From: Mobula hypostoma
Lineage: Eukaryota
Assembly (NCBI RefSeq): GCF_963921235.1
Contig: NC_086097.1
Location: 175,834,001-175,898,000, forward strand
Direction of reading: 5' to 3'
Length of the DNA stretch: 64,000 nucleotides
The translations under genes and the position numbers were made by a program. Positions 1-64,000 of the stretch are shown here, in pieces. Under the pieces are notes generated by a model that was not told the DNA's origin, ran no database searches, and was given only the letters and a program-made list of their open reading frames with translations. Within the stretch, counting starts at the first letter, position 1; each line of letters starts with the position of its first letter.

Positions 1-545
1 GACTAATTTGGGTATTGTGTGCAGTTTTGGCCACCTACCGACAGGAAAGATGTAAATAAGGTTCAAAGAGTACAGAGAACATTTACAAGGATGTTGCCGG
101 GTCTGGAGGACTGGAGTTGTAAGGAAACATTGAGTAGGTTAGGACTTTTTTCCTCTTGAAACGTAGAAGATTGAGAGGAGATTTGATAGAGGTATACAAA
201 ATCATGAGGGTATAGATAGGGTAAATGCAAACAGGCTTTTTCCTTTGAGATTGGGTGGGACTATAAATAGATCATGGGTTAACGGTGAAAAGTTCAAGGG
301 CAACATGGGGGAAAAGTTCTTCATTCAGAGGGTTGTGAGTGTGTGGAACGGGCTGCCAGCACAAGTGGTGCATGAGAGCTTGATTTCAACCTTTAAGTGA
401 GGTTTGGATAGTTACAGGATGGTAGAGGAGGGGAGATCTATGGTCCAGGTGCAGATTAATGGGAATAGGCAGGTTAAGAGGTTTGGCACAGTCTAGATGA
501 ACCTAAGGGTCTGTTTCTGTGCTATACTTTTCTATGACTCTATGG
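1..545 (+). mobile_element. Old CR1 LINE 3' fragment (in TTR intron 2)
   Basis: Degenerate CR1 ORF2 C-terminus (YCVQFW, LRGDLIEVYKIM, FFIQRVV) followed by 3' UTR and a tctatg-type tail. Confidence 0.8.
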
Positions 546-1318
546 CTTTATGATTACTGACCACTGGAAAGACATTTTAAGGAAACAGGTTGAGAAAGGG
601 ATTGATAGTGTAAAATGAAGATGGAGCAAGTTAAAGTTGGGAAAAGCAATGTTCCAGAAGGCTGCAAGGTGCTCAGATGACTTCCTCTAGTTGGGCTTCC
701 TTATGGGACTGGAGTAGAATTGACCGTAAGACACAAGAGCAGAATCAAGCCATTTGGCCCATTAAGCTGGCACCACCAACAGAATGAGGAGAAGGAATGA
801 GAATTAAAGAGGCACACATCAAAACCTCAGGGCCATGCCCCGTGGCTCTATGCATGTCCATCTTGTCTGGTTCATTCCCTAACCTAGGTTCCTTTTGCCT
901 GGAATTCAAGTGCCTATCTTAAAAATTGGATGAACTCAGCGGCACAGCATCTGGGGAGGGAAGTGTGGAGCCATCATTTTATGTCAAAAAAACATCGTCT
1001 CCATTTTTGTTCATAGAAGGATCTTGACCTCAAACATGGATGGAAAAGGTTTAGAGGAATCCAGCTCCAACCCAGGCAAATGGGACTAGCTCAGGTGGAC
1101 ACCTTTGTAGACATGGACAACTTGGGCTGAAGGGCCTGTTTCTCTACTGTATAACTCCCCGACTCTATAAACCTATATAAAGTACCCCAAAAGCCAGCCT
1201 TGCCAAAGATGCTGACATCAATATTTGAAAAAAAACACATTGAGCATTGGACACCAAGAAGTTGCAGAGGCCTGATTTGCTGCAGGCCTGGGAAAGGGCA
1301 GTCAGATATTGTACTCAC

Positions 1319-1455
1319 GCTGTGGAGAGCTGCTGCCAGGTTTGGTCGTCACTTTGCCTCAGCATTTGAACGTGCAGGTTTGCAGCTGGTGTACCGCTCA
1401 CAGCATCCAGAACTTTGATGAGGATTGGGCATTTGTCATCACGGGCACCATGACT
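1319..1455 (-). CDS. TTR: Transthyretin exon 2 (137 nt, phase 0 to phase 2)
   Basis: Minus strand reads ...tttcctttgaatgtag|AGT CAT GGT...ACA GC|gtgagt and translates SHGARDDKCPILIKVLDAVSGTPAANLHVQMLRQSDDQTWQQLSTA. This matches the TTR exon 2 pattern (KCPLMVKVLDAVRGSPA...W...) with the same phase-2 end. Canonical AG/GT sites. Confidence 0.95.
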
Positions 1456-4400
1456 CTACATTCAAAGGAAACAGATAAGTGATGGAAAATTGAGACTTCC
1501 TCAAGGCAAAGGCATCCAGAAGTGGAGATGTAATTAATGTCAATGGATTCTCTAAGAATGCAATTCAACTGTTAACAAATTGAAATGAAGAACCAAGATA
1601 AACGTAGATGAAATTAATAGAAAACTTGCTCCTCTATAGGCCCTTTGAATGTTTCCAAATCACCTTGCAGCCAATGAAATAACATAGTCTCTATTGTTAT
1701 ATAGGAAATGCAGCAGCCAAGATGCACATAGCAAGATCCCACTACCACAACAATGATTAGGTGAAATCTTTGTACTTGACTATACTGACAGGTTCTATCC
1801 TGCTGTTATCGGGCTCTTAAACAGAAATGGATTTGAAGTTGGATTATTAGTGTGGCCTGTACAGAGATGCAGTACAAAGCTTGACTTGCATACTGCATCT
1901 CTGTATCTCATGGGTCGTCGTATCTGACCCACGACCTCCGGCACTGCATTCCAGATCTCAGCAGCATACTGTGTGAAAAAAAATCTCCCCTCAAATCCTC
2001 TTTAAAACACCTTCCACTCACATTAAACCTATACCCTCTCCTTTTGATACCCCCTGAGGATCCTGACTGCTGAATAGTGCGTCAATCAAGCTGATTGTTT
2101 TGCTTTGGATGAAAACAAGCACTCCTTCACTGCTGGCACTGCAGCTTTAGGCAAAGTCCAAAATGCTGTTATTTTTCTTGTTGATTTATTGAACCTGGCA
2201 GTCACAAATACTACCAACATCCAATGTCATTGCCCAAACGTACTTGGAAGGACAGTACAAGCTGCCTCCTGAATTGTTGCATAGCGTGGCGAAGATGCCT
2301 TTGGACAATGGGCTCCTGGGATTTAGACCGAAAACTAGGGTACAGTTAAAAACAAGAAATTGTGCAGTTCTAGTCCCTCAATATAAGATGGACATGGAAG
2401 CTTTAGAGCAGGGTGCAAATAAAATTGCCAGCATGCTGCCTGGGTTAGAGAGCATGCCTTAACAAAGCCGAACAAGCTAGGACTTCCTTCCTTCGGAGTG
2501 AAGGAAAATGAGAGGTGCTTTGATAGGGGTGTACAAGAAGGTAGGAGGCCTTGTTAAAGAGACTGCCCTTTTCCCAGGGCAGAAATGACTAATACGAAAA
2601 GGTATAATTCTAAGGTGCTTGGAGAAAAGTATAGGGCTCAGAGATTTTTATAAAGAGAGTGTTAGGTGTGTGGAACACACTGTCAAGGTGGTGGTAGAGA
2701 CAGATACATTAGGGACTTTTAAGAGACCCTTAGACTGGCACATGGATGAAAGAATGAAAGCAAAAAAAGGAGGGCTGCTGTATGTGGGGCAGGGGGAGAT
2801 TAGATAGATCTTGGAGTAGTCTAAGTGGTTGGCACAACATCATAGGCTGTACTGTTCAAAGTAAATTGTTCACAGGGTAAAAAAAATTCCCTTGCTAGAG
2901 CCTAACTGAGAAAGAGGATCAGATTTCTTCTCATGAAGAAAGTTAGAGCAGAGTACAGAGATCAGACTCTTACTTGAACGATGAAATGGATGCTTGACCT
3001 CACAATCTATCTCATTATGATCTTGCACCTTTATTTTTTAAACCTGTGTTTTCTCTGTAGTTCTTACATTTTATTCTGCATTCTGTTATTGTTTTACCTT
3101 GTTCTATAAGCACTGGCCTGATGAGCCTATAAGGAACGGGACAGACTTTAACTTTAACCTCACTACACTGTGTAACGATCTGATCTGTATGAATAGTACT
3201 CAAGTCAACCTTTCCACTGCCCATGTGACAATACTAAACCAGCAGCAACATAGTATAGACAGGAACAGACCTTTAGGCGCAACATGACTGTGCTGATATG
3301 ATGCCAATCAAAGCTAATCCTACCTACGTGCACAAGATCCATATTCCCTCCCCCCTCCCCCCATCCTCTGTTTGTTCATGTGTTCATGAAAGGGGAAAGA
3401 TTTGAGAGAGACGGAAAAGAAAATTTTTCATTCAGACTGCTGGTTTTATGGAATGAGCTGCTAAAGGAAGTGGTAGAGGCGGATTCAATAACAATATTTA
3501 AAACACATTTGAACAGGTACATGGATAGGAAAGGTGCAGAGGGGTATGGGCCAAATGCAGGCAAAAGGGACTAGGCTCTTGGTTGGTGTGGATGAGTTGT
3601 GCCAAAAGGACTGTTACCACGCTGTTTAACTCAGCGACTTTATGTTTGTCTAAATGCCTCCTAAACAGTGCTATTGTATCATCTTCCCCTGCCAGCAGGT
3701 TCCAGGCACTTACAACTTGTGTACAAAAAGCTTGCATTGTATGTCTCCTTTAAGCTTCCCCCCTCTAACCTTAAACCTATGCCCTCTAGTATGTGGCATT
3801 TCCACAGGGGGAAAATGACTTGGATTGCCCACCCTATTTATGCCTCCCACAGCTTTATAAACTTTTATCAGGTCTCCCCTCAGCCTCCAAAGCTCCAGGG
3901 GAAAAAGCCCAAGTTTGTCCAACCTCTCCTTATAATTGTCACTAATCCAGGCAAAATCCTGAAGAACCCCTTATACACCTTCTTCAGAGCCCCACGTCCT
4001 TCCTGTGATACATACACAGTACTCCACCTGCAGCCTAACTAAATATCTGAACAACTGCAACATGACTTCCTGACTTTTATCCCCAGCACCCTGACTGGGG
4101 AAGGCAAGCATGCTGAACACCTTACTTACATCTCTAAGTTGCCACTCTCAAGCATCTATGGACTTGCAAGATTTATGGTCAGTGCTCATTCTTATGGACT
4201 GAATAGAATGTGCACGGAGAGCATGTTTCCATTAGTGGTAGCGTCCAGGATGAAAAGGCACAGTCACAGAATAAAAGGACATCCCGTTAGATGAGGAGGA
4301 ATTTCTTTAGCTGGAGGGTGGTGAATCTGTGGAATTCACTGCCTCAGACGGCCGAGGAGGCAATGTATATTTAAAGCAGAAGCCTACAGGTTCTTGCTTA

Positions 4401-5499
4401 GTAAGAGTGTCAAAGCTTACAGGGAGTGTGTGTGTTGCTTGGATTTCCAGCATCTACAGGTTTTCTTTTGTTAGGGAGAATGGGGCTGAGAGGGGAAATA
4501 AATGAACCACGATTGAAGGCTGAAGCAGACTCGATGGGCCAAATGGCTTAATTCTGCTCCTAAGTCTTATGGTCTTGTAGTTTTGTGGTAAGTCGCTGTG
4601 TTTGGTTTGACTGGTGCCCGATCTACTAGACAACAGACTCAGTGTATTGGGTGCCTTGAGTTCTGGACAGAGGACAGCTGGAGCCAGAGGGAGGCCCATG
4701 AAACCTTTGGTCATCTTTTGATAATCAAGGATGCACCACGTTGACTTGGATCAGCCAGGGTGACTCTGGGTAGAGGATACATCAAATGAGCAGGGTGGAA
4801 GCAGACTGGGCCTATATTCTCTAGAACTCAGAACAGTGAGAGGAGAGGTGTTCAAATCTTATAGATCTCATTGATCCATGTAAATGCAGGGACAATGTTC
4901 CTCTGGCTTATTGGTCTTGAACCAGTGGTCAAATTATTAAAGCAAAGGATTGATCAGTCAGATGAGGTGGGGTGAAAATTCTTCACCCAGAGGGTGGTGA
5001 TCTCTGGAGTTATCTACCCAAGAGGCCAGTGGAGGAAAAGGTAGATATGTTTATTTTTAGATATTAAGGAAATTTGGCATGTCCCTGGTGATTCTCACCG
5101 ATTTTTATAAACGCACCATAGAAAGCATCCTATCTGTACTCATCACAGCTTGGTATGGCAACGACTCTGTTGTATGGCAGAGAGTTGTGAACGCAGCTCA
5201 GCACATCACGGAAATCAGCCTCCTATCTATGGACTCAGTCTATAATTCTCACTTCTTCAGTAAAGCAACCAGCATAGGCAAAGGTCCCACCCATCCCGGA
5301 TATTCTATCTTCTCTCCCTCCTATTGGACAGAAGATAGAAAAGCTGAAAGCACATACCAGCGGGTTCAAGGATAGCTTCTATCCCATTGTTATCAGGCGT
5401 TAAAAAATGAATCTTTGATTTCCCGCTCTTTCACATAGTGGACCCTGTACTCTCTGCCTGCACTACACTTTCTCCATAACTGTAGCAGTAACTGTAATA

Positions 5500-8400
5500 G
5501 AGGTAATCTAAGGGACATGGATAGACAAGGACTGATTAAAGATAGTCAGCATGGCTTCATGCATGGTAGGTCATGTCTCACCAAATTTATAGAGTTTTTC
5601 AAGGAAGTTATCAGGAAAGTGGATGAAGGCAAGGCAGTGGATATTGTCTACATGGACTTTACCAAGGCTTTTGACAAGGTCCCGCATTGGAGGTTGGTCA
5701 AGAAAGTTCAGTCGCTCAGCATGCAGGATGAAGTTGTAAATTGGATTAGACCTTGGCTTTGTGGGAGAAGCCAGAGTGGAGCAGTAGAGGGTTGCCTCTC
5801 TGACCGGAGGCCTTTGACCAGTAGAGTGCCGCAAGGATCAGTGGTGAGTCCATTGTTGTTTGTCATCTATATCAATGACCTGGATGATAATGTAGTTAAC
5901 TGGATCAGCAAGTTTGTGGATGACACCAAGACTGGGGGTGTAGTGGACAGTGAAGATGGCTATCATGGCTTGCAGAGGAATCTGCTTCAGGTAGAAAAAT
6001 GGACTGAAATATGGCAGATGGAATTTAATGCAGACAAGTAAGAGATGATGCACTTCAGTAGGACCAACCAGGGTATATCTTACACAGTGAATTCGGGGGC
6101 ACTGAGGAGTGTGGTAGAACAAACGGATCTGGGAATACAGGTCCATAATTCATTGAAAGTGGTGTCGCCGGTAGACAGGGTTGTGAAAAAAGCGTTTGGT
6201 ACATTGGCCTTCATAAATCTAAGTATTGAGTACAGGATGTTACATTGAAGTTGGATATGATGATGGTGAGGCCTAATTTGGAGTATTGTGTGAAGTTTTG
6301 GTCAGCTACCTACAGGAATGATGTAAAGAAGGTTGAAAGAGTACAAAGAGTATTTACAAGGATGTTACTGGGTCTGGAGGACCTGAGTTATAAGAGTTTA
6401 GTACTTTATTCCTTAGAACAAAGAGGTTTGAGAGGAGATAACTCTACGAGGTGTTTTTTTTTTATAAACCACCCAATAGTAACAGGGACATCGAGGAGCA
6501 GGAGATTCTGGAAAGGTGTAATAATAACAGGGTTGGCGTGGTGGAAGATTTTAATTTCCCAAATATCAATTGGCATCTCCCTAGAGCAAGGGGTTTAGAT
6601 GGGGTGGAGTTTGTTAGGTGTGTTCAGAAAGGTTTCTTGACACAATATGTAGATAAGCCTACAAGAGGAGAGGCTGTACTTTATCTGGTATTGGGAAATG
6701 AACCTGGTCAGGTGTCAGATCTCTCAGTGGGAGAGCATTTTGGAGATAGTGATCACAATGTTATCCTCTTTACTGTAGCATTGGAGAGGTAAAGGAACAG
6801 AAAAGTTAGGAAAGTGTTTATTTGGAGTAAGGGGAAATATGAGGCTATCAGGCAGGAACTTGGAAGCCTTAATTTGGACAAATGTTCTCAGGGAAATGTA
6901 CAGAAGAAATATGGCAAATATTCAGGGGATATTTGCGTGGAATTCTGCATAGGTACGTTTCAATGAGACAGGGAAAAGATGATAGGATACAGGAACTGTG
7001 GTGTACAAAGGCTGTTGAAAATCTAGTCAAGAAGAAAAGAAGAGCTTATGAAAGGTTTAAAAAAACTAGGTAATGATAGAGATCCAGAAAATTATAAGGC
7101 TAGCAAGAAGGAGATTAAGAAAGAAATTAGGAGAGCCAGAAGGAACCATGAGAAGGCCTTGGCGGACAGGATTAAGGAAAACACCAAGGTATTCTGCAAA
7201 TATTTGAAGAGCAAGAGGATAAGACGTGAGAGAATAGGACCAATCAAGTGTGGCAGTGGAAAAGTGTGCAGGGAACTGGAGGAAATAGCAGAGGTACTTA
7301 ATGAGTACTTTGCTTCAGTATTCACTACAGAAAAGGATCTTGGTGATTGTAGGGATGACTTAAAGCAGGCTGAAAAGCTTGAGCATGTAGATATTAAGAA
7401 AGAGGATGTGCTGGAGCTTTTGGAAAGCATCAAGTTGGATAAGTCACTGGGACCAGGCGAGATGTACCCCTGGCTACTGTGGGAGGCAGGGGAGGAGTTT
7501 GCTGAGCCTCTGGCAATGATCTTTGCATCATCAATGAGGATGGGAGAGGTTCTGGAGGATTGGAGGGTTGTGGATGTTGCTCCGTTATTCAAGAAAGGGA
7601 GTAGAGATAGCCCGGGGAATTATAGACCAGTGAGTCTTACTTCAGTGGTTGGTAAGTTGATGGAGAACAACTGGAGAGGCAGGTTTTAGGAACATTTGGA
7701 GAGGCATAATATGATTAGGAGTAGTCAGCACGGCTTTGTGAAAGGCAGGTCGTGCCTTACGAACCTGATTGTATTTTCTGAGGATGTGACTAAACACATT
7801 GATGGTGGTAGAGCAGTAGATGTAGTGTAAGTGGATTTCAGCAAGGCATTTGACAAGGTACCCCATGCAAGGCTTATTGAGAAAGTAAGGAGGCATGGGA
7901 TTCAAGGGGCATTGTTTTGTGGATCCAGAACTGGCTTGCCCACAGAAGGCAAAGAGCGGTTGTTGATGGGTCATATTCTGCATGGAGGTTGATGACCAGT
8001 GGTGTGCCTCAGGGATCTGTTCTGGGACCCCCTACTCATTGTGATTTTACAAATGATCTGGATGAGAAAGTGGAGGGATGTGTGAATAAATTTGCTGACG
8101 ACAAAGGTTGGGGGTGTTGTGGATAGTGTGGAGGTCTGTCAGAGTATTAATGGTAAGAATCTTGGCAGTGTGGAGGATCAGAGGGATCTTAGGGTCCGAG
8201 TACATAGGACACTGAAAGCAGCTGTGCAGGTTGACTCTGTGCTTAAGAAGGCATACGGTGCATTGGCCTTCATCAATCGTGGGATTGAGTTTAGGAGCCA
8301 AGAGGTAATGTTGCAGCTATATAGGACCCAGGTCAGACCCTACTTGGAGTATTGTGCTCAGTTTTAGTCGCCTCACTAGAGGAAGGATGTGGAAATCATA

Positions 8401-9250
8401 GAAAGGGTGTAGAGGAGATTTACAAGGATGCTGCCTGGATTGGGGAGTATGCCTTATGAGAATAGATTGAGTGAACTCAGCCTTTTCTCCTTGGAGCAAC
8501 GGAGGATGAGAGGTGACCTTATAGAGGTGTACAAGATGATGAGAGGCATTGATCGTTTGGCTAGTCAGAGGCTTTTTCCCAGGGCTGAAATGGCAAGCAC
8601 GAGAGGGCACAGTTTAAAAGCGCTTAGAAGCAGGTACAGAGGAGATGAGATGTTAGGGTTAAGTTCTTATGCAGAGAGTGGTGAGTGTGTGGAATGGGCT
8701 GCCGGTGACGGTGGTGGAGGCAGATATGACAGGGTCTTTCAAGAGACTCCTGGACAGGTACATGGAGCTCAGAAAAATAGAGGGCTATGGGTAACCCGAG
8801 GTAATTTCTAAGGTAAGGACATGTTTGGCACAGCTTTGTGGGCCGAAGGGCCTGTACTGTGCTGTAGGTTTTCTGTGTTTCTATCTGATAGAGGTATACA
8901 AAAGTATGCAGGGTAGAAAGAGGGCAAATGCAAGCAGGCTTTTTCCACTGAGGCTGGGAGGGACTACAGAGGTTGTGGGTTAAGTGTAAATGCTGAAAGG
9001 TTTAAGGGGAACAAAAGAGGAAGCTTCTTAACTCAGAGGGTTGAGAGTGTGTGGAATGAGCTTCCAGCATAAGCGGTACGTGCGAGCTTGATTTCAATGT
9101 AAAAGCAAAAATTGGATAAGTACATGGATGGTGGGGGTATCGAGGGCTATGGTCCTGGTGCAGGTTGATAGGTATAGACAGTTTAAATGTTTTTGACATG
9201 TATTAGATGGGCCTGTTTCTGTGCTGTACTTTTCAATGACTCTATGTTTC
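5500..9250 (+). mobile_element. CR1 LINE (5' truncated, decayed) interrupted by another CR1 at 6440-8884
   Basis: RT motifs QHGF, YMDFTKAFDKVPH, PQGS and KFVDD in 5517-6041. Sequence breaks at agaggagat (6439) and resumes ctgatagaggtatac (8885), i.e. LRGD|LIEVYK. Confidence 0.85.
6440..8884 (+). mobile_element. CR1 LINE with part of the APE endonuclease and RT, decayed and internally deleted
   Basis: DFNFPNINW and SDHN endonuclease motifs (6451-6792), NYRPVSLTS, PQGS and KFADD motifs, 3' UTR ending ttctgtgtttctat. Many stops and frameshifts. Confidence 0.9.
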
Positions 9251-9334
9251 TATATTGTGCATTCTGTTTCTCAACAATGAACTGATGTGATGAAGTGATC
9301 TGTCTGGATTGTTTGCAAAACAAAGTTTTTCTCT

Positions 9335-9680
9335 GATAAGCTCTTCTTGGGTTTCCAGCCAGGTACAGATACCAATATGAACCAGCACTTTGATGACAAA
9401 CTCTGCCACTTCATCAGGGATGATGCCTAGGCCTTCATCTTTGTCAAAATTCTTTTTCTCTAGTTTTATTTCAATGGCTTCCTTCACCAGGTTTTCTTTA
9501 TCTTTAACAAAAATGAAGGCCTCGCTCTAGGTAAGAACTGGAACTTGATTGTAAACAAAGTGGGGCTGTGGAAATCTGATTGGATAAGAACTAATCAGTC
9601 TGGAGAGATGGATGTTTGGAGTATATATCCCTGCTGAAGATGGCGGAGTTTGTCATCAAAATGTCTGTTAGAATTGATAC
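9335..9680. mobile_element. Penelope-like element remnant: two short pieces in inverted orientation, each with a decayed hammerhead motif
   Basis: Minus piece encodes KEAIEIKLEKKNFDKDEGL and plus piece FNKNEGLALGKNW (GIY-YIG C-terminal tail type). Motifs ctgatga-a-gtggcagagtttgtcatc-aaag (minus, 9417-9385) and ctgctga-a-gatggcggagtttgtcatc-aaaatgtc (9631-9665). Confidence 0.65.
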
Positions 9681-10139
9681 TGCTTTACCTTGTTCTACCT
9701 GATTCTGATTCTGAAAAGCCATCAAGTTAGGTCTAACACAAAAGGGCTGTTCCTCTGTGTCATAGAGTCATAGTGTCATACAGTATGGATACAGCCTCTT
9801 CGGCCCGACTTCTCCATGCCAGCCAATATTGCAACCTAAGCTCGTCCTATCTGCCTGCATTTAACCCATATCCCTCTTAATCTTTTTCATCTGTGCATCC
9901 ATCCAAATTGTAGAAAGGTAACCAGGGGTTGAATTTTATGCCACCAGTGGAATGATTAGGGAGGATATCAGCAAAAATATTTTCTCTCAATGAGCGAGGA
10001 TTTGGAATTCACAGGAGGAGAAAGGTAGAGACAGAAACAATCCCCATGCTTAATAAGTATCTGAATGAGCCCAGGAAGAGTTGAAGTGTCCAAGGAGAAG
10101 TGGTATTCATCTACAGTCCATCACTGGGAGTACAAATAA

Positions 10140-10795
10140 ATGGAATCAGAATCAGGTTTATTATTGGGAAATTTGTTAACTTAATGGCAGCAGTTCAATG
10201 CAATATATGATAATATAGAAAGAAAAAAATAAGTAAATTGATTATAGTAAGTATATATATGTACATAGAATAGATTAAAAATAGTGCAAAACCAGAAATA
10301 ATATATACTAAAAAAAAGTGAGGGAGTATTCATGGGTTCAATGTCCATTTAGGAATTGGATGGCAGAGTGGAAGCAGGTGTTCCTGAATCGCTGAGCATG
10401 TACCTTCAAGCTTCTGTACCTCCTTCCTGCCGGTAACAATGAGAAGAGGCATACCTTGGGTGATGGAGGGTCCTTAATAATGGACGTCGCCTGTCTATGG
10501 AGGCTAATACCCATGATGGAGCTGATCAGTTTTATGACTTAGTGTAGCTTCTTCTGGTCCTGTGCAGTCGTCCCTCCCCATACCAGACAGTGATGCAGCC
10601 TGTCAGAATGCTTTCCATGGTGCATGTATAGAAGATAGAGTGTTTTAGTTGACAAACAAAATCTCTTCAAACTTCTAATGAAATATAGTTGCTGTCGTGC
10701 CTTCTTTATAGCTGCATCAATATGTTGTGTCCAGGTTAGTTCCTCAGAGATATTGGGACTCAGGAATTTGAAAATGCTTACTCTCTCCACTCTGC
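10140..10795 (-). mobile_element. Rex/Babar-like LINE 3' fragment
   Basis: ERVSIFKFL...LTWTQHIDAAIKKARQQLYFIRSL and an aataaacctgattctgat tail. Similar fragments lie at ~5078-5470(+), 15340-16470(+), 24700-25540(-) and 60490-61040(-). Confidence 0.7.
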
Positions 10796-11568
10796 TCTTT
10801 CTTGGAAAACCTGTGTATAATTTATGTCCAGCTTACTGCAAATGCTGCTTATTTGATGGTATACGTCTGTGATGCTGCTGTGAACTTTTCATTGCACCTG
10901 TACACATATGTATTTGTGCATATGACAATAATTTTGGTTTTGGCTTTGGAAATTTAGTAAATAGAACATATTGGCTGCATGTTTTAGTTTTCAGTCACTG
11001 GGCAATAATGAACTAAAATATAATTCAGCACAGCACACAATGTCTGTGCTGAATACGTTGCTAAATAATGGTAAACTTCTGCTTGCATGAGATCCATATT
11101 CTTCCTTTCTGTACATAAGATTTACATAAACTACTCTGTTGTTTCGTCCCAGGTGAAGCCGAAAAGAAAATATTCTCTACAGACGCCAGTACCGGCAGCC
11201 AGAAGACACAAAAGCCTGAAAGCACATGCCACTTGAGAAAAGGACAGCTTCAATCCCACTATTATTAGACTCTTGAACAGACCTCTTGTACGGTAAGATT
11301 GACTCTTAGTCTCACTTGATCTTGAACTTTATTGTTTAGCTCTACTGCACTTATTCAGTAGTTTTTACACTTCATTCTGAGTCATAATTGTTTTACCTTA
11401 TTCTAGCTCAATGCATTGTGTAGTAATTTGATCTGAATAAACAGTATGCAAGACAAACTTTTCACTGGGACATATGACAATATTAAAACCAATTCTGCCA
11501 ATACCAATGCAATCACCAATAAGTATCCCCCTAAAAGAAAGACTTACCGCCTTATTGGAAATACTTAC

Positions 11569-11631
11569 CACACTTGTGGCTCCACTGGAGGCAGTGAGGG
11601 CGAACACAAACAACAACAGTGCATGGAACAT
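11569..11631 (-). CDS. TTR: Transthyretin exon 1 coding part (signal peptide MFHALLLFVFALTASSGATSV)
   Basis: ATG 55-60 nt downstream of a TATAAA, hydrophobic signal peptide, GTG|GTAAGT donor in phase 0 that joins in frame to exon 2 (…GATSV|SHGARDDKC), like bird TTR (…APLVSHGSVDSKC). An in-frame upstream ATG at 11649 would add MYRECK. Confidence 0.88.
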
Positions 11632-11685
11632 TTTGCACTCTCTGTACATCAATACGAGGTGGAGCTGTTGTGTCTGAGGGCAGAC

Positions 11686-11780
11686 TTTATAGTACACCCA
11701 GGCAGGGGTCACCCAATCACTAACCTCCAAACTGCTGACTTAGATTATTATCTCAATAAACACTGGGCAAATCAGTAACT
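11686..11780 (-). promoter_or_regulatory. TTR proximal promoter: TATA box, ATTGG (inverted CCAAT), HNF6-, FoxA- and HNF1-like sites
   Basis: Minus strand: GTTACTGATT (11779-11770), TGTTTATT (11762-11755), AATAATC (11749-11743), TCAGCAG (11738-11732), ATTGG (11717-11713), TATAAA (11691-11686). Order and spacing resemble the mammalian TTR promoter as recalled. Confidence 0.8.
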
Positions 11781-11989
11781 CGTGGAATGGGGTGCTCATT
11801 GGACAACAACAAAAGTCTCCCCCTTTAATGCAGCCCCCGAGTTCAGAGCAGCTTTAGCAAGGCAATGAAACCGTGATGAACGGTTTGCACAGTTGGTTAA
11901 TGCAAAATGTTTAAAACAGCTTTTGGTGTTGTTGCTTTTCCAACAAATCTGTAATGACTTTATTTAAAAATGCTAGCATAGAATCAGTG

Positions 11990-12260
11990 CGTGCACCACT
12001 GGCACAGTTAGCCACTGCCTCCCAGCTGCAGAGACCCAGGTTCGATTCTGACTTTTGGGCACCGTCTGTGTAGAGTTTACATTTCCTCCCTGTGAGCGTG
12101 TGATTTTTCTCTGGGGCTCTGGTTTCCTCGCACACCCCAAAGTTGGTTGGTAAATTGGCTGCAGTAAGCTGTCCCCAGGTGTGAGAGTGAGAGGAGGAAT
12201 CGGGCGGGGCGGGGGGTCATTGATAGGAACGTGGGGAAAGTAAGATGGGATTAGTGTCGA
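11990..12260 (+). mobile_element. tRNA-derived V-SINE/HE1-like SINE, decayed
   Basis: B-box-like ggttcgattc followed by gtctgtgtagagtttacatttcctccctgtg and ctctggtttcctcgcacaccccaaa, typical of V-domain SINEs. An antisense relative lies near 61640-61800. Confidence 0.6.
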
Positions 12261-12531
12261 CATGTACCTAAGGGTTTGCAGGGATTCTGTTTGCCTGTCT
12301 CAAGCTAGATTCTGAAATCAAAGAAGAGCTCATATGCCAGCAGATCTAGGCTACTGGAGGACGTAAAATTACAAGTTATAGATCCCTCTCCCTTGATATT
12401 TCTCTGATTTATTCTCTCTCCAAGTCCTGCCAAATTTTGCAGAGTCAGAGAGTAGTATGGCACGGACACAGCCCTTCAGCTCATCACATCTACGCTGACC
12501 TTTTTACTCATGTACACTAATCCTATTTGCC

Positions 12532-14099
12532 AGATGCTCTGCATCCCAGAGTGCTTAAGGAAGTAGCCCAAGAAATAGTGGATGCATTAGTGATAATTTT
12601 TCAAAACTCGTTAGATTCTGGACTAGTTCCTGAGGATTGGAAGGTGGCTAATGTAACCCCACTTTTTAAAAAAGGAGGGAGAGAGAAACCGGGGAATTAT
12701 AGACCGGTTAGCCTGACATCGGTGGTGGGGAAACTGCTAGAGTCAGTTATCAAAGGTGTGATAACAGCACATTTGGAAAGCGGTGAAATCATCGAACAAA
12801 GTCAGCATGGATTTGTGAAAGGAAAATCATGTCTGACGAATCTCATAGAATTTTTTGAGGATGTAATTAGTAGAGTGGATAGGGGAGAACCAGTGGATGT
12901 GATATATTTGGATTTTCAAAAGGCTTTTGACAAGGTCCCACACAGGAGATTAGTGTGCAAACTTAAAGCACACGGTATTGGGGGTAAGGTATTGATGTGG
13001 ATAGAGAATTGGTTGGTAGACAGGAAGCAAAGAGTGGGAATAAACGGGACCTTTTCAGAAAGGCAGGCAGTGACTAGTGGGGTACCGCAAGGCTCAGTGC
13101 TGGGACCCCAGTTGTTTACAATATATATTAATGACTTGGATGAGGGAATTAGATGCAGCATCTCAAAGTTTGCGGATGACACGAAGCTGGGCGGCAGTGT
13201 TAACTGTGAGGAGGATGCTAAGAGGATGCAGGGTGACTTGGATAGGTTAGGTGAGTGGGCAAATTCATGGCAGATGCAATTTAATGTGGATAAATGTGAA
13301 GTTATCCACTTTGGTGGCAAAAACAGGAAAACAGATTATTATCTGAATGGTGGCCGATTAGGAAAAGGGGAGGTGCAACGAGACCTGGGTGTCATTATAC
13401 ACCAGTCATTGAAAGTGGGCATGCAGGTACAGCAAGCGGTGAAAAAGGCGAATGGTATGCTGGCATTTATAGCGAGAGGATTCGAGTACAGGAGCAGGGA
13501 GGTACTACTGCAGTTGTACAAGGCCTTGGTGAGACCACACCTGGAGTATTGTGTGCAGTTTTGGTCCCCTAATCTGAGGAAAGACATCCTTGCCATAGAA
13601 GGAGTACAAAGAAGGTTCACCAGATTGATTCCTGGGATGGCAGAATTTTCATATGATGAAAGACTGGATGAACTAGGCTTATACTCGTTGGAATTTAGAA
13701 GATTGAGGGGGGATCTGATTGAAATGTATAAAAGCCTAAAGGGATTGGACAGGCTAGATGCAGGAAGATTGTTCCCGATGTTGGGGAAGTCCAGAACAAG
13801 GGGTCACAGTTTGAGGATAAAGGGGAAGCCTTTTAGGACCGAGATTAGGAAAAACTTCTTCACACAGAGAGTGGTGAATCTGTGGAATTCTCTGCCGCAG
13901 GAAACAGTTGAGGCCAGTTCATTGGCTATATTTAAGAGGGAGTTAGATATGGCCCTTGTGGCTAAAGGGATCAGGGGGTATGGAGAGAAGGCTGGTGCAG
14001 GGTTCTGAGTTGGATGATCAGCCATGATCATACTGAATGGTGGTGCAGGATCAAAGGGCCGAATGGCCTACTCCTGCACCTATTTTCTATGTTTCTATG
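12532..14099 (+). mobile_element. Young 5'-truncated CR1 LINE with an uninterrupted RT-to-C-terminus reading frame
   Basis: 493-codon open frame (12527-14008) with QHGF, DFQKAFDKVPH, PQGS and KFADD; ttctatgtttctatg tail; flanked by ttgcc at 12527-12531 and 14100-14104. Confidence 0.95.
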
Positions 14100-16479
14100 T
14101 TGCCCACATTAGGACTGTAGCCTTCTGTACCTGCCTATTTAAACATCTGTCTAAATATCTCTTAAACATAGAAATTGTGTCTGGTTCCGCCATCTCCTCT
14201 AGCTGCACGTTCCAGATATTAACCACTGTTTCAAAAACGTAGCCCTGAAAGCCCTTTTAGATTTTCTACATTTCACCTTAGAACAATGCCCACTTGCATT
14301 TGATATCCTAACATGGGAAAATGATACTGACTATCTACCCTGTTTATGCCTCATATGATTTTATTTACCTCTATTGGATCACCCCTCATTCCAGGAAGAA
14401 CAAACTCAGCCTATCAAATCTAACTCAAGTCCTCAAATCCAGGCCATAGCCTGGTGAATCTCCATTGCAACCATATCTTTCCTGTGGTTTGGCGAACAGA
14501 ACTACGCACAACACTCCAAGCGTGGTCTGATAATGTAAAGATAGAATATAACATCCCAATCCTTACACTGCGTCCCATGACTATAAAGGCAAGCATTCCA
14601 TATTCACCAACCTATTAATTCAAACGCACAAGAACGTATGAAGCTGCAAAGAGCAGTGGACTCTGCCCAATATATCACAGGCGCCTCCCTCGTCACCACT
14701 GATGTACAGGAGGCACTGCCTCAGGAAGGGAACATACATGATCAAAGATCTCCACCATCCAGGCCATGCCATCTTCTTGCAGCTACCATCAGGCAGGAGA
14801 TACAGAGCCCTTAAGTCCTGCACCACCAGCTTCAGGAAGGCTACTCCCCTTCAATCATTTGGTTCTTTAACCAACTAGCACAACCCTTTTCACTACCTCA
14901 GTGGTGGTTGTCCATTGTGTCTGATGAAGACAGGAAACAGTGCGGGAGAGATTTTAAAGAGGAAAAGTCATTGCACTGGGGCAGCTCCACTCTCTTGACC
15001 CCATGTCCGGGTCCAGTGGTATGAAAAAGTTTGAATAACATACACTGACATCCTCTGACTCTAGTGTCGCCATGACTAGTTGCACGACAGCCTGGTGTGC
15101 AGGCTCCAGGGCACAGGATCACAAGAAGCTGCAAAGCATTGTAAACTCAGCCAGCTCCATCAAGGGTAGAACCCTTCCCACTACTGAGGACATCTTCAAA
15201 AGGCAGTGCCCGAGGAAGCAGCATTTATCATTAAGGACCCTCACCATCCAGGACACCTCATTAGTACCATACAGCAAGGAAGTACAGGAGCCTGAAGACC
15301 CACACTCAACATTTTAGGAACTGCAAACATTCATCAGGTTGCTGTTCAATGAGTACAGCTCAACATTACCATCCCCTCAAAATTGATCAATAAACTCCAA
15401 GACCTAGGTATTGATACCTCCTTGTAGAAATGGATCCTGAATTTCCTCACTTTCAAACACCAGTCCTTTCAGATTGGCAACAACATCTCCACAATCACCA
15501 TCAGCACAGGTGCAGCACAAGGCTGCATGCTTAGCCTCTGCTCTACTCTCTTTATACTTATGTCCCTGTGGCTAAGTAATGCTCCAATGCCATATTCAAG
15601 TTTGCCGACAACGCCACTGCTGTAGGCGAAATCAAAAGTGATGATGAATCAGCATATAGGAGGGAGATTGAAAATCTGGCTGAGTGGTGTCACAACAACA
15701 ATATCTCACCTCAATGTCAGCAAGACCGTGGAGACGGATCTCCTCTTGTAATCATGAGCTAGTCCTCATCAGAAAATCAGAAGTGGAGAGAGTTAGCAAC
15801 TTTAAATTCTTTGGTAGTATTATTTCAGAGAATCTGTCCTGGGATCAGCACGCAAGTGCCATTACAAAAAAGGAACGGTAGCGCCTCTGCTTTCTTAGAA
15901 GCTTGCACAGATTCCGTATGTCATCTAAAACTTTGTCAATCCTCTATGGATGCACAGTGGAGAGTACCCTGACTGATTGCACCATGGCCTGGTATGGAAA
16001 CACCAATGCCCATGAACGGAAAAGACTAGTGGATACAGGCTGAATTGGAGTGGATACAGCCCAGCTCGTCACAGGAAAAGCCCTCCCTGTCATTGAGCAC
16101 AAAGATCACAACCACTAGAAAGCAGCATCCATCATCAGGGGCCCTCACCATCAGAAGTGAGTCACAGCAGCTTGAGCCCCACATGACAAGGTTCAGGAAC
16201 AGTTATTAACCTTCAGCCATCAGGCCCCTGAACCAGCATGGATAACTTCATTCACCTCAACACTGAACTGATTCCACAACCTATGGGCTCACTTTCAAGG
16301 ACTCTACAACTTATGTTCTCAGTATTATTTATTACTAATTTATATTATTATTTGTTTTTTGTATTTGCTCAGTTTGTCTTTGCTCATTGGTCATCTGTTC
16401 ATCTTTGTGTGTATTTTCTCATTGATTCTATTGTGCTTCTCTGTATCTACTGTGAATGCCTACAAGAAAAGTCGTGCAT

Positions 16480-17315
16480 GCAGCCTGGTACAGCTGTTCC
16501 GATCTATTCTTACTTTCTTCTTCTCACTTTTTAATTTATGTTATTTTTTGTATTTTTTTTCTCACGGTAACACGTCGAAGCTGCACCCTCTCTAACATGC
16601 TGGTAGAGAGAGTTTTATTTGGGTCTTTTTTTAACTCTGGAAATGGTTACATCCCGACATGCGGGACAGAAGCAAGGTTGCATTGTGTATTCCAGAAACC
16701 AGCTAATGCCGGCCGGTTTAGCGAGCAGAGCGGCAGACACCCCTGCTGAAATCCGGAGGAAAACACACAGAGGATGCAGAGGGGGATCACAAAGTCGAGG
16801 ACAACAGAGACTTATGGAGAAGTGGAGTTCGGTGGGTAATACCGTTCCGGCTGACCGGAAGTGCACTGAGAGCGGTAAGCGTAAAGGAGTTGGGCACTTA
16901 CTGATCCAGTTAACAACAGATGGTGCATTCCGGGACATATTACAATCAAGGAACGTGTTTGCAGACTGGATATTGAACTTTTTACTGTTGGACTTCGGCC
17001 ACATCAATGACATACAGTATATTGTGAAATTTGTTGTTTACAGACAGAAAAATAACATTCCACCGAGATACAACACTGGGCGGCACGGGAGGTCATTCCT
17101 GCCTGTGGCCATCGAACGTGCAGCTCCTCCCGTGGAGGGTCGGACATCCTGAGCCAATAGACTCGTCCTGGACTTATTTTCCATCTGGCATAGTTTTCAT
17201 TTTGTTGTTTGATTGTTGGTTTTCGTGTCGCTATATTTACGCTCTATTCTTGGTTGGTGCGGCTGTAACAAAACCAAATTTCCCTTGGGATTAATAAAGT
17301 ATATCTATCTATCTA
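16480..17315 (+). mobile_element. Internally deleted Rex/Babar-like LINE derivative (5' and 3' ends only)
   Basis: 5' part encodes YSRNQL...EIRRKTHRGCRGG. The 3' part (gtcattcctgcctgtggccatc...ctggacttattt...aataaagtatatctatctatct) resembles the 3' end of the element at 38449-40682. No RT in between. Confidence 0.6.
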
Positions 17316-17854
17316 AAATAAATCTCAGAGTAGTATATGATGGCATATACATACTTGGATAATTTTCCTTTTGAACCTCTGCTATCAGAGTACAGGTACC
17401 CGCGAACAAGTCCTCTTTTGTACTGTTTCTTTGTTTTTATTGTCGTTTATAATTTTTCTGTCTGCAAACAACAAATTTCACAATATACTGTATGCCATTG
17501 ATAGAAAAAGTTGATTCTGAATGTCCCTGGATCATTAACTCAGGTCTCCAGTGCACAGGCATAATCATTGCACACTAACCCTTCCTTTATATCAGCAAAT
17601 ATCATCTAGCAATTGAAGAGACATTGACTATATAGCTCCCAAAGAGATAGTAGCTAGTAGCATGTTCGAAATGTTATCAGACTGTAAAGTAAGCAAACAT
17701 GAGAGACTATCTGTACAGAGCAAGGTTCCACAAACATTAAAGAGATAAATACAGATAATCATTTGTTTTTCTGTGGTGCTCATAGAATGATAAATATTGC
17801 TCAGAGCTTTTGAAGGTTTGCAGTGAAACGTGGCATCAGCCTCAAGGCATTTAA

Positions 17855-19132
17855 GGTAACTCGGTTGACTCTGGGTCTAGGACAGGCACTGTGATCTACA
17901 ACACATTCAGGGTAACTCGGTTGGCTCTGGGTCTAGGACAGGCACTGTGATCGACAACACATTCAGGGTAACTCAGTTGGCTCTGGGTCTAGGACAGGCA
18001 CTGTGATCTACAACACATTCAGGGTAACTCGGTTGACTCTGGGTCTAGGACAGGCACTGTGATCTACAACACATTCAGGGTAACTCGGTTGACTCTGGGT
18101 CTAGGACAGGCACTGTGATCTACAACACATTCAGGGTAACTCGGTTGGCTCTGGGTCTAGGACAGGCACTGTGATCTACAACACATTCAGGGTAACTCGG
18201 TTGGCTCTGGGTCTAGGACAGGCACTGTGATCGACAACACATTCAGGGTAACTCAGTTGGCTCTGGGTCTAGGACAGGCACTGTGATCTACAACACATTC
18301 AGGGTAACTCGGTTGACTCTGGGTCTAGGACAGGCACTGTGATCTACAACACATTCAGGGTAACTCGGTTGACTCTGGGTCTAGGACAGGCACTGTGATC
18401 TACAACACATTCAGGGTAACTCGGTTGGCTCTGGGTCTAGGACAGGCACTGTGATCTACAACACATTCAGGGTAACTCGGTTGGCTCTGGGTCTAGGACA
18501 GGCACTGTGATCTACAACACATTCAGGGTAACTCGGTTGGCTATGGGTCTAGGACAGGCACTGTGATCTACAACACATTCAGGGTAACTCGGTTGGCTCT
18601 GGGTCTAGGACAGGCACTGTGATCTACAACACATTCAGGGTAACTCAGTTGGCTCTGGGTCTAGGACAGGCACTGTGATCTACAACACATTCAGGGTAAC
18701 TCGGTTGGCTATGGGTCTAGGACAGGCACTGTGATCTACAACACATTCAGGGTAACTCGGTTGGCTCTGGGTCTAGGACAGGCACTGTGATCTACAACAC
18801 ATTCAGGGTAACTCAGTTGGCTCTGGGTCTAGGACAGGCACTGTGATCTACAACACATTCAGGGTAACTCGGTTGGCTCTGGGTCTAGGACAGGCACTGT
18901 GATCTACAACACATTCAGGGTAACTCGGTTGGCTATGGGTCTAGGACAGGCACTGTGATCTACAACACATTCAGGGTAACTCGGTTGGCTATGGGTCTAG
19001 GACAGGCACTGTGATCGACAACACATTCAGGGTAACTCGGTTGGCTATGGGTCTAGGACAGGCACTGTGATCTACAACACATTCAGGGTAACTCGGTTGA
19101 CTCTGGGTCTAGGACAGGCACTGTGTTCGACA
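17855..19132. repeat. 56-bp minisatellite, 22 full copies plus one partial
   Basis: Unit ggtaactcggttg(a/g)ct(c/a)tgggtctaggacaggcactgtgatc(t/g)acaacacattcag starts every 56 nt from 17855 to 19087. No spacers. Confidence 0.97.
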
Positions 19133-19350
19133 AAAGTAGGAAAGTCACAGACAGTACAAGATGAAGAAATAAGCAATTAAAATTGAGGTGTGTTGGAGTT
19201 TCCCCTTTCAGAGAACGATGAAGCTCTGCAACTCTCTGCTCCCAAGGGTGGTGGCAGCTGGATCGTTAAATGTATTTAAGTTGGACGTAGATGAATATTT
19301 GAAAGATTGAGGTCTTTTTAAGGTCATAGGGCATAAATGAGGTAGGCAGC

Positions 19351-21800
19351 CAGAACTGTAGAGGGAAGGGGCAGAGTCCCTATAAAGAAGGTGGGGGGAG
19401 GGTGGGAAGGAGAAGGCTGGTAGGTTCCAGGTGAAAAACCAGTACGGGGAAAGATAAAGGGGTGGGGGAAGGGAGGCAGGGAGGTGACAGGCAGGAAAGG
19501 TGAAGAAAGAATAGGGGAAAACACAATAGGTAGTAGAATGAGGTGGAACCATGAGGGAGGAGGTAGGCAGCTGGGGGAGGGGGCAGAGTAACATAGGGAT
19601 AGGGGAAGGGAGGGGTACCAAGGGGCTGGAGACTACCTAGACGGTATATGAGGTGTTGCTCCTCCAAGCTGAGTTTAGCCTCATCATGGCAGTAGAGGAG
19701 GCCATGTATGGACATATCTAAATGGGAGTGGGAAGCAGAGTTGAAATGGGTGGCTACTGGGAGATCCTGTCTGTTGTGGCGGATGGAGCGGAGGTGCTCG
19801 ACAAAGTGGTCCCCCAATCTGCGTCGGGTTTCACCGATGTAGAGGAGGCCGCACCGGGAGCACCGGATGTAATAGATGACCCCAACAGACGCACAAGTGA
19901 AGTGTTGCCTCACTTGGAAGTACTGTTTGGGGCTCTGAATGGTGGCAAGAGAGGAGGTGTAGGGACAGGTGTAGCACTTGTGCTTACAGGGATAAGTTCC
20001 AGGTGGGAGATCCGTGGGGAGGGGCGTGTAGACCAGGGAGTCACAGAGGGACCGATCCCTGCGGAAGGCAGAAGGGGGTGGAGAGGGAAAGATGTGCTTA
20101 GTGGTGGGGTCCTGTTGAAGGTGGCGGAAGTTGCGGAGGATAATGTGTTGGATCCGGAGGCTGGTGGGGTGGTAGGTGAGGACAAGGGGAACTCTGTCCC
20201 TGTTGTGGTGGTGGGAGGATGGGGTGAGGGCCGAAGTGTGGGAAATAGAGAAGATGTGGGTGAGGGCATCATTGATGACTGTAGAAGGGAAACCACGATC
20301 CTTAAAGAAAGAGGACATTTGAGATGTCCTGGAATGGAAAACCTCATCCTCGGAGCAGATGCGGCAGAGACGGAGGAACTGGGAATAGGGAATGTCATTT
20401 TCGCATGTGGCGGGGTGGGAAGAGATATAGTCGAGGTAGTTATGAGAGTCAGTGGGCTTGTAGAAGATGTCAGTGGACAATCTGTCTCCATTGATGGAGA
20501 CCGAGAGATCGAGAAAGGGGAGAGAAGTGTCTGAGATAGACCAAGTGAATTTGAGGGCTGGGTGGAAGTTTGAAGTAAAGTCGATGAAATTGACGAGCTC
20601 AACATGGGTGCAGGAAGCAGCACCAATGTAGTCGTCAATGTAGTGAAGGAAAAGTTGGGGAGCAGCACCAGAATAGGTTTGGAGCACAGACTGTTCCACA
20701 TAACCAACGAAGAGGCAGGCATAGCTGGGGCCCATGCGAGTGCCCATAGTTACACCCTTGGTCTGAAGAAAGTGGGAAGAGCCAAAAGAGAAGTTATTTA
20801 GTTTAAGAACCAGTTCCGCCAACCGGAGGAGGGTAGTGGTGGTGGGGAACTGGTGAGTCTACTATCCAGGAAGTAGCGGAGGGCTTTGAGGCCTTCTTGA
20901 TGGGGAATGGAGGTGTATAAGGATTGGACATCCATAGTAAAAATGAAGCGGTTGGACTGGGGAACTGGAAGTTATTGAAGAGGTGGAGGGCATGGGATGT
21001 ATCCCGGATATAGGTGCGGAGGGACTGAACTATAGGTGACAAAATGGAGTCCGGGTAGGCAGATACAAGTTTGGTGGGACAGGAGCAGGCAGAAACTATG
21101 GGTCTGCCAGTACAGTCAGACTTGTGTATCTTTGGGAGGAGGTAAAACCAAGCGGTATGGGGTGTGGGAATTATGAGTTTAGGGGCTGAGGATGGAAGGT
21201 CTCCGGAATTGATAAGGGCGGTGATAGTACGGGAGACAATGGTTTGATGTTTTTTGGTGGGGTCCTGTTCCAGGGGTAAGTAAGAGGAGGTGTCAGAGAG
21301 CTGCCGTTTGGCCTCAGTGAGCCAGACTACTACGGCACCACCTTGGTCAGCGGGTTTGATGGTGAGGTTGGGATTAGTGCGGAGAGAGTGGAGGGCAGTG
21401 CGTTCAGAGGGAGTGAGGTTGGAACAGGAAAGAGGAGTGGTGAAGTTGAGATGGTTGATGTCTCGGCGACAGTTGGAGATAAAAAGATCGAGTGCAGGTA
21501 GAAGGCCCGGGTATCCAGGAGGAGGAGGAGGGTTGAAGACGGGAGAAGGAGTCCTCAGTAGGGGGAGGGGAATCCTTGCCAAAGAAGTAGGTTCAGAGAT
21601 GTAGGCGACGGAAGAGTTCAGTGTCATGGCGGGCATGGAACTCACTGAGGTGTGGACGGAGGGGGACAAAAGTGAGGCTCTTGCTAAGAACAGAACGTAC
21701 TGCCTCAGAGAGGGGAAGGTCAGAGGGGATGGTGAAGACACGGCAGGGGTTGGGGCTGGGGTCGGAGGAGGGTGAAGGGTGGGAGGTCTCAGGAGGGAAA
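19351..21800 (-). mobile_element. Penelope-like retroelement (RT + GIY-YIG endonuclease), frameshifted
   Basis: IKPADQGGAVVV, FYLLPKIHK, GRPIVS (20803-21741); GVTMGTRMGPSYA, YIDD, FLDL and VIYYIRCSRCGLLYIGETRRRLGDHFVEH (19380-20822). Confidence 0.93.
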
Positions 21801-21873
21801 TTCGGAAGAAAAGTTCAGCGTCATGGCGGGCAAATGAGCCTGGTGCGATGCGCTTTCAGATTTTTGTATTTTC

Positions 21874-24017
21874 CAGTGGCTGTGCCAGAGATTTTTTCTT
21901 GCTGGTGCTACAGTGGGGCTGAATTATTCAGTGATGGTACTGAAGGATGTACCCTATGGTAATATGTTTTCGCAAGGCCAGACGTGTGGCATTCAAAAGT
22001 CAGTTTCAAGCATTATGTGCCTACTATAAATGCTTCTGTTGATTCACAAGCAACAGCAATTGATAAATATAATATAGAAGTGAACTGTGACAGTGTTAAC
22101 AGCATCAGAGACAACTCGGGCTACACAGAGCATAAACAAACAAACCAACAGAGCATCCGACCCACAGCGCACAACGTGAATCCCGCACCAATCCTGCAAT
22201 CAGCGTCAAATGCGTGCTTTTCAACTGAAAAATACAACACTAACCCACAGTCTCCACTGCTATTCATATTACATAGACAGACAATGCCAAAAGATACACC
22301 GTTATTAAAGTCAGATAAGGCAAACAACAGATGCAAGGCTTTGCCAGGAGTTGGACAAATCATAGTCTGACCATGCAATACCTCAATTAATTCGGCTACT
22401 GAATTTAAAACAAAAATCAACAGAATCACCGCTTGGAAGTCTAAGCAAAATCAATAGGCTTAATATCAGTAAATGTAATAGTATAGGATTTGCAGGAAAC
22501 ATAAGGACTATGGGGTATCGAACACAAAATAATAATAATAATCAGCATTAGTCTTGGCCCAAATTAAAAAAAAACAACTGCACTCACCATTGATGTTTTC
22601 AGAGAAGTACAATCCGTCTGTTGTTGTGATTGGTGGCGAAAGCATCGATTTTCTGGATGTCAAGTGCTTTGGTCCTCCAGCTGTTTATGGCCAACAGGGC
22701 CAAGTTGCTGTTCTGAGCATCGCCGCTGCTATTCCTTAGGTAGTTGTTGAGGCATCTGAGCAAGTGAAACTCCGTTTGCATGAGGCAGATGTCACAGGTA
22801 GAGTCAGTGATATGCAGATTAGTTTGTGTAAATCTATGAATGCATCGCGGTAGGGTCTCATTGGAACTAGAAATTCCACTGTGTCATTCACTGTCTGTCC
22901 TTGCTGGAGACTCAGCCACTGCTCTCATATACTCTCGATTTTCTTGGACAATCCTTGCATGTCCTTTGTTGAGCATATTTCCCAATCTCAAACCATCTTG
23001 TTTTCTCAATCTGAATTCGGCCCATGCCTCCATAGCAAACTTATGAGCTGCACTTTCATGGTGGGTTTTGAAAGCTGTTGTAGCTTTCCGCCAGTTGCGG
23101 TAACCGGTGACAGTGAAGGTAGACTCAGAATGGAACCCATGTCTTCCACACAGGAAATGCCTGCATGCGAAGCAGAACGTAATATCTTTCGTGATTGAAT
23201 ATTCCAGTCAGTCAAACCAGCCACGAATAAAACTCCTTTGCTGATTGACAAACTTGTTGCGGGCAGCGAAGGGTACTTTTTCAATGCTGGCCGACGGGGT
23301 CCTTCCTCAGGCTGCTGGCTAACATCGCTAACAGTGTTCCCACTAGCACTAAGAGCAGCTTCATCCATGTTTTCTTCTGAATCCCACTCCATTTCTTGTT
23401 CCTCTACTTCACCCTCACACTCCTTCAATGAACTGCAGTCGTCCTCATCCCCATTTACTTCTTTCTACATGTCACTTTCAATTAAGACAGGCTCAGGCTA
23501 AGACACCACTGATTCCTCTGGATGAGGTCGTTTTCTCACTAAAAATCATCCATTTTTCACGCCGCCAAAATAATGCACGTGCCAGGCTCACGCTAGCTTG
23601 TAAAAGCACAGTGTGTGTGTGGCATCCGTTAGTCTTGCGAGACCATGGATCTGCGCCTGTATGTATTCTATCAATCTCTCGTGTGAGTGACATCACAACC
23701 TTGTGATCTTAGATCAGCTTAACTGATCTGAGGACAGCAACTGCAAGACATTGACAACGAACGAATAAGCAGAATTGTAGAGTGGATCTGATAGACTTTA
23801 TAACTTTTTTTGCTGCGTGGGTGCTATAGTAATTGGGGGCGCTCTTTCACCAGATCAACTGGAGAAACAAGCTGTATTCAAAACTGTACAGAGAAAGCAA
23901 AGCAGCTGCAATTTGTATGTGAAATTTCAGTTAATTTCTTGGTGGTGCTACGCTGGTGCTATTGCAATTTCTGCTGGGGCTATAGCATCAGCTAGCACCA
24001 CCTCAGCGCTGCCCCTG
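21874..24017 (-). mobile_element. Internally deleted hAT DNA transposon (TTF zinc-finger / ZMYM1-like transposase)
   Basis: Imperfect TIRs cagtggctgtgc / caggggcagcgc; 8-bp TSD gtattttc (21866-73) vs gtatcttc (24018-25). Minus-strand fragments LEYSITKDITFCFACRHF...GYRNWRKATTAFKTHHESAAHK and the dimerisation domain LTLPVTSASCKRSF...NYLRNS...LALLAIN. Confidence 0.88.
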
Positions 24018-26815
24018 GTATCTTCTGACAATGGAAAAGGGAGAAGAGAGAATATGCAGTACAGGACCGATCTTGAATTGTGTTGGCTGCTTTAATGATG
24101 CAGTGACAAGTCTGGACAGAAGTCTCATGGAGGGAAGACTGATTTATATGACGACTTGTGCTGTGTCCACATTATATCTTTGGTTGATTATAGGTTAATC
24201 AACCATAAAGTCAGAATCACAGAAACAGGTACTTAAGCCAATCTAGTCCATGCCAAACTGTTATTTTGCGTAGTCCATTCAACCTGCATCTGGACCATCG
24301 TTCTCCATTCCCCTCCCATCCATGTACTTAACCAAATTTCTCTTAAAAGTTGTAATTGAACTTGCGTCCACCACTTCTGCTGGCAGTTCATTCCACACTC
24401 GCACCACCCTCTCTGTAAAGTGTTCTCCCTTAGGTTCCCCTTAAACATTTCACCTTTCAGCCTTAACCTATGACCTCTATTTCTAGTTTCTCCCACCCTC
24501 TGTGGGAAAACCACGTTAGCATTTACCCTATTTATCCCCCTCATAATTTTGTATACCTCTGTCAAATCTCTCCTCATTCTCTTACACTCTAGGAAGTAAA
24601 ATCCAAACCAATTCAACCATTCCCTATAACTCAAGTCCTGGCCATATCCTTGTAAATTTTCTCTGCATTCTTTCAATATTATTGGCATCTTTCCTGATTC
24701 TTAGAATCAGGTTTAATATTACTGGCATAGGTCATGTAATTTGTTATCTTTGCGACAGTAGTACAATGCAAAACATGATAATATAGGGAAGTAAACCAAT
24801 TACAGTAATTATATATGTGTATTAAATAGTTAAAATAAAAATAGTGCAAAAACAGAAATAATATAAAAAGAAGTGAGGTAGTGTTCATGGGCTTAACGTC
24901 CATTTAGGAATTGGATGGCAGAGGAGAAGAAGCTGTTCCTGAATCACTGAGCGTGTGCCTTCAGGCTTTTGTACCTCCTTCCTGATGGTAACAATGAGAA
25001 GAGGGCATGTCCTGGGTGTTGGGTTTCTAAATAATGCTCGCCACCTTTCTGAGGCACCGCTCCTTAAAGATGAATGGGATATTATGGAGGCTAGTACCCA
25101 AGATAGAGCTGACTAATTTTACAGCCTTCTGTGGTTTCTTCCGGTCCTGTGCAGTAGCCCCACCGACCCCATATCAGAGAGTGATGCAGCCGGTCAGAAT
25201 GCTCTCAATGGTACATCTATAGAAGTTTTCAAGTGTTTTAGGTGAAAAACTAAATCTCCTCAAACCCCCAATGAAATATTGCTAATGTCTTGCCTTCTTT
25301 ATAGCTGCATTGATATATTGTGTCCAGGTTAGATTCTCAGAGACCTTGACTCCCAGGAAATTGCTCACTATCTCCACCTCTGATCCCTGTATGAGGAGTG
25401 GTTTGTGCTCCCTCATCCTACCCTTTGTGAAGTCCACAATCAGCTCCTTGGTCTTACTGATGTTGAGTGCCAGGTGCTGCAACACCACTCAACTAGCTGG
25501 TATATCTCACTCCTGTACACACTCTCATCTCCACTGGAGATTATGACTGGGGTTTTGCCCTGATTCGATGGTATGAGCTATAAGAAAAGGTTGGACAAGC
25601 TGGGGTTGTTTACTCTGGAGTTTTGGAGTCTGAGGAGAGACCATGCAGAAACTCTGGGAAGGATGGGAGGGGAAACCAGGCAGAAGTCCTGACAGAGATT
25701 TATAAAACTATGAGAGGCATAGTTACAGTAGACAGAATCATTTTTGAAGGGTCAAATCATCACATACTACAGGGCATGCATTTAAGGTGAGAGGGAGAAA
25801 GTTTAAAGGAGATATGTAGGGCAACTTATTTTACACAGAGTGGTGGTGTCCACAACATGCTGCCAGGGATGTTTGTGGAAACAGACACAGTCATGGTGTT
25901 TAGAGGCTGTTAGATACATGAGTAGTATAGTGCAAAACATGAAAACAGGTAGGGAATGGAGGGATAGGGATCATGTGCAGGTAGAAGTGAATTTGTTTAA
26001 TTCAGGGCCACGACCAGCAAGGACAATGAGGGCCGAGGGCCTATTGCTCTGCTGTACTCTTCTATGTTCCGTGTTGTATCTGATTCACTGAAATCCCTCG
26101 GCAAAAGAAATCCGTTCATCTTATCTGCCCTTAGCTGCTTGGGCCTAAGTGTGACTCCCAATCAACCAGGGTGGTTGCCTCTTAACCTGCCTCTGAGGCA
26201 GACACACAGTGGGATGTCCAAGTCTAGCCCATCTCCTGACACTAATCTGGGGACAAAGAATGATCTAATGGAGGAACACAGTGGTGGGGGCGGGGGGCGA
26301 AAACGAACTGTTGGCATTTCAGGTTGAGGTACTTCACAGATTCAGGGGCAGCTGATGCTTGGGGAGATGGGGTGGTGGTAATCACATGTTGGTGATAAAA
26401 CACAGAAAATAAAATCAGGACAGCACAGGAAAAGGACCTTCAGGCTGTGGCATTGTGTTGAATTAATTAAACATCCAACTAAACTAATCTCTTCTACCTA
26501 GAAAATATTCATATCCCTCCATTCTCTGCACATTCATGTGCCTTTCAAACACCCCTTTTGTATCTGCCTCCAACACCACCCCCTGACAGCACATTCCAGA
26601 CATTCACTTGCCTTGCACGTTTCCTTTGAAATTACCCCCTCTCACCCTAAATGCATGCTTTCTAGTATTAGACATTTCAACCCTGGAAAGTATTTACTGT
26701 ATGTCTAGCTGATCCAAGTCCCTTAAAACCATATTAGCTTCTATCAGGTCTCCACAGATCCAGAGAAAACAATCCAATATTTCCAAGTCCTCCTTACAGC
26801 ACACGTCCTCTAATC

Positions 26816-27949
26816 CAGCGGTCCCCAACCACCGGGCTGCGGACCGGTACCGGGCCGCAAGGAAACCTTTCCTCATTCCCTGTCACGCACTGTTGAGCCA
26901 TTACGCATGAGAGGTCATTACCCGCGCGTCATCCATGTCAGCGCAGGAAGGAGATCAACTCCTCGAGCTTGCAAATGACGGCGTGCTGAAAAGTTTGTTT
27001 GACATAACATCTCTGACGGTATTCTGGATCAAAGTCAAGACTAAATATCCTGAGATAGCCACGGAAGAACTGTAAACGTTGCTTCCATTTCCAACATTTT
27101 TCTGCGAAGCTGAGTTTTCTGCAATGAATGCAACGAAAACTAAATTGTGGAATAGACTGGACATAAGGAACCCCCTTCAAATATCGCTGTCTCCCATCAC
27201 CCCTCAATGGTACCGTCTTGTTGCGGGGAAACAAGCCCAGGGCTCCCACTGATTCAGTGATACTGGTGTGTTGCAATGATTTTATACGTTCATACGGGGA
27301 AAATATGTGCTGTGTGTTTAATATCCAAACGTTACTTAAAATGTTATGATGCTATTGACTTATAAGTGACTTATATAAACATATAACAATTACAGCACGG
27401 AAACAGGCCATCTCTGCCCTTCTAGTCCGTGCTGAACGCTACTCTCACCTCGTCCCACCGACCTGCACTCAGCCCATAACTCTCCATTCCTTTCCTGTCC
27501 ATATACCTATCCAATTTTTCTTTAAATGGTAATATCGAACCTGCCTCTGCCACTTCTACTGGAAGTTCGTTCAACACTTACTTCAAGCTCCCCTGATAAT
27601 TGTCTTATCTCTATATTCATGCGAGGAAAATATTGCTGTGTGTTTAATATTAAATTCATTAGATAAACCCTTTTAGCAAGGAAATTGAGTGTATTAGCCA
27701 CATATTATCTATATTCTGGTCGTGATTAACACCCCACCCCCCCAAACAGAATCGGCACAAACGATTTGTACAGAAAAAAAAATCATTGGCAGGTACACCC
27801 ATGCGCACTGGTGCCCGCGCAAGGCTTCATGGTCATTGTAGTCTTTCTCTGGGTAAACTGCTACTCTTGTCCATTGGCAACCCTACCCCCCCAGCCCCCC
27901 TCCCCCCGGGTCGGCCGGTCTGCAGTGCAAAAAAGGTTGGGGACCCCTG
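26816..27949 (+). mobile_element. Non-autonomous hAT Charlie/Buster-type element
   Basis: TIRs cagcggtccccaacc / cagggg tccccaacc; 8-bp TSD ctctaatc vs ctgtaatc with central TA; transposase C-terminal remnant FWIKVKTKYPEIA...LLPFPT...KTKLWNRLD...KQAQGSH*. Carries an antisense CR1 3' piece (~27385-27570). Confidence 0.9.
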
Positions 27950-28401
27950 CTGTAATCCTACCCCTTCTGCACTGTCTCCAGAGCCTCAACATCCTTCTTA
28001 TTATGGGGCATCGAATCATTTCAAATAACTTCAGCTTTCTTCTTGATGTTTCAAAAACCTTTATTATTCCTTGCCTCTCAATCCACACCATGGCTTGGGA
28101 ATTGATTTCCTATCGGTCTGGAATTTTGTTTTAAAGATTAACTAAGGAAAAACCACAGATTGTGTAAGTGCAATGCACTTTGAGGTGCAAATCTGATTAA
28201 AACAATACAGGGGCCTCAGTTTGAAACTACTACCATCATGTCTTTTTTGCAGATTGTGTGCTTAAGACTGAGCAATCGATGGATTGGGTAAAGTGGACTT
28301 CAAACTATCTCTGCATTAAAAAAAACACCAACGAACAAGTAAAACCATGAGGTAAGGATGTTTGCAGCACTGACTTACTAAGGCCAATCTCCACCTAAGA
28401 T

Positions 28402-28609
28402 AGCAGACACGAGGAAGTCTGCGGATGCTGGGAATTCAAGCAACTCACACAAAAATTGCTGGTTTTCTCCCCCTCCTCCTTTCAAATCTCTTAGTATCTC
28501 TTCTTTCAGTTAGTCCTGACGAAGAACCTTGGCCTGAAACGTCGACTGTACCTCTTCCTATAGATGCTGCCTGGCCTGCTGCGTTCACCAACATTTTCTG
28601 TGTGTGTTG
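28402..28609 (+). mobile_element. 208-bp Penelope-derived insert with inverted terminal segment and hammerhead motif
   Basis: 13-bp direct repeat ctccacctaagat at 28389-28401 and 28610-28622. Segment 28440-28463 is an inverted copy of 28587-28610. Contains agtc-c-tgacga...gaaacgtc-gact. Confidence 0.8.
28512..28547 (+). ncRNA. Minimal type I hammerhead ribozyme-like motif (probably impaired)
   Basis: CUGACGA (28516-22) and GAAA (28536-39) cores, palindromic ACGU stem III, GUC cleavage triplet (28541-43), stem I agtc/gact. Stem II is poorly paired in this copy. Confidence 0.6.
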
Positions 28610-28745
28610 CTCCACCTAAGATGGTGGGACTAGACATAGAAACAGAACACTACAGCACTGAACAGGCCATTCAGACCATGTTGTTTTGCTGATCTTGATT
28701 CCCATTTATACTGTGTCCCCTGCCTGTCTTTCATCCTTATTATCC

Positions 28746-28748
<3 letters not shown>

Positions 28749-28802
<54 letters not shown>

Positions 28803-28808
28803 ACACAC
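28749..28808. repeat. Compound (GT)n(GC)n(AC)n microsatellite
   Basis: Directly visible alternating purine-pyrimidine run. Confidence 0.95.
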
Positions 28809-31357
28809 GGCATCTTAAATTCTACCAAACTACTTCACCAAGTAATCCATCCCAGGCATTAACCACTGTGTAAAAAAATCTTGCCCCTCACATCGCTTTT
28901 AAATATCTCCCCACCCCACCCCATGTTTAAAAGCATCCACTCTGGTGTTTGACATTTTGACCTTGGTGCGGGGTGGTGGGCGGAATACTAAAGTTGTGTT
29001 TATTGCCATCTGCACAAGTACGCGTGCGCACAGCTACAGCAACAAACTTATTTGCAGCAGCACCACCACAGGCACACAGCGTCAGAAAAGCAGCATTCAC
29101 AAAAAATATTTTATACACATCTTAAAAGGTTTACTAGGATGTTGTCTAGATGAGAGTGTATTACCAATAGAGAGTTTGGAAAAGTTGGCTTGCTTTCTCC
29201 GAGCATCAGAGGGGAGTGATCTGATAAATATTTATAAAATTAAGAGAGGCAAAGATAGGGAAGTCAGAGTCTATTCCCCCAGGGTGGAAATGTCAAATAC
29301 TAGAGGGCAGAACTTTAAAGTGAAAGTGGAAAGTTTACAGTAAACTAAAAAGGCCAGTTTTCTTTACACGGAGAGTAGTAGGTGCCCAGAACATGATGCC
29401 TGAGTAAGTGGTGGAAGCAGATGGACAACAATGTTTTTAGAGTCAGACATAAGAACAGGCAGGGAATAGAAGAACACAGACATGTGCAGGCAGACATGCA
29501 ATTTAAATTACTTTCATGGTTGGCATAGGAACTGTGGGCTGAAGGTCTGTTCCTGTGCTGTATTGGTATACAGTATGTTCTAAGATCACAACATGGATGG
29601 TACCACAAAGAGGAGAAAATCTGCAGATGCTGGATGGTATCACTAGATCTTTGCCTCACACAGACAGTCTGTGGTTCAGAACCATATGGGAGGCTAACAT
29701 CTTTTAAACTACTTATACAGGTACAACTCTTTAATTTTATAGAAATCCATATGAACTTATGTAAAATTGGAAGTACTGTAATATTCTTTACTGTTTAAGT
29801 TGTTAAGAGTCTTCATCACCAAGGACCCTCACCACCTGCGATAGGGCCTCTTCTCATTACTATCATCAGGGAGGAGCTCCAGGAGCCTGAAGGCACACAC
29901 TCAACATTTTAAGAATTTTCTTCCCACATGCCATCAGATTTCTGAACCTGTGAACACTACCTCACTTCCTCTTTTGTACTATCTATTAATCTATCTATTC
30001 AATTGCTTATTGTAACTAACAGTAATTTTTATGTCTTGCACTGTACTACTGCCACTAAACATTTTTTGACATAGGTCATTGATAATAAACCTGATTCAAA
30101 TTCTGAGCTAGGAGCAAGAGTGTGTCATCTGGTTCATGGATCCTGTTCTGCCATTAGTTATATCAGAGCTGAGTTTAGCTCTTCTTTATTTGATTACTAC
30201 TATTTTGTTTATGTCTTAAACTCTGCAGGTCCTCACTGGGTTACTGACACTCTGCATGTATGAGCGAGTGTTTGGGAGACCGGCTGCATGGATGGGGACA
30301 GATTTACCAGTTGCTGTGGGGCTGCAAGCATCTTCTGCTGGGTAGAAATGTGCATTTCCCTCTGCCTCCTCTCCCCACCAACATCCTGAACCACAACAGT
30401 TGGTGTCTGGATGGAACGAAGCTGAGACGGGATCAGTGAGGCTGGCTGTTGTCCCCTCTTCCCACGCCTGCTTGCTCTTCCGTCACCACCATGTGTGTGA
30501 ACCCCTCACACACAGTGTTGTTTATTTTTTGGTTGACGTGGGCCATTTGGGCCAAAGAACCTGCTTCCCTGCTCTTCGATTTGTTTTCTTTCCTAGAATT
30601 GAGAAATCAGGAACTACAGAGCACACATTTGGGTGAGTGTGGACAGATTTATTGAGAACCTGAGAGGCAACTGTTTCAACCAGAGGGTGGTCAGTAAATG
30701 GAATGAGTTGCCAGAGGAAGTGGTTGAGGCAAGTACATTCACAACAGTTAAAAGGTACTTGCATAAACACATGGATAGGAAAAGTCAGAGGATTATGGGC
30801 TAAATGCAGGCAAAGAGGACTAAAGAAATGACTCAACTCTGTTTAGCTTGGCAATCATTCAGAGACTCTCCCACCTCCATCCTTGCTTGTCAAAAGTCCA
30901 TCTTTGAATCAACCTGCACAACGCTCTTCAGCACCTCATTATAGGAAGACTATGACCACTTTGTACTACAATGGACTCTTCCCCGCCGCCCGCCCCCAAC
31001 TAGCTACCTACCCTGCCAATGCTTCTCATAGTTTCATAAACTTCTATCAGGTCTCCCTTCAGCCTTCACCGCTCCAGAGAAAAGATTTACTTATAGCTCA
31101 CACTCTCTAATCCAGGCAGCATCCTTCTGCACCTTCTCCAAAGCCTTCATTGTAATGGGGTGACCAAAACTGTACACAATGCTTCAAGCACAGTCTGGTA
31201 GAGTCTCATATTGTTGCAATGTGACTTCCTGATGCATGTATTCATGTCCCAAGCAGTGAAGGCAAGTAAAGTCAAAGTCAATTTTATTGTTATATGTATG
31301 AGTGCAATGAAAAACTTCCTTAGACCAGCATCACAGGCACATATTATCATACAAATA

Positions 31358-31588
31358 GGGGGAGGGAATGTCGACTCAGACCATGAGAGGCCTGCATCGG
31401 GCATTGTCATGCCTTACAAGGCGCAGATTGGAAGTCTATGTGGGGCACCACTCCTCACACAGACTAGAGCAATGTGTGATTAAGTGCCTTGCTCAAGGGC
31501 ACAAACACCCTGCCACAGCTGAGGCTCGAACTAGCGACCTTGAGATAGCTAGATGAATGTCTTAACCACTTGGCCACGTGCCCTACAC
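31358..31588 (-). mobile_element. tRNA-head SINE inserted in an older LINE fragment
   Basis: Minus strand gggcacgtggccaagtggttaag (A box), gttcgag (B box), then CORE-like gtgcccttgagcaaggcacttaa. Imperfect TSD tatcatacaaata / tagcatacaagta. Confidence 0.65.
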
Positions 31589-34342
31589 TAGCATACAAGT
31601 AGTATTCACAGAAAAACATTAATTAAATGCAAATTATACATATTTTTACAAGAAAGGGCACAATTAAAATAAAGTCCACATTAGTACAAAGTGGGCAAAA
31701 TAATCATGGCATTGCTGAGATAGTGATTAGGGTTTTGCTAGTTAGTTCAAGAATCACTTTCTGTACCTCCTACCCGATTGTAACTTACGAGAGGATGGCA
31801 TGGCCTGGATGGTGGGGTTCTTTAATGATGGATGTTGCCTTTTGAATCAGTGCCTCATGTGAATACTACCAATAGTGGGGAGAGTCATGCCCTTGATGAT
31901 TGCAGAGAGTCTACTACTCTCCTGCATATTCAAGTTGCAACTAATGAGAATACTTTCACAGGTTCTCTTTAGAAATTTGTTTGAACATTCAGTGATGAGC
32001 TGAAACTCCTTAACTTTCTATGAAAGTAGCCACTGGTGCATTTCCATTGTGATCACCATGTACTGGGCCCAGGACAGATCATCTGATATGTTACCAATCA
32101 GGGATTTAAGTGTGGTACATCTTTACCACTCTATCCATTTCTGTGAAAAGAGGACTTGTACCCCAAGATCCTTCTGTACACCATTGCCAAGAATATCTAT
32201 TGTATACTTCCTGATTCTTGAACTGTCCACAAACACTACCTTGCTATTCCTATTTTGCAGTATTTATTTTGTGTCATTTATTTATTTTTATGTCTTGCGT
32301 TGTATTGCTGCTGCAAAGCAACAAATTTCATGACGTGTGTCGGTGATAATAAAACTGATTCAAGGTAACTTCTCTCCTGATAACAAATAATTACAGAAAT
32401 GTGGGTGTGGGTGGAGACCTTGGATACATTCTTAAGTCATGAAGTGTTTTTTTTACACTTATCTCTTCGCTGCTCTAAAGTTGATAATCCCAGCTGTCCT
32501 ATACCAACTATTGCTCAATTAAACACAAATTGGCCCAACAGCAAACACATTCCTGAGCTGATTGCTGAGTAAGTAGTTAACTCAGTCCAATTCTAGACCT
32601 GTCCAGGACTCCCCAGGATCCAGTCTTCAGGATACCACTCCTAATATCAGCCAGGGTGCCATCACTGATGTAATCAGCATTTATTGCCCATAGAAGGTCA
32701 GGGTGAGCCCCCTACTTGAGCTGCTCTGGTCCTTTTGATGAAGGTTCTTCCACAGTGGTGTTGGAGTGGGACTATCGGGATTTGGACCTAATGACAATGA
32801 AGGTCTGGTAATATATTTCCAAGTTGGGGTGGTGTGTGACTTGGAGGGGAACCAGCAAATTGTGGTGCTCCTGCCCTTATCCTCTATAGGGTAGAAATAG
32901 TGGGACTAGGAGATTCTATCAGAGGTCTGAGTGAATACTTGCAGTGCATTTGAAAATGGTGTCCAATGCAGCCACTGTATGTGGGGGCTGCATAGAACAG
33001 CATCGCACAGGATTGGCCCTTCAGCCACGATGTTGTCCTGATCTACTCTACGATCAGTCTAGCGCTCTGTCCTACACAGCCCATAACCCTCCATTTTTCT
33101 TTCACCCATGTGCCTATCTATGTCACTCTGAAATGCCCCTAACACATCAGCCTCTACCACCACCCTCAGCAGTGCGTTCCAACCACCCACGACTCTCTGA
33201 CATCTCCCCTAAATTTCTCTCCATTCACTTTAAATGGATGTCCTCTGGTATTAGCTGCCTGAGAAAAAGGCACTGGTTGCCCACTCAATCTATACCTCTC
33301 ATAATGGTATACACCTCAGTCGAGTTGCTCAACCTTTCCTCATAAAACATGCTTTTCAATCCAGGCTGCATCCTGGTAAATCTCCTCTGCACCCTCTCCT
33401 GAACTTCCTCATCCTTCCCATGATGAGATGGCCAGAATTGAACTCAATACTCCAAATGTGGTGTATAGAGCTGCAACCTTATCTTGTGGCTCTTGAATTC
33501 AGTTCCTTGACTAATGAAGGCCAACACACAAAATGCATTCTTACCCACCCTATCAACTTGTGTGGCAACTTTGAGGGATCCCAAGATTCTTTTGTTCCTC
33601 CACACTCAGAAACCCACCGTTAGTCTTGTGCTTTACCTATAGGTTATGGATGGAATGAATAGTTAAGGGGGTTGGAAGAAATGCCAATCAAATGGTTTCA
33701 ATGAGATCCCCCGTCATTCTTCTAAACTCCAGCGAGTACAGGCTTCTCATACATTAACCCTTTCGTTCCTGGGATCATTCTCATAAACCTCCTCTGGACC
33801 CTCTCGAACACCAGCACATCCTTTCTTAGATAAGGGGCCCAACACTGCCCACACTGGTCCAAGTGTGGTCTGATAAAGAACCTTCGAGAGAAACTACATC
33901 TTAATATCTTCCTTGTGAAGTCTCTTCCAACAGCATTTGCTTCATAAACTTGCCTTTCCTTCTTCTAAACTTAAGTGACCAAAATCACACACAGTTTGAA
34001 TGTTCCTTGCAAGACAACCCGTTCTTCTCTGAAATCAGTCCTGGGTAATACTCTTCCACAACTGAAGTATGGTGAGCTCCACATCTAAGAAAGTATGCAC
34101 TTGCTATTGTGTGACTGAAGTGAAGCCCAACGCCTAGGTTGGCAGGAATATTCTGTGATGGTCAATTATCCTGCATCCATAGAACAATGTACAATGTAGG
34201 GACAGGCCCTTCAACTCAATGTCTGCATCCAACACAATACTGAATGAAATTACATTTTTATGGCTGTATGGGATACATATCACTCTGTTTCTTGCATATT
34301 CATGTGTCCATCTATCAGTCACTTAAAAACCATCGTCATTGG

Positions 34343-35361
34343 TGTCACGTACCCCGTGACGGGGGTTAAGAAACCAGCGGAGATGGAAAATACTTTGGAG
34401 TCTTGTATTGCTATAAACTACTGGTATTTATTAGTAACTACCCAATACAGTAATATAAATGTAAATAGATCAAACAGGTTAGCAATGATTATATATAAAA
34501 GTGTGGAATATATATAATGTATGAAAAAACCAAGCTTCTTTAAGTCTAGGGGTAAAAAGATAGTCTTACAATGTTGAGTAAAGTTCAGTTCAGTTCAGTT
34601 CATGGTCTTTAGTTGAGTAGTGATGGAGAGAGAGAGAGAGAGTGAGAGAGAGAGAAAGAGAGTGATTTCAGTCTTCAGGTGAGCTGATGCTGCCGATCTT
34701 CTCGTCATCCTCCAAAATCCTTTACAAGTCACCGACTGTGAATTTAACCGGGGGACTGGTCTTCTGTGGTGGAGCTATCAGCCAGGTGAGGGTGGACACA
34801 TAGACAATTCCCCACCAGTCAAACCCTTCTTCACCGATGGAATAGCAATTTGGATCAATCCGCCTGATCGATCCCCCGAAACCCACTTTCCCTGCGGGCA
34901 CAACTATGCTCATTCAGTGTCCAGATCATGTGTCCTGAGGTCTGTATCATCTGACCTCCCATTCATTTCACCAGGCTGAGCATCACCTGTCACTCAAAGA
35001 GTCCCTCCCTCCTTTGTCTGTAAAGGAGTGCACAAGCAGGCAACCTGTCCTTGGAAGTAACATCAACAACCTGCTGAAAATCATAACATCGAGTGTCCAT
35101 TAATTAACACTGCCTTTGGTCACCCATAGCAACCTTCGAGCTGCTCAGTGCTGTCTCCAACTCCAAACTCAGTAAAAATCCAAAGTTACTTCCAATGCCT
35201 TAAAATGACAGTCCACTGTTAATCTTCGTCTCTCTCTCTCTTTTCCAAAAGCAACATATCGGTGGTAAATACCTCTGCCTCTCTCTCCTTTCCAAACAAA
35301 CCATCAATGATAAATGTCTCTCTCCAAACAGTTAATAGGGGCACTCCTGGATCCCCTCACA
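34343..35361 (-). repeat. 3' LTR (1019 bp)
   Basis: tgtcacgtacccc...cccctcaca, adjacent to the PPT and homologous to 41516-46906. Confidence 0.93.
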
Positions 35362-35501
35362 CTTCCCTTCCTCAGGGAAAAAAAAATTGTCAAAGACGTT
35401 TTTTTTAAAATGTCCATCACAGAGTTTTAAACAATACAGGGAAAAAAGCATCAGATGACAAAGCAAAAATGGTTACAGTTTTCATCTTAACATCGGGATA
35501 A

Positions 35502-36620
35502 CTAATCAGCTATAACATTGTCAGTACCTTTCACATGTTTGATTTTTAAGTCACCTTCCTGCAATACTAGGCTCCAATTTAACAACCTTCTATTCTTATC
35601 CTTCATTTTATTTAGAAACACCAACTGATTATAACCCATGTAAACCACAAGTGGTCTCTGAGCAACAGAAAGGTTTTGAGGTCTCTGATCATAGGCCTCA
35701 AAATATTGTAAAGCCAGAATAAGTGCTAGCAATTCCTTTTCAACAGTTGAATAATTTTTCTGGTGTACATTAAAGTTCTTTGAGAAATAAGCTACTGGAT
35801 ATTCAATGTCATCCACTCCCTTCTGTAACAGTACTGCCCCAGCAGCTTCGTCACTAACACCGGTTGTTATAGAAAATGGCTTTGGAAAGACAGGTGCTTT
35901 GAGCACAGGATGATAACAGGATAGTTTTCAAACATTCAAACGCCTCCTGGCAAAGGTCACTCCCTGCAAACCTTTCACTCTTCCCTAGGAGCTTTGTTAG
36001 GGGGAGAGCGATGTCAGCAAAGTTCTTCCATAATTTTCTATAATACCCAACCATTCCTAAAACCCTTCTTAAAGCTTTGTTGTCGGTCAGAACAGGAACT
36101 TCAGCAATAGCCTGAGCCTTGGCCACTACAGGAGCCAGCTGACCTTGGCCCACCACATAACCCAGAGATGTGACTGTAGCATGGCCAAAGTCACTTTTAG
36201 CTAGCTTCACAGTAAGATTGGCCTTGGAAGGTCTGTCAAACCGTTTCTCTACAACTGCAGTATGTTCTTCCCAAGTGTCATTCCGGACCACTAAGTCATT
36301 GATATGAACCCCTGTGCTTTCTAATCCTCCAATCACAGAATTGATTATTCTTTGAAATGTTTCTAGAGGATTCTTCATCCCGAAGTGTAAAACATTGTAT
36401 TCATACAGTCTAGATGGTGTCACAAATGTTGATATCTCTTTAACCCTCTCTGTTAAAGGAACACCCCAGTATCCTTTTAACAAGTCAATCTTAATAAGGT
36501 ATTTAGCCTTCCCCACTCCATCAATACAGTTATCCATTCTCTTTCTTCGTTCTTTCTTGTTTCTAATTTCTTCTTCAACTATTTTACTTTTCTCAAAGTT
36601 CACTCTGTGAAGATGCCATT
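35502..36620 (-). pseudogene. Gypsy RT-RNase H remnant
   Basis: KIDLLKGYWGVPL, FGMKNPLETFQR, degenerate catalytic motif (VHINDL), GMVGYYRK, YPVAYFSK...NYSTVEKELLA. Frameshift near 35880. Confidence 0.9.
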
Positions 36621-37051
36621 TCATAGGCTGGACTAAATTCATAATGTTGTCATTCACTGCAGCTGTGCACCCTTTCAAAACACCAATTAGTCCTTTTACT
36701 TGTTTTTTCGGCTTTGGGTCCAACTGATGGACCTTGTCAGTAATATTTTTGAAAACAATGGACTTCTGACAACTTGGTGAGTCTAGATTCAGTGAGAAAA
36801 CATGTTTTTCCATTCCATTATCAGATTTCACTACTCCATTTTGTACTCCAATAATCCTCACAGCTGCAATTTCAACAAACAAGTGTCTTATTTTGACTCG
36901 ACCATTTTGTAAACTTTCCTTAGCAAAGTCACAAAGCTTACTAAATCCCTTCCAAAGTTCTTTGAGTAGGGTCAAAGGTCCTTTTGGCCTGTAACTGAAC
37001 ACAAGTTCCAACAAACTACCCTTCACTGCCTTCTGAATCGAATCTCCAACA

Positions 37052-37642
37052 CTAAATAAGAAGAGGGAAACCTCCTCGTTCCCATTTTTCCTCATTTCTC
37101 ACACAATGTGCTTTAATCATGGTCTTAAGAGTTGAGGTGAGCTGTTCCAAGGCTCCCTTGGTCTCTGTGTGATATGTAAATGACACCATGTGTTTAGCTT
37201 CTAATTCTCTAGCTATCCCCTGGAATGTTCTCGAAGTAAAGTTATTACCCTGGTCAAATTGAATTTCTTTGGGCAGACCTACCAGTGTGTAAAACTTACT
37301 GTATGCTGTTACCACAATCTTGGTCTCAATGTTTTCAAAAGACTCTGCTTCAGGGGACCTAGACACAGCACACACAATTGTTAACACATACTGATAACCA
37401 GCTGCAGTCTTTTGCCATGGGCCCACACAATTCACTACATCATTCCTTAAACTAGGCCAGTAAAATTCCTTCACAATCCTATTCACTGTCTCTCTCACTC
37501 CATGATGTCCACCTAAAGGCATACTGTAAGCCATGTTTAAAATTTCAGCCTTGTAACCTTTCAAAACCACCACGTGACTTGCAGGCACTGTGGCTGGTCT
37601 CCACTTCCTCATCAACACCCCATCTTTAAGGTAACATCCCAC
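37052..37642 (-). pseudogene. Gypsy integrase remnant, located upstream of RT
   Basis: GGHHGVRET...FYWPSLRNDV (zinc-binding region), GYQYVLTIVC, GLPKEIQFDQGNNFTS, YHTETKGALEQ. Confidence 0.88.
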
Positions 37643-40600
37643 GGACTCTCTGAACCTCCTCTCCTGTGAGAGCCATCTCCCTTAAACCCACCATTCCAGA
37701 ATCTCGCTTCTGTTCCTCGATACATTCCTTTCTCATCACAGACAAACTTTTCTTATACACCTTACCCTTATCAGCTGTACTACCCTCTAAGTCCTGCTGA
37801 AATTTGGAAGGTAGAAAAGTCTCTGACACATCATAATAATTTAAACCTCTGGTCTTGCTTTTGCAGGTCCCAATAGCAACTTTGCTCATCAGCTGAATTG
37901 CTGAAACACTCTTATCTTGCAGAGCTGTCAACATGCCTCCATTGTTTACCAAATTCTGAATCATCATCAGGCTGATGAGAATATGAAAGAGGCCAATCAA
38001 CCTCTTTATCAACTTCCTCCGACCTTCACTACGCCTTGCTTCCCTCACAGAACACTGAATAACAGCATGACCTTGCAGGTGCTCAAATGTCCAAACAAAA
38101 TTCAACAAACTAGCACATCCTGTCTCAGCAGGCCTTTGTCCTGCAAGCAGGGTCAAAGGTCGTTCAACCAATCCAAACTTTTCCATCACTTTATCCAAAA
38201 GCCCAGGAACAGCACTTTTCCCATTACTTCCAGCAACATTGACCTCAACAGGTTCTAAAACACGGTCTACTACAAATGACTGCGAATCCTCACATTCCAC
38301 TGGTACCAAGGTTAACCCCTTACTCACTGAACCAAGATCATCTGACACACAAAAACTACATTCCCTTTCAACCAAGTCAGGCACCTCAGACCTTAACTGA
38401 GTTTCAGCACGAGGTTCAGAATCCTGTGAACTCACAAGTACTTCAACAACTTGGTGCATCTAAAACCCTGCTACGTGCCTCTGGTGAAGAGTAAACCTGC
38501 AACCTCGAGGACAGTGAGGAAATGGTCGGAGGAGGCTTATGAAGCGCTCCAGGGTTGTTTTGAGGTGACAGACTGGCAGGCACTCTGTGAGCCACATGGA
38601 GAGGATATTGATGGGCTCACAGAATGCATCACTGATTACATTAACTTCTGTGTGGACTGCAATGTTCCGACAAGAACTGTCCTTTGTTATTCAAATAACA
38701 AGCCATGGGTGACAAAGGACATTAAGGACATCCTGAACGCTAAAAAGAGGGCGTTTAGAGATGGAAATAGGGAGGAGCTGAGGGCAATACTGAGGGACCT
38801 GAAAGCCAGGATCAGGGAGGCTAAAGACAGGTACAGGAGGAAGCTTGAGTGGAAACTCCAGCAGAACAACATGAGAGAGGTCTGGAGGGGGATGAGGACC
38901 ATCACTGGGTTCCGGCAAACAGGCAACAGAGGAGCTGAGGGCAGTGTGGACAGGGTCAACGAACTTAACCTGTTTGTTAACAGATTTGACATTGTGACCC
39001 CTGCCCATCCCCCACATGAGCCATCTGTTGTCGGCCCCCAACCAACACATGTTCCACTCTCCCCTCCTACCCCTCCTCACAGTCCCCCACCCTGTTCACA
39101 TGACTATACCCCTCCCCCACACAAAACCACCATGGTGAGCTTCACGGCTGAACAGGTGAGAAGACAGCTGAAACGTCTCAACCCAAGCAAGGCTGCAGGA
39201 CCAGATGGTGTCAGTACCAGGGTGCTCAAAGCCTGTGCCCCTCAGCTATATGAAGTACTTCGCCATGTATTCAGCCTGAGCCTGAGGCTCCGGAGGGTTC
39301 CTGTATTGTGGAAGTCGTCCTGCCTCGTCCCTGTGCCGAAGACGCCGCACCCCAGCGGCCTCAATGACTACAGACCGGTGGCATTGACCTCCCACGTCAT
39401 GAAGACCCTGGAGAGACTTGTTCTGGAGCTGCCCCGGCCTATGGTCAGGCTACACTTAGATCCCCTCCAGTTCGCCTACCAGCCCCGACTAGGAATTGAG
39501 GATGCCATCGTCTACCTGCTGAACTGTGTCTACGCCCACCTGGACAAGCTAGTGAGCACTGTGAGGGTCATGTTTTTTGACTTCTCCAGTGCGTTCAACA
39601 CCATCCGCCCTGCTCTGCTGGGGGAGAAGCTGACAGCGATGCAGGTGGATGCTTCCCTGGTATCATGGATTCTTGATTACCTGATTGGCAGACCACAGTA
39701 CGTGTGCTTGCAACACTGTGTGTCCGACAGAGTGATCAGCAGCACTGGGGCTCCACAGGGGACTGTCTTGTCTCCCTTTCTCTTCACCATTTACACCTCG
39801 GACTTCAACTACTGCACAGAGTCTTGTCATCTTCAGAAGTTTTTGGATGGCTCTGCATAGTTGGATGCATCAGCAAGGGAGATGAGGCTAAGCACAGGGC
39901 TACTGTAGGAAACTTTGTCACATGGTGTGAGCAGAATTATCTGCAGCTTAATGTGAAAAAGACTAAGGAGCTGGTGGTAGACCTGAGGAGAGCTAAGGTA
40001 CCGGTGACCCCTGTTTCCATCCAGGGGGTCAGTGTGGACATGGTGGAGGATTACAAATACCTGGGGATATGAATTGACAATAAACTGGACTGGTCAAAGA
40101 ACACTGAGGCTGTCTACAAGAAGGGTCAGAGCCGTCTCTATTTCCTGAGGAGACTGAGGTCTTTTAACATCTGCTGGACAATGCTGAGGATGTTCTATGA
40201 GTCTGTGGTGGCCAGTGCGATCATGTTTGCTGTTGTGTGCTGGGGCAGCAGGCTGAGGGTAGCAGACACCAACAGAATCAACAAACTCATTGGTAAGGCC
40301 AGTGATGTTGTGGGGATGGAACTGGACTCTCTGACGGTGGTGTCTGAAAGGAGGATGCTGTCCAGGTTGCAAGCCATCTTGGGCAATGTCTCCCATCCAC
40401 TACATAATGTACTGGGTGGGCACAGGAGTACATTCAGCCAGAGACTCATTCCTCCGAGATGCAGCACAAAGCGTCATAGGAAGTCATTCCTGCCTGTGGC
40501 CATCAAACTTTACAACTCCTCCGTTGGAGGGTCAGACGCCCAGTGCCGGTAGGCTGGTCCTGGACTTATTTCATAATTTACTGGCATAATTTACATATTA

Positions 40601-41411
40601 CTATTTATTATTTATGGTGCAACTGTGACAAAAACCATTTTCCTCCTGGGATCAATAAGGTATGACTGTGACTATGACTATGAACACAGGCAATCGGGAC
40701 AACTCCCTCTTCTGGGCTGTCATCACTTGTCCCAGTTTCAAATTCAAGGTCATCTCGAACCTCCCAGCTATTCTCTGGCAAACTCCTTTCTGGAGTAAAC
40801 TCAACCTCGTGGGTTAAAACTTCTTCGTCTGCTTTCTCAACAGACCCCTTCAGGGTAGAAGCATCCTCTGCCACAGGATATGCCCCGACCTCATCAGGAA
40901 CACAACTTCTAAATTCATCACACAAAACAAGCCCTTCCGAGCTGTAAAAATCATCAGGGTCCGATACTAAACCTCTTTGCTGCAACCTCTCCCTTTTAAA
41001 CTGTCTCTGTCTTTCTGCCACGTGATCTTCACGTTGCCATTTCTCCCTCTCGAGCTGTCTCTGTCTTTCTGCCTCTTCTCTCTGTCTTGCTGCCTTTTCT
41101 CTCTGTTTCTCTGCCTCTCTTGCCTCTCTCTCAAGCTGTTTTAATTTCAGTTCATGCTCCCTCCTTAATATTTCCAACAGAAGCTGAAGCTCATCCTCAG
41201 TAGGTTCACCTTCCACGAACAACTGTAACGCCTCCTCATCAAATGTTCCCTTATCTATATAATATTCAACTATTTTCCTTTGAATTTCTACCTTACTCAC
41301 ACCCTTCTTTACCTCAATTCTCAATTGTTTAGCAATGTCCCGCAACTCATACTTTTTAGCAAACTTCAAAGTCACCAGGTCTGGTGATTTCAGAAAGTCT
41401 CTGGCACCCAT
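37626..41411 (-). pseudogene. Gypsy gag-pol N-terminal frame split by the Rex/Babar insertion
   Basis: Gag-like N-terminus (KKYELRDIAKQL, charged coiled coil). Removing 38449-40686 rejoins ...PIACV|EVLVSS... in frame. Confidence 0.75.
38449..40682 (+). mobile_element. Rex1/Babar-type LINE, 5' truncated, nested in Gypsy gag
   Basis: 469-codon frame with NDYRPVALTS, DPLQFAY, FFDFSSAFNTI and GAPQGTVLSP; frameshift at the catalytic motif; (tatgac)n tail; aaca duplicated at 38445-48 and 40683-86. Confidence 0.9.
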
Positions 41412-41783
41412 TTCTGCTGTTTTTCCACACAACCAAATCAAAGGAATTTTTCCCCAATCAATTAAACCAGCCTCCCAACCAATTTGTTCATATTGTGGAC
41501 ACAGACCCCAATTTATGTCACGTACCCCGTGATGGGGCTTAAGAAACCAACAGAGATGGAAAACACTTTGGAGTCCAGTATTGCTATAAACTACTAATAT
41601 TTATTAGTAACTATGCAGTACAGTAATATAAATGTAAATAGATCAAACAGGTTAGCAATGATTATATATAAAAGTAAGTGTGGAATATATATATGTATGA
41701 AAAAACCAAGTTTCTTTAAGTCTAGGGGTAAGAAGATACAGTCTTACGATGTTGAGTAAAGTTCAGTTCGTGGTCTTTAGTTT

Positions 41784-41906
41784 GGGGAGAGAGGGGAGAG
41801 AGGGGGGAGAGGGGGGGGAGGGGGGGAGGGGGGAGAGGGGAGAGGGGGAGAGGGGGGAGAGGGGGAGAGGGGAGAGGGGGGAGAGGGGGGAGAGGGGGGA
41901 GAGGGG

Positions 41907-41946
<40 letters not shown>

Positions 41947-41976
41947 GGGGGGGAGGGGGGGGGAGGGGGGGAGGGG

Positions 41977-42041
<65 letters not shown>

Positions 42042-43873
42042 GGGGGGGGGGGGGGGGGGGGGAGGGGGGAGGGGGGAGGGGGGAGGGGGGGGGGGGGGAG
42101 AGGGGGAGGGGGGAGAGGGGGAGAGGGGGAGAGGGGGGAGAGGGGGAGAGGGGGAGAGGGGGGAGAGGGGGAGAGGGGAGGGGGAGGGGGAGAGGGGAGA
42201 GGGGAGAGGGGAGAGGGGAGAGGGGAGAGGGGAGAGGGGAGAGGGGAGAGGAGGAGAGGGGAGGGGAGGAGAGGGGAGGGGAGGGGAGGGGAGGGGAGGG
42301 GAGGGGAGGGGAGGGGAGGGGAGGGGAGGAGAGGGGAGAGGGGAGAGGGGAGAGGGGAGAGGGGAGAGGGGAGAGGGGAGAGGGGAGAGGGGAGAGGGGA
42401 GAGGGGGAGAGGGGAGGGGAGGGGAGGGGAGGGGAGGGGAGGGGAGGGGAGGGGAGGGGAGGGGAGGGGAGGGGAGGGGAGGGGAGGAGAGGGGAGAGGG
42501 GAGAGGGGAGAGGGGAGAGGGGAGAGGGGAGAGGGGAGAGGGGAGAGGGGAGAGGGGAGAGGGGAGAGGGGGGAGAGGGGGGAGAGGGGGAGAGGGGGGA
42601 GAGGGGAGAGGGGGAGAGGGGGAGAGGGGGGAGGGGGAGAGGGGAGAGGGGAGGGGGAGGGGGAGAGGGGAGAGGGGAGAGGGGAGAGGGGAGAGGGGAG
42701 AGGGGAGAGGGGAGAGGGGAGAGGGGAGAGGGGAGAGGAGGAGAGGGGAGGGGAGGGGAGGGGAGGGGAGGGGAGGGGAGGGGAGGAGAGGGGAGAGGGG
42801 AGAGGGGAGAGGGGAGAGGGGAGAGGGGAGAGGGGAGAGGGGAGAGGGGAGAGGGGAGAGGGGAGAGGGGAGAGGGGAGAGGGGAGAGGGGGAGAGGGGG
42901 AGAGGGGAGGGGAGGGGAGGGGAGGGGAGGGGAGGGGAGGGGAGGAGAGGGGAGAGGGGAGAGGGGAGAGGGGAGAGGGGAGAGGGGAGAGGGGAGAGGG
43001 GAGAGGGGAGAGGGGAGAGGGGAGAGGGGAGAGGGGAGAGGGGAGAGAGGGGGGAGAGGGGGAGAGGGGGGAGAGGGGGAGAGGGGGGAGAGGGGGAGAG
43101 GGGGGAGAGGGGGAGAGGGGGAGAGGGGGAGAGGGGGAGAGGGGGGAGAGGGGGGAGAGGGGGGAGGGGGAGGGGGGGGGGGGGGGGGGGGGGGGGAGGG
43201 GGAGGGGAGAGGGGAGAGGGGGAGGGGAGAGGGGAGAGGGGAGAGGGGAGAGGGGAGAGGGGAGAGGGGAGAGGGGAGAGGGGAGGGGAGGAGAGGAGAG
43301 GAGAGGGGAGGGGAGGGGAGGGGAGGGGAGGGGAGGAGAGGAGAGGGGAGAGGGGAGAGGGGAGAGGGGAGAGGGGAGAGGGGAGAGGGGAGAGGGGAGA
43401 GGGGAGAGGGGAGAGGGGAGAGGGGAGAGGGGAGAGGGGAGAGGGGAGAGGGGAGAGGGGAGAGGGGAGAGAGGGAGAGGGGAGAGGGGAGAGGAGAGGG
43501 GGAGAGGGGGAGGGGGGAGAGGGGGGAGGGGGGAGAGGGGGGGAGGGGGGGGGGGGAGGGGGGAGGGGGGAGGGGGGAGGGGGAGGGGAGAGGGGAGAGG
43601 GGAGAGGGGAGAGGGGAGAGGGGAGAGGGGAGAGGGGAGAGGGGAGAGGGGAGAGGGGGAGGGGGAGGGAGAGGGAGAGGGGGAGGGAGAGGGAGAGGGA
43701 GAGGGAGAGGGAGAGGGAGAGGGGGGAGGGGAGAGGGGAGAGGGGAGAGGGGAGAGGGGAGAGGGGAGAGAGGGGGGAGAGGGGAGAGAGGGGAGAGAGG
43801 GGAGAGAGGGGGGAGAGGGGGGAGGGGGGAGAGGGGGGAGAGGGGGGAGAGGGGGAGAGGGGGAGAGGGGGGA

Positions 43874-43910
<37 letters not shown>

Positions 43911-44447
43911 GGGGGGGGGGGGGGGGGGGAGGGGGGGGGGGGGGGGGGGGGAGGGGGAGGGGAGAGGGGGGAGGGGAGAGGGGAGAGGGGAGAGGGGAGA
44001 GGGGAGAGGGGAGAGGGGAGAGGGGAGAGGGGAGAGGGGAGAGGGGAGAGGGGAGAGGGGAGAGGGGAGAGGGGAGAGGGGGAGGGAGAGGGAGAGGGAG
44101 AGGGAGAGGGAGAGGGAGAGGGAGAGGGGGGAGGGGGGAGGGGGGAGGGGGGAGGGGGGAGGGGGGAGGGGGAGGGGGAGGGGGGAGGGGGGAGGGGGGA
44201 GGGGGGAAGGGGGAGGGGGGAGGGGGGAGGGGGGAGGGGGGAGGGGGGAGGGGGGAGGGGGGAAGGGGGAAGGGGGAAGGGGGGGGAGGGGGGAGGGGGG
44301 AGGGGGGAGGGGGGAGGGGGGAGGGGGGAGGGGAGAGGGGGGAGGGGAGAGGGGGGAGGGGAGAGGGGGGAGGGGGGAGGGGGGAGGGGAGAGGGGGGAG
44401 GGGGGAGGGGAGAGGGGAGAGGGGAGAGGGGAGAGGGGAGAGAGAGA
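41784..44447 (+). repeat. 2664-bp purine-only (G/A) low-complexity tract
   Basis: Only G and A seen. Blocks of (GGGGAGA)n, (GGGGA)n, (GGGAGA)n and long poly-G runs. Confidence 0.95.
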
Positions 44448-44730
44448 TGTATATATATCTTCAGGTGAGCTGATGCCGTCGATCTTCTCGTCGTCCTCCG
44501 AAATCCTTCACAAGTCACCGACTGTGAATTTAACCGGGGGATTGGTCTTCTGTGGTGGAGCTATCAGCCAGGTGAGGGTGGACACATAGACAACTCCCCA
44601 CCAGTCAACCCCTTCTTCACCGATGGAATAGCAATTTGGATCAATCCGCCTGATCGATCCTCCGAAACCCACTTTCTCTGTGGGCACAACTATGCTCATT
44701 CAGTGTCCAGATCATGTGTCCTGAGGTCTG

Positions 44731-46496
44731 ATTATGGGGAGCAAGGACATGGCAGACCAATTGAATAATTACTTTGGTTCTGTCTTCACTAAGGAGGACA
44801 TAAATAATCTTCCGGAAATAGTAGGGGACAGAGGGTCCAGTGAGATGGAGGAATTGAGGGAAATACATGTTAGTAGGGAAGTGGTGTTAGGTAAATTGAA
44901 GGGATTAAAGGCAGATAAATCCCCAGGGCCAGATGGTCTGCATCCCAGAGTTCTTAAGGAAGTAGCCCAAGAAATAATGGATGCATTAGGGATAATTTTT
45001 CAAAACTCTTTAGATTCTGGACTAGTTCCTGAGGATTGGAGGGTGGCTAATGTAACCCCACTTTTTAAAAAAGGGAGAGAGAAACCAGGGAATTATAGAC
45101 CGGTTAGCCTAACATCGGTGGTGGGGAAACTGCTAGAGTCAGTTATCAAAGATGTGATAACAGCACATTTGGAAAGCGGTGAAATCATCGGACAAAGTCA
45201 GCATGGATTTGTGAAAGGAAAATCATGTCTGACGAATCTCATAGAATTTTTTGAGGATGTAACTAGTAGAGTGGATAGGGGAGAACCAGTGGACGTGGTA
45301 TATTTGGATTTTCAAAAGGCTTTTGACAAGGTCCCACACAGGAGATTAGTGTGCAAACTTAAAGCACACGGTACTGGGGGTAAGGTATTGATGTGGATAG
45401 AGAATTGGTTGGCAGACAGGAAGCAAAGAGTGGGAATAAACAGGACCTTTTCAGAATGGCAGGCAGTGACTAGTGGGGTACCGCAAGGCTCAGTGTTGGG
45501 ACCCCAGTTGTTTACAATATATATTAATGACTTCGATGAGGGAATTAAATGCAGCATCTCCAAGTTTGCGGATGACACGAAGCTGGGCGGCAGTGTTAGC
45601 TGTGAGGAGGATGCTAAGAGGATGCAGGGTGACCTGGATAGGTTAGGTGAGTGGGCAAATTCATGGCAGGTGCAATTTAATGTGGATAAATGTGAAGTTA
45701 TCCACTTTGGTGGCAAAAACAGGAAAACAGATTATTATCTGAATGGTGGCCGATTAGGAAAAGGGGCAGTGCAATGAGACCTGGGTGTCATTATACACCA
45801 GTCATTGAAAGTGGGCATGCAGGTACAGCAGGCGGTGAAAAAGGCGAATGGTATGCTGGCATTTATAGCAAGAGGATTCGAGTACAGGAGCAGGGAGGTA
45901 CTACTGCAGTTGTACAAGGCCTTGGTGAGACCACAGCTGGAGTATTGTATGCAATATTGGGTCCCCTAATCTGAGGAAAGACATTCTTGCCATAGAGGGA
46001 GTACAAAGAAGGTTCACCAGATTGATTCCTGGGATGGCAGGACTTTCATATGATGAAAGACTGGATGAACTAGGCTTATACTCGTTGGAATTTAGAAGAT
46101 TGAGGGGGGATCTGATTCAAACGTATAAAATCCTAAAGGGATTGGACAGGCTAGATGCAGGAAGATTGTTCCCGATGTTGGAGAAGTCCAGAACGAGGGG
46201 TCACAGTTTGAGGATAAAGGGGAAGCCTTTTAGGACCGAGATTAGGAAAAACTTCTTCACACAGAGAGTGGTGAATCTGTGGAATTCTCTGCCACAGGAA
46301 ACAGTTGAGGCCAGTTCATTGGCTATATTTAAGAGGGAGTTAGATATGGCCCTTGTGGCTAAAGGGATCAGGGGGTATGGAGAGAAGGCAGGTACAGGGT
46401 TCTGAGTTGGATGATCAGCCATGATCATACTGAATGGCGGTGCAGGCTCGAAGGGCCGAATGGCCTACTCCTGCACCTATTTTCTATGTTTCTATG
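44731..46496 (+). mobile_element. Young 5'-truncated CR1 nested in the 5' LTR
   Basis: Near-identical to 12532-14099; premature TGA at 45775-77 and a frameshift near 45955. The empty site ggtctg|tatcatc is visible in the 3' LTR (~34944). Confidence 0.95.
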
Positions 46497-49400
46497 TATC
46501 ATCTGACCTCCCATTTATTTCACCAGGCTGAGCATCACCTGTCACTCAAACAGTCCCTCCTTCCTTTGTCTGTAAAGGAGTGCAGAAGCAGGCAACCTGT
46601 CCTTGGAAGTAACAACCTGCTGAAAATCATAACATCGAGTGTCCATTAATTAACACTGCCTTCGGTCACCATAGCAACCTTCGAGCTGCTCAGTGCTGTC
46701 TCCAACTCCAAACTCAGTAAAAATCCAAAGTTACTTCCAATGCCTTAAAGTGACAGTCCACTGTTAATCTTCGTCTCTCCCTCTCTTTTCCAAAAGCAAC
46801 ATATCGGTGGTAAATACTTCCATCTCTCTCTCCTTTCCAAACAAACCATCAATGATAAATGTCTCTCTCCAAACAGTTAATAGGGGCACTCCTGGATCCA
46901 CTCACATCGGGTCAGAGCCACATAGCTTGGAAACAAGCCCTGCAGTCCAAATGGTCCATGCCAATCAAGATGTACATCTAAGCTAGTTCCATTTCCCTGC
47001 ATTTGGCCCAGTCATTTTTCTGCCTCAGTCACTTTCTCTGGCAGCTCATTCCATTTTTTTTTAAAAACCATACTCTGAGTGCAAAAGTTTCATTATTCCT
47101 ATTAAATCTGTCCCTTTTCAACTTAAACTAATGGCCTTTACTCAGGATTGATTCTACAATCCTGTGTAAAAGTTTCTGTACATTTACCCTGTCTGTGCCT
47201 GTCATTATTTTTATACACCTGTATATATCTCCTCTATTCTCCTCCATTTCATTGAAAAGAGTCTCAACCTCTCTCCACAGCTCAGTCCCACAAGCTCTAA
47301 TAATATCCTCAAATCTTCTCTGCATGCTTTCCAGCTTAATGTCACCTTTCCTGCAGCAAGGTGACGAAAGCTGAACCCTGTTCCACATGTGGCCCTTGTC
47401 AATCTGCTGTCTAGTATGTTTCTGCTTCTTCCACTGTCCCGGCATCAGTTCAGGGCACTTACCACTCATTGTGCAAAAAAAAAAAAACGTGCCCCACACA
47501 TCTCCTCTAAACTTTTCCCCTTTCACCTTAAATGCATGTCCTTTGTACTTGGGAAATGGTTCTGACTATCAACCCTATCTATGCCTCTCCTAATTTCTCT
47601 CAGGTCTCCCCTCAGTCTCTAACAATCCAACCCAACTTTGTTCAACCTCTCATTATAGCTCACTCCCTCTTCAAAGCCCCCACATCCTTCCTTTAATGAC
47701 GCAATCAGAATTACACACAATCCTCCAAGTGCAGCCTAACCAAAGTGTTATACAACTGCAACATAACTTCCCAACTCTTCTGCTCAATGTCCCACCAGTG
47801 AAGGCAAGCCTGCCACATGCCTTCGTTGCCGCACTATCTTCCTGCATAGCCACTTCTTGGGAGCCATGGACTTGGACACCAAGATCTCTCTGTCATCATT
47901 AGAATACAGAAGGTTAAGAGTGGACCTCGTTGGAACACACAACAAATTTTCGCAGGGCTCAACAATAGGAGAGCATCTCCCTGTCTAGCCTCTGCAGCCA
48001 GGGACCAAGGACTCAGCCTCTGTAGTAATTCATTTTGATCTGAGATGAGGAGAGGCTTCTCATTCAGAGGATGAGATGAGGAGAGCTTTTTTTACTAGCT
48101 GTAATCTCCACCACAGAGCTGGCTTAGGCCTTTATAGAATACATGCAGAAGGTAGATCGATTGCGAGATACAAGAGGCATTGAAGAGTGTGGGCAGAGTG
48201 GAAATGTGGTGTTGAGATTGAGGGTCAGTCATGACAGTATTGATTGATGGAGCAGACTCAATCGGCCAAATGGACTGTTTTGCCCCCATTTTCCATGTAA
48301 TCCAGTGAAATGACCCTGAGCTGTCTCCAGCAAAAGTATATTCATCCTTAAAAAAGGTCAAAAATCATATCAGGTTCCTTACTTATACACTCCAACCTCC
48401 GCCTTCCTTGCAATACATGCAACTCTAATAACTTTCCGTTCCAGGTGGAAAAGGTCTTCAACCTCAAAGAATGAAGAGCTAATGGATCAATGAGATCAAT
48501 CCAAGAGCTTTACTGTTTCAAACAAATCAAGGGGCAAGGCTGAAAACTGGAAATTGGCACTGGGGTGATCACTAGGAAGTATCCCATGGGCTCCAATTTG
48601 ACCTCACCACTCATGTCAGAACTGAAACAGAATGGAAGCAGAAGACCATCAAAAAGGAGGATCCAAGGGCAACAAAAATTAGACCTTGTTAAATTAAATT
48701 CTGGGTAGACTTGTGTCCTGCACAACAGCACAACCTAGTGGTAATGCTAGACACGTGCAATGAATTACCAGGGATAAACCAGCTTTGCCCAGCCTCTCTC
48801 CTTATAGCTCACAACTTCTCATCCAGACAGTATTGTGGTAAGCTTCATTTGCACCCTCTCCAAAGCCTCCATGTCCTTCTTGTAATGGGGTGACCAGAAT
48901 TTCTCACGATCCTCCAAGTGGAGTTAATCCAAGTTTTATCCAGCCGTAACATCTTGAGTCTTATACTTAATGATCCCACCAATGAAGTCAAGCATGCCAA
49001 ATGCCTTCGTTGCCACATTTACTCATGTAGCCACCTCCATGGACCCCAATATCTCCCTGTACATCACTAGAGCATAGAAGAATAAAAGGGGATCTCATTG
49101 GAATACAAAGCAAATTCTGATAGGACTCGAAAACAAGTATGCCTCTCCTCAACAGGGTCTACTGCCAGGGATCGTGGTCTCAAGCTCTGGAGTAATTACT
49201 TTAAATCGGAAAGATAATAGGATGTAGATGTTTCGGATATGATAGGGGCAGATGTCAAAGGGGGAATAGAAATTGTTTCGTTGAACAAGAAGACCATTAC
49301 TGCAACAATGAGCAAGGATTTCTCAGAAGGGTCTTTAAATGAGGCCACATGGGTAGAGCTTAGAAATAAAATACAGGGGCAATCATAGAACATATTAAAA

Positions 49401-50789
49401 CTGGTATTAGTGTATAGTTAATTGAAAGTAGCATCACAGATATACGCTGCTGAGAAAGGCATTTAGAATGTTGGCTTCATATGCCAGGGCATTAAATACA
49501 GGAGATTTACAGCACAGGAACAGGCCCTTTGATCTATGATGTTTTGCTGAAATAAGTTAATAATTGAAAGCTTAAGTAAACTAATTCCTTCTGCTTATAC
49601 ATTGTTCATATTCCTTTGTTATCTGCACAGTCATGTTTATCTAAAAGTCTCATAAATGCCTATATCATACCTGCCTCATCACCATCACAACCCAGGGACT
49701 CACCACTCGCTGCATAAACTCTCCCTTGAATTTACCCCTCTCATCTTAAACACGTCCTCTAGTATTGGACATTTCAACCCTACCCTTCCTCTCAATCCTG
49801 TAAACTTCTATTAAGTCTCTACTCAGCCTCCGTCACTCCAGAGTAAACAACCCAGGATTGTCCAACCTCTCCTTGTAGTAAATGCTCTCTAATCCAGGCA
49901 GCATCCTGGTAAACCTCTTCTGTAGCCTCTCCAAAGCCTCCACATCCTTCTATAATGAGCTGATCAACTGACTGGGATTATACTACAGGCCTCCCAAAAG
50001 CCTGCAAGAGATGGAGAAGCAGATGTTTTGGCAAATCAGAGAACTTTAAGAGGAATAGGAGAAATAAGGTTGTGGTAGTAGTGGATTTCAACTTCCCCAG
50101 TATTAATATTTGGTTCAGGGAATCCAGAAAGAACTGCTTAGGTGGATTCAGACCTGGCTGAGAGGGAGGAAGCAGAGGATGGTGGTTGAAAGCTGCTTCT
50201 CAGAATGGAGGCCAGTGAGTAGTGACATGCTTCATCAATAAATTTGTGAATGACACTAAATTAGGAAGTATGGAAGATCGTAATGAAGGTTATCATAGAT
50301 TACCTTTCATGAGATCTTGATCAGTTAGGGAAGTGGGCTGAGGAGTGACAAATGGATTTCAATACAGATTGGTGTGAGGTGATGCATTTTGAAAGTCCAA
50401 CCAGTGTAGTTCATATACAGTGAACGGTAGGACACTAGAGAGAGTAATGGAACAGAGCGATTTAGGATTGCAAGTGCATAGTAAATTGAAAGTGCTGTTG
50501 CAGGTAGACAGGTTGGTGAGAAGGCATTTTGCATGTTGGCCTTCAGTCAGGGCATTAAATACAGGAATTGGGATGTTATGTTGCAGTTTTATAAAATCTC
50601 GGTGAGGCTGTACTTGGAGTACTGAGCGCAATTTTGATCACCCTGTAATAGAAAGATATGGCGGGAGGACCGCCCCTGTCTGCAAATGGCGTAGCAGTAC
50701 TTTTGTGCTGCTCTTAGTTTTCTTTCTCTCTCCCTAGTTTAAGCTTTGAATTTAAAATTTTTACTTGTTGATTCTTGAGGGTGATCAAT

Positions 50790-51623
50790 ATGTCTATGTC
50801 TACGAGAAGTGGGAAGAATTTACCTGAACCTAGTGATAAAGGTAATGGGAAAGGAAAGGTGCAAAAGGAAAGATCTGATGAAATGCCATCGTAGGCTGAA
50901 GATATCGTTCGGACACTGAATTCAATTAAGGATCAGAATGGATCAATTGAACACCAACTAGAAAAGAATAGTAATGAAATGAAGTCATTTCTGGGAAAAC
51001 TTAATGACCTGGAAACTCAAGTTATTACATATGAAGAGGAATTGAAGATAACTAAGCAAAAGTTGTCTGAAGCTACAACTCATTTGGAAAGATATCAAAA
51101 TAAGATTATAGACCTGGAAACGTGGTCTCAACAAAAGAATATATGAATTGTTGGGCTGCAGGAAGGAGCTGAAGATGGAGATTTAATTGCTTACTTTGGT
51201 AAGCTTCTCCACACTTTATTTCCTACCATTCTGTCAAAGCCACCTGCTACAGAAAGGGCACACAGGGCATTTATCTCGAAATCGAAGGACTCTAGTAAAC
51301 CAAGATCTGTTCTGGTCTGCTTTCATCACTTTAAAATTAAAGATCAAATAATGCGACAGTCAAGAAAACAGAGAGTTTTTAGATTTATAGAATCTGAGCT
51401 CTGCTTTTACGAAGATTATCCAAGACAGATAATGGAACAGAGATCAAAATTTGCCCTGGTAATGAAACAAGCATATGATAAACTTTTTCCCTCTTTGAGG
51501 TATCCGACAAGAATTAAAGTTTTTCCTGCTAATTCTCCTCCTTGTACTTTTTTTGATCCAAAAGCTGCACTGGACTTTGTTCAGGCTATACCCGCCGCTG
51601 TTACTGACGCCGCTGCTGAATGA
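50790..51623 (+). pseudogene. L1 ORF1 remnant
   Basis: Coiled-coil region, then DLE...NI*IVGLQEG, ERAHR, PRSVLVCFHHFK and FYEDY...SLRYP motifs. Internal stops. Confidence 0.85.
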
Positions 51624-52384
51624 ACCTTCTGAAAGGCTGTTTGGCTATCTGTATATTGTTTGCATTTCAGAAAGAAGATTTATGAAGGTCAATTGTATAT
51701 TTCATTGAGAGACTAATTAATGAAGACAAGGAGGGTTGTTCATTATTGCATATTGTTGGTTTTCCTTTGGAAAGATTTATGGCTTAAGTATGTCTATCTA
51801 AATGATCATCTGAACATTTGATGACAGAGAAGAAGATAAGGGGATTGTTCCTTTAATTTAATACTTGGTTTGTTTCTTTTTTTAATCAGCTAATTGGTAG
51901 TTTTTTACTACTAATAGGGCTTTTTATATATTTTTTCTGTTTTATTGTAACAGTTTATAATTGAATTTAAAGCTTTTTTAGGGAATTAATATTAAACTTA
52001 AAGATGGCACTGGTTTTTCTCTCTAAGAGATAACATTATTTTGGTTCTTTCTTGTTTATTAGTCGATGGAATGTAAATACCTTTTTTGCTGAGACTATAT
52101 ATTTTTTTTACAAGATCACTCTACATTTTTTACTAACTGGGGGGAGGGAAAGAAAACACAGACAGAACGGTCAGTAGCTTTGAACTCTATCGTAGATCGC
52201 TTGCCTTTTTCTGGCTTCCGGGTGTGGGTGGGTGGGTTTAGAGGTAGGTGTTTCTTTCCCCATTGGGTGGTTCCGGAGCATGTATGTTTTTTGTGTGGTT
52301 GTATTCTTCATCACCGCCATTTTTGATCATCCCGTATTGGTATGTGCTCTGTGCATGTATAAGGTAGAATAAAATTATAGTATG

Positions 52385-55300
52385 GTATATAAACAGATTA
52401 ATATAATAAGTTGGAATGTACATGGTTGGAATCATCCTATTAAATGAAAAAAGACTTAAAATTATTAACCAACTCCAACTTGATATAATTTTTGCTCAAG
52501 TGACACATATCAGGGTGGGAGATCAAAATAGATTTTTTGGATGGTGGAATGATTTGCCATTCCACTCTATTTCTCAGAGTGAAACAAAAGGTGTGTCTAT
52601 TTTTATTAAACCTAATATATTTATTCAAGAGGATATTGAATCAGATTCTAATGGTAGATTTTTAATTGTTAAAGGAATAATCTGTAACAGAAAAGTTGTT
52701 TTGGTTAATTTGTATGGTCCTAACTTAGATGATCCTTCCTTTTTTTCAAAAAGGTATTTGCTTTACTGCCTGATTTAAATGAATATATGCCGATAATGGG
52801 CGGGGATTTTAACTGCTGCTTAAATCCTATGATTGATAAGAGCTCAACCAATCAGCGACGTCCAAATCGATCCACGTCATTTATTAATTCCTTTTTGATT
52901 GATTTTGGGTTGATTGATTTGTGGAAGTATCTGCATCCCAATAATAGAGAATATTCTTTCTTCTCATGTTTTTAAAAAAAATTCGAGGATCGATTATATT
53001 ATAATCGATCCCCGCTTCTTGCCTAGTGTTAAAACTTGCGACTATGACGCTATTGCTATATCTGATCATGCACCTCTGAGTTTGTCTTTTGAATTTGATT
53101 ATGTCATTCTTGTCTGCCCACCTTGGCACATGTCTCAGACATTATTGCAAAACTCTGACTTGATATAGGGGGTATGTCTAAATTAGTTATATGGGATACA
53201 TTTAAAGCATTTTATATGGTCAGATTATTTCTTATTCAGCTAAACTTAAAAAATGACCTAAAGCAGAATTAAATAAAATTTCAAAACAAATTAAAGATTT
53301 AGATAATATCTATGCAATTTCCCCTAATACTGATTTATTTAAACAAAGGGTGGAACTTCAATCACAATATAACCTGTTATTAACTCATCCCATTGAAGGA
53401 TATTTGCTTAAGTTAAAGAGCCAATTTTATATGTTTGGAGATAAAAATAATAAACTGCTCGCATCTCAATTAGGATTCATAGGAAAATTCATAGGAGAGA
53501 TGAATAGCATAGCTCAGGAATATGAAGAAATGAATAAGATTTTTCAAGATTTTTATGCTGAACTTTATAAATCTTAATGTCCCTTAGATTCCTCTGAAAT
53601 GAATGCTTTTTTAACAAAAGATTGTTTTTCCTAAAATCTCAGTTGAGGATCAAAAAACTCTTGATGCTCAAATCACTGAAGCCAAAATTCATAAAGCTAT
53701 TTTTTCAATGCAATCTGGTGAGTCCCCAGGACTTGATGGCTATCCTGTAGAATTTTATAAAAAATTTGGAAAGTTGCTTTCTCTGTATATGTTGGAAATG
53801 TTTAAGGATTCTTTTGTGAAAGGTGACTTACCCTCTACTTTTTATGAGGCTTCTATTTCTTTAATTCTTAAAAAAGATAAAGATCCTGACTGTGCTTCAT
53901 ATAGACCTAATTCATTACTGAATGTCGATGCTAAGATTCTGTCAAAGATAATGGCCAATCGGTTGGAGAATATTTTGGGTAAAATTATTTTTAAAGATCA
54001 AACAGGCTTTATAAAGGGTCACTATTCTTTTTCAAATGTTCGGAGACTATTTAACATTATATATTTTTCCTCTTTTAAAACTCCACAATGTGTTGTATCT
54101 CTGGATGCTGAAAAAGCATTTGATCGAGTTGAATGGAAATATTTATTCAATGTTTTAGAGAAATTTGGCTTTGGTGCTAATTTTAATAATTGGATTAAAA
54201 TTATATATAAAGCCCCTATTGCTACTGTTGTCACTAACAATTGTAGGTCTCCTTTTTTTCCAGCTTTCACAGGGGACAAGGCAAGGCTGTCCATTAAGTC
54301 CTTTGTTGTTTAATTTAATATTAGAACCCCTTACTCTTGCTCTTCATGAGGCTAAAAATATCCATGGGATTTTTGTGAATGAGACCATGCATAAGATCTT
54401 TCTTTACGCTGATGATTTATTGGTTTATATATCTAACCTTGATGAATCTATTCCTGCCTTGCTAAAATTATTTAATGAATTTGGACGTTTTTCAGGATAG
54501 AAAATAAATTTTAGTAAAAGTGAATTGTTTCTTTTAAATGATTCTGTCTCTATATATGATAATACTCCTTTTAAAGTCAGACTCTTTTAGATATTTAGGT
54601 ATAATTACTAAAAAATATAAGGATCTTTATAAAGCCAGTTTTGTTCCTTTAGTAGACCCTATGAAGTATTTATCTGGTAGATGGAGTCCACTTACATTTT
54701 CACTTGTTGGTCGTATTCATATAGTTAAAATGATGATTTTACCAAAATTTTTATATTTATTTCAGAATATTCCTGTTTTTTTGACTAGGAAGTGTTTTTG
54801 ATCAGATTGATTTTATTATTTTATCTTTTATTTAGAATAATAAAAGACCAAGAATTAGTAAATGTCACTTACAAAAATTGAAAAAGGATGGAGGTCTTGC
54901 TTTGCCTAATCTAAAAATGTATTATTGGGCTGTTAATGTGCAATACATGTCTTTTTGGTTATACTGGGTTGATAAGAGTGATTGGCCAATTTGCGTAGAC
55001 CTGGAACTGAAAGTTGTAAAACAGTTTTATTTAACCTCGTTTTTGGGAGCTCCTTTACCTATGCAATTAGTTAAAGTTGTTAATTTAAACCTATATCCTG
55101 TGATTAAGTATTCTTTACAAATTTGGCTCCAGTTCTGCAATTTTTTTAATCTTAAAAAATTTAAACTTTGTAGTTTAATTTATCAAAATTACTTTTTTTC
55201 AGCCTTTGAGTGATCCAAGTTTTTTTACTTTGGAAAAATAAAGGTATTAATTCTTTTTTGGATTTATTTAAAGAAGATAGATTGATGTCTTTTGAACAAT

Positions 55301-57090
55301 TAATTGATAAATATTCTCTTTCATACTCACACTTTCTGCAATACATAGAAAAAATAGGCGCCGGAGTAGGCCATTCGGCCCTTCGAGCCTGCACCGCCAT
55401 TTATTATGATCATGGCTGATCATCCAACTCAGAACCCCGCCCCAGCCTTCCCTCCATACCCCCTGATCCCCGTAGACACAAGGGCCATATCTAACTCCCT
55501 CTTAAATATAGCCAATGAACTGGCCTCAACTGTTTCCTGTGGCAGAGAATTCCACAGATTCACCACTCTCTGTGTGAAGAAGTTTTTCCTAATCTCGGTC
55601 CTAAAAGGCTTCCCCTTTATCTTCAAACTGTGACCCCTTGTTCTGGACTTCCCCAACATCGGGAACAATCTTCCTGCATCCAGCCTGTCCAATCCCTTTA
55701 GGATTTTATACGTTTGAATCAGATCCCCCCTCAATCTTCTAAATTCCAACGAGTACAAGCCCAGTTCATCCAGTCTTTCTTCATATGAAAGTCCTGCCAT
55801 CCCAGGAATCAATCTGGTGAACCTTCTTTGTACTCCCTCTATGGCAAGGATGTCTTTCCTCAGATTAGGGGACCAAAACTGCACACAATACTCCAGGTGT
55901 GGTCTCACCAAGGCCTTGTACAACTGCAGTAGTACCTCCCTGCTCCTGTACTCGAATCCTCTCGCTATGAATGCCAGCATACCATTCGCCTTTTTCACCA
56001 CCTGCTGTACCTGCATGCCCACTTTCAATGACTGGTGTATAATGACACCCAGGTCTCGTTGCACCTCCGCTTTTCCTAATCGGCCACCATTCAGATAATA
56101 ATCTGTTTTCCTATTTTTGCCACCAAAGTGTATAACTTCACATTTATCCACATTAAATTGCATCTGCCATGAATTTGCCCACTCACCCAACCTATCCAGG
56201 TCACTCTGCATCCTCTTAGCATCCTCCTCACCGCTAACACTGCCACCCAGCTTCGTGTCATCCGCAAACTTGGAGATGCTGCATTTAATTCCCTCATCCA
56301 AGTCATTAATATATATTGTAAACAACTGGGGTCCCAGCACTGAGCCTTGATACCTTCAAGTTAGACATTTTTTACAAAAATATTTAAATAATCTCCCTTA
56401 CATATTGGAGGCTGACCTGTTACATACTATTATGAGTATGAATCCTTTGATTAAGGGTTCTATTTGAAGAATTTATAATTTACTATTACAATGGGATAAG
56501 CGTCCTTTGTCTAAGATTAAACAGGATTGGGAAAAGGAACTTAATTTGACTTTTATGACGGAGGATTGGATGCGAATATTGAAGTTGGTTAACTCTTCAA
56601 TTTATGCTAGCCATTCATTGATTCAATTTAAAATTGTACATCGTTATCATTTGACGACAGAGAGACTTTCTAAAATCTTTTCTAATGTTGATCGTCATTG
56701 TGATAGGTGTAAAACTGAGATAGCTACACTGACACACATGTTTTGGTCTCGTTCTATATTGGAACAATTCTGGAAGTCAGTTTTCTCAACAATTTCTAAA
56801 GCACTTAAAATTAATCTACAACCTAATAAATTAACTGTGCTTTTTGGAATAATTCCTCAAAATATTCATGGTATTTCTGTGTCTGACCAACATGTTATTG
56901 CATTTGTTACATTGGTTGCTAGGAGGACCATTTTGTTGAAGTGGAAGGATACATCAGCTCCCACTTTGTGACAATGGTTCTCTCAAGTGATGCTATGTCT
57001 TAGTTTGGAGAAAATTAGAAGTTGAACCTTTGAACCTTTATTTGATTTTGGGAAAAGATGGGGCTCATTTGCTCGTTATTATCATTTGAG
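52385..57090 (+). pseudogene. L1 ORF2 remnant (APE, RT, C-terminal CCHC), interrupted by CR1
   Basis: NLYGPN, GGDFN, SRIDY and SDHAP (APE); YRPNSLLNVDAKIL, DAEKAFDRVEW, GTRQGCPLSP and YADD (RT); CDRC...HMFW. Many frameshifts. Confidence 0.9.
55345..56349 (-). mobile_element. Young 5'-truncated CR1 nested antisense in L1 ORF2
   Basis: 303-codon open frame nearly identical to the other two young CR1 copies; atac duplicated at 55341-44 and 56350-53. Confidence 0.95.
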
Positions 57091-58625
57091 CTAATTGATA
57101 TAATTTTTCCACGATCTGATTGTAAATTTTTTAGTATATTTTCTTTTCTTGCTGGCGGTTTGATGTTTATTTTTAGAAGCTTTTTGTATGACGCATGACT
57201 CTGGGGTTGTACATCTCATGGGTTTTTTTTCCCCTTACTTTTCTGCTTAGTAGGTTTTTTTTAAAATCACAAATTTTTTTTCAATCTTTAATATAATGTC
57301 TTTTTTGAGATATTGTAAGTGTTGTTACTTCAATGTACTCGTTATTTTTTCTGTATAATATAACAATAAAAAGATTTGAAAAGAAAGAAAGAAAGATATG
57401 GTTAAACTGGAAAGAGGACTAGAAGGCCTGAGTTCTAGGGAGAAGTTGGCTAGACCAAGTCTTTATCCAGTGAACACAGTAGAATGAGAAATGACCTTCT
57501 CAAAATTATTAAAATTATAAAGGTAGATGGTAACAGTCTTTTCCCCAGGGTGGGAGGGGGTTTCCAAAACAAGATGGTACAAGTTTAGGGTGAGAGTGAA
57601 AGTATTTAAAAGGGACCTGACGGGCAACTTTTTCATGCAGAGGGTGGTGAGTGTATAGAGCAAGCTGCTGGAAGAAGTGGTTGTGGAATGCACAGGCAGG
57701 ATATGGGGAGCCATTCCATGAGTCTTTGTTTGGCCTTACCTTGGCAGTGGAGGAGGCAGAGGTCAGTGCAGGAACATGCATTAGGACTAGAGAATGACTT
57801 GCAGCCAGAATCTTGAGATGGCCACTGTGGAACAAAAAAGCAAATTACGGACAAACAAAATTTGGGGTGAGAAGGCGTGGGATGAGTTTGGGGTGGTTTG
57901 AGAAACCAGGGGTCCTCGAAGATTTAGGAGGCCTGAAGTGGGGCAATGGGTGTCCTACCATCCTCCAGATGCACCTCCAAGTAGGACATTGACAGACATG
58001 TGCGTGGATAGCACATGAAGTTTAATCCAGACCCACGAGGTGATACTTTTTGGAGAGTACTAATGATGCTAGGGCATTTGCCATGAATGGCGGAATCAGG
58101 GATGACTGAGGAGTGAGAGAGTCCAAGTCCATATGTCCTTGAAGTTGGCAACCATAAGGGAAGAGTTAAATTTGATTTCTCCTTGGTAAATGCTAATATG
58201 CATAACACAAAATGGAAGTTTGACAAATGGTATCAGCTTGGAATGTGGCAACAACCGGGAGATGTCTATAGATACAGCTCCTTGAGATTAGATAAAGGTG
58301 AAGAATGGTTTCTTACTTACAGACCTACTGTCCCTGTTTCTAAGTTATGCACTTTGGCTGTAATGTGTAAGAGAGAAGATGGTACAGACTGGCACCACTA
58401 AGGGATGGAAAAGTGCTTGGGTGAAAGTTATGTTAGATTCGGTAGGAAAGATTTTCTGTAACGACCCTTGTGACAGTGGAGCTGAATGAATCTGTTTGAA
58501 AGGGTGCTCCGCTCCTTATTCAGTTGGTCATGGAGAAGATGTGCCAGATTGTCCATAATGAATAACAGTTTGTTTAGTGACCTCCTCCCCACAACCAACT
58601 CAAAAGAGTCAGGGTTACATATACA

Positions 58626-60087
58626 CAGTGCGTATAAAAAGTATTCACCTTCCTCCCCCACCCCCCTTGGAAGTTTTCATGTTTTATATGTTTGACAACA
58701 TTGAATCACAGGAGATTTAATTTGGCTTTTTTAAACATTAATCAACAGAAAAGATTCTTCCATACCAAAGTGAAAACAAATTTCTACAATTAGTCTAAAA
58801 TTATTTCAATTAATAAAAATAATAGATTGCTTAATTACTCACCCCCTTCAAGTCAGTACTTAGTAGATGCACCTTTGGCAGCAATTACAACCTTGAGTCT
58901 GTGTCTCTATCAGCTTTGCACATCTGACACTGCAAATTTTCCCCATTCTTCTTTACAAAACTGCTCATGCTCTGTCAGATTGCATGGAGATTGTGAGTGA
59001 ACAACCCTTTTCAAGTCCAACCACAAATTGGATTGAGGTCTGGAATCTGACTCGGCCACTCCAGGACATTAACTTTGTTGTTTTTAAGCTATTCCTGTGT
59101 ATCTTTGGCTTTATGCTCGGGGTCATTGCCTTGCTGAAAAACAAATCTCCAAAGTCACAGTTCTCTTGCAGACTGCATCCTCTACCTTCGCAAGCTTGCT
59201 GCAGTGAAGCATTCCCAGAGCATGATACAGCCACCATAGCATTTAGTCTGATGGCCAAAAAGCTCAATTTTGGTTTCATCAGACCACAGAACCTTCTTCC
59301 AGCTGACTTCAGAGTTGCCCACATGCCTCCTGGCTAACTCTAGCTGAGATTTCAAGTATTTTTTTTTAAAACAGTGGCTTTCTCTTTGCCACTCTCCCAT
59401 AATGTTGCAACTGGTGAAGTACCCAGCTATTAGTTGTTGCATGCACAGTCTCTCCTATCTCAGCCACTGAAGCTTTTAACCCCTCCAGTTATCACAGGTC
59501 TCTTGGTGGCCTCCCTCACTGGTCTCCTTCTTGCACAGTCACTCAGTTTTTGAGGACAGCCTGCTCTAGGCAGATTTACAGCTGTGGCATGTTCTTTCCA
59601 TTTCCCGATGACTGACTTAACTGTACTCCAAGGGATATTCAGTGACTTGGAAATTTTCTTGTGCTTTTCAATAACCTTTTTGCAGAGTTGGCTTGGAGTG
59701 TTCTTTTGTCTTCATGGTGTAGTTTTTGCCAGGGTACTGACTCACCAGCATTTGGACCTTCCTGCTACAGGTGTATTGTTACTACAATCAGTTGAAACAC
59801 CTTGACTGCACACAGGTGATCTCCATTTAACCAATTATGTGACTTCTAAACCCAACTGGCTGCACCAGTGATGATTTGGTGTGTCGTATAAAAAGGGGTG
59901 AACTCTTACACAATCAATTATTTTGTGCTTTGTATTTGTGATTAATTTAGATCACTTTGTAGAGATCTGTTTCCATTTTGACACAAAAAGTCTTTATTTG
60001 TTGATCAGTGTCAAAAATAGCCAAATTAAATCCACTGATTCAACATTGTAAAACAATAAAACATGAAAACTTCCAAGAGGTATGAAT
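58626..60087 (-). mobile_element. Tc1-like DNA transposon, deleted and decayed, with long TIRs
   Basis: Left end cagtgcgtataaaaagtattcacc...cttggaagttttcatgtttta is mirrored by taaaacatgaaaacttccaag at the right end (~200-bp inverted repeats). Transposase motif WKKVLWSDETKIELFG...GGCIMLWECF. Confidence 0.88.
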
Positions 60088-63000
60088 ATATACACATGTA
60101 TATACATACACACACATATATATGTACATACATGCTAGAAAAGATTTCAGACAGTTGCACTTCCTGTCAGTTGAATATTGTGTGTCATGGCTTAGTGATT
60201 GGTTGATAAGTATTATTTTGTCTCTCTTATTCCTTCATTGACCTTTTTCTTTCTTTTTAAGTATATTCTTCATATTAATCTAATAAATTAATTTCCTATC
60301 ATCTTGAATATGTGTACAATTGTTCCTTTGTTTGCTGACACCTCTTGCTGCCAAATCAGAAAAGAACAAGGAACAAATTTTAAAATACCTTTGTTTGGGC
60401 AGCACAGCTGGGCAACACGGTTAGCAAGGCATACGGGACACTGACCCGTCATTCGTCAGGGTACTGAATACAGAAACAGAGAATCTGAATCACAGTCAAG
60501 TTGAATATCACCAGCATATGTCGGGAAATTTGTTGTTTTGTGGCAGCAGTACATTGCAAGAACATAATAAAAGCTGTAAATTATAGTAAGTATGTATATT
60601 TTAAAAAGTTAAATAAGTGCAAAAATAGGGAAAAAAAGGTAGTAATGAGGTAGTGTTCATGGGTTTGATGCCCATTCAGAAATTGGATGGCAAAGGGGAA
60701 GGTGGTGTTCCTGAGTTATTGTGTGTGTACTTTCAGGCTTCTGTATCTCCTTTCCTGAAGGTGGCAATGAAAAGAGGGTATGCCCTAGGTGATGGGGTTT
60801 TAATGATGAATGCTGCTTTTTTGAGGCATCATTCCTTGAAGGAGTCCTGGGTGCTGAGGAGGCTAGTTCCCCATGGTGGAGCTGACTGAGCTGTGTAGAT
60901 TACTTTGATCTTGTGTAGTGCCCCCACCCCATAGCAGAGGGTGATGCAGCCACTTCGAATGGTCTCCACAGTACCTCTGTAGAAACTTATGAGTGTCTTT
61001 GGCAACATACCAAATCTCTTCAAACTCCTAATGAAATCTGAGATTTAGTACGTCAGAGAAAATCTTGGTTAGATCTTCATGGGTTTAAGGGTGTGTTTCC
61101 GTATTGCTCTACCTCTTCTGAAGTACGGCATCCAGTTCTGGGCACTGTGTGCTGGAGAGGCTGCAGCTGAGATTCATTAAGATGTCAGCTGTATTTGGTG
61201 CCCACGATGTGGCTTCCTCTACATTGACAACAGCTTTGCCAGGCACCTGAGCTCTGTTCACAGTGGTCACTGTAAGCCCTTTATTGCACACCATTTTTAA
61301 CCTAAGCATGAGTTAAGGCAGCACACAGGTTTTGCCAAACACTCAGCAGAATGACACTGACTACAACTAGCAGAAAAAAAGCAATGAAAGCAAAAGAGGC
61401 CTTTTCTTCCCTCGCTCCCACCCACCACACACAAACAGTCCTCCAGTCCCAGTACAGGCTTTCGGGTCTCCAGTCTCAGGCAAGAAAGCTTGCCGATGGC
61501 TCTTATGCCTTAGGAGACTAAAGACATTTGGCTTGTCCCTGTTTGACCCTCACCAATTTTTAAGATTGATTTCACTGTAAGATTCTATCTGGATGTATCA
61601 TGGCCTGGTATGGTGACTATTCTGCACCCAATTACAACCATGTGATTAATCAACCTACTAACCTGTACATCTTTGGGATGTGGGAAGAAACCAGAGTATC
61701 TGGAGGAAACCCATGCGGTCAAAGGGAGAACATACCAACTCCTTAGGACATTAAACCCTGGTCATTGATACTGTAATATTGCTAAGTTTTGTGCTTCCGT
61801 ACTGACCCAAAGGTGTGGGGAGGAGGGTGGTGTTCTTCACACAGATAGTCATAGATACCTGGAATGAATTGCCAGAGAGAATGGTTGACGTTGGACATCG
61901 ACAGCATTCTAAAGTGTATCTATATGAGCACTTGAATCTCCCAGGCTAAGGACCAAATGCTAGGAGATGGGATCAGTACAGAAGAATGAGTTGGGCTGAA
62001 TAGCCTGTTTCTATGTTGAATGATTCCAAGACTCTAAATAACCACTTTTACTTAATAAAATCTTTTATTCCAAACAAGGTGTAAACATAAATTGCAGCTT
62101 TTCAGAAAAACACCTGAGCAATCAAATTTCTCACATCATCCCTCTCAGAGAACATGTATTAATTAATCTGCCATTTTCCTAACAACAAGACCTACAAAAC
62201 ACTAAATTAAAAGAGACAAATCAACATATACTCAGTTTCCTGTATGAAGTTAATTGTCAGAGATTAATACATTTTGATAAAGCAATTATTACTTCGAAGC
62301 CCCATAATATAAAAACGCATAAAGCAATTATTACTTTGAACCCCATAATATAAAAATGCGTAACGAGTGTTAACAGTCTATGTATCCATCACAGCAAGTT
62401 GTTGTTAAAAAAAGTCATAATGCACTTAAAGCCATTCAAAATGTTTCAGTGAAATAATAGTTTAAAAATCTCCATTTCAAAAAAAATACACTCAATTCCA
62501 AATGTTACATTGATTGAGATTACACTGATCATAAGCACGTGTCAATAAGCAGTTCCGTAGCACGCCCTGTCAGAGATATTTCCCTCTGGTGGTGATGAAA
62601 GCAAGCAATCCACCAAAAATAGTTTGAGAGGCAAAATTACACCTGTCCTGCACAACAGCAGGAAGTTGCTTTGGACAGAATTCTGCTCTACAATAGCAGA
62701 ACATTCAGGAAGAGTTTAAATTCATTCTGCGAAATAATAAAGATGAGTTGAGTGCAAAGCAAGGGCGCGAGGCAAAAGACCAACCACAAATTATTGAATG
62801 CAGAAGCAGACATGAGGGGCGTCTTCCTCTACTTCTGTTTCTTAAGAGATATTTCCTGTGAAGCTTTACATTGAGTGCTTACACACACAAAATTGGCACC
62901 GAGACACATGTAGAAATATCAAACATATTCTGCAGTTGCTGGAAATCTTGAGCCACACACGCAAAATACTGGAGGAACTCAACAAATCAGGCAGCATCAA

Positions 63001-63679
63001 TGGAGGAACTCGATGTGTGGGGGATGAATTACCAGCACTTCAATCTGAAGTATCCACAATTCCTTATCGCCCCCAACCCGTCCCTCCAGATGCTGTTCAA
63101 CCCGTTCCGTTCTTTCAGCAGATTGCGTGTGGCTCCAGGTTTCAATCTTTGCAATCTGTTGTGTCTCCAGTTAAACAGGCCACTTAATTCATCAAGTTGC
63201 TTACGTGAGCCTCCACTTAATGTCTCTTACGAACAAGAGCAGAAGTAGGCCACTCAACCCTTCTAATGTTCTCTGCCACTCAATACGAACAATGGCTGAT
63301 AAGTGTAACCCCAATTCAGCATTCCTATATAATTACCGTCACCCTATCAACACAACCTTTCTATCCCCCTTTCCCTGCTGTCCACCTAAAATCTCTATGG
63401 GAACCAGTCCCACATTCTTCCCGTTCCCTGGGAAAGAAGTGTTTACTGGTATTCCCAATTGTATTTGGGAGCCACCACCTAAGAATGAATGGAAATACAC
63501 TGAGGTCACCTGGGGCCATTAGATACCCCTGGCTCTGTGTTTATTCTTTGGTGTCATTGGACTGGTAATCCCAGAGATAAGGATTATTGATCCAGATACA
63601 CAGGTTCAAATCCCCTGATTGCTGAGGAATTTTAAGTTCAACTAATAAAATAAAACCAGTATAAAAAAAGCCATGGAAA

Positions 63680-63905
63680 TGATTTACTGGAGTAACTCAG
63701 ATGGTCAGGCAGAGGGATGGTCAATTGGAGTTACTCAGCAGTTACTCCTTGTGTTTTACCTGTAAGTGTGATCTTTTGTAGTTCAATATTAACCTAATAT
63801 CAGTCCTGAAGAAGGGTCTCAGCCCAAAATGTTGACAGGTTATTCCACTCCATAGATCCAGTGTGACCCAACGAGCTCCTCCAACATTTTGTGTATGTTG
63901 CTCAA
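63680..63905 (+). mobile_element. Older Penelope-derived short insert with decayed hammerhead motif
   Basis: cagtcctgaagaagggtctcagcccaaaatgttgac (63801-63836) and a ccaacattttgtgtatgttgc end shared with the 28402-28609 insert. Confidence 0.65.
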
Positions 63906-64000
63906 TGCTAATGCCATCTCTTTTTTTTTGGGTGTAATGATGTGTTAAGTCAACTCATTTTTGAACCATATAACCCAGGTTAGGATTTAAGGACAGGGAT

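What the first reader, a model, noticed from the sequence alone, without database searches (positions are those of the whole stretch)
11686..11780. TTR liver promoter block apparently conserved between this fish and mammals
Seen (minus strand): GTTACTGATTTGCCCAGTGTTTATTGAGATAATAATCTAAGTCAGCAGTTTGGAGGTTAGTGATTGG...TATAAA. As I recall it, the mammalian TTR promoter reads GTTACTTATTCTCCTTTTGTTGACTAAGTCAATAATCAGAATCAGCAGGTTTG...GATTGG, containing HNF1, FoxA (HNF3) and HNF6 sites. The two align nearly gap-free over ~55 nt. Base-level conservation of a tissue-specific proximal promoter across jawed vertebrates would be uncommon. The mammalian sequence is from memory and must be verified.
Basis: partly seen in the sequence, partly recalled or inferred. 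Interest (0 to 1): 0.7.

Follow-up and report, generated by a model that had tools for sequence, protein, structure and literature searches.

The report
Ray transthyretin promoter matches mammals
The short control region in front of a devil ray's transthyretin gene still aligns base for base with the mouse and human liver promoter, although the sites that matter most in mouse have been rearranged.

Summary
Confirmed, with a correction. The stretch is the proximal promoter of transthyretin (TTR) in a ray. Exons 1 and 2 are 100% identical to a protein annotated as Mobula hypostoma TTR, and an RNA-type contig joins them. Against published mouse and human promoters (hand alignment), 34 of 48 gap-free columns are identical, then 7 of 7 (mouse) after one gap, and 8 of 8 further down. 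Chance is about 5e-5 over 200x200 bases; no null sequence reached the score. The homology is real. But the sites are not all kept. The HNF1 site is intact and a forward FoxA site sits in register. The classical strong FoxA/HNF6 core is changed into a GATA hexamer, and the upstream HNF4 and weak FoxA sites have no counterpart. The best-kept part (22 of 25 columns) flanks the mapped cores and holds a half-MAF-like motif. Most likely: an ancestral jawed-vertebrate liver promoter under purifying selection, with site turnover inside. Function, start site and tissue are inferred, and only rays and two mammals were compared. Ten literature searches found no such alignment, but the key review was unavailable. 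A new, distant member of a well-known promoter; moderate interest.

The parts
11725..11779 (-). Conserved promoter block (columns 1-55), 41 of 56 columns identical to mouse, 40 of 56 to human
   Evidence: (hand alignment)
11767..11779 (-). HNF1-like site; 10 of 13 identical to mouse and human, all 9 positions that fit the consensus are shared
   Evidence: (3 mismatches to recalled consensus GTTAATNATTAAC)
11755..11762 (-). Forward FoxA site, perfect TRTTTRYH; same octamer as the verified rat aldolase B site; mammals have a FoxA-compatible variant in register (6 of 8)
   Evidence: (Table S2 row 3; Table S1)
11748..11753 (-). GATA hexamer (WGATAR, recalled) where mammals have the HNF6 / reverse strong FoxA core
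11743..11749 (-). Heptamer identical in ray, mouse and human; flank of the mammalian HNF6/FoxA site
11725..11739 (-). Best-kept segment downstream of the mapped cores; holds a half-MAF-like motif (TGCTGAC on + strand, 11733-11739; one change in mammals)
   Evidence: (10 copies in 64 kb); factor assignment recalled and untested
11713..11717 (-). Reverse CCAAT pentamer; present in human 3 bases out of register, absent in mouse
11696..11703 (-). Second conserved island, 8 of 8 to mouse and 6 of 8 to human, on the same diagonal
11686..11691 (-). TATA box; 10 bases closer to the block than in mouse and human (column 89 against 99)
11660..11661 (-). Inferred start site (pyrimidine-purine step 31-32 bases from the TATA box); not observed
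   Evidence: inference
11569..11631 (-). TTR exon 1, coding part (signal peptide, 21 codons); an in-frame upstream ATG at 11649 starts the annotated protein
1456..11568 (-). TTR intron 1, 10,113 bases, GT..AG
   Evidence: (loose end equals start of exon 2)
1319..1455 (-). TTR exon 2, 137 bases

Best explanation
This is the orthologous proximal promoter of the ray TTR gene, inherited with the mammalian one from the last common ancestor of jawed vertebrates and kept alignable by purifying selection. It most likely works as a compact hepatocyte promoter: HNF1 binds at 11779-11767, FoxA binds 4 bases further on the same strand, GATA4/6 binds next to it, a further factor binds the conserved segment 11749-11725, and together they load the TATA box about 35 bases downstream. 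Inside the shared frame the core has turned over: mammals carry HNF6 and a reverse FoxA site where the ray carries GATA. Shown: gene identity, splicing, position, sequence homology, motif presence. Inferred: start site, factor binding, liver activity, direction of the turnover.
For: Exon 1 and exon 2 are 100% identical to annotated Mobula hypostoma TTR, class Chondrichthyes; the full protein hits solved TTRs at E 1.5e-44. A contig of run X12 covers 11637-11569 and runs on into the first 14 bases of exon 2. 34 of 48 gap-free identities with both mammals, same strand, same place before the TATA box. Outside the HNF1 and forward FoxA sites 18 of 27 columns still match (P 3e-5). The two changes in the forward FoxA site stay within cores that bound FoxA2 in EMSA. 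In two related organisms (about 95% identical) the only listed changes in columns 1-55 are at columns 38 and 39, both already mismatched to mammals (P 0.06).
Against: No functional test. Tissue of X12 unknown, and its contig ends in adapter at 11637, so no start site. The block is not significantly better kept than its flanks among close relatives (1 of 55 and 2 of 55 changes; P 0.24 and 0.42). Single motifs are common: 64 HNF1-like sites in the window, 5 with a strict FoxA site within 30 bases, 3 of those also with a TATAAA downstream. The sites that matter most in mouse reporters (HNF4, strong FoxA) are the ones not kept. The human core promoter is reported weak without the mouse enhancer, so the block may not suffice. 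No intermediate lineage was seen.
Confidence: 0.72

Rival explanations
1. Convergence: two liver promoters independently gathered HNF1 and FoxA sites before a TATA box, and the alignment is a by-product of shared motifs in A+T-rich DNA.
For: HNF1-like plus FoxA pairs occur 5 times in 64 kb; the central mammalian core is not shared; upstream of column 1 no likeness is seen by eye.
Against: 18 of 27 identities outside those two sites (P 3e-5), 22 of 25 in columns 31-55, and 8 of 8 on the same diagonal further down; same orthologous gene, strand and spacing.
Confidence: 0.05
2. The block is homologous, but it is kept for expression outside the liver (choroid plexus, thymic mimetic cells, retinal pigment epithelium, yolk sac) or for core-promoter structure, through factors other than the HNFs.
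For: The best-kept columns lie beside, not on, the mapped HNF cores. TTR-positive cells are reported in catshark thymus medulla. Choroid plexus regulators of TTR are described as unidentified.
Against: The HNF1 site is kept at every consensus position and the ray has a perfect FoxA site; lamprey TTR is reported highest in liver.
Confidence: 0.17
3. The block is homologous and all mammalian sites work in the ray too, by shifted or degenerate sites.
For: A forward 13-mer at 11760-11748 fits the recalled HNF6 consensus with 2 mismatches; an octamer of the mammalian FoxA core recurs 13 bases downstream in the ray (11743-11736).
Against: Two-mismatch HNF6 matches occur 509 times in the window; the in-register core is changed at two positions that the ONECUT structure paper describes as base contacts (my mapping); no HNF4 match with at most 1 mismatch in 11620-12000.
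Confidence: 0.05
4. Artefact: chance alignment, or mammalian contamination of the assembly.
For: Block edges were chosen after looking; identity counts are by hand.
Against: The null tests take the best segment anywhere. 71% identity is far too low for contamination, and the block lies inside contigs of two other organisms at about 95% identity (records 16 and 31).
Confidence: 0.01

Closest known systems
Mouse Ttr proximal promoter (-202; HNF4, HNF3-W, HNF1, HNF3-S, HNF6, AP-1; work of Costa and colleagues, seen only through review PMC12786076 and its supplement)
   Same: Same gene, strand and position; 41 of 56 columns; HNF1 site; FoxA-compatible octamer in register; 8 of 8 island before the TATA box; 21-base spacer between the islands.
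   Different: HNF6 / reverse strong FoxA core replaced by a GATA hexamer; no HNF4 or weak FoxA counterpart upstream; TATA box 10 bases closer; no enhancer identified.
Human TTR core promoter (-189/+1, as in E03.TTR; also picked as conserved module CRM10 by Chuah et al., per the review)
   Same: 40 of 56 columns; reverse CCAAT pentamer in both; 6 of 8 in the second island.
   Different: As for mouse; CCAAT pentamer is 3 bases out of register.
Ancient conserved non-coding elements shared by cartilaginous fish and mammals
   Same: Alignable non-coding DNA across the deepest split of jawed vertebrates.
   Different: Those are mostly longer, distal and near developmental regulators; this is a 55-base proximal promoter of a plasma-protein gene.
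FoxA2 sites in vertebrate TTR promoters (Yamauchi and Ishihara 2009, FEBS J; recalled, not held)
   Same: As recalled, reports liver-factor sites in TTR promoters across vertebrates.
   Different: As recalled, a motif-level statement; whether it shows a base alignment or includes cartilaginous fish could not be checked.

Membership tests
TTR gene (against HIUase paralogue) | Protein closest to TTR, with signal peptide and TTR-type end | tested here: met
   the full protein lacks the HIUase end tetrapeptide (recalled criterion); Pfam PF00576 alone was below its cut-off on the 46-residue piece and does not separate the two
TTR gene (against HIUase paralogue) | Spliced exon 1 to exon 2 | tested here: met
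   one contig, 14-base loose end equal to the start of exon 2
Mammalian-type TTR proximal promoter | Sequence homology beyond chance at the orthologous position | tested here: met
   (hand counts)
Mammalian-type TTR proximal promoter | HNF1 site | tested here: met
   sequence level only; 10 of 13 identical, consensus recalled
Mammalian-type TTR proximal promoter | Strong FoxA site (HNF3-S) on the reverse strand, inside the standard probe (columns 19-45) | tested here: not met
   no reverse-strand TRTTKRY in the block; a forward site at 11762-11755 instead; probe; orientation of the mouse site is my reading of the probe
Mammalian-type TTR proximal promoter | HNF6/ONECUT core overlapping HNF3-S | tested here: not met
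   columns 29-30 differ; no match with at most 1 mismatch; core mapped by inference from the text of PMC11490551, figure not seen
Mammalian-type TTR proximal promoter | HNF4 site and weak FoxA site upstream of HNF1 | tested here: not met
   no HNF4 match with at most 1 mismatch and no other FoxA match upstream in 11780-12000; no likeness by eye
Mammalian-type TTR proximal promoter | TATA box about 30 bases before the start | tested here: inconclusive
   TATAAA present; start site not observed
Mammalian-type TTR proximal promoter | Hepatocyte-specific activity that depends on the sites | not testable with these tools
   needs reporter, EMSA or ChIP
Ancient conserved non-coding element of jawed vertebrates | Present in several lineages between rays and mammals | not testable with these tools
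   no vertebrate genome collection; only close relatives reached

The most novel reading that the evidence does not exclude
The most conserved part of the TTR promoter since the ray-mammal split (columns 31-55 and 77-84) is not the HNF cores mapped in mouse but a neighbouring, unassigned element, perhaps a MAF/AP-1-type half site. One of the best-studied liver promoters, used in gene-therapy vectors, would then hold an overlooked ancient site, and the GATA versus HNF6/FoxA switch in its middle would be a two-base rewiring inside a fixed frame, with the TATA distance changed by one helical turn.
Probability: 0.3. Interest if true: 0.68.

Novelty: new member of a known kind. Interest (0 to 1): 0.46.

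Why it matters
It would date a base-alignable, differentiated-tissue promoter to the origin of jawed vertebrates, whereas deep non-coding conservation is usually tied to developmental genes (recalled). It gives a natural phylogenetic footprint for a promoter used in several clinical liver vectors: a short list of positions to mutate, and a compact natural variant to test. It is a clean single-locus case of conserved frame with site turnover. It does not reveal a new kind of element.

Tried and rejected
No whole genome held, so exons 3-4 and gene neighbours were not seen. Plasmid collection: no match to the promoter. Metagenome pattern scans for orthologous promoters: 0 hits and 5 hits; all 5 show likeness only over the pattern and lie among bacterial-type open frames, so chance. 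Sequencing runs: no RNA holder on record listed; run X18 does not cover the block, no evidence either way; 4 of 24 listed runs were laid. Footprinting with close relatives lacked power; 25 of 29 differences of the X13 contig were listed, all 11 of the X9 contig. No repeat or hairpin structure of note in 11600-12000; the promoter is single-copy in the window. Earlier scan findings: nothing by sequence or words. Literature: ten searches showed no paper aligning a non-mammalian TTR promoter with mammals; two TTR evolution reviews hold no word 'promoter'. Four primary papers were not held. Clustering of mismatches in the FoxA/HNF6 core is not significant by itself (4 of 11 columns, P 0.40; columns 14-30, P 0.047): the claim of turnover rests on which bases changed, not on how many.

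Full report
The gene. On the minus strand an ATG at 11631 opens a 21-codon signal-peptide exon ending at a GT donor. A motif scan found a second exon at 1455-1319 whose best solved relatives are transthyretins (E 5e-13). A protein search with that exon returned 2 proteins of 8 candidates: one annotated as Mobula hypostoma TTR (100% identical) and one as Pristis pectinata TTR (78%). Exon 1 matches the first at 21 of 21. Mobula is a batoid cartilaginous fish. The full protein hits TTR structures at E 1.5e-44. A contig of run X12 (RNA by the tool's guess) covers 11637-11569 and continues with 14 bases equal to the start of exon 2, so the 10,113-base intron is spliced. Its depth figure (about 20,000, against 4-14 for the other listed contigs of that run) fits an abundant transcript, but the tool warns that contig depth is a poor measure, the tissue is unknown, and the contig ends in adapter, so no start site is seen.

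The observation. The quoted bases are at 11779-11713 and the TATA box at 11691-11686. Mouse and human TTR promoters are printed in supplement S1 of PMC12786076 (part 1 of 3 read). I aligned by hand, column 1 = 11779. Columns 1-48 need no gap; against mouse the mismatches are columns 7, 11, 12, 15, 16, 17, 22, 24, 26, 29, 30, 38, 39 and 41, so 34 of 48; human also gives 34 of 48. After one extra mammalian base, 7 of 7 (mouse) or 6 of 7 (human) follow. The next 21 columns match mouse at 5 of 21, yet are 21 long in all three species, and columns 77-84 match 8 of 8 and 6 of 8. The TATA box is at column 89 in the ray and 99 in both mammals.

Chance. With the two base compositions the match rate is 0.276; P(>=34 of 48) is 6e-10 per placement, 5e-5 over 200x200 placements on both strands, 5e-4 at a rate of 0.30 and 7e-3 at 0.33. 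The best ungapped score (+1/-1) is 20; the ray promoter reached at most 16 against 6000 random 200-mers and 17 against 3166 overlapping 200-mers of the window. Leaving out the HNF1 and forward FoxA sites, 18 of 27 columns still match (P 3e-5), which shared motifs alone do not explain. Contamination is excluded by the low identity and by contigs of two other organisms that span the block at about 95%.

Which sites are kept. A review lists HNF1, FoxA (strong and weak), HNF4, HNF6, C/EBP and AP-1 for the mouse promoter and says HNF4 and strong FoxA matter most, while the enhancer can make up for HNF1 and weak FoxA (section read; primary papers not held). HNF1: columns 1-13 fit the recalled consensus at the same 9 positions in ray and mammals. 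FoxA: the standard TTR probe spans columns 19-45. The ray has a perfect TRTTTRYH octamer at columns 18-25, the same as a verified rat aldolase B site; the mammalian octamer there differs at two bases, and cores of that type bound FoxA2 in the same paper's EMSA table. The mammalian reverse-strand site at columns 34-27 has no counterpart. HNF6: from the text of an ONECUT structure paper (passages; figure not seen) I map the TTR core to the reverse of columns 28-33; the ray differs at columns 29-30, positions described there as base contacts, and reads as a GATA hexamer. The mutant mouse promoter places the weak FoxA site just upstream of column 1; neither it nor an HNF4 site has a match in the ray. 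So the frame is kept and the functional core has turned over. The best-kept stretch, 22 of 25 in columns 31-55, lies beside the mapped cores and holds a half-MAF-like heptamer that occurs 10 times in 64 kb (14 motifs were scanned, so this is a lead only).

Relatives. Of 24 listed runs, 4 were laid. In two related organisms the listed changes within columns 1-55 fall only on columns 38 and 39, both mismatched to mammals (P 0.06); the block is not significantly slower than its flanks (P 0.24, 0.42). This agrees with constraint but does not show it.

Mechanism. Most likely (0.72) an ancestral liver promoter: HNF1, FoxA, GATA and one more factor on 55 bases, about 35 bases from a TATA box whose distance differs from mammals by 10 bases, one helical turn. 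Binding, start site and tissue are inferred. TTR is described as highest in lamprey liver and is seen in catshark thymus cells (passages), and its choroid plexus regulators as unknown (passages), so conservation for another tissue stays open (0.17). Motifs alone are weak evidence: 64 HNF1-like sites lie in the window, 5 with a FoxA site close by.

What is known. The mammalian promoter is textbook; mouse-human likeness was noted in 1986. Ten searches of the open library (listings only, unless cited above) showed no alignment with a non-mammal; two reviews of TTR evolution do not mention the promoter (word search). I recall a 2009 review reporting FoxA2 sites in vertebrate TTR promoters; it was not held, and elephant shark-human element catalogues could not be checked, so priority is uncertain. 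The FOXA2 consensus was also seen in PMC13543952 (passages); PMC7681243 gave nothing on the promoter (passages).

Verdict. Real homology, ordinary gene, known kind of element, unusually distant member, with a testable twist: what is conserved is not what mouse mutagenesis ranked first. Interest 0.46; novel case 0.3 likely, 0.68 if true. The mammalian comparison rests on hand counts and should be repeated by machine with more species.

Noticed in passing
window 11649-11632 (-): In-frame upstream ATG: the annotated Mobula protein starts here, 6 residues before the sawfish start; it has T at -3 against A at -3 for ATG 11631 and would lie only 11 bases from the inferred cap, so the annotation may be too long.
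   Followed up: partly
window 11743-11736 (-): An octamer identical to mammalian columns 24-31 (part of the FoxA/AP-1 core) recurs 13 bases downstream in the ray; by my estimate about 0.07 expected by chance in a 55x55 comparison.
   Followed up: partly
window 1455-1430 (-): Exon 2 starts with the long N-terminal stretch seen in chicken TTR; long N-termini are linked to T3 preference in PMC4324301.
   Followed up: no
window 12521-14008 (+): 495-residue open frame of a LINE-type reverse transcriptase (family recalled as CR1-like), about 740 bases upstream of the block; it and a SINE-like stretch at about 11985-12260 limit the unique upstream DNA to about 200 bases.
   Followed up: no
window 1456-11568: Intron 1 is 10.1 kb and holds many LINE-like fragments; a repeat at about 11344-11467 draws hundreds of contigs.
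   Followed up: no
window 17848-19133: Tandem array of 23 copies of a 56-base unit, 97% matches.
   Followed up: no
window 19380-20858 (-): 492-residue open frame resembling a Penelope-type element (reverse transcriptase plus GIY-YIG; recalled, not scanned).
   Followed up: no
window 35857-38459 (-): Open frames resembling pieces of an LTR retrotransposon (recalled, not scanned).
   Followed up: no
window 41784-44442: 2.7-kb G/A-only microsatellite, period 7, about 380 copies.
   Followed up: no
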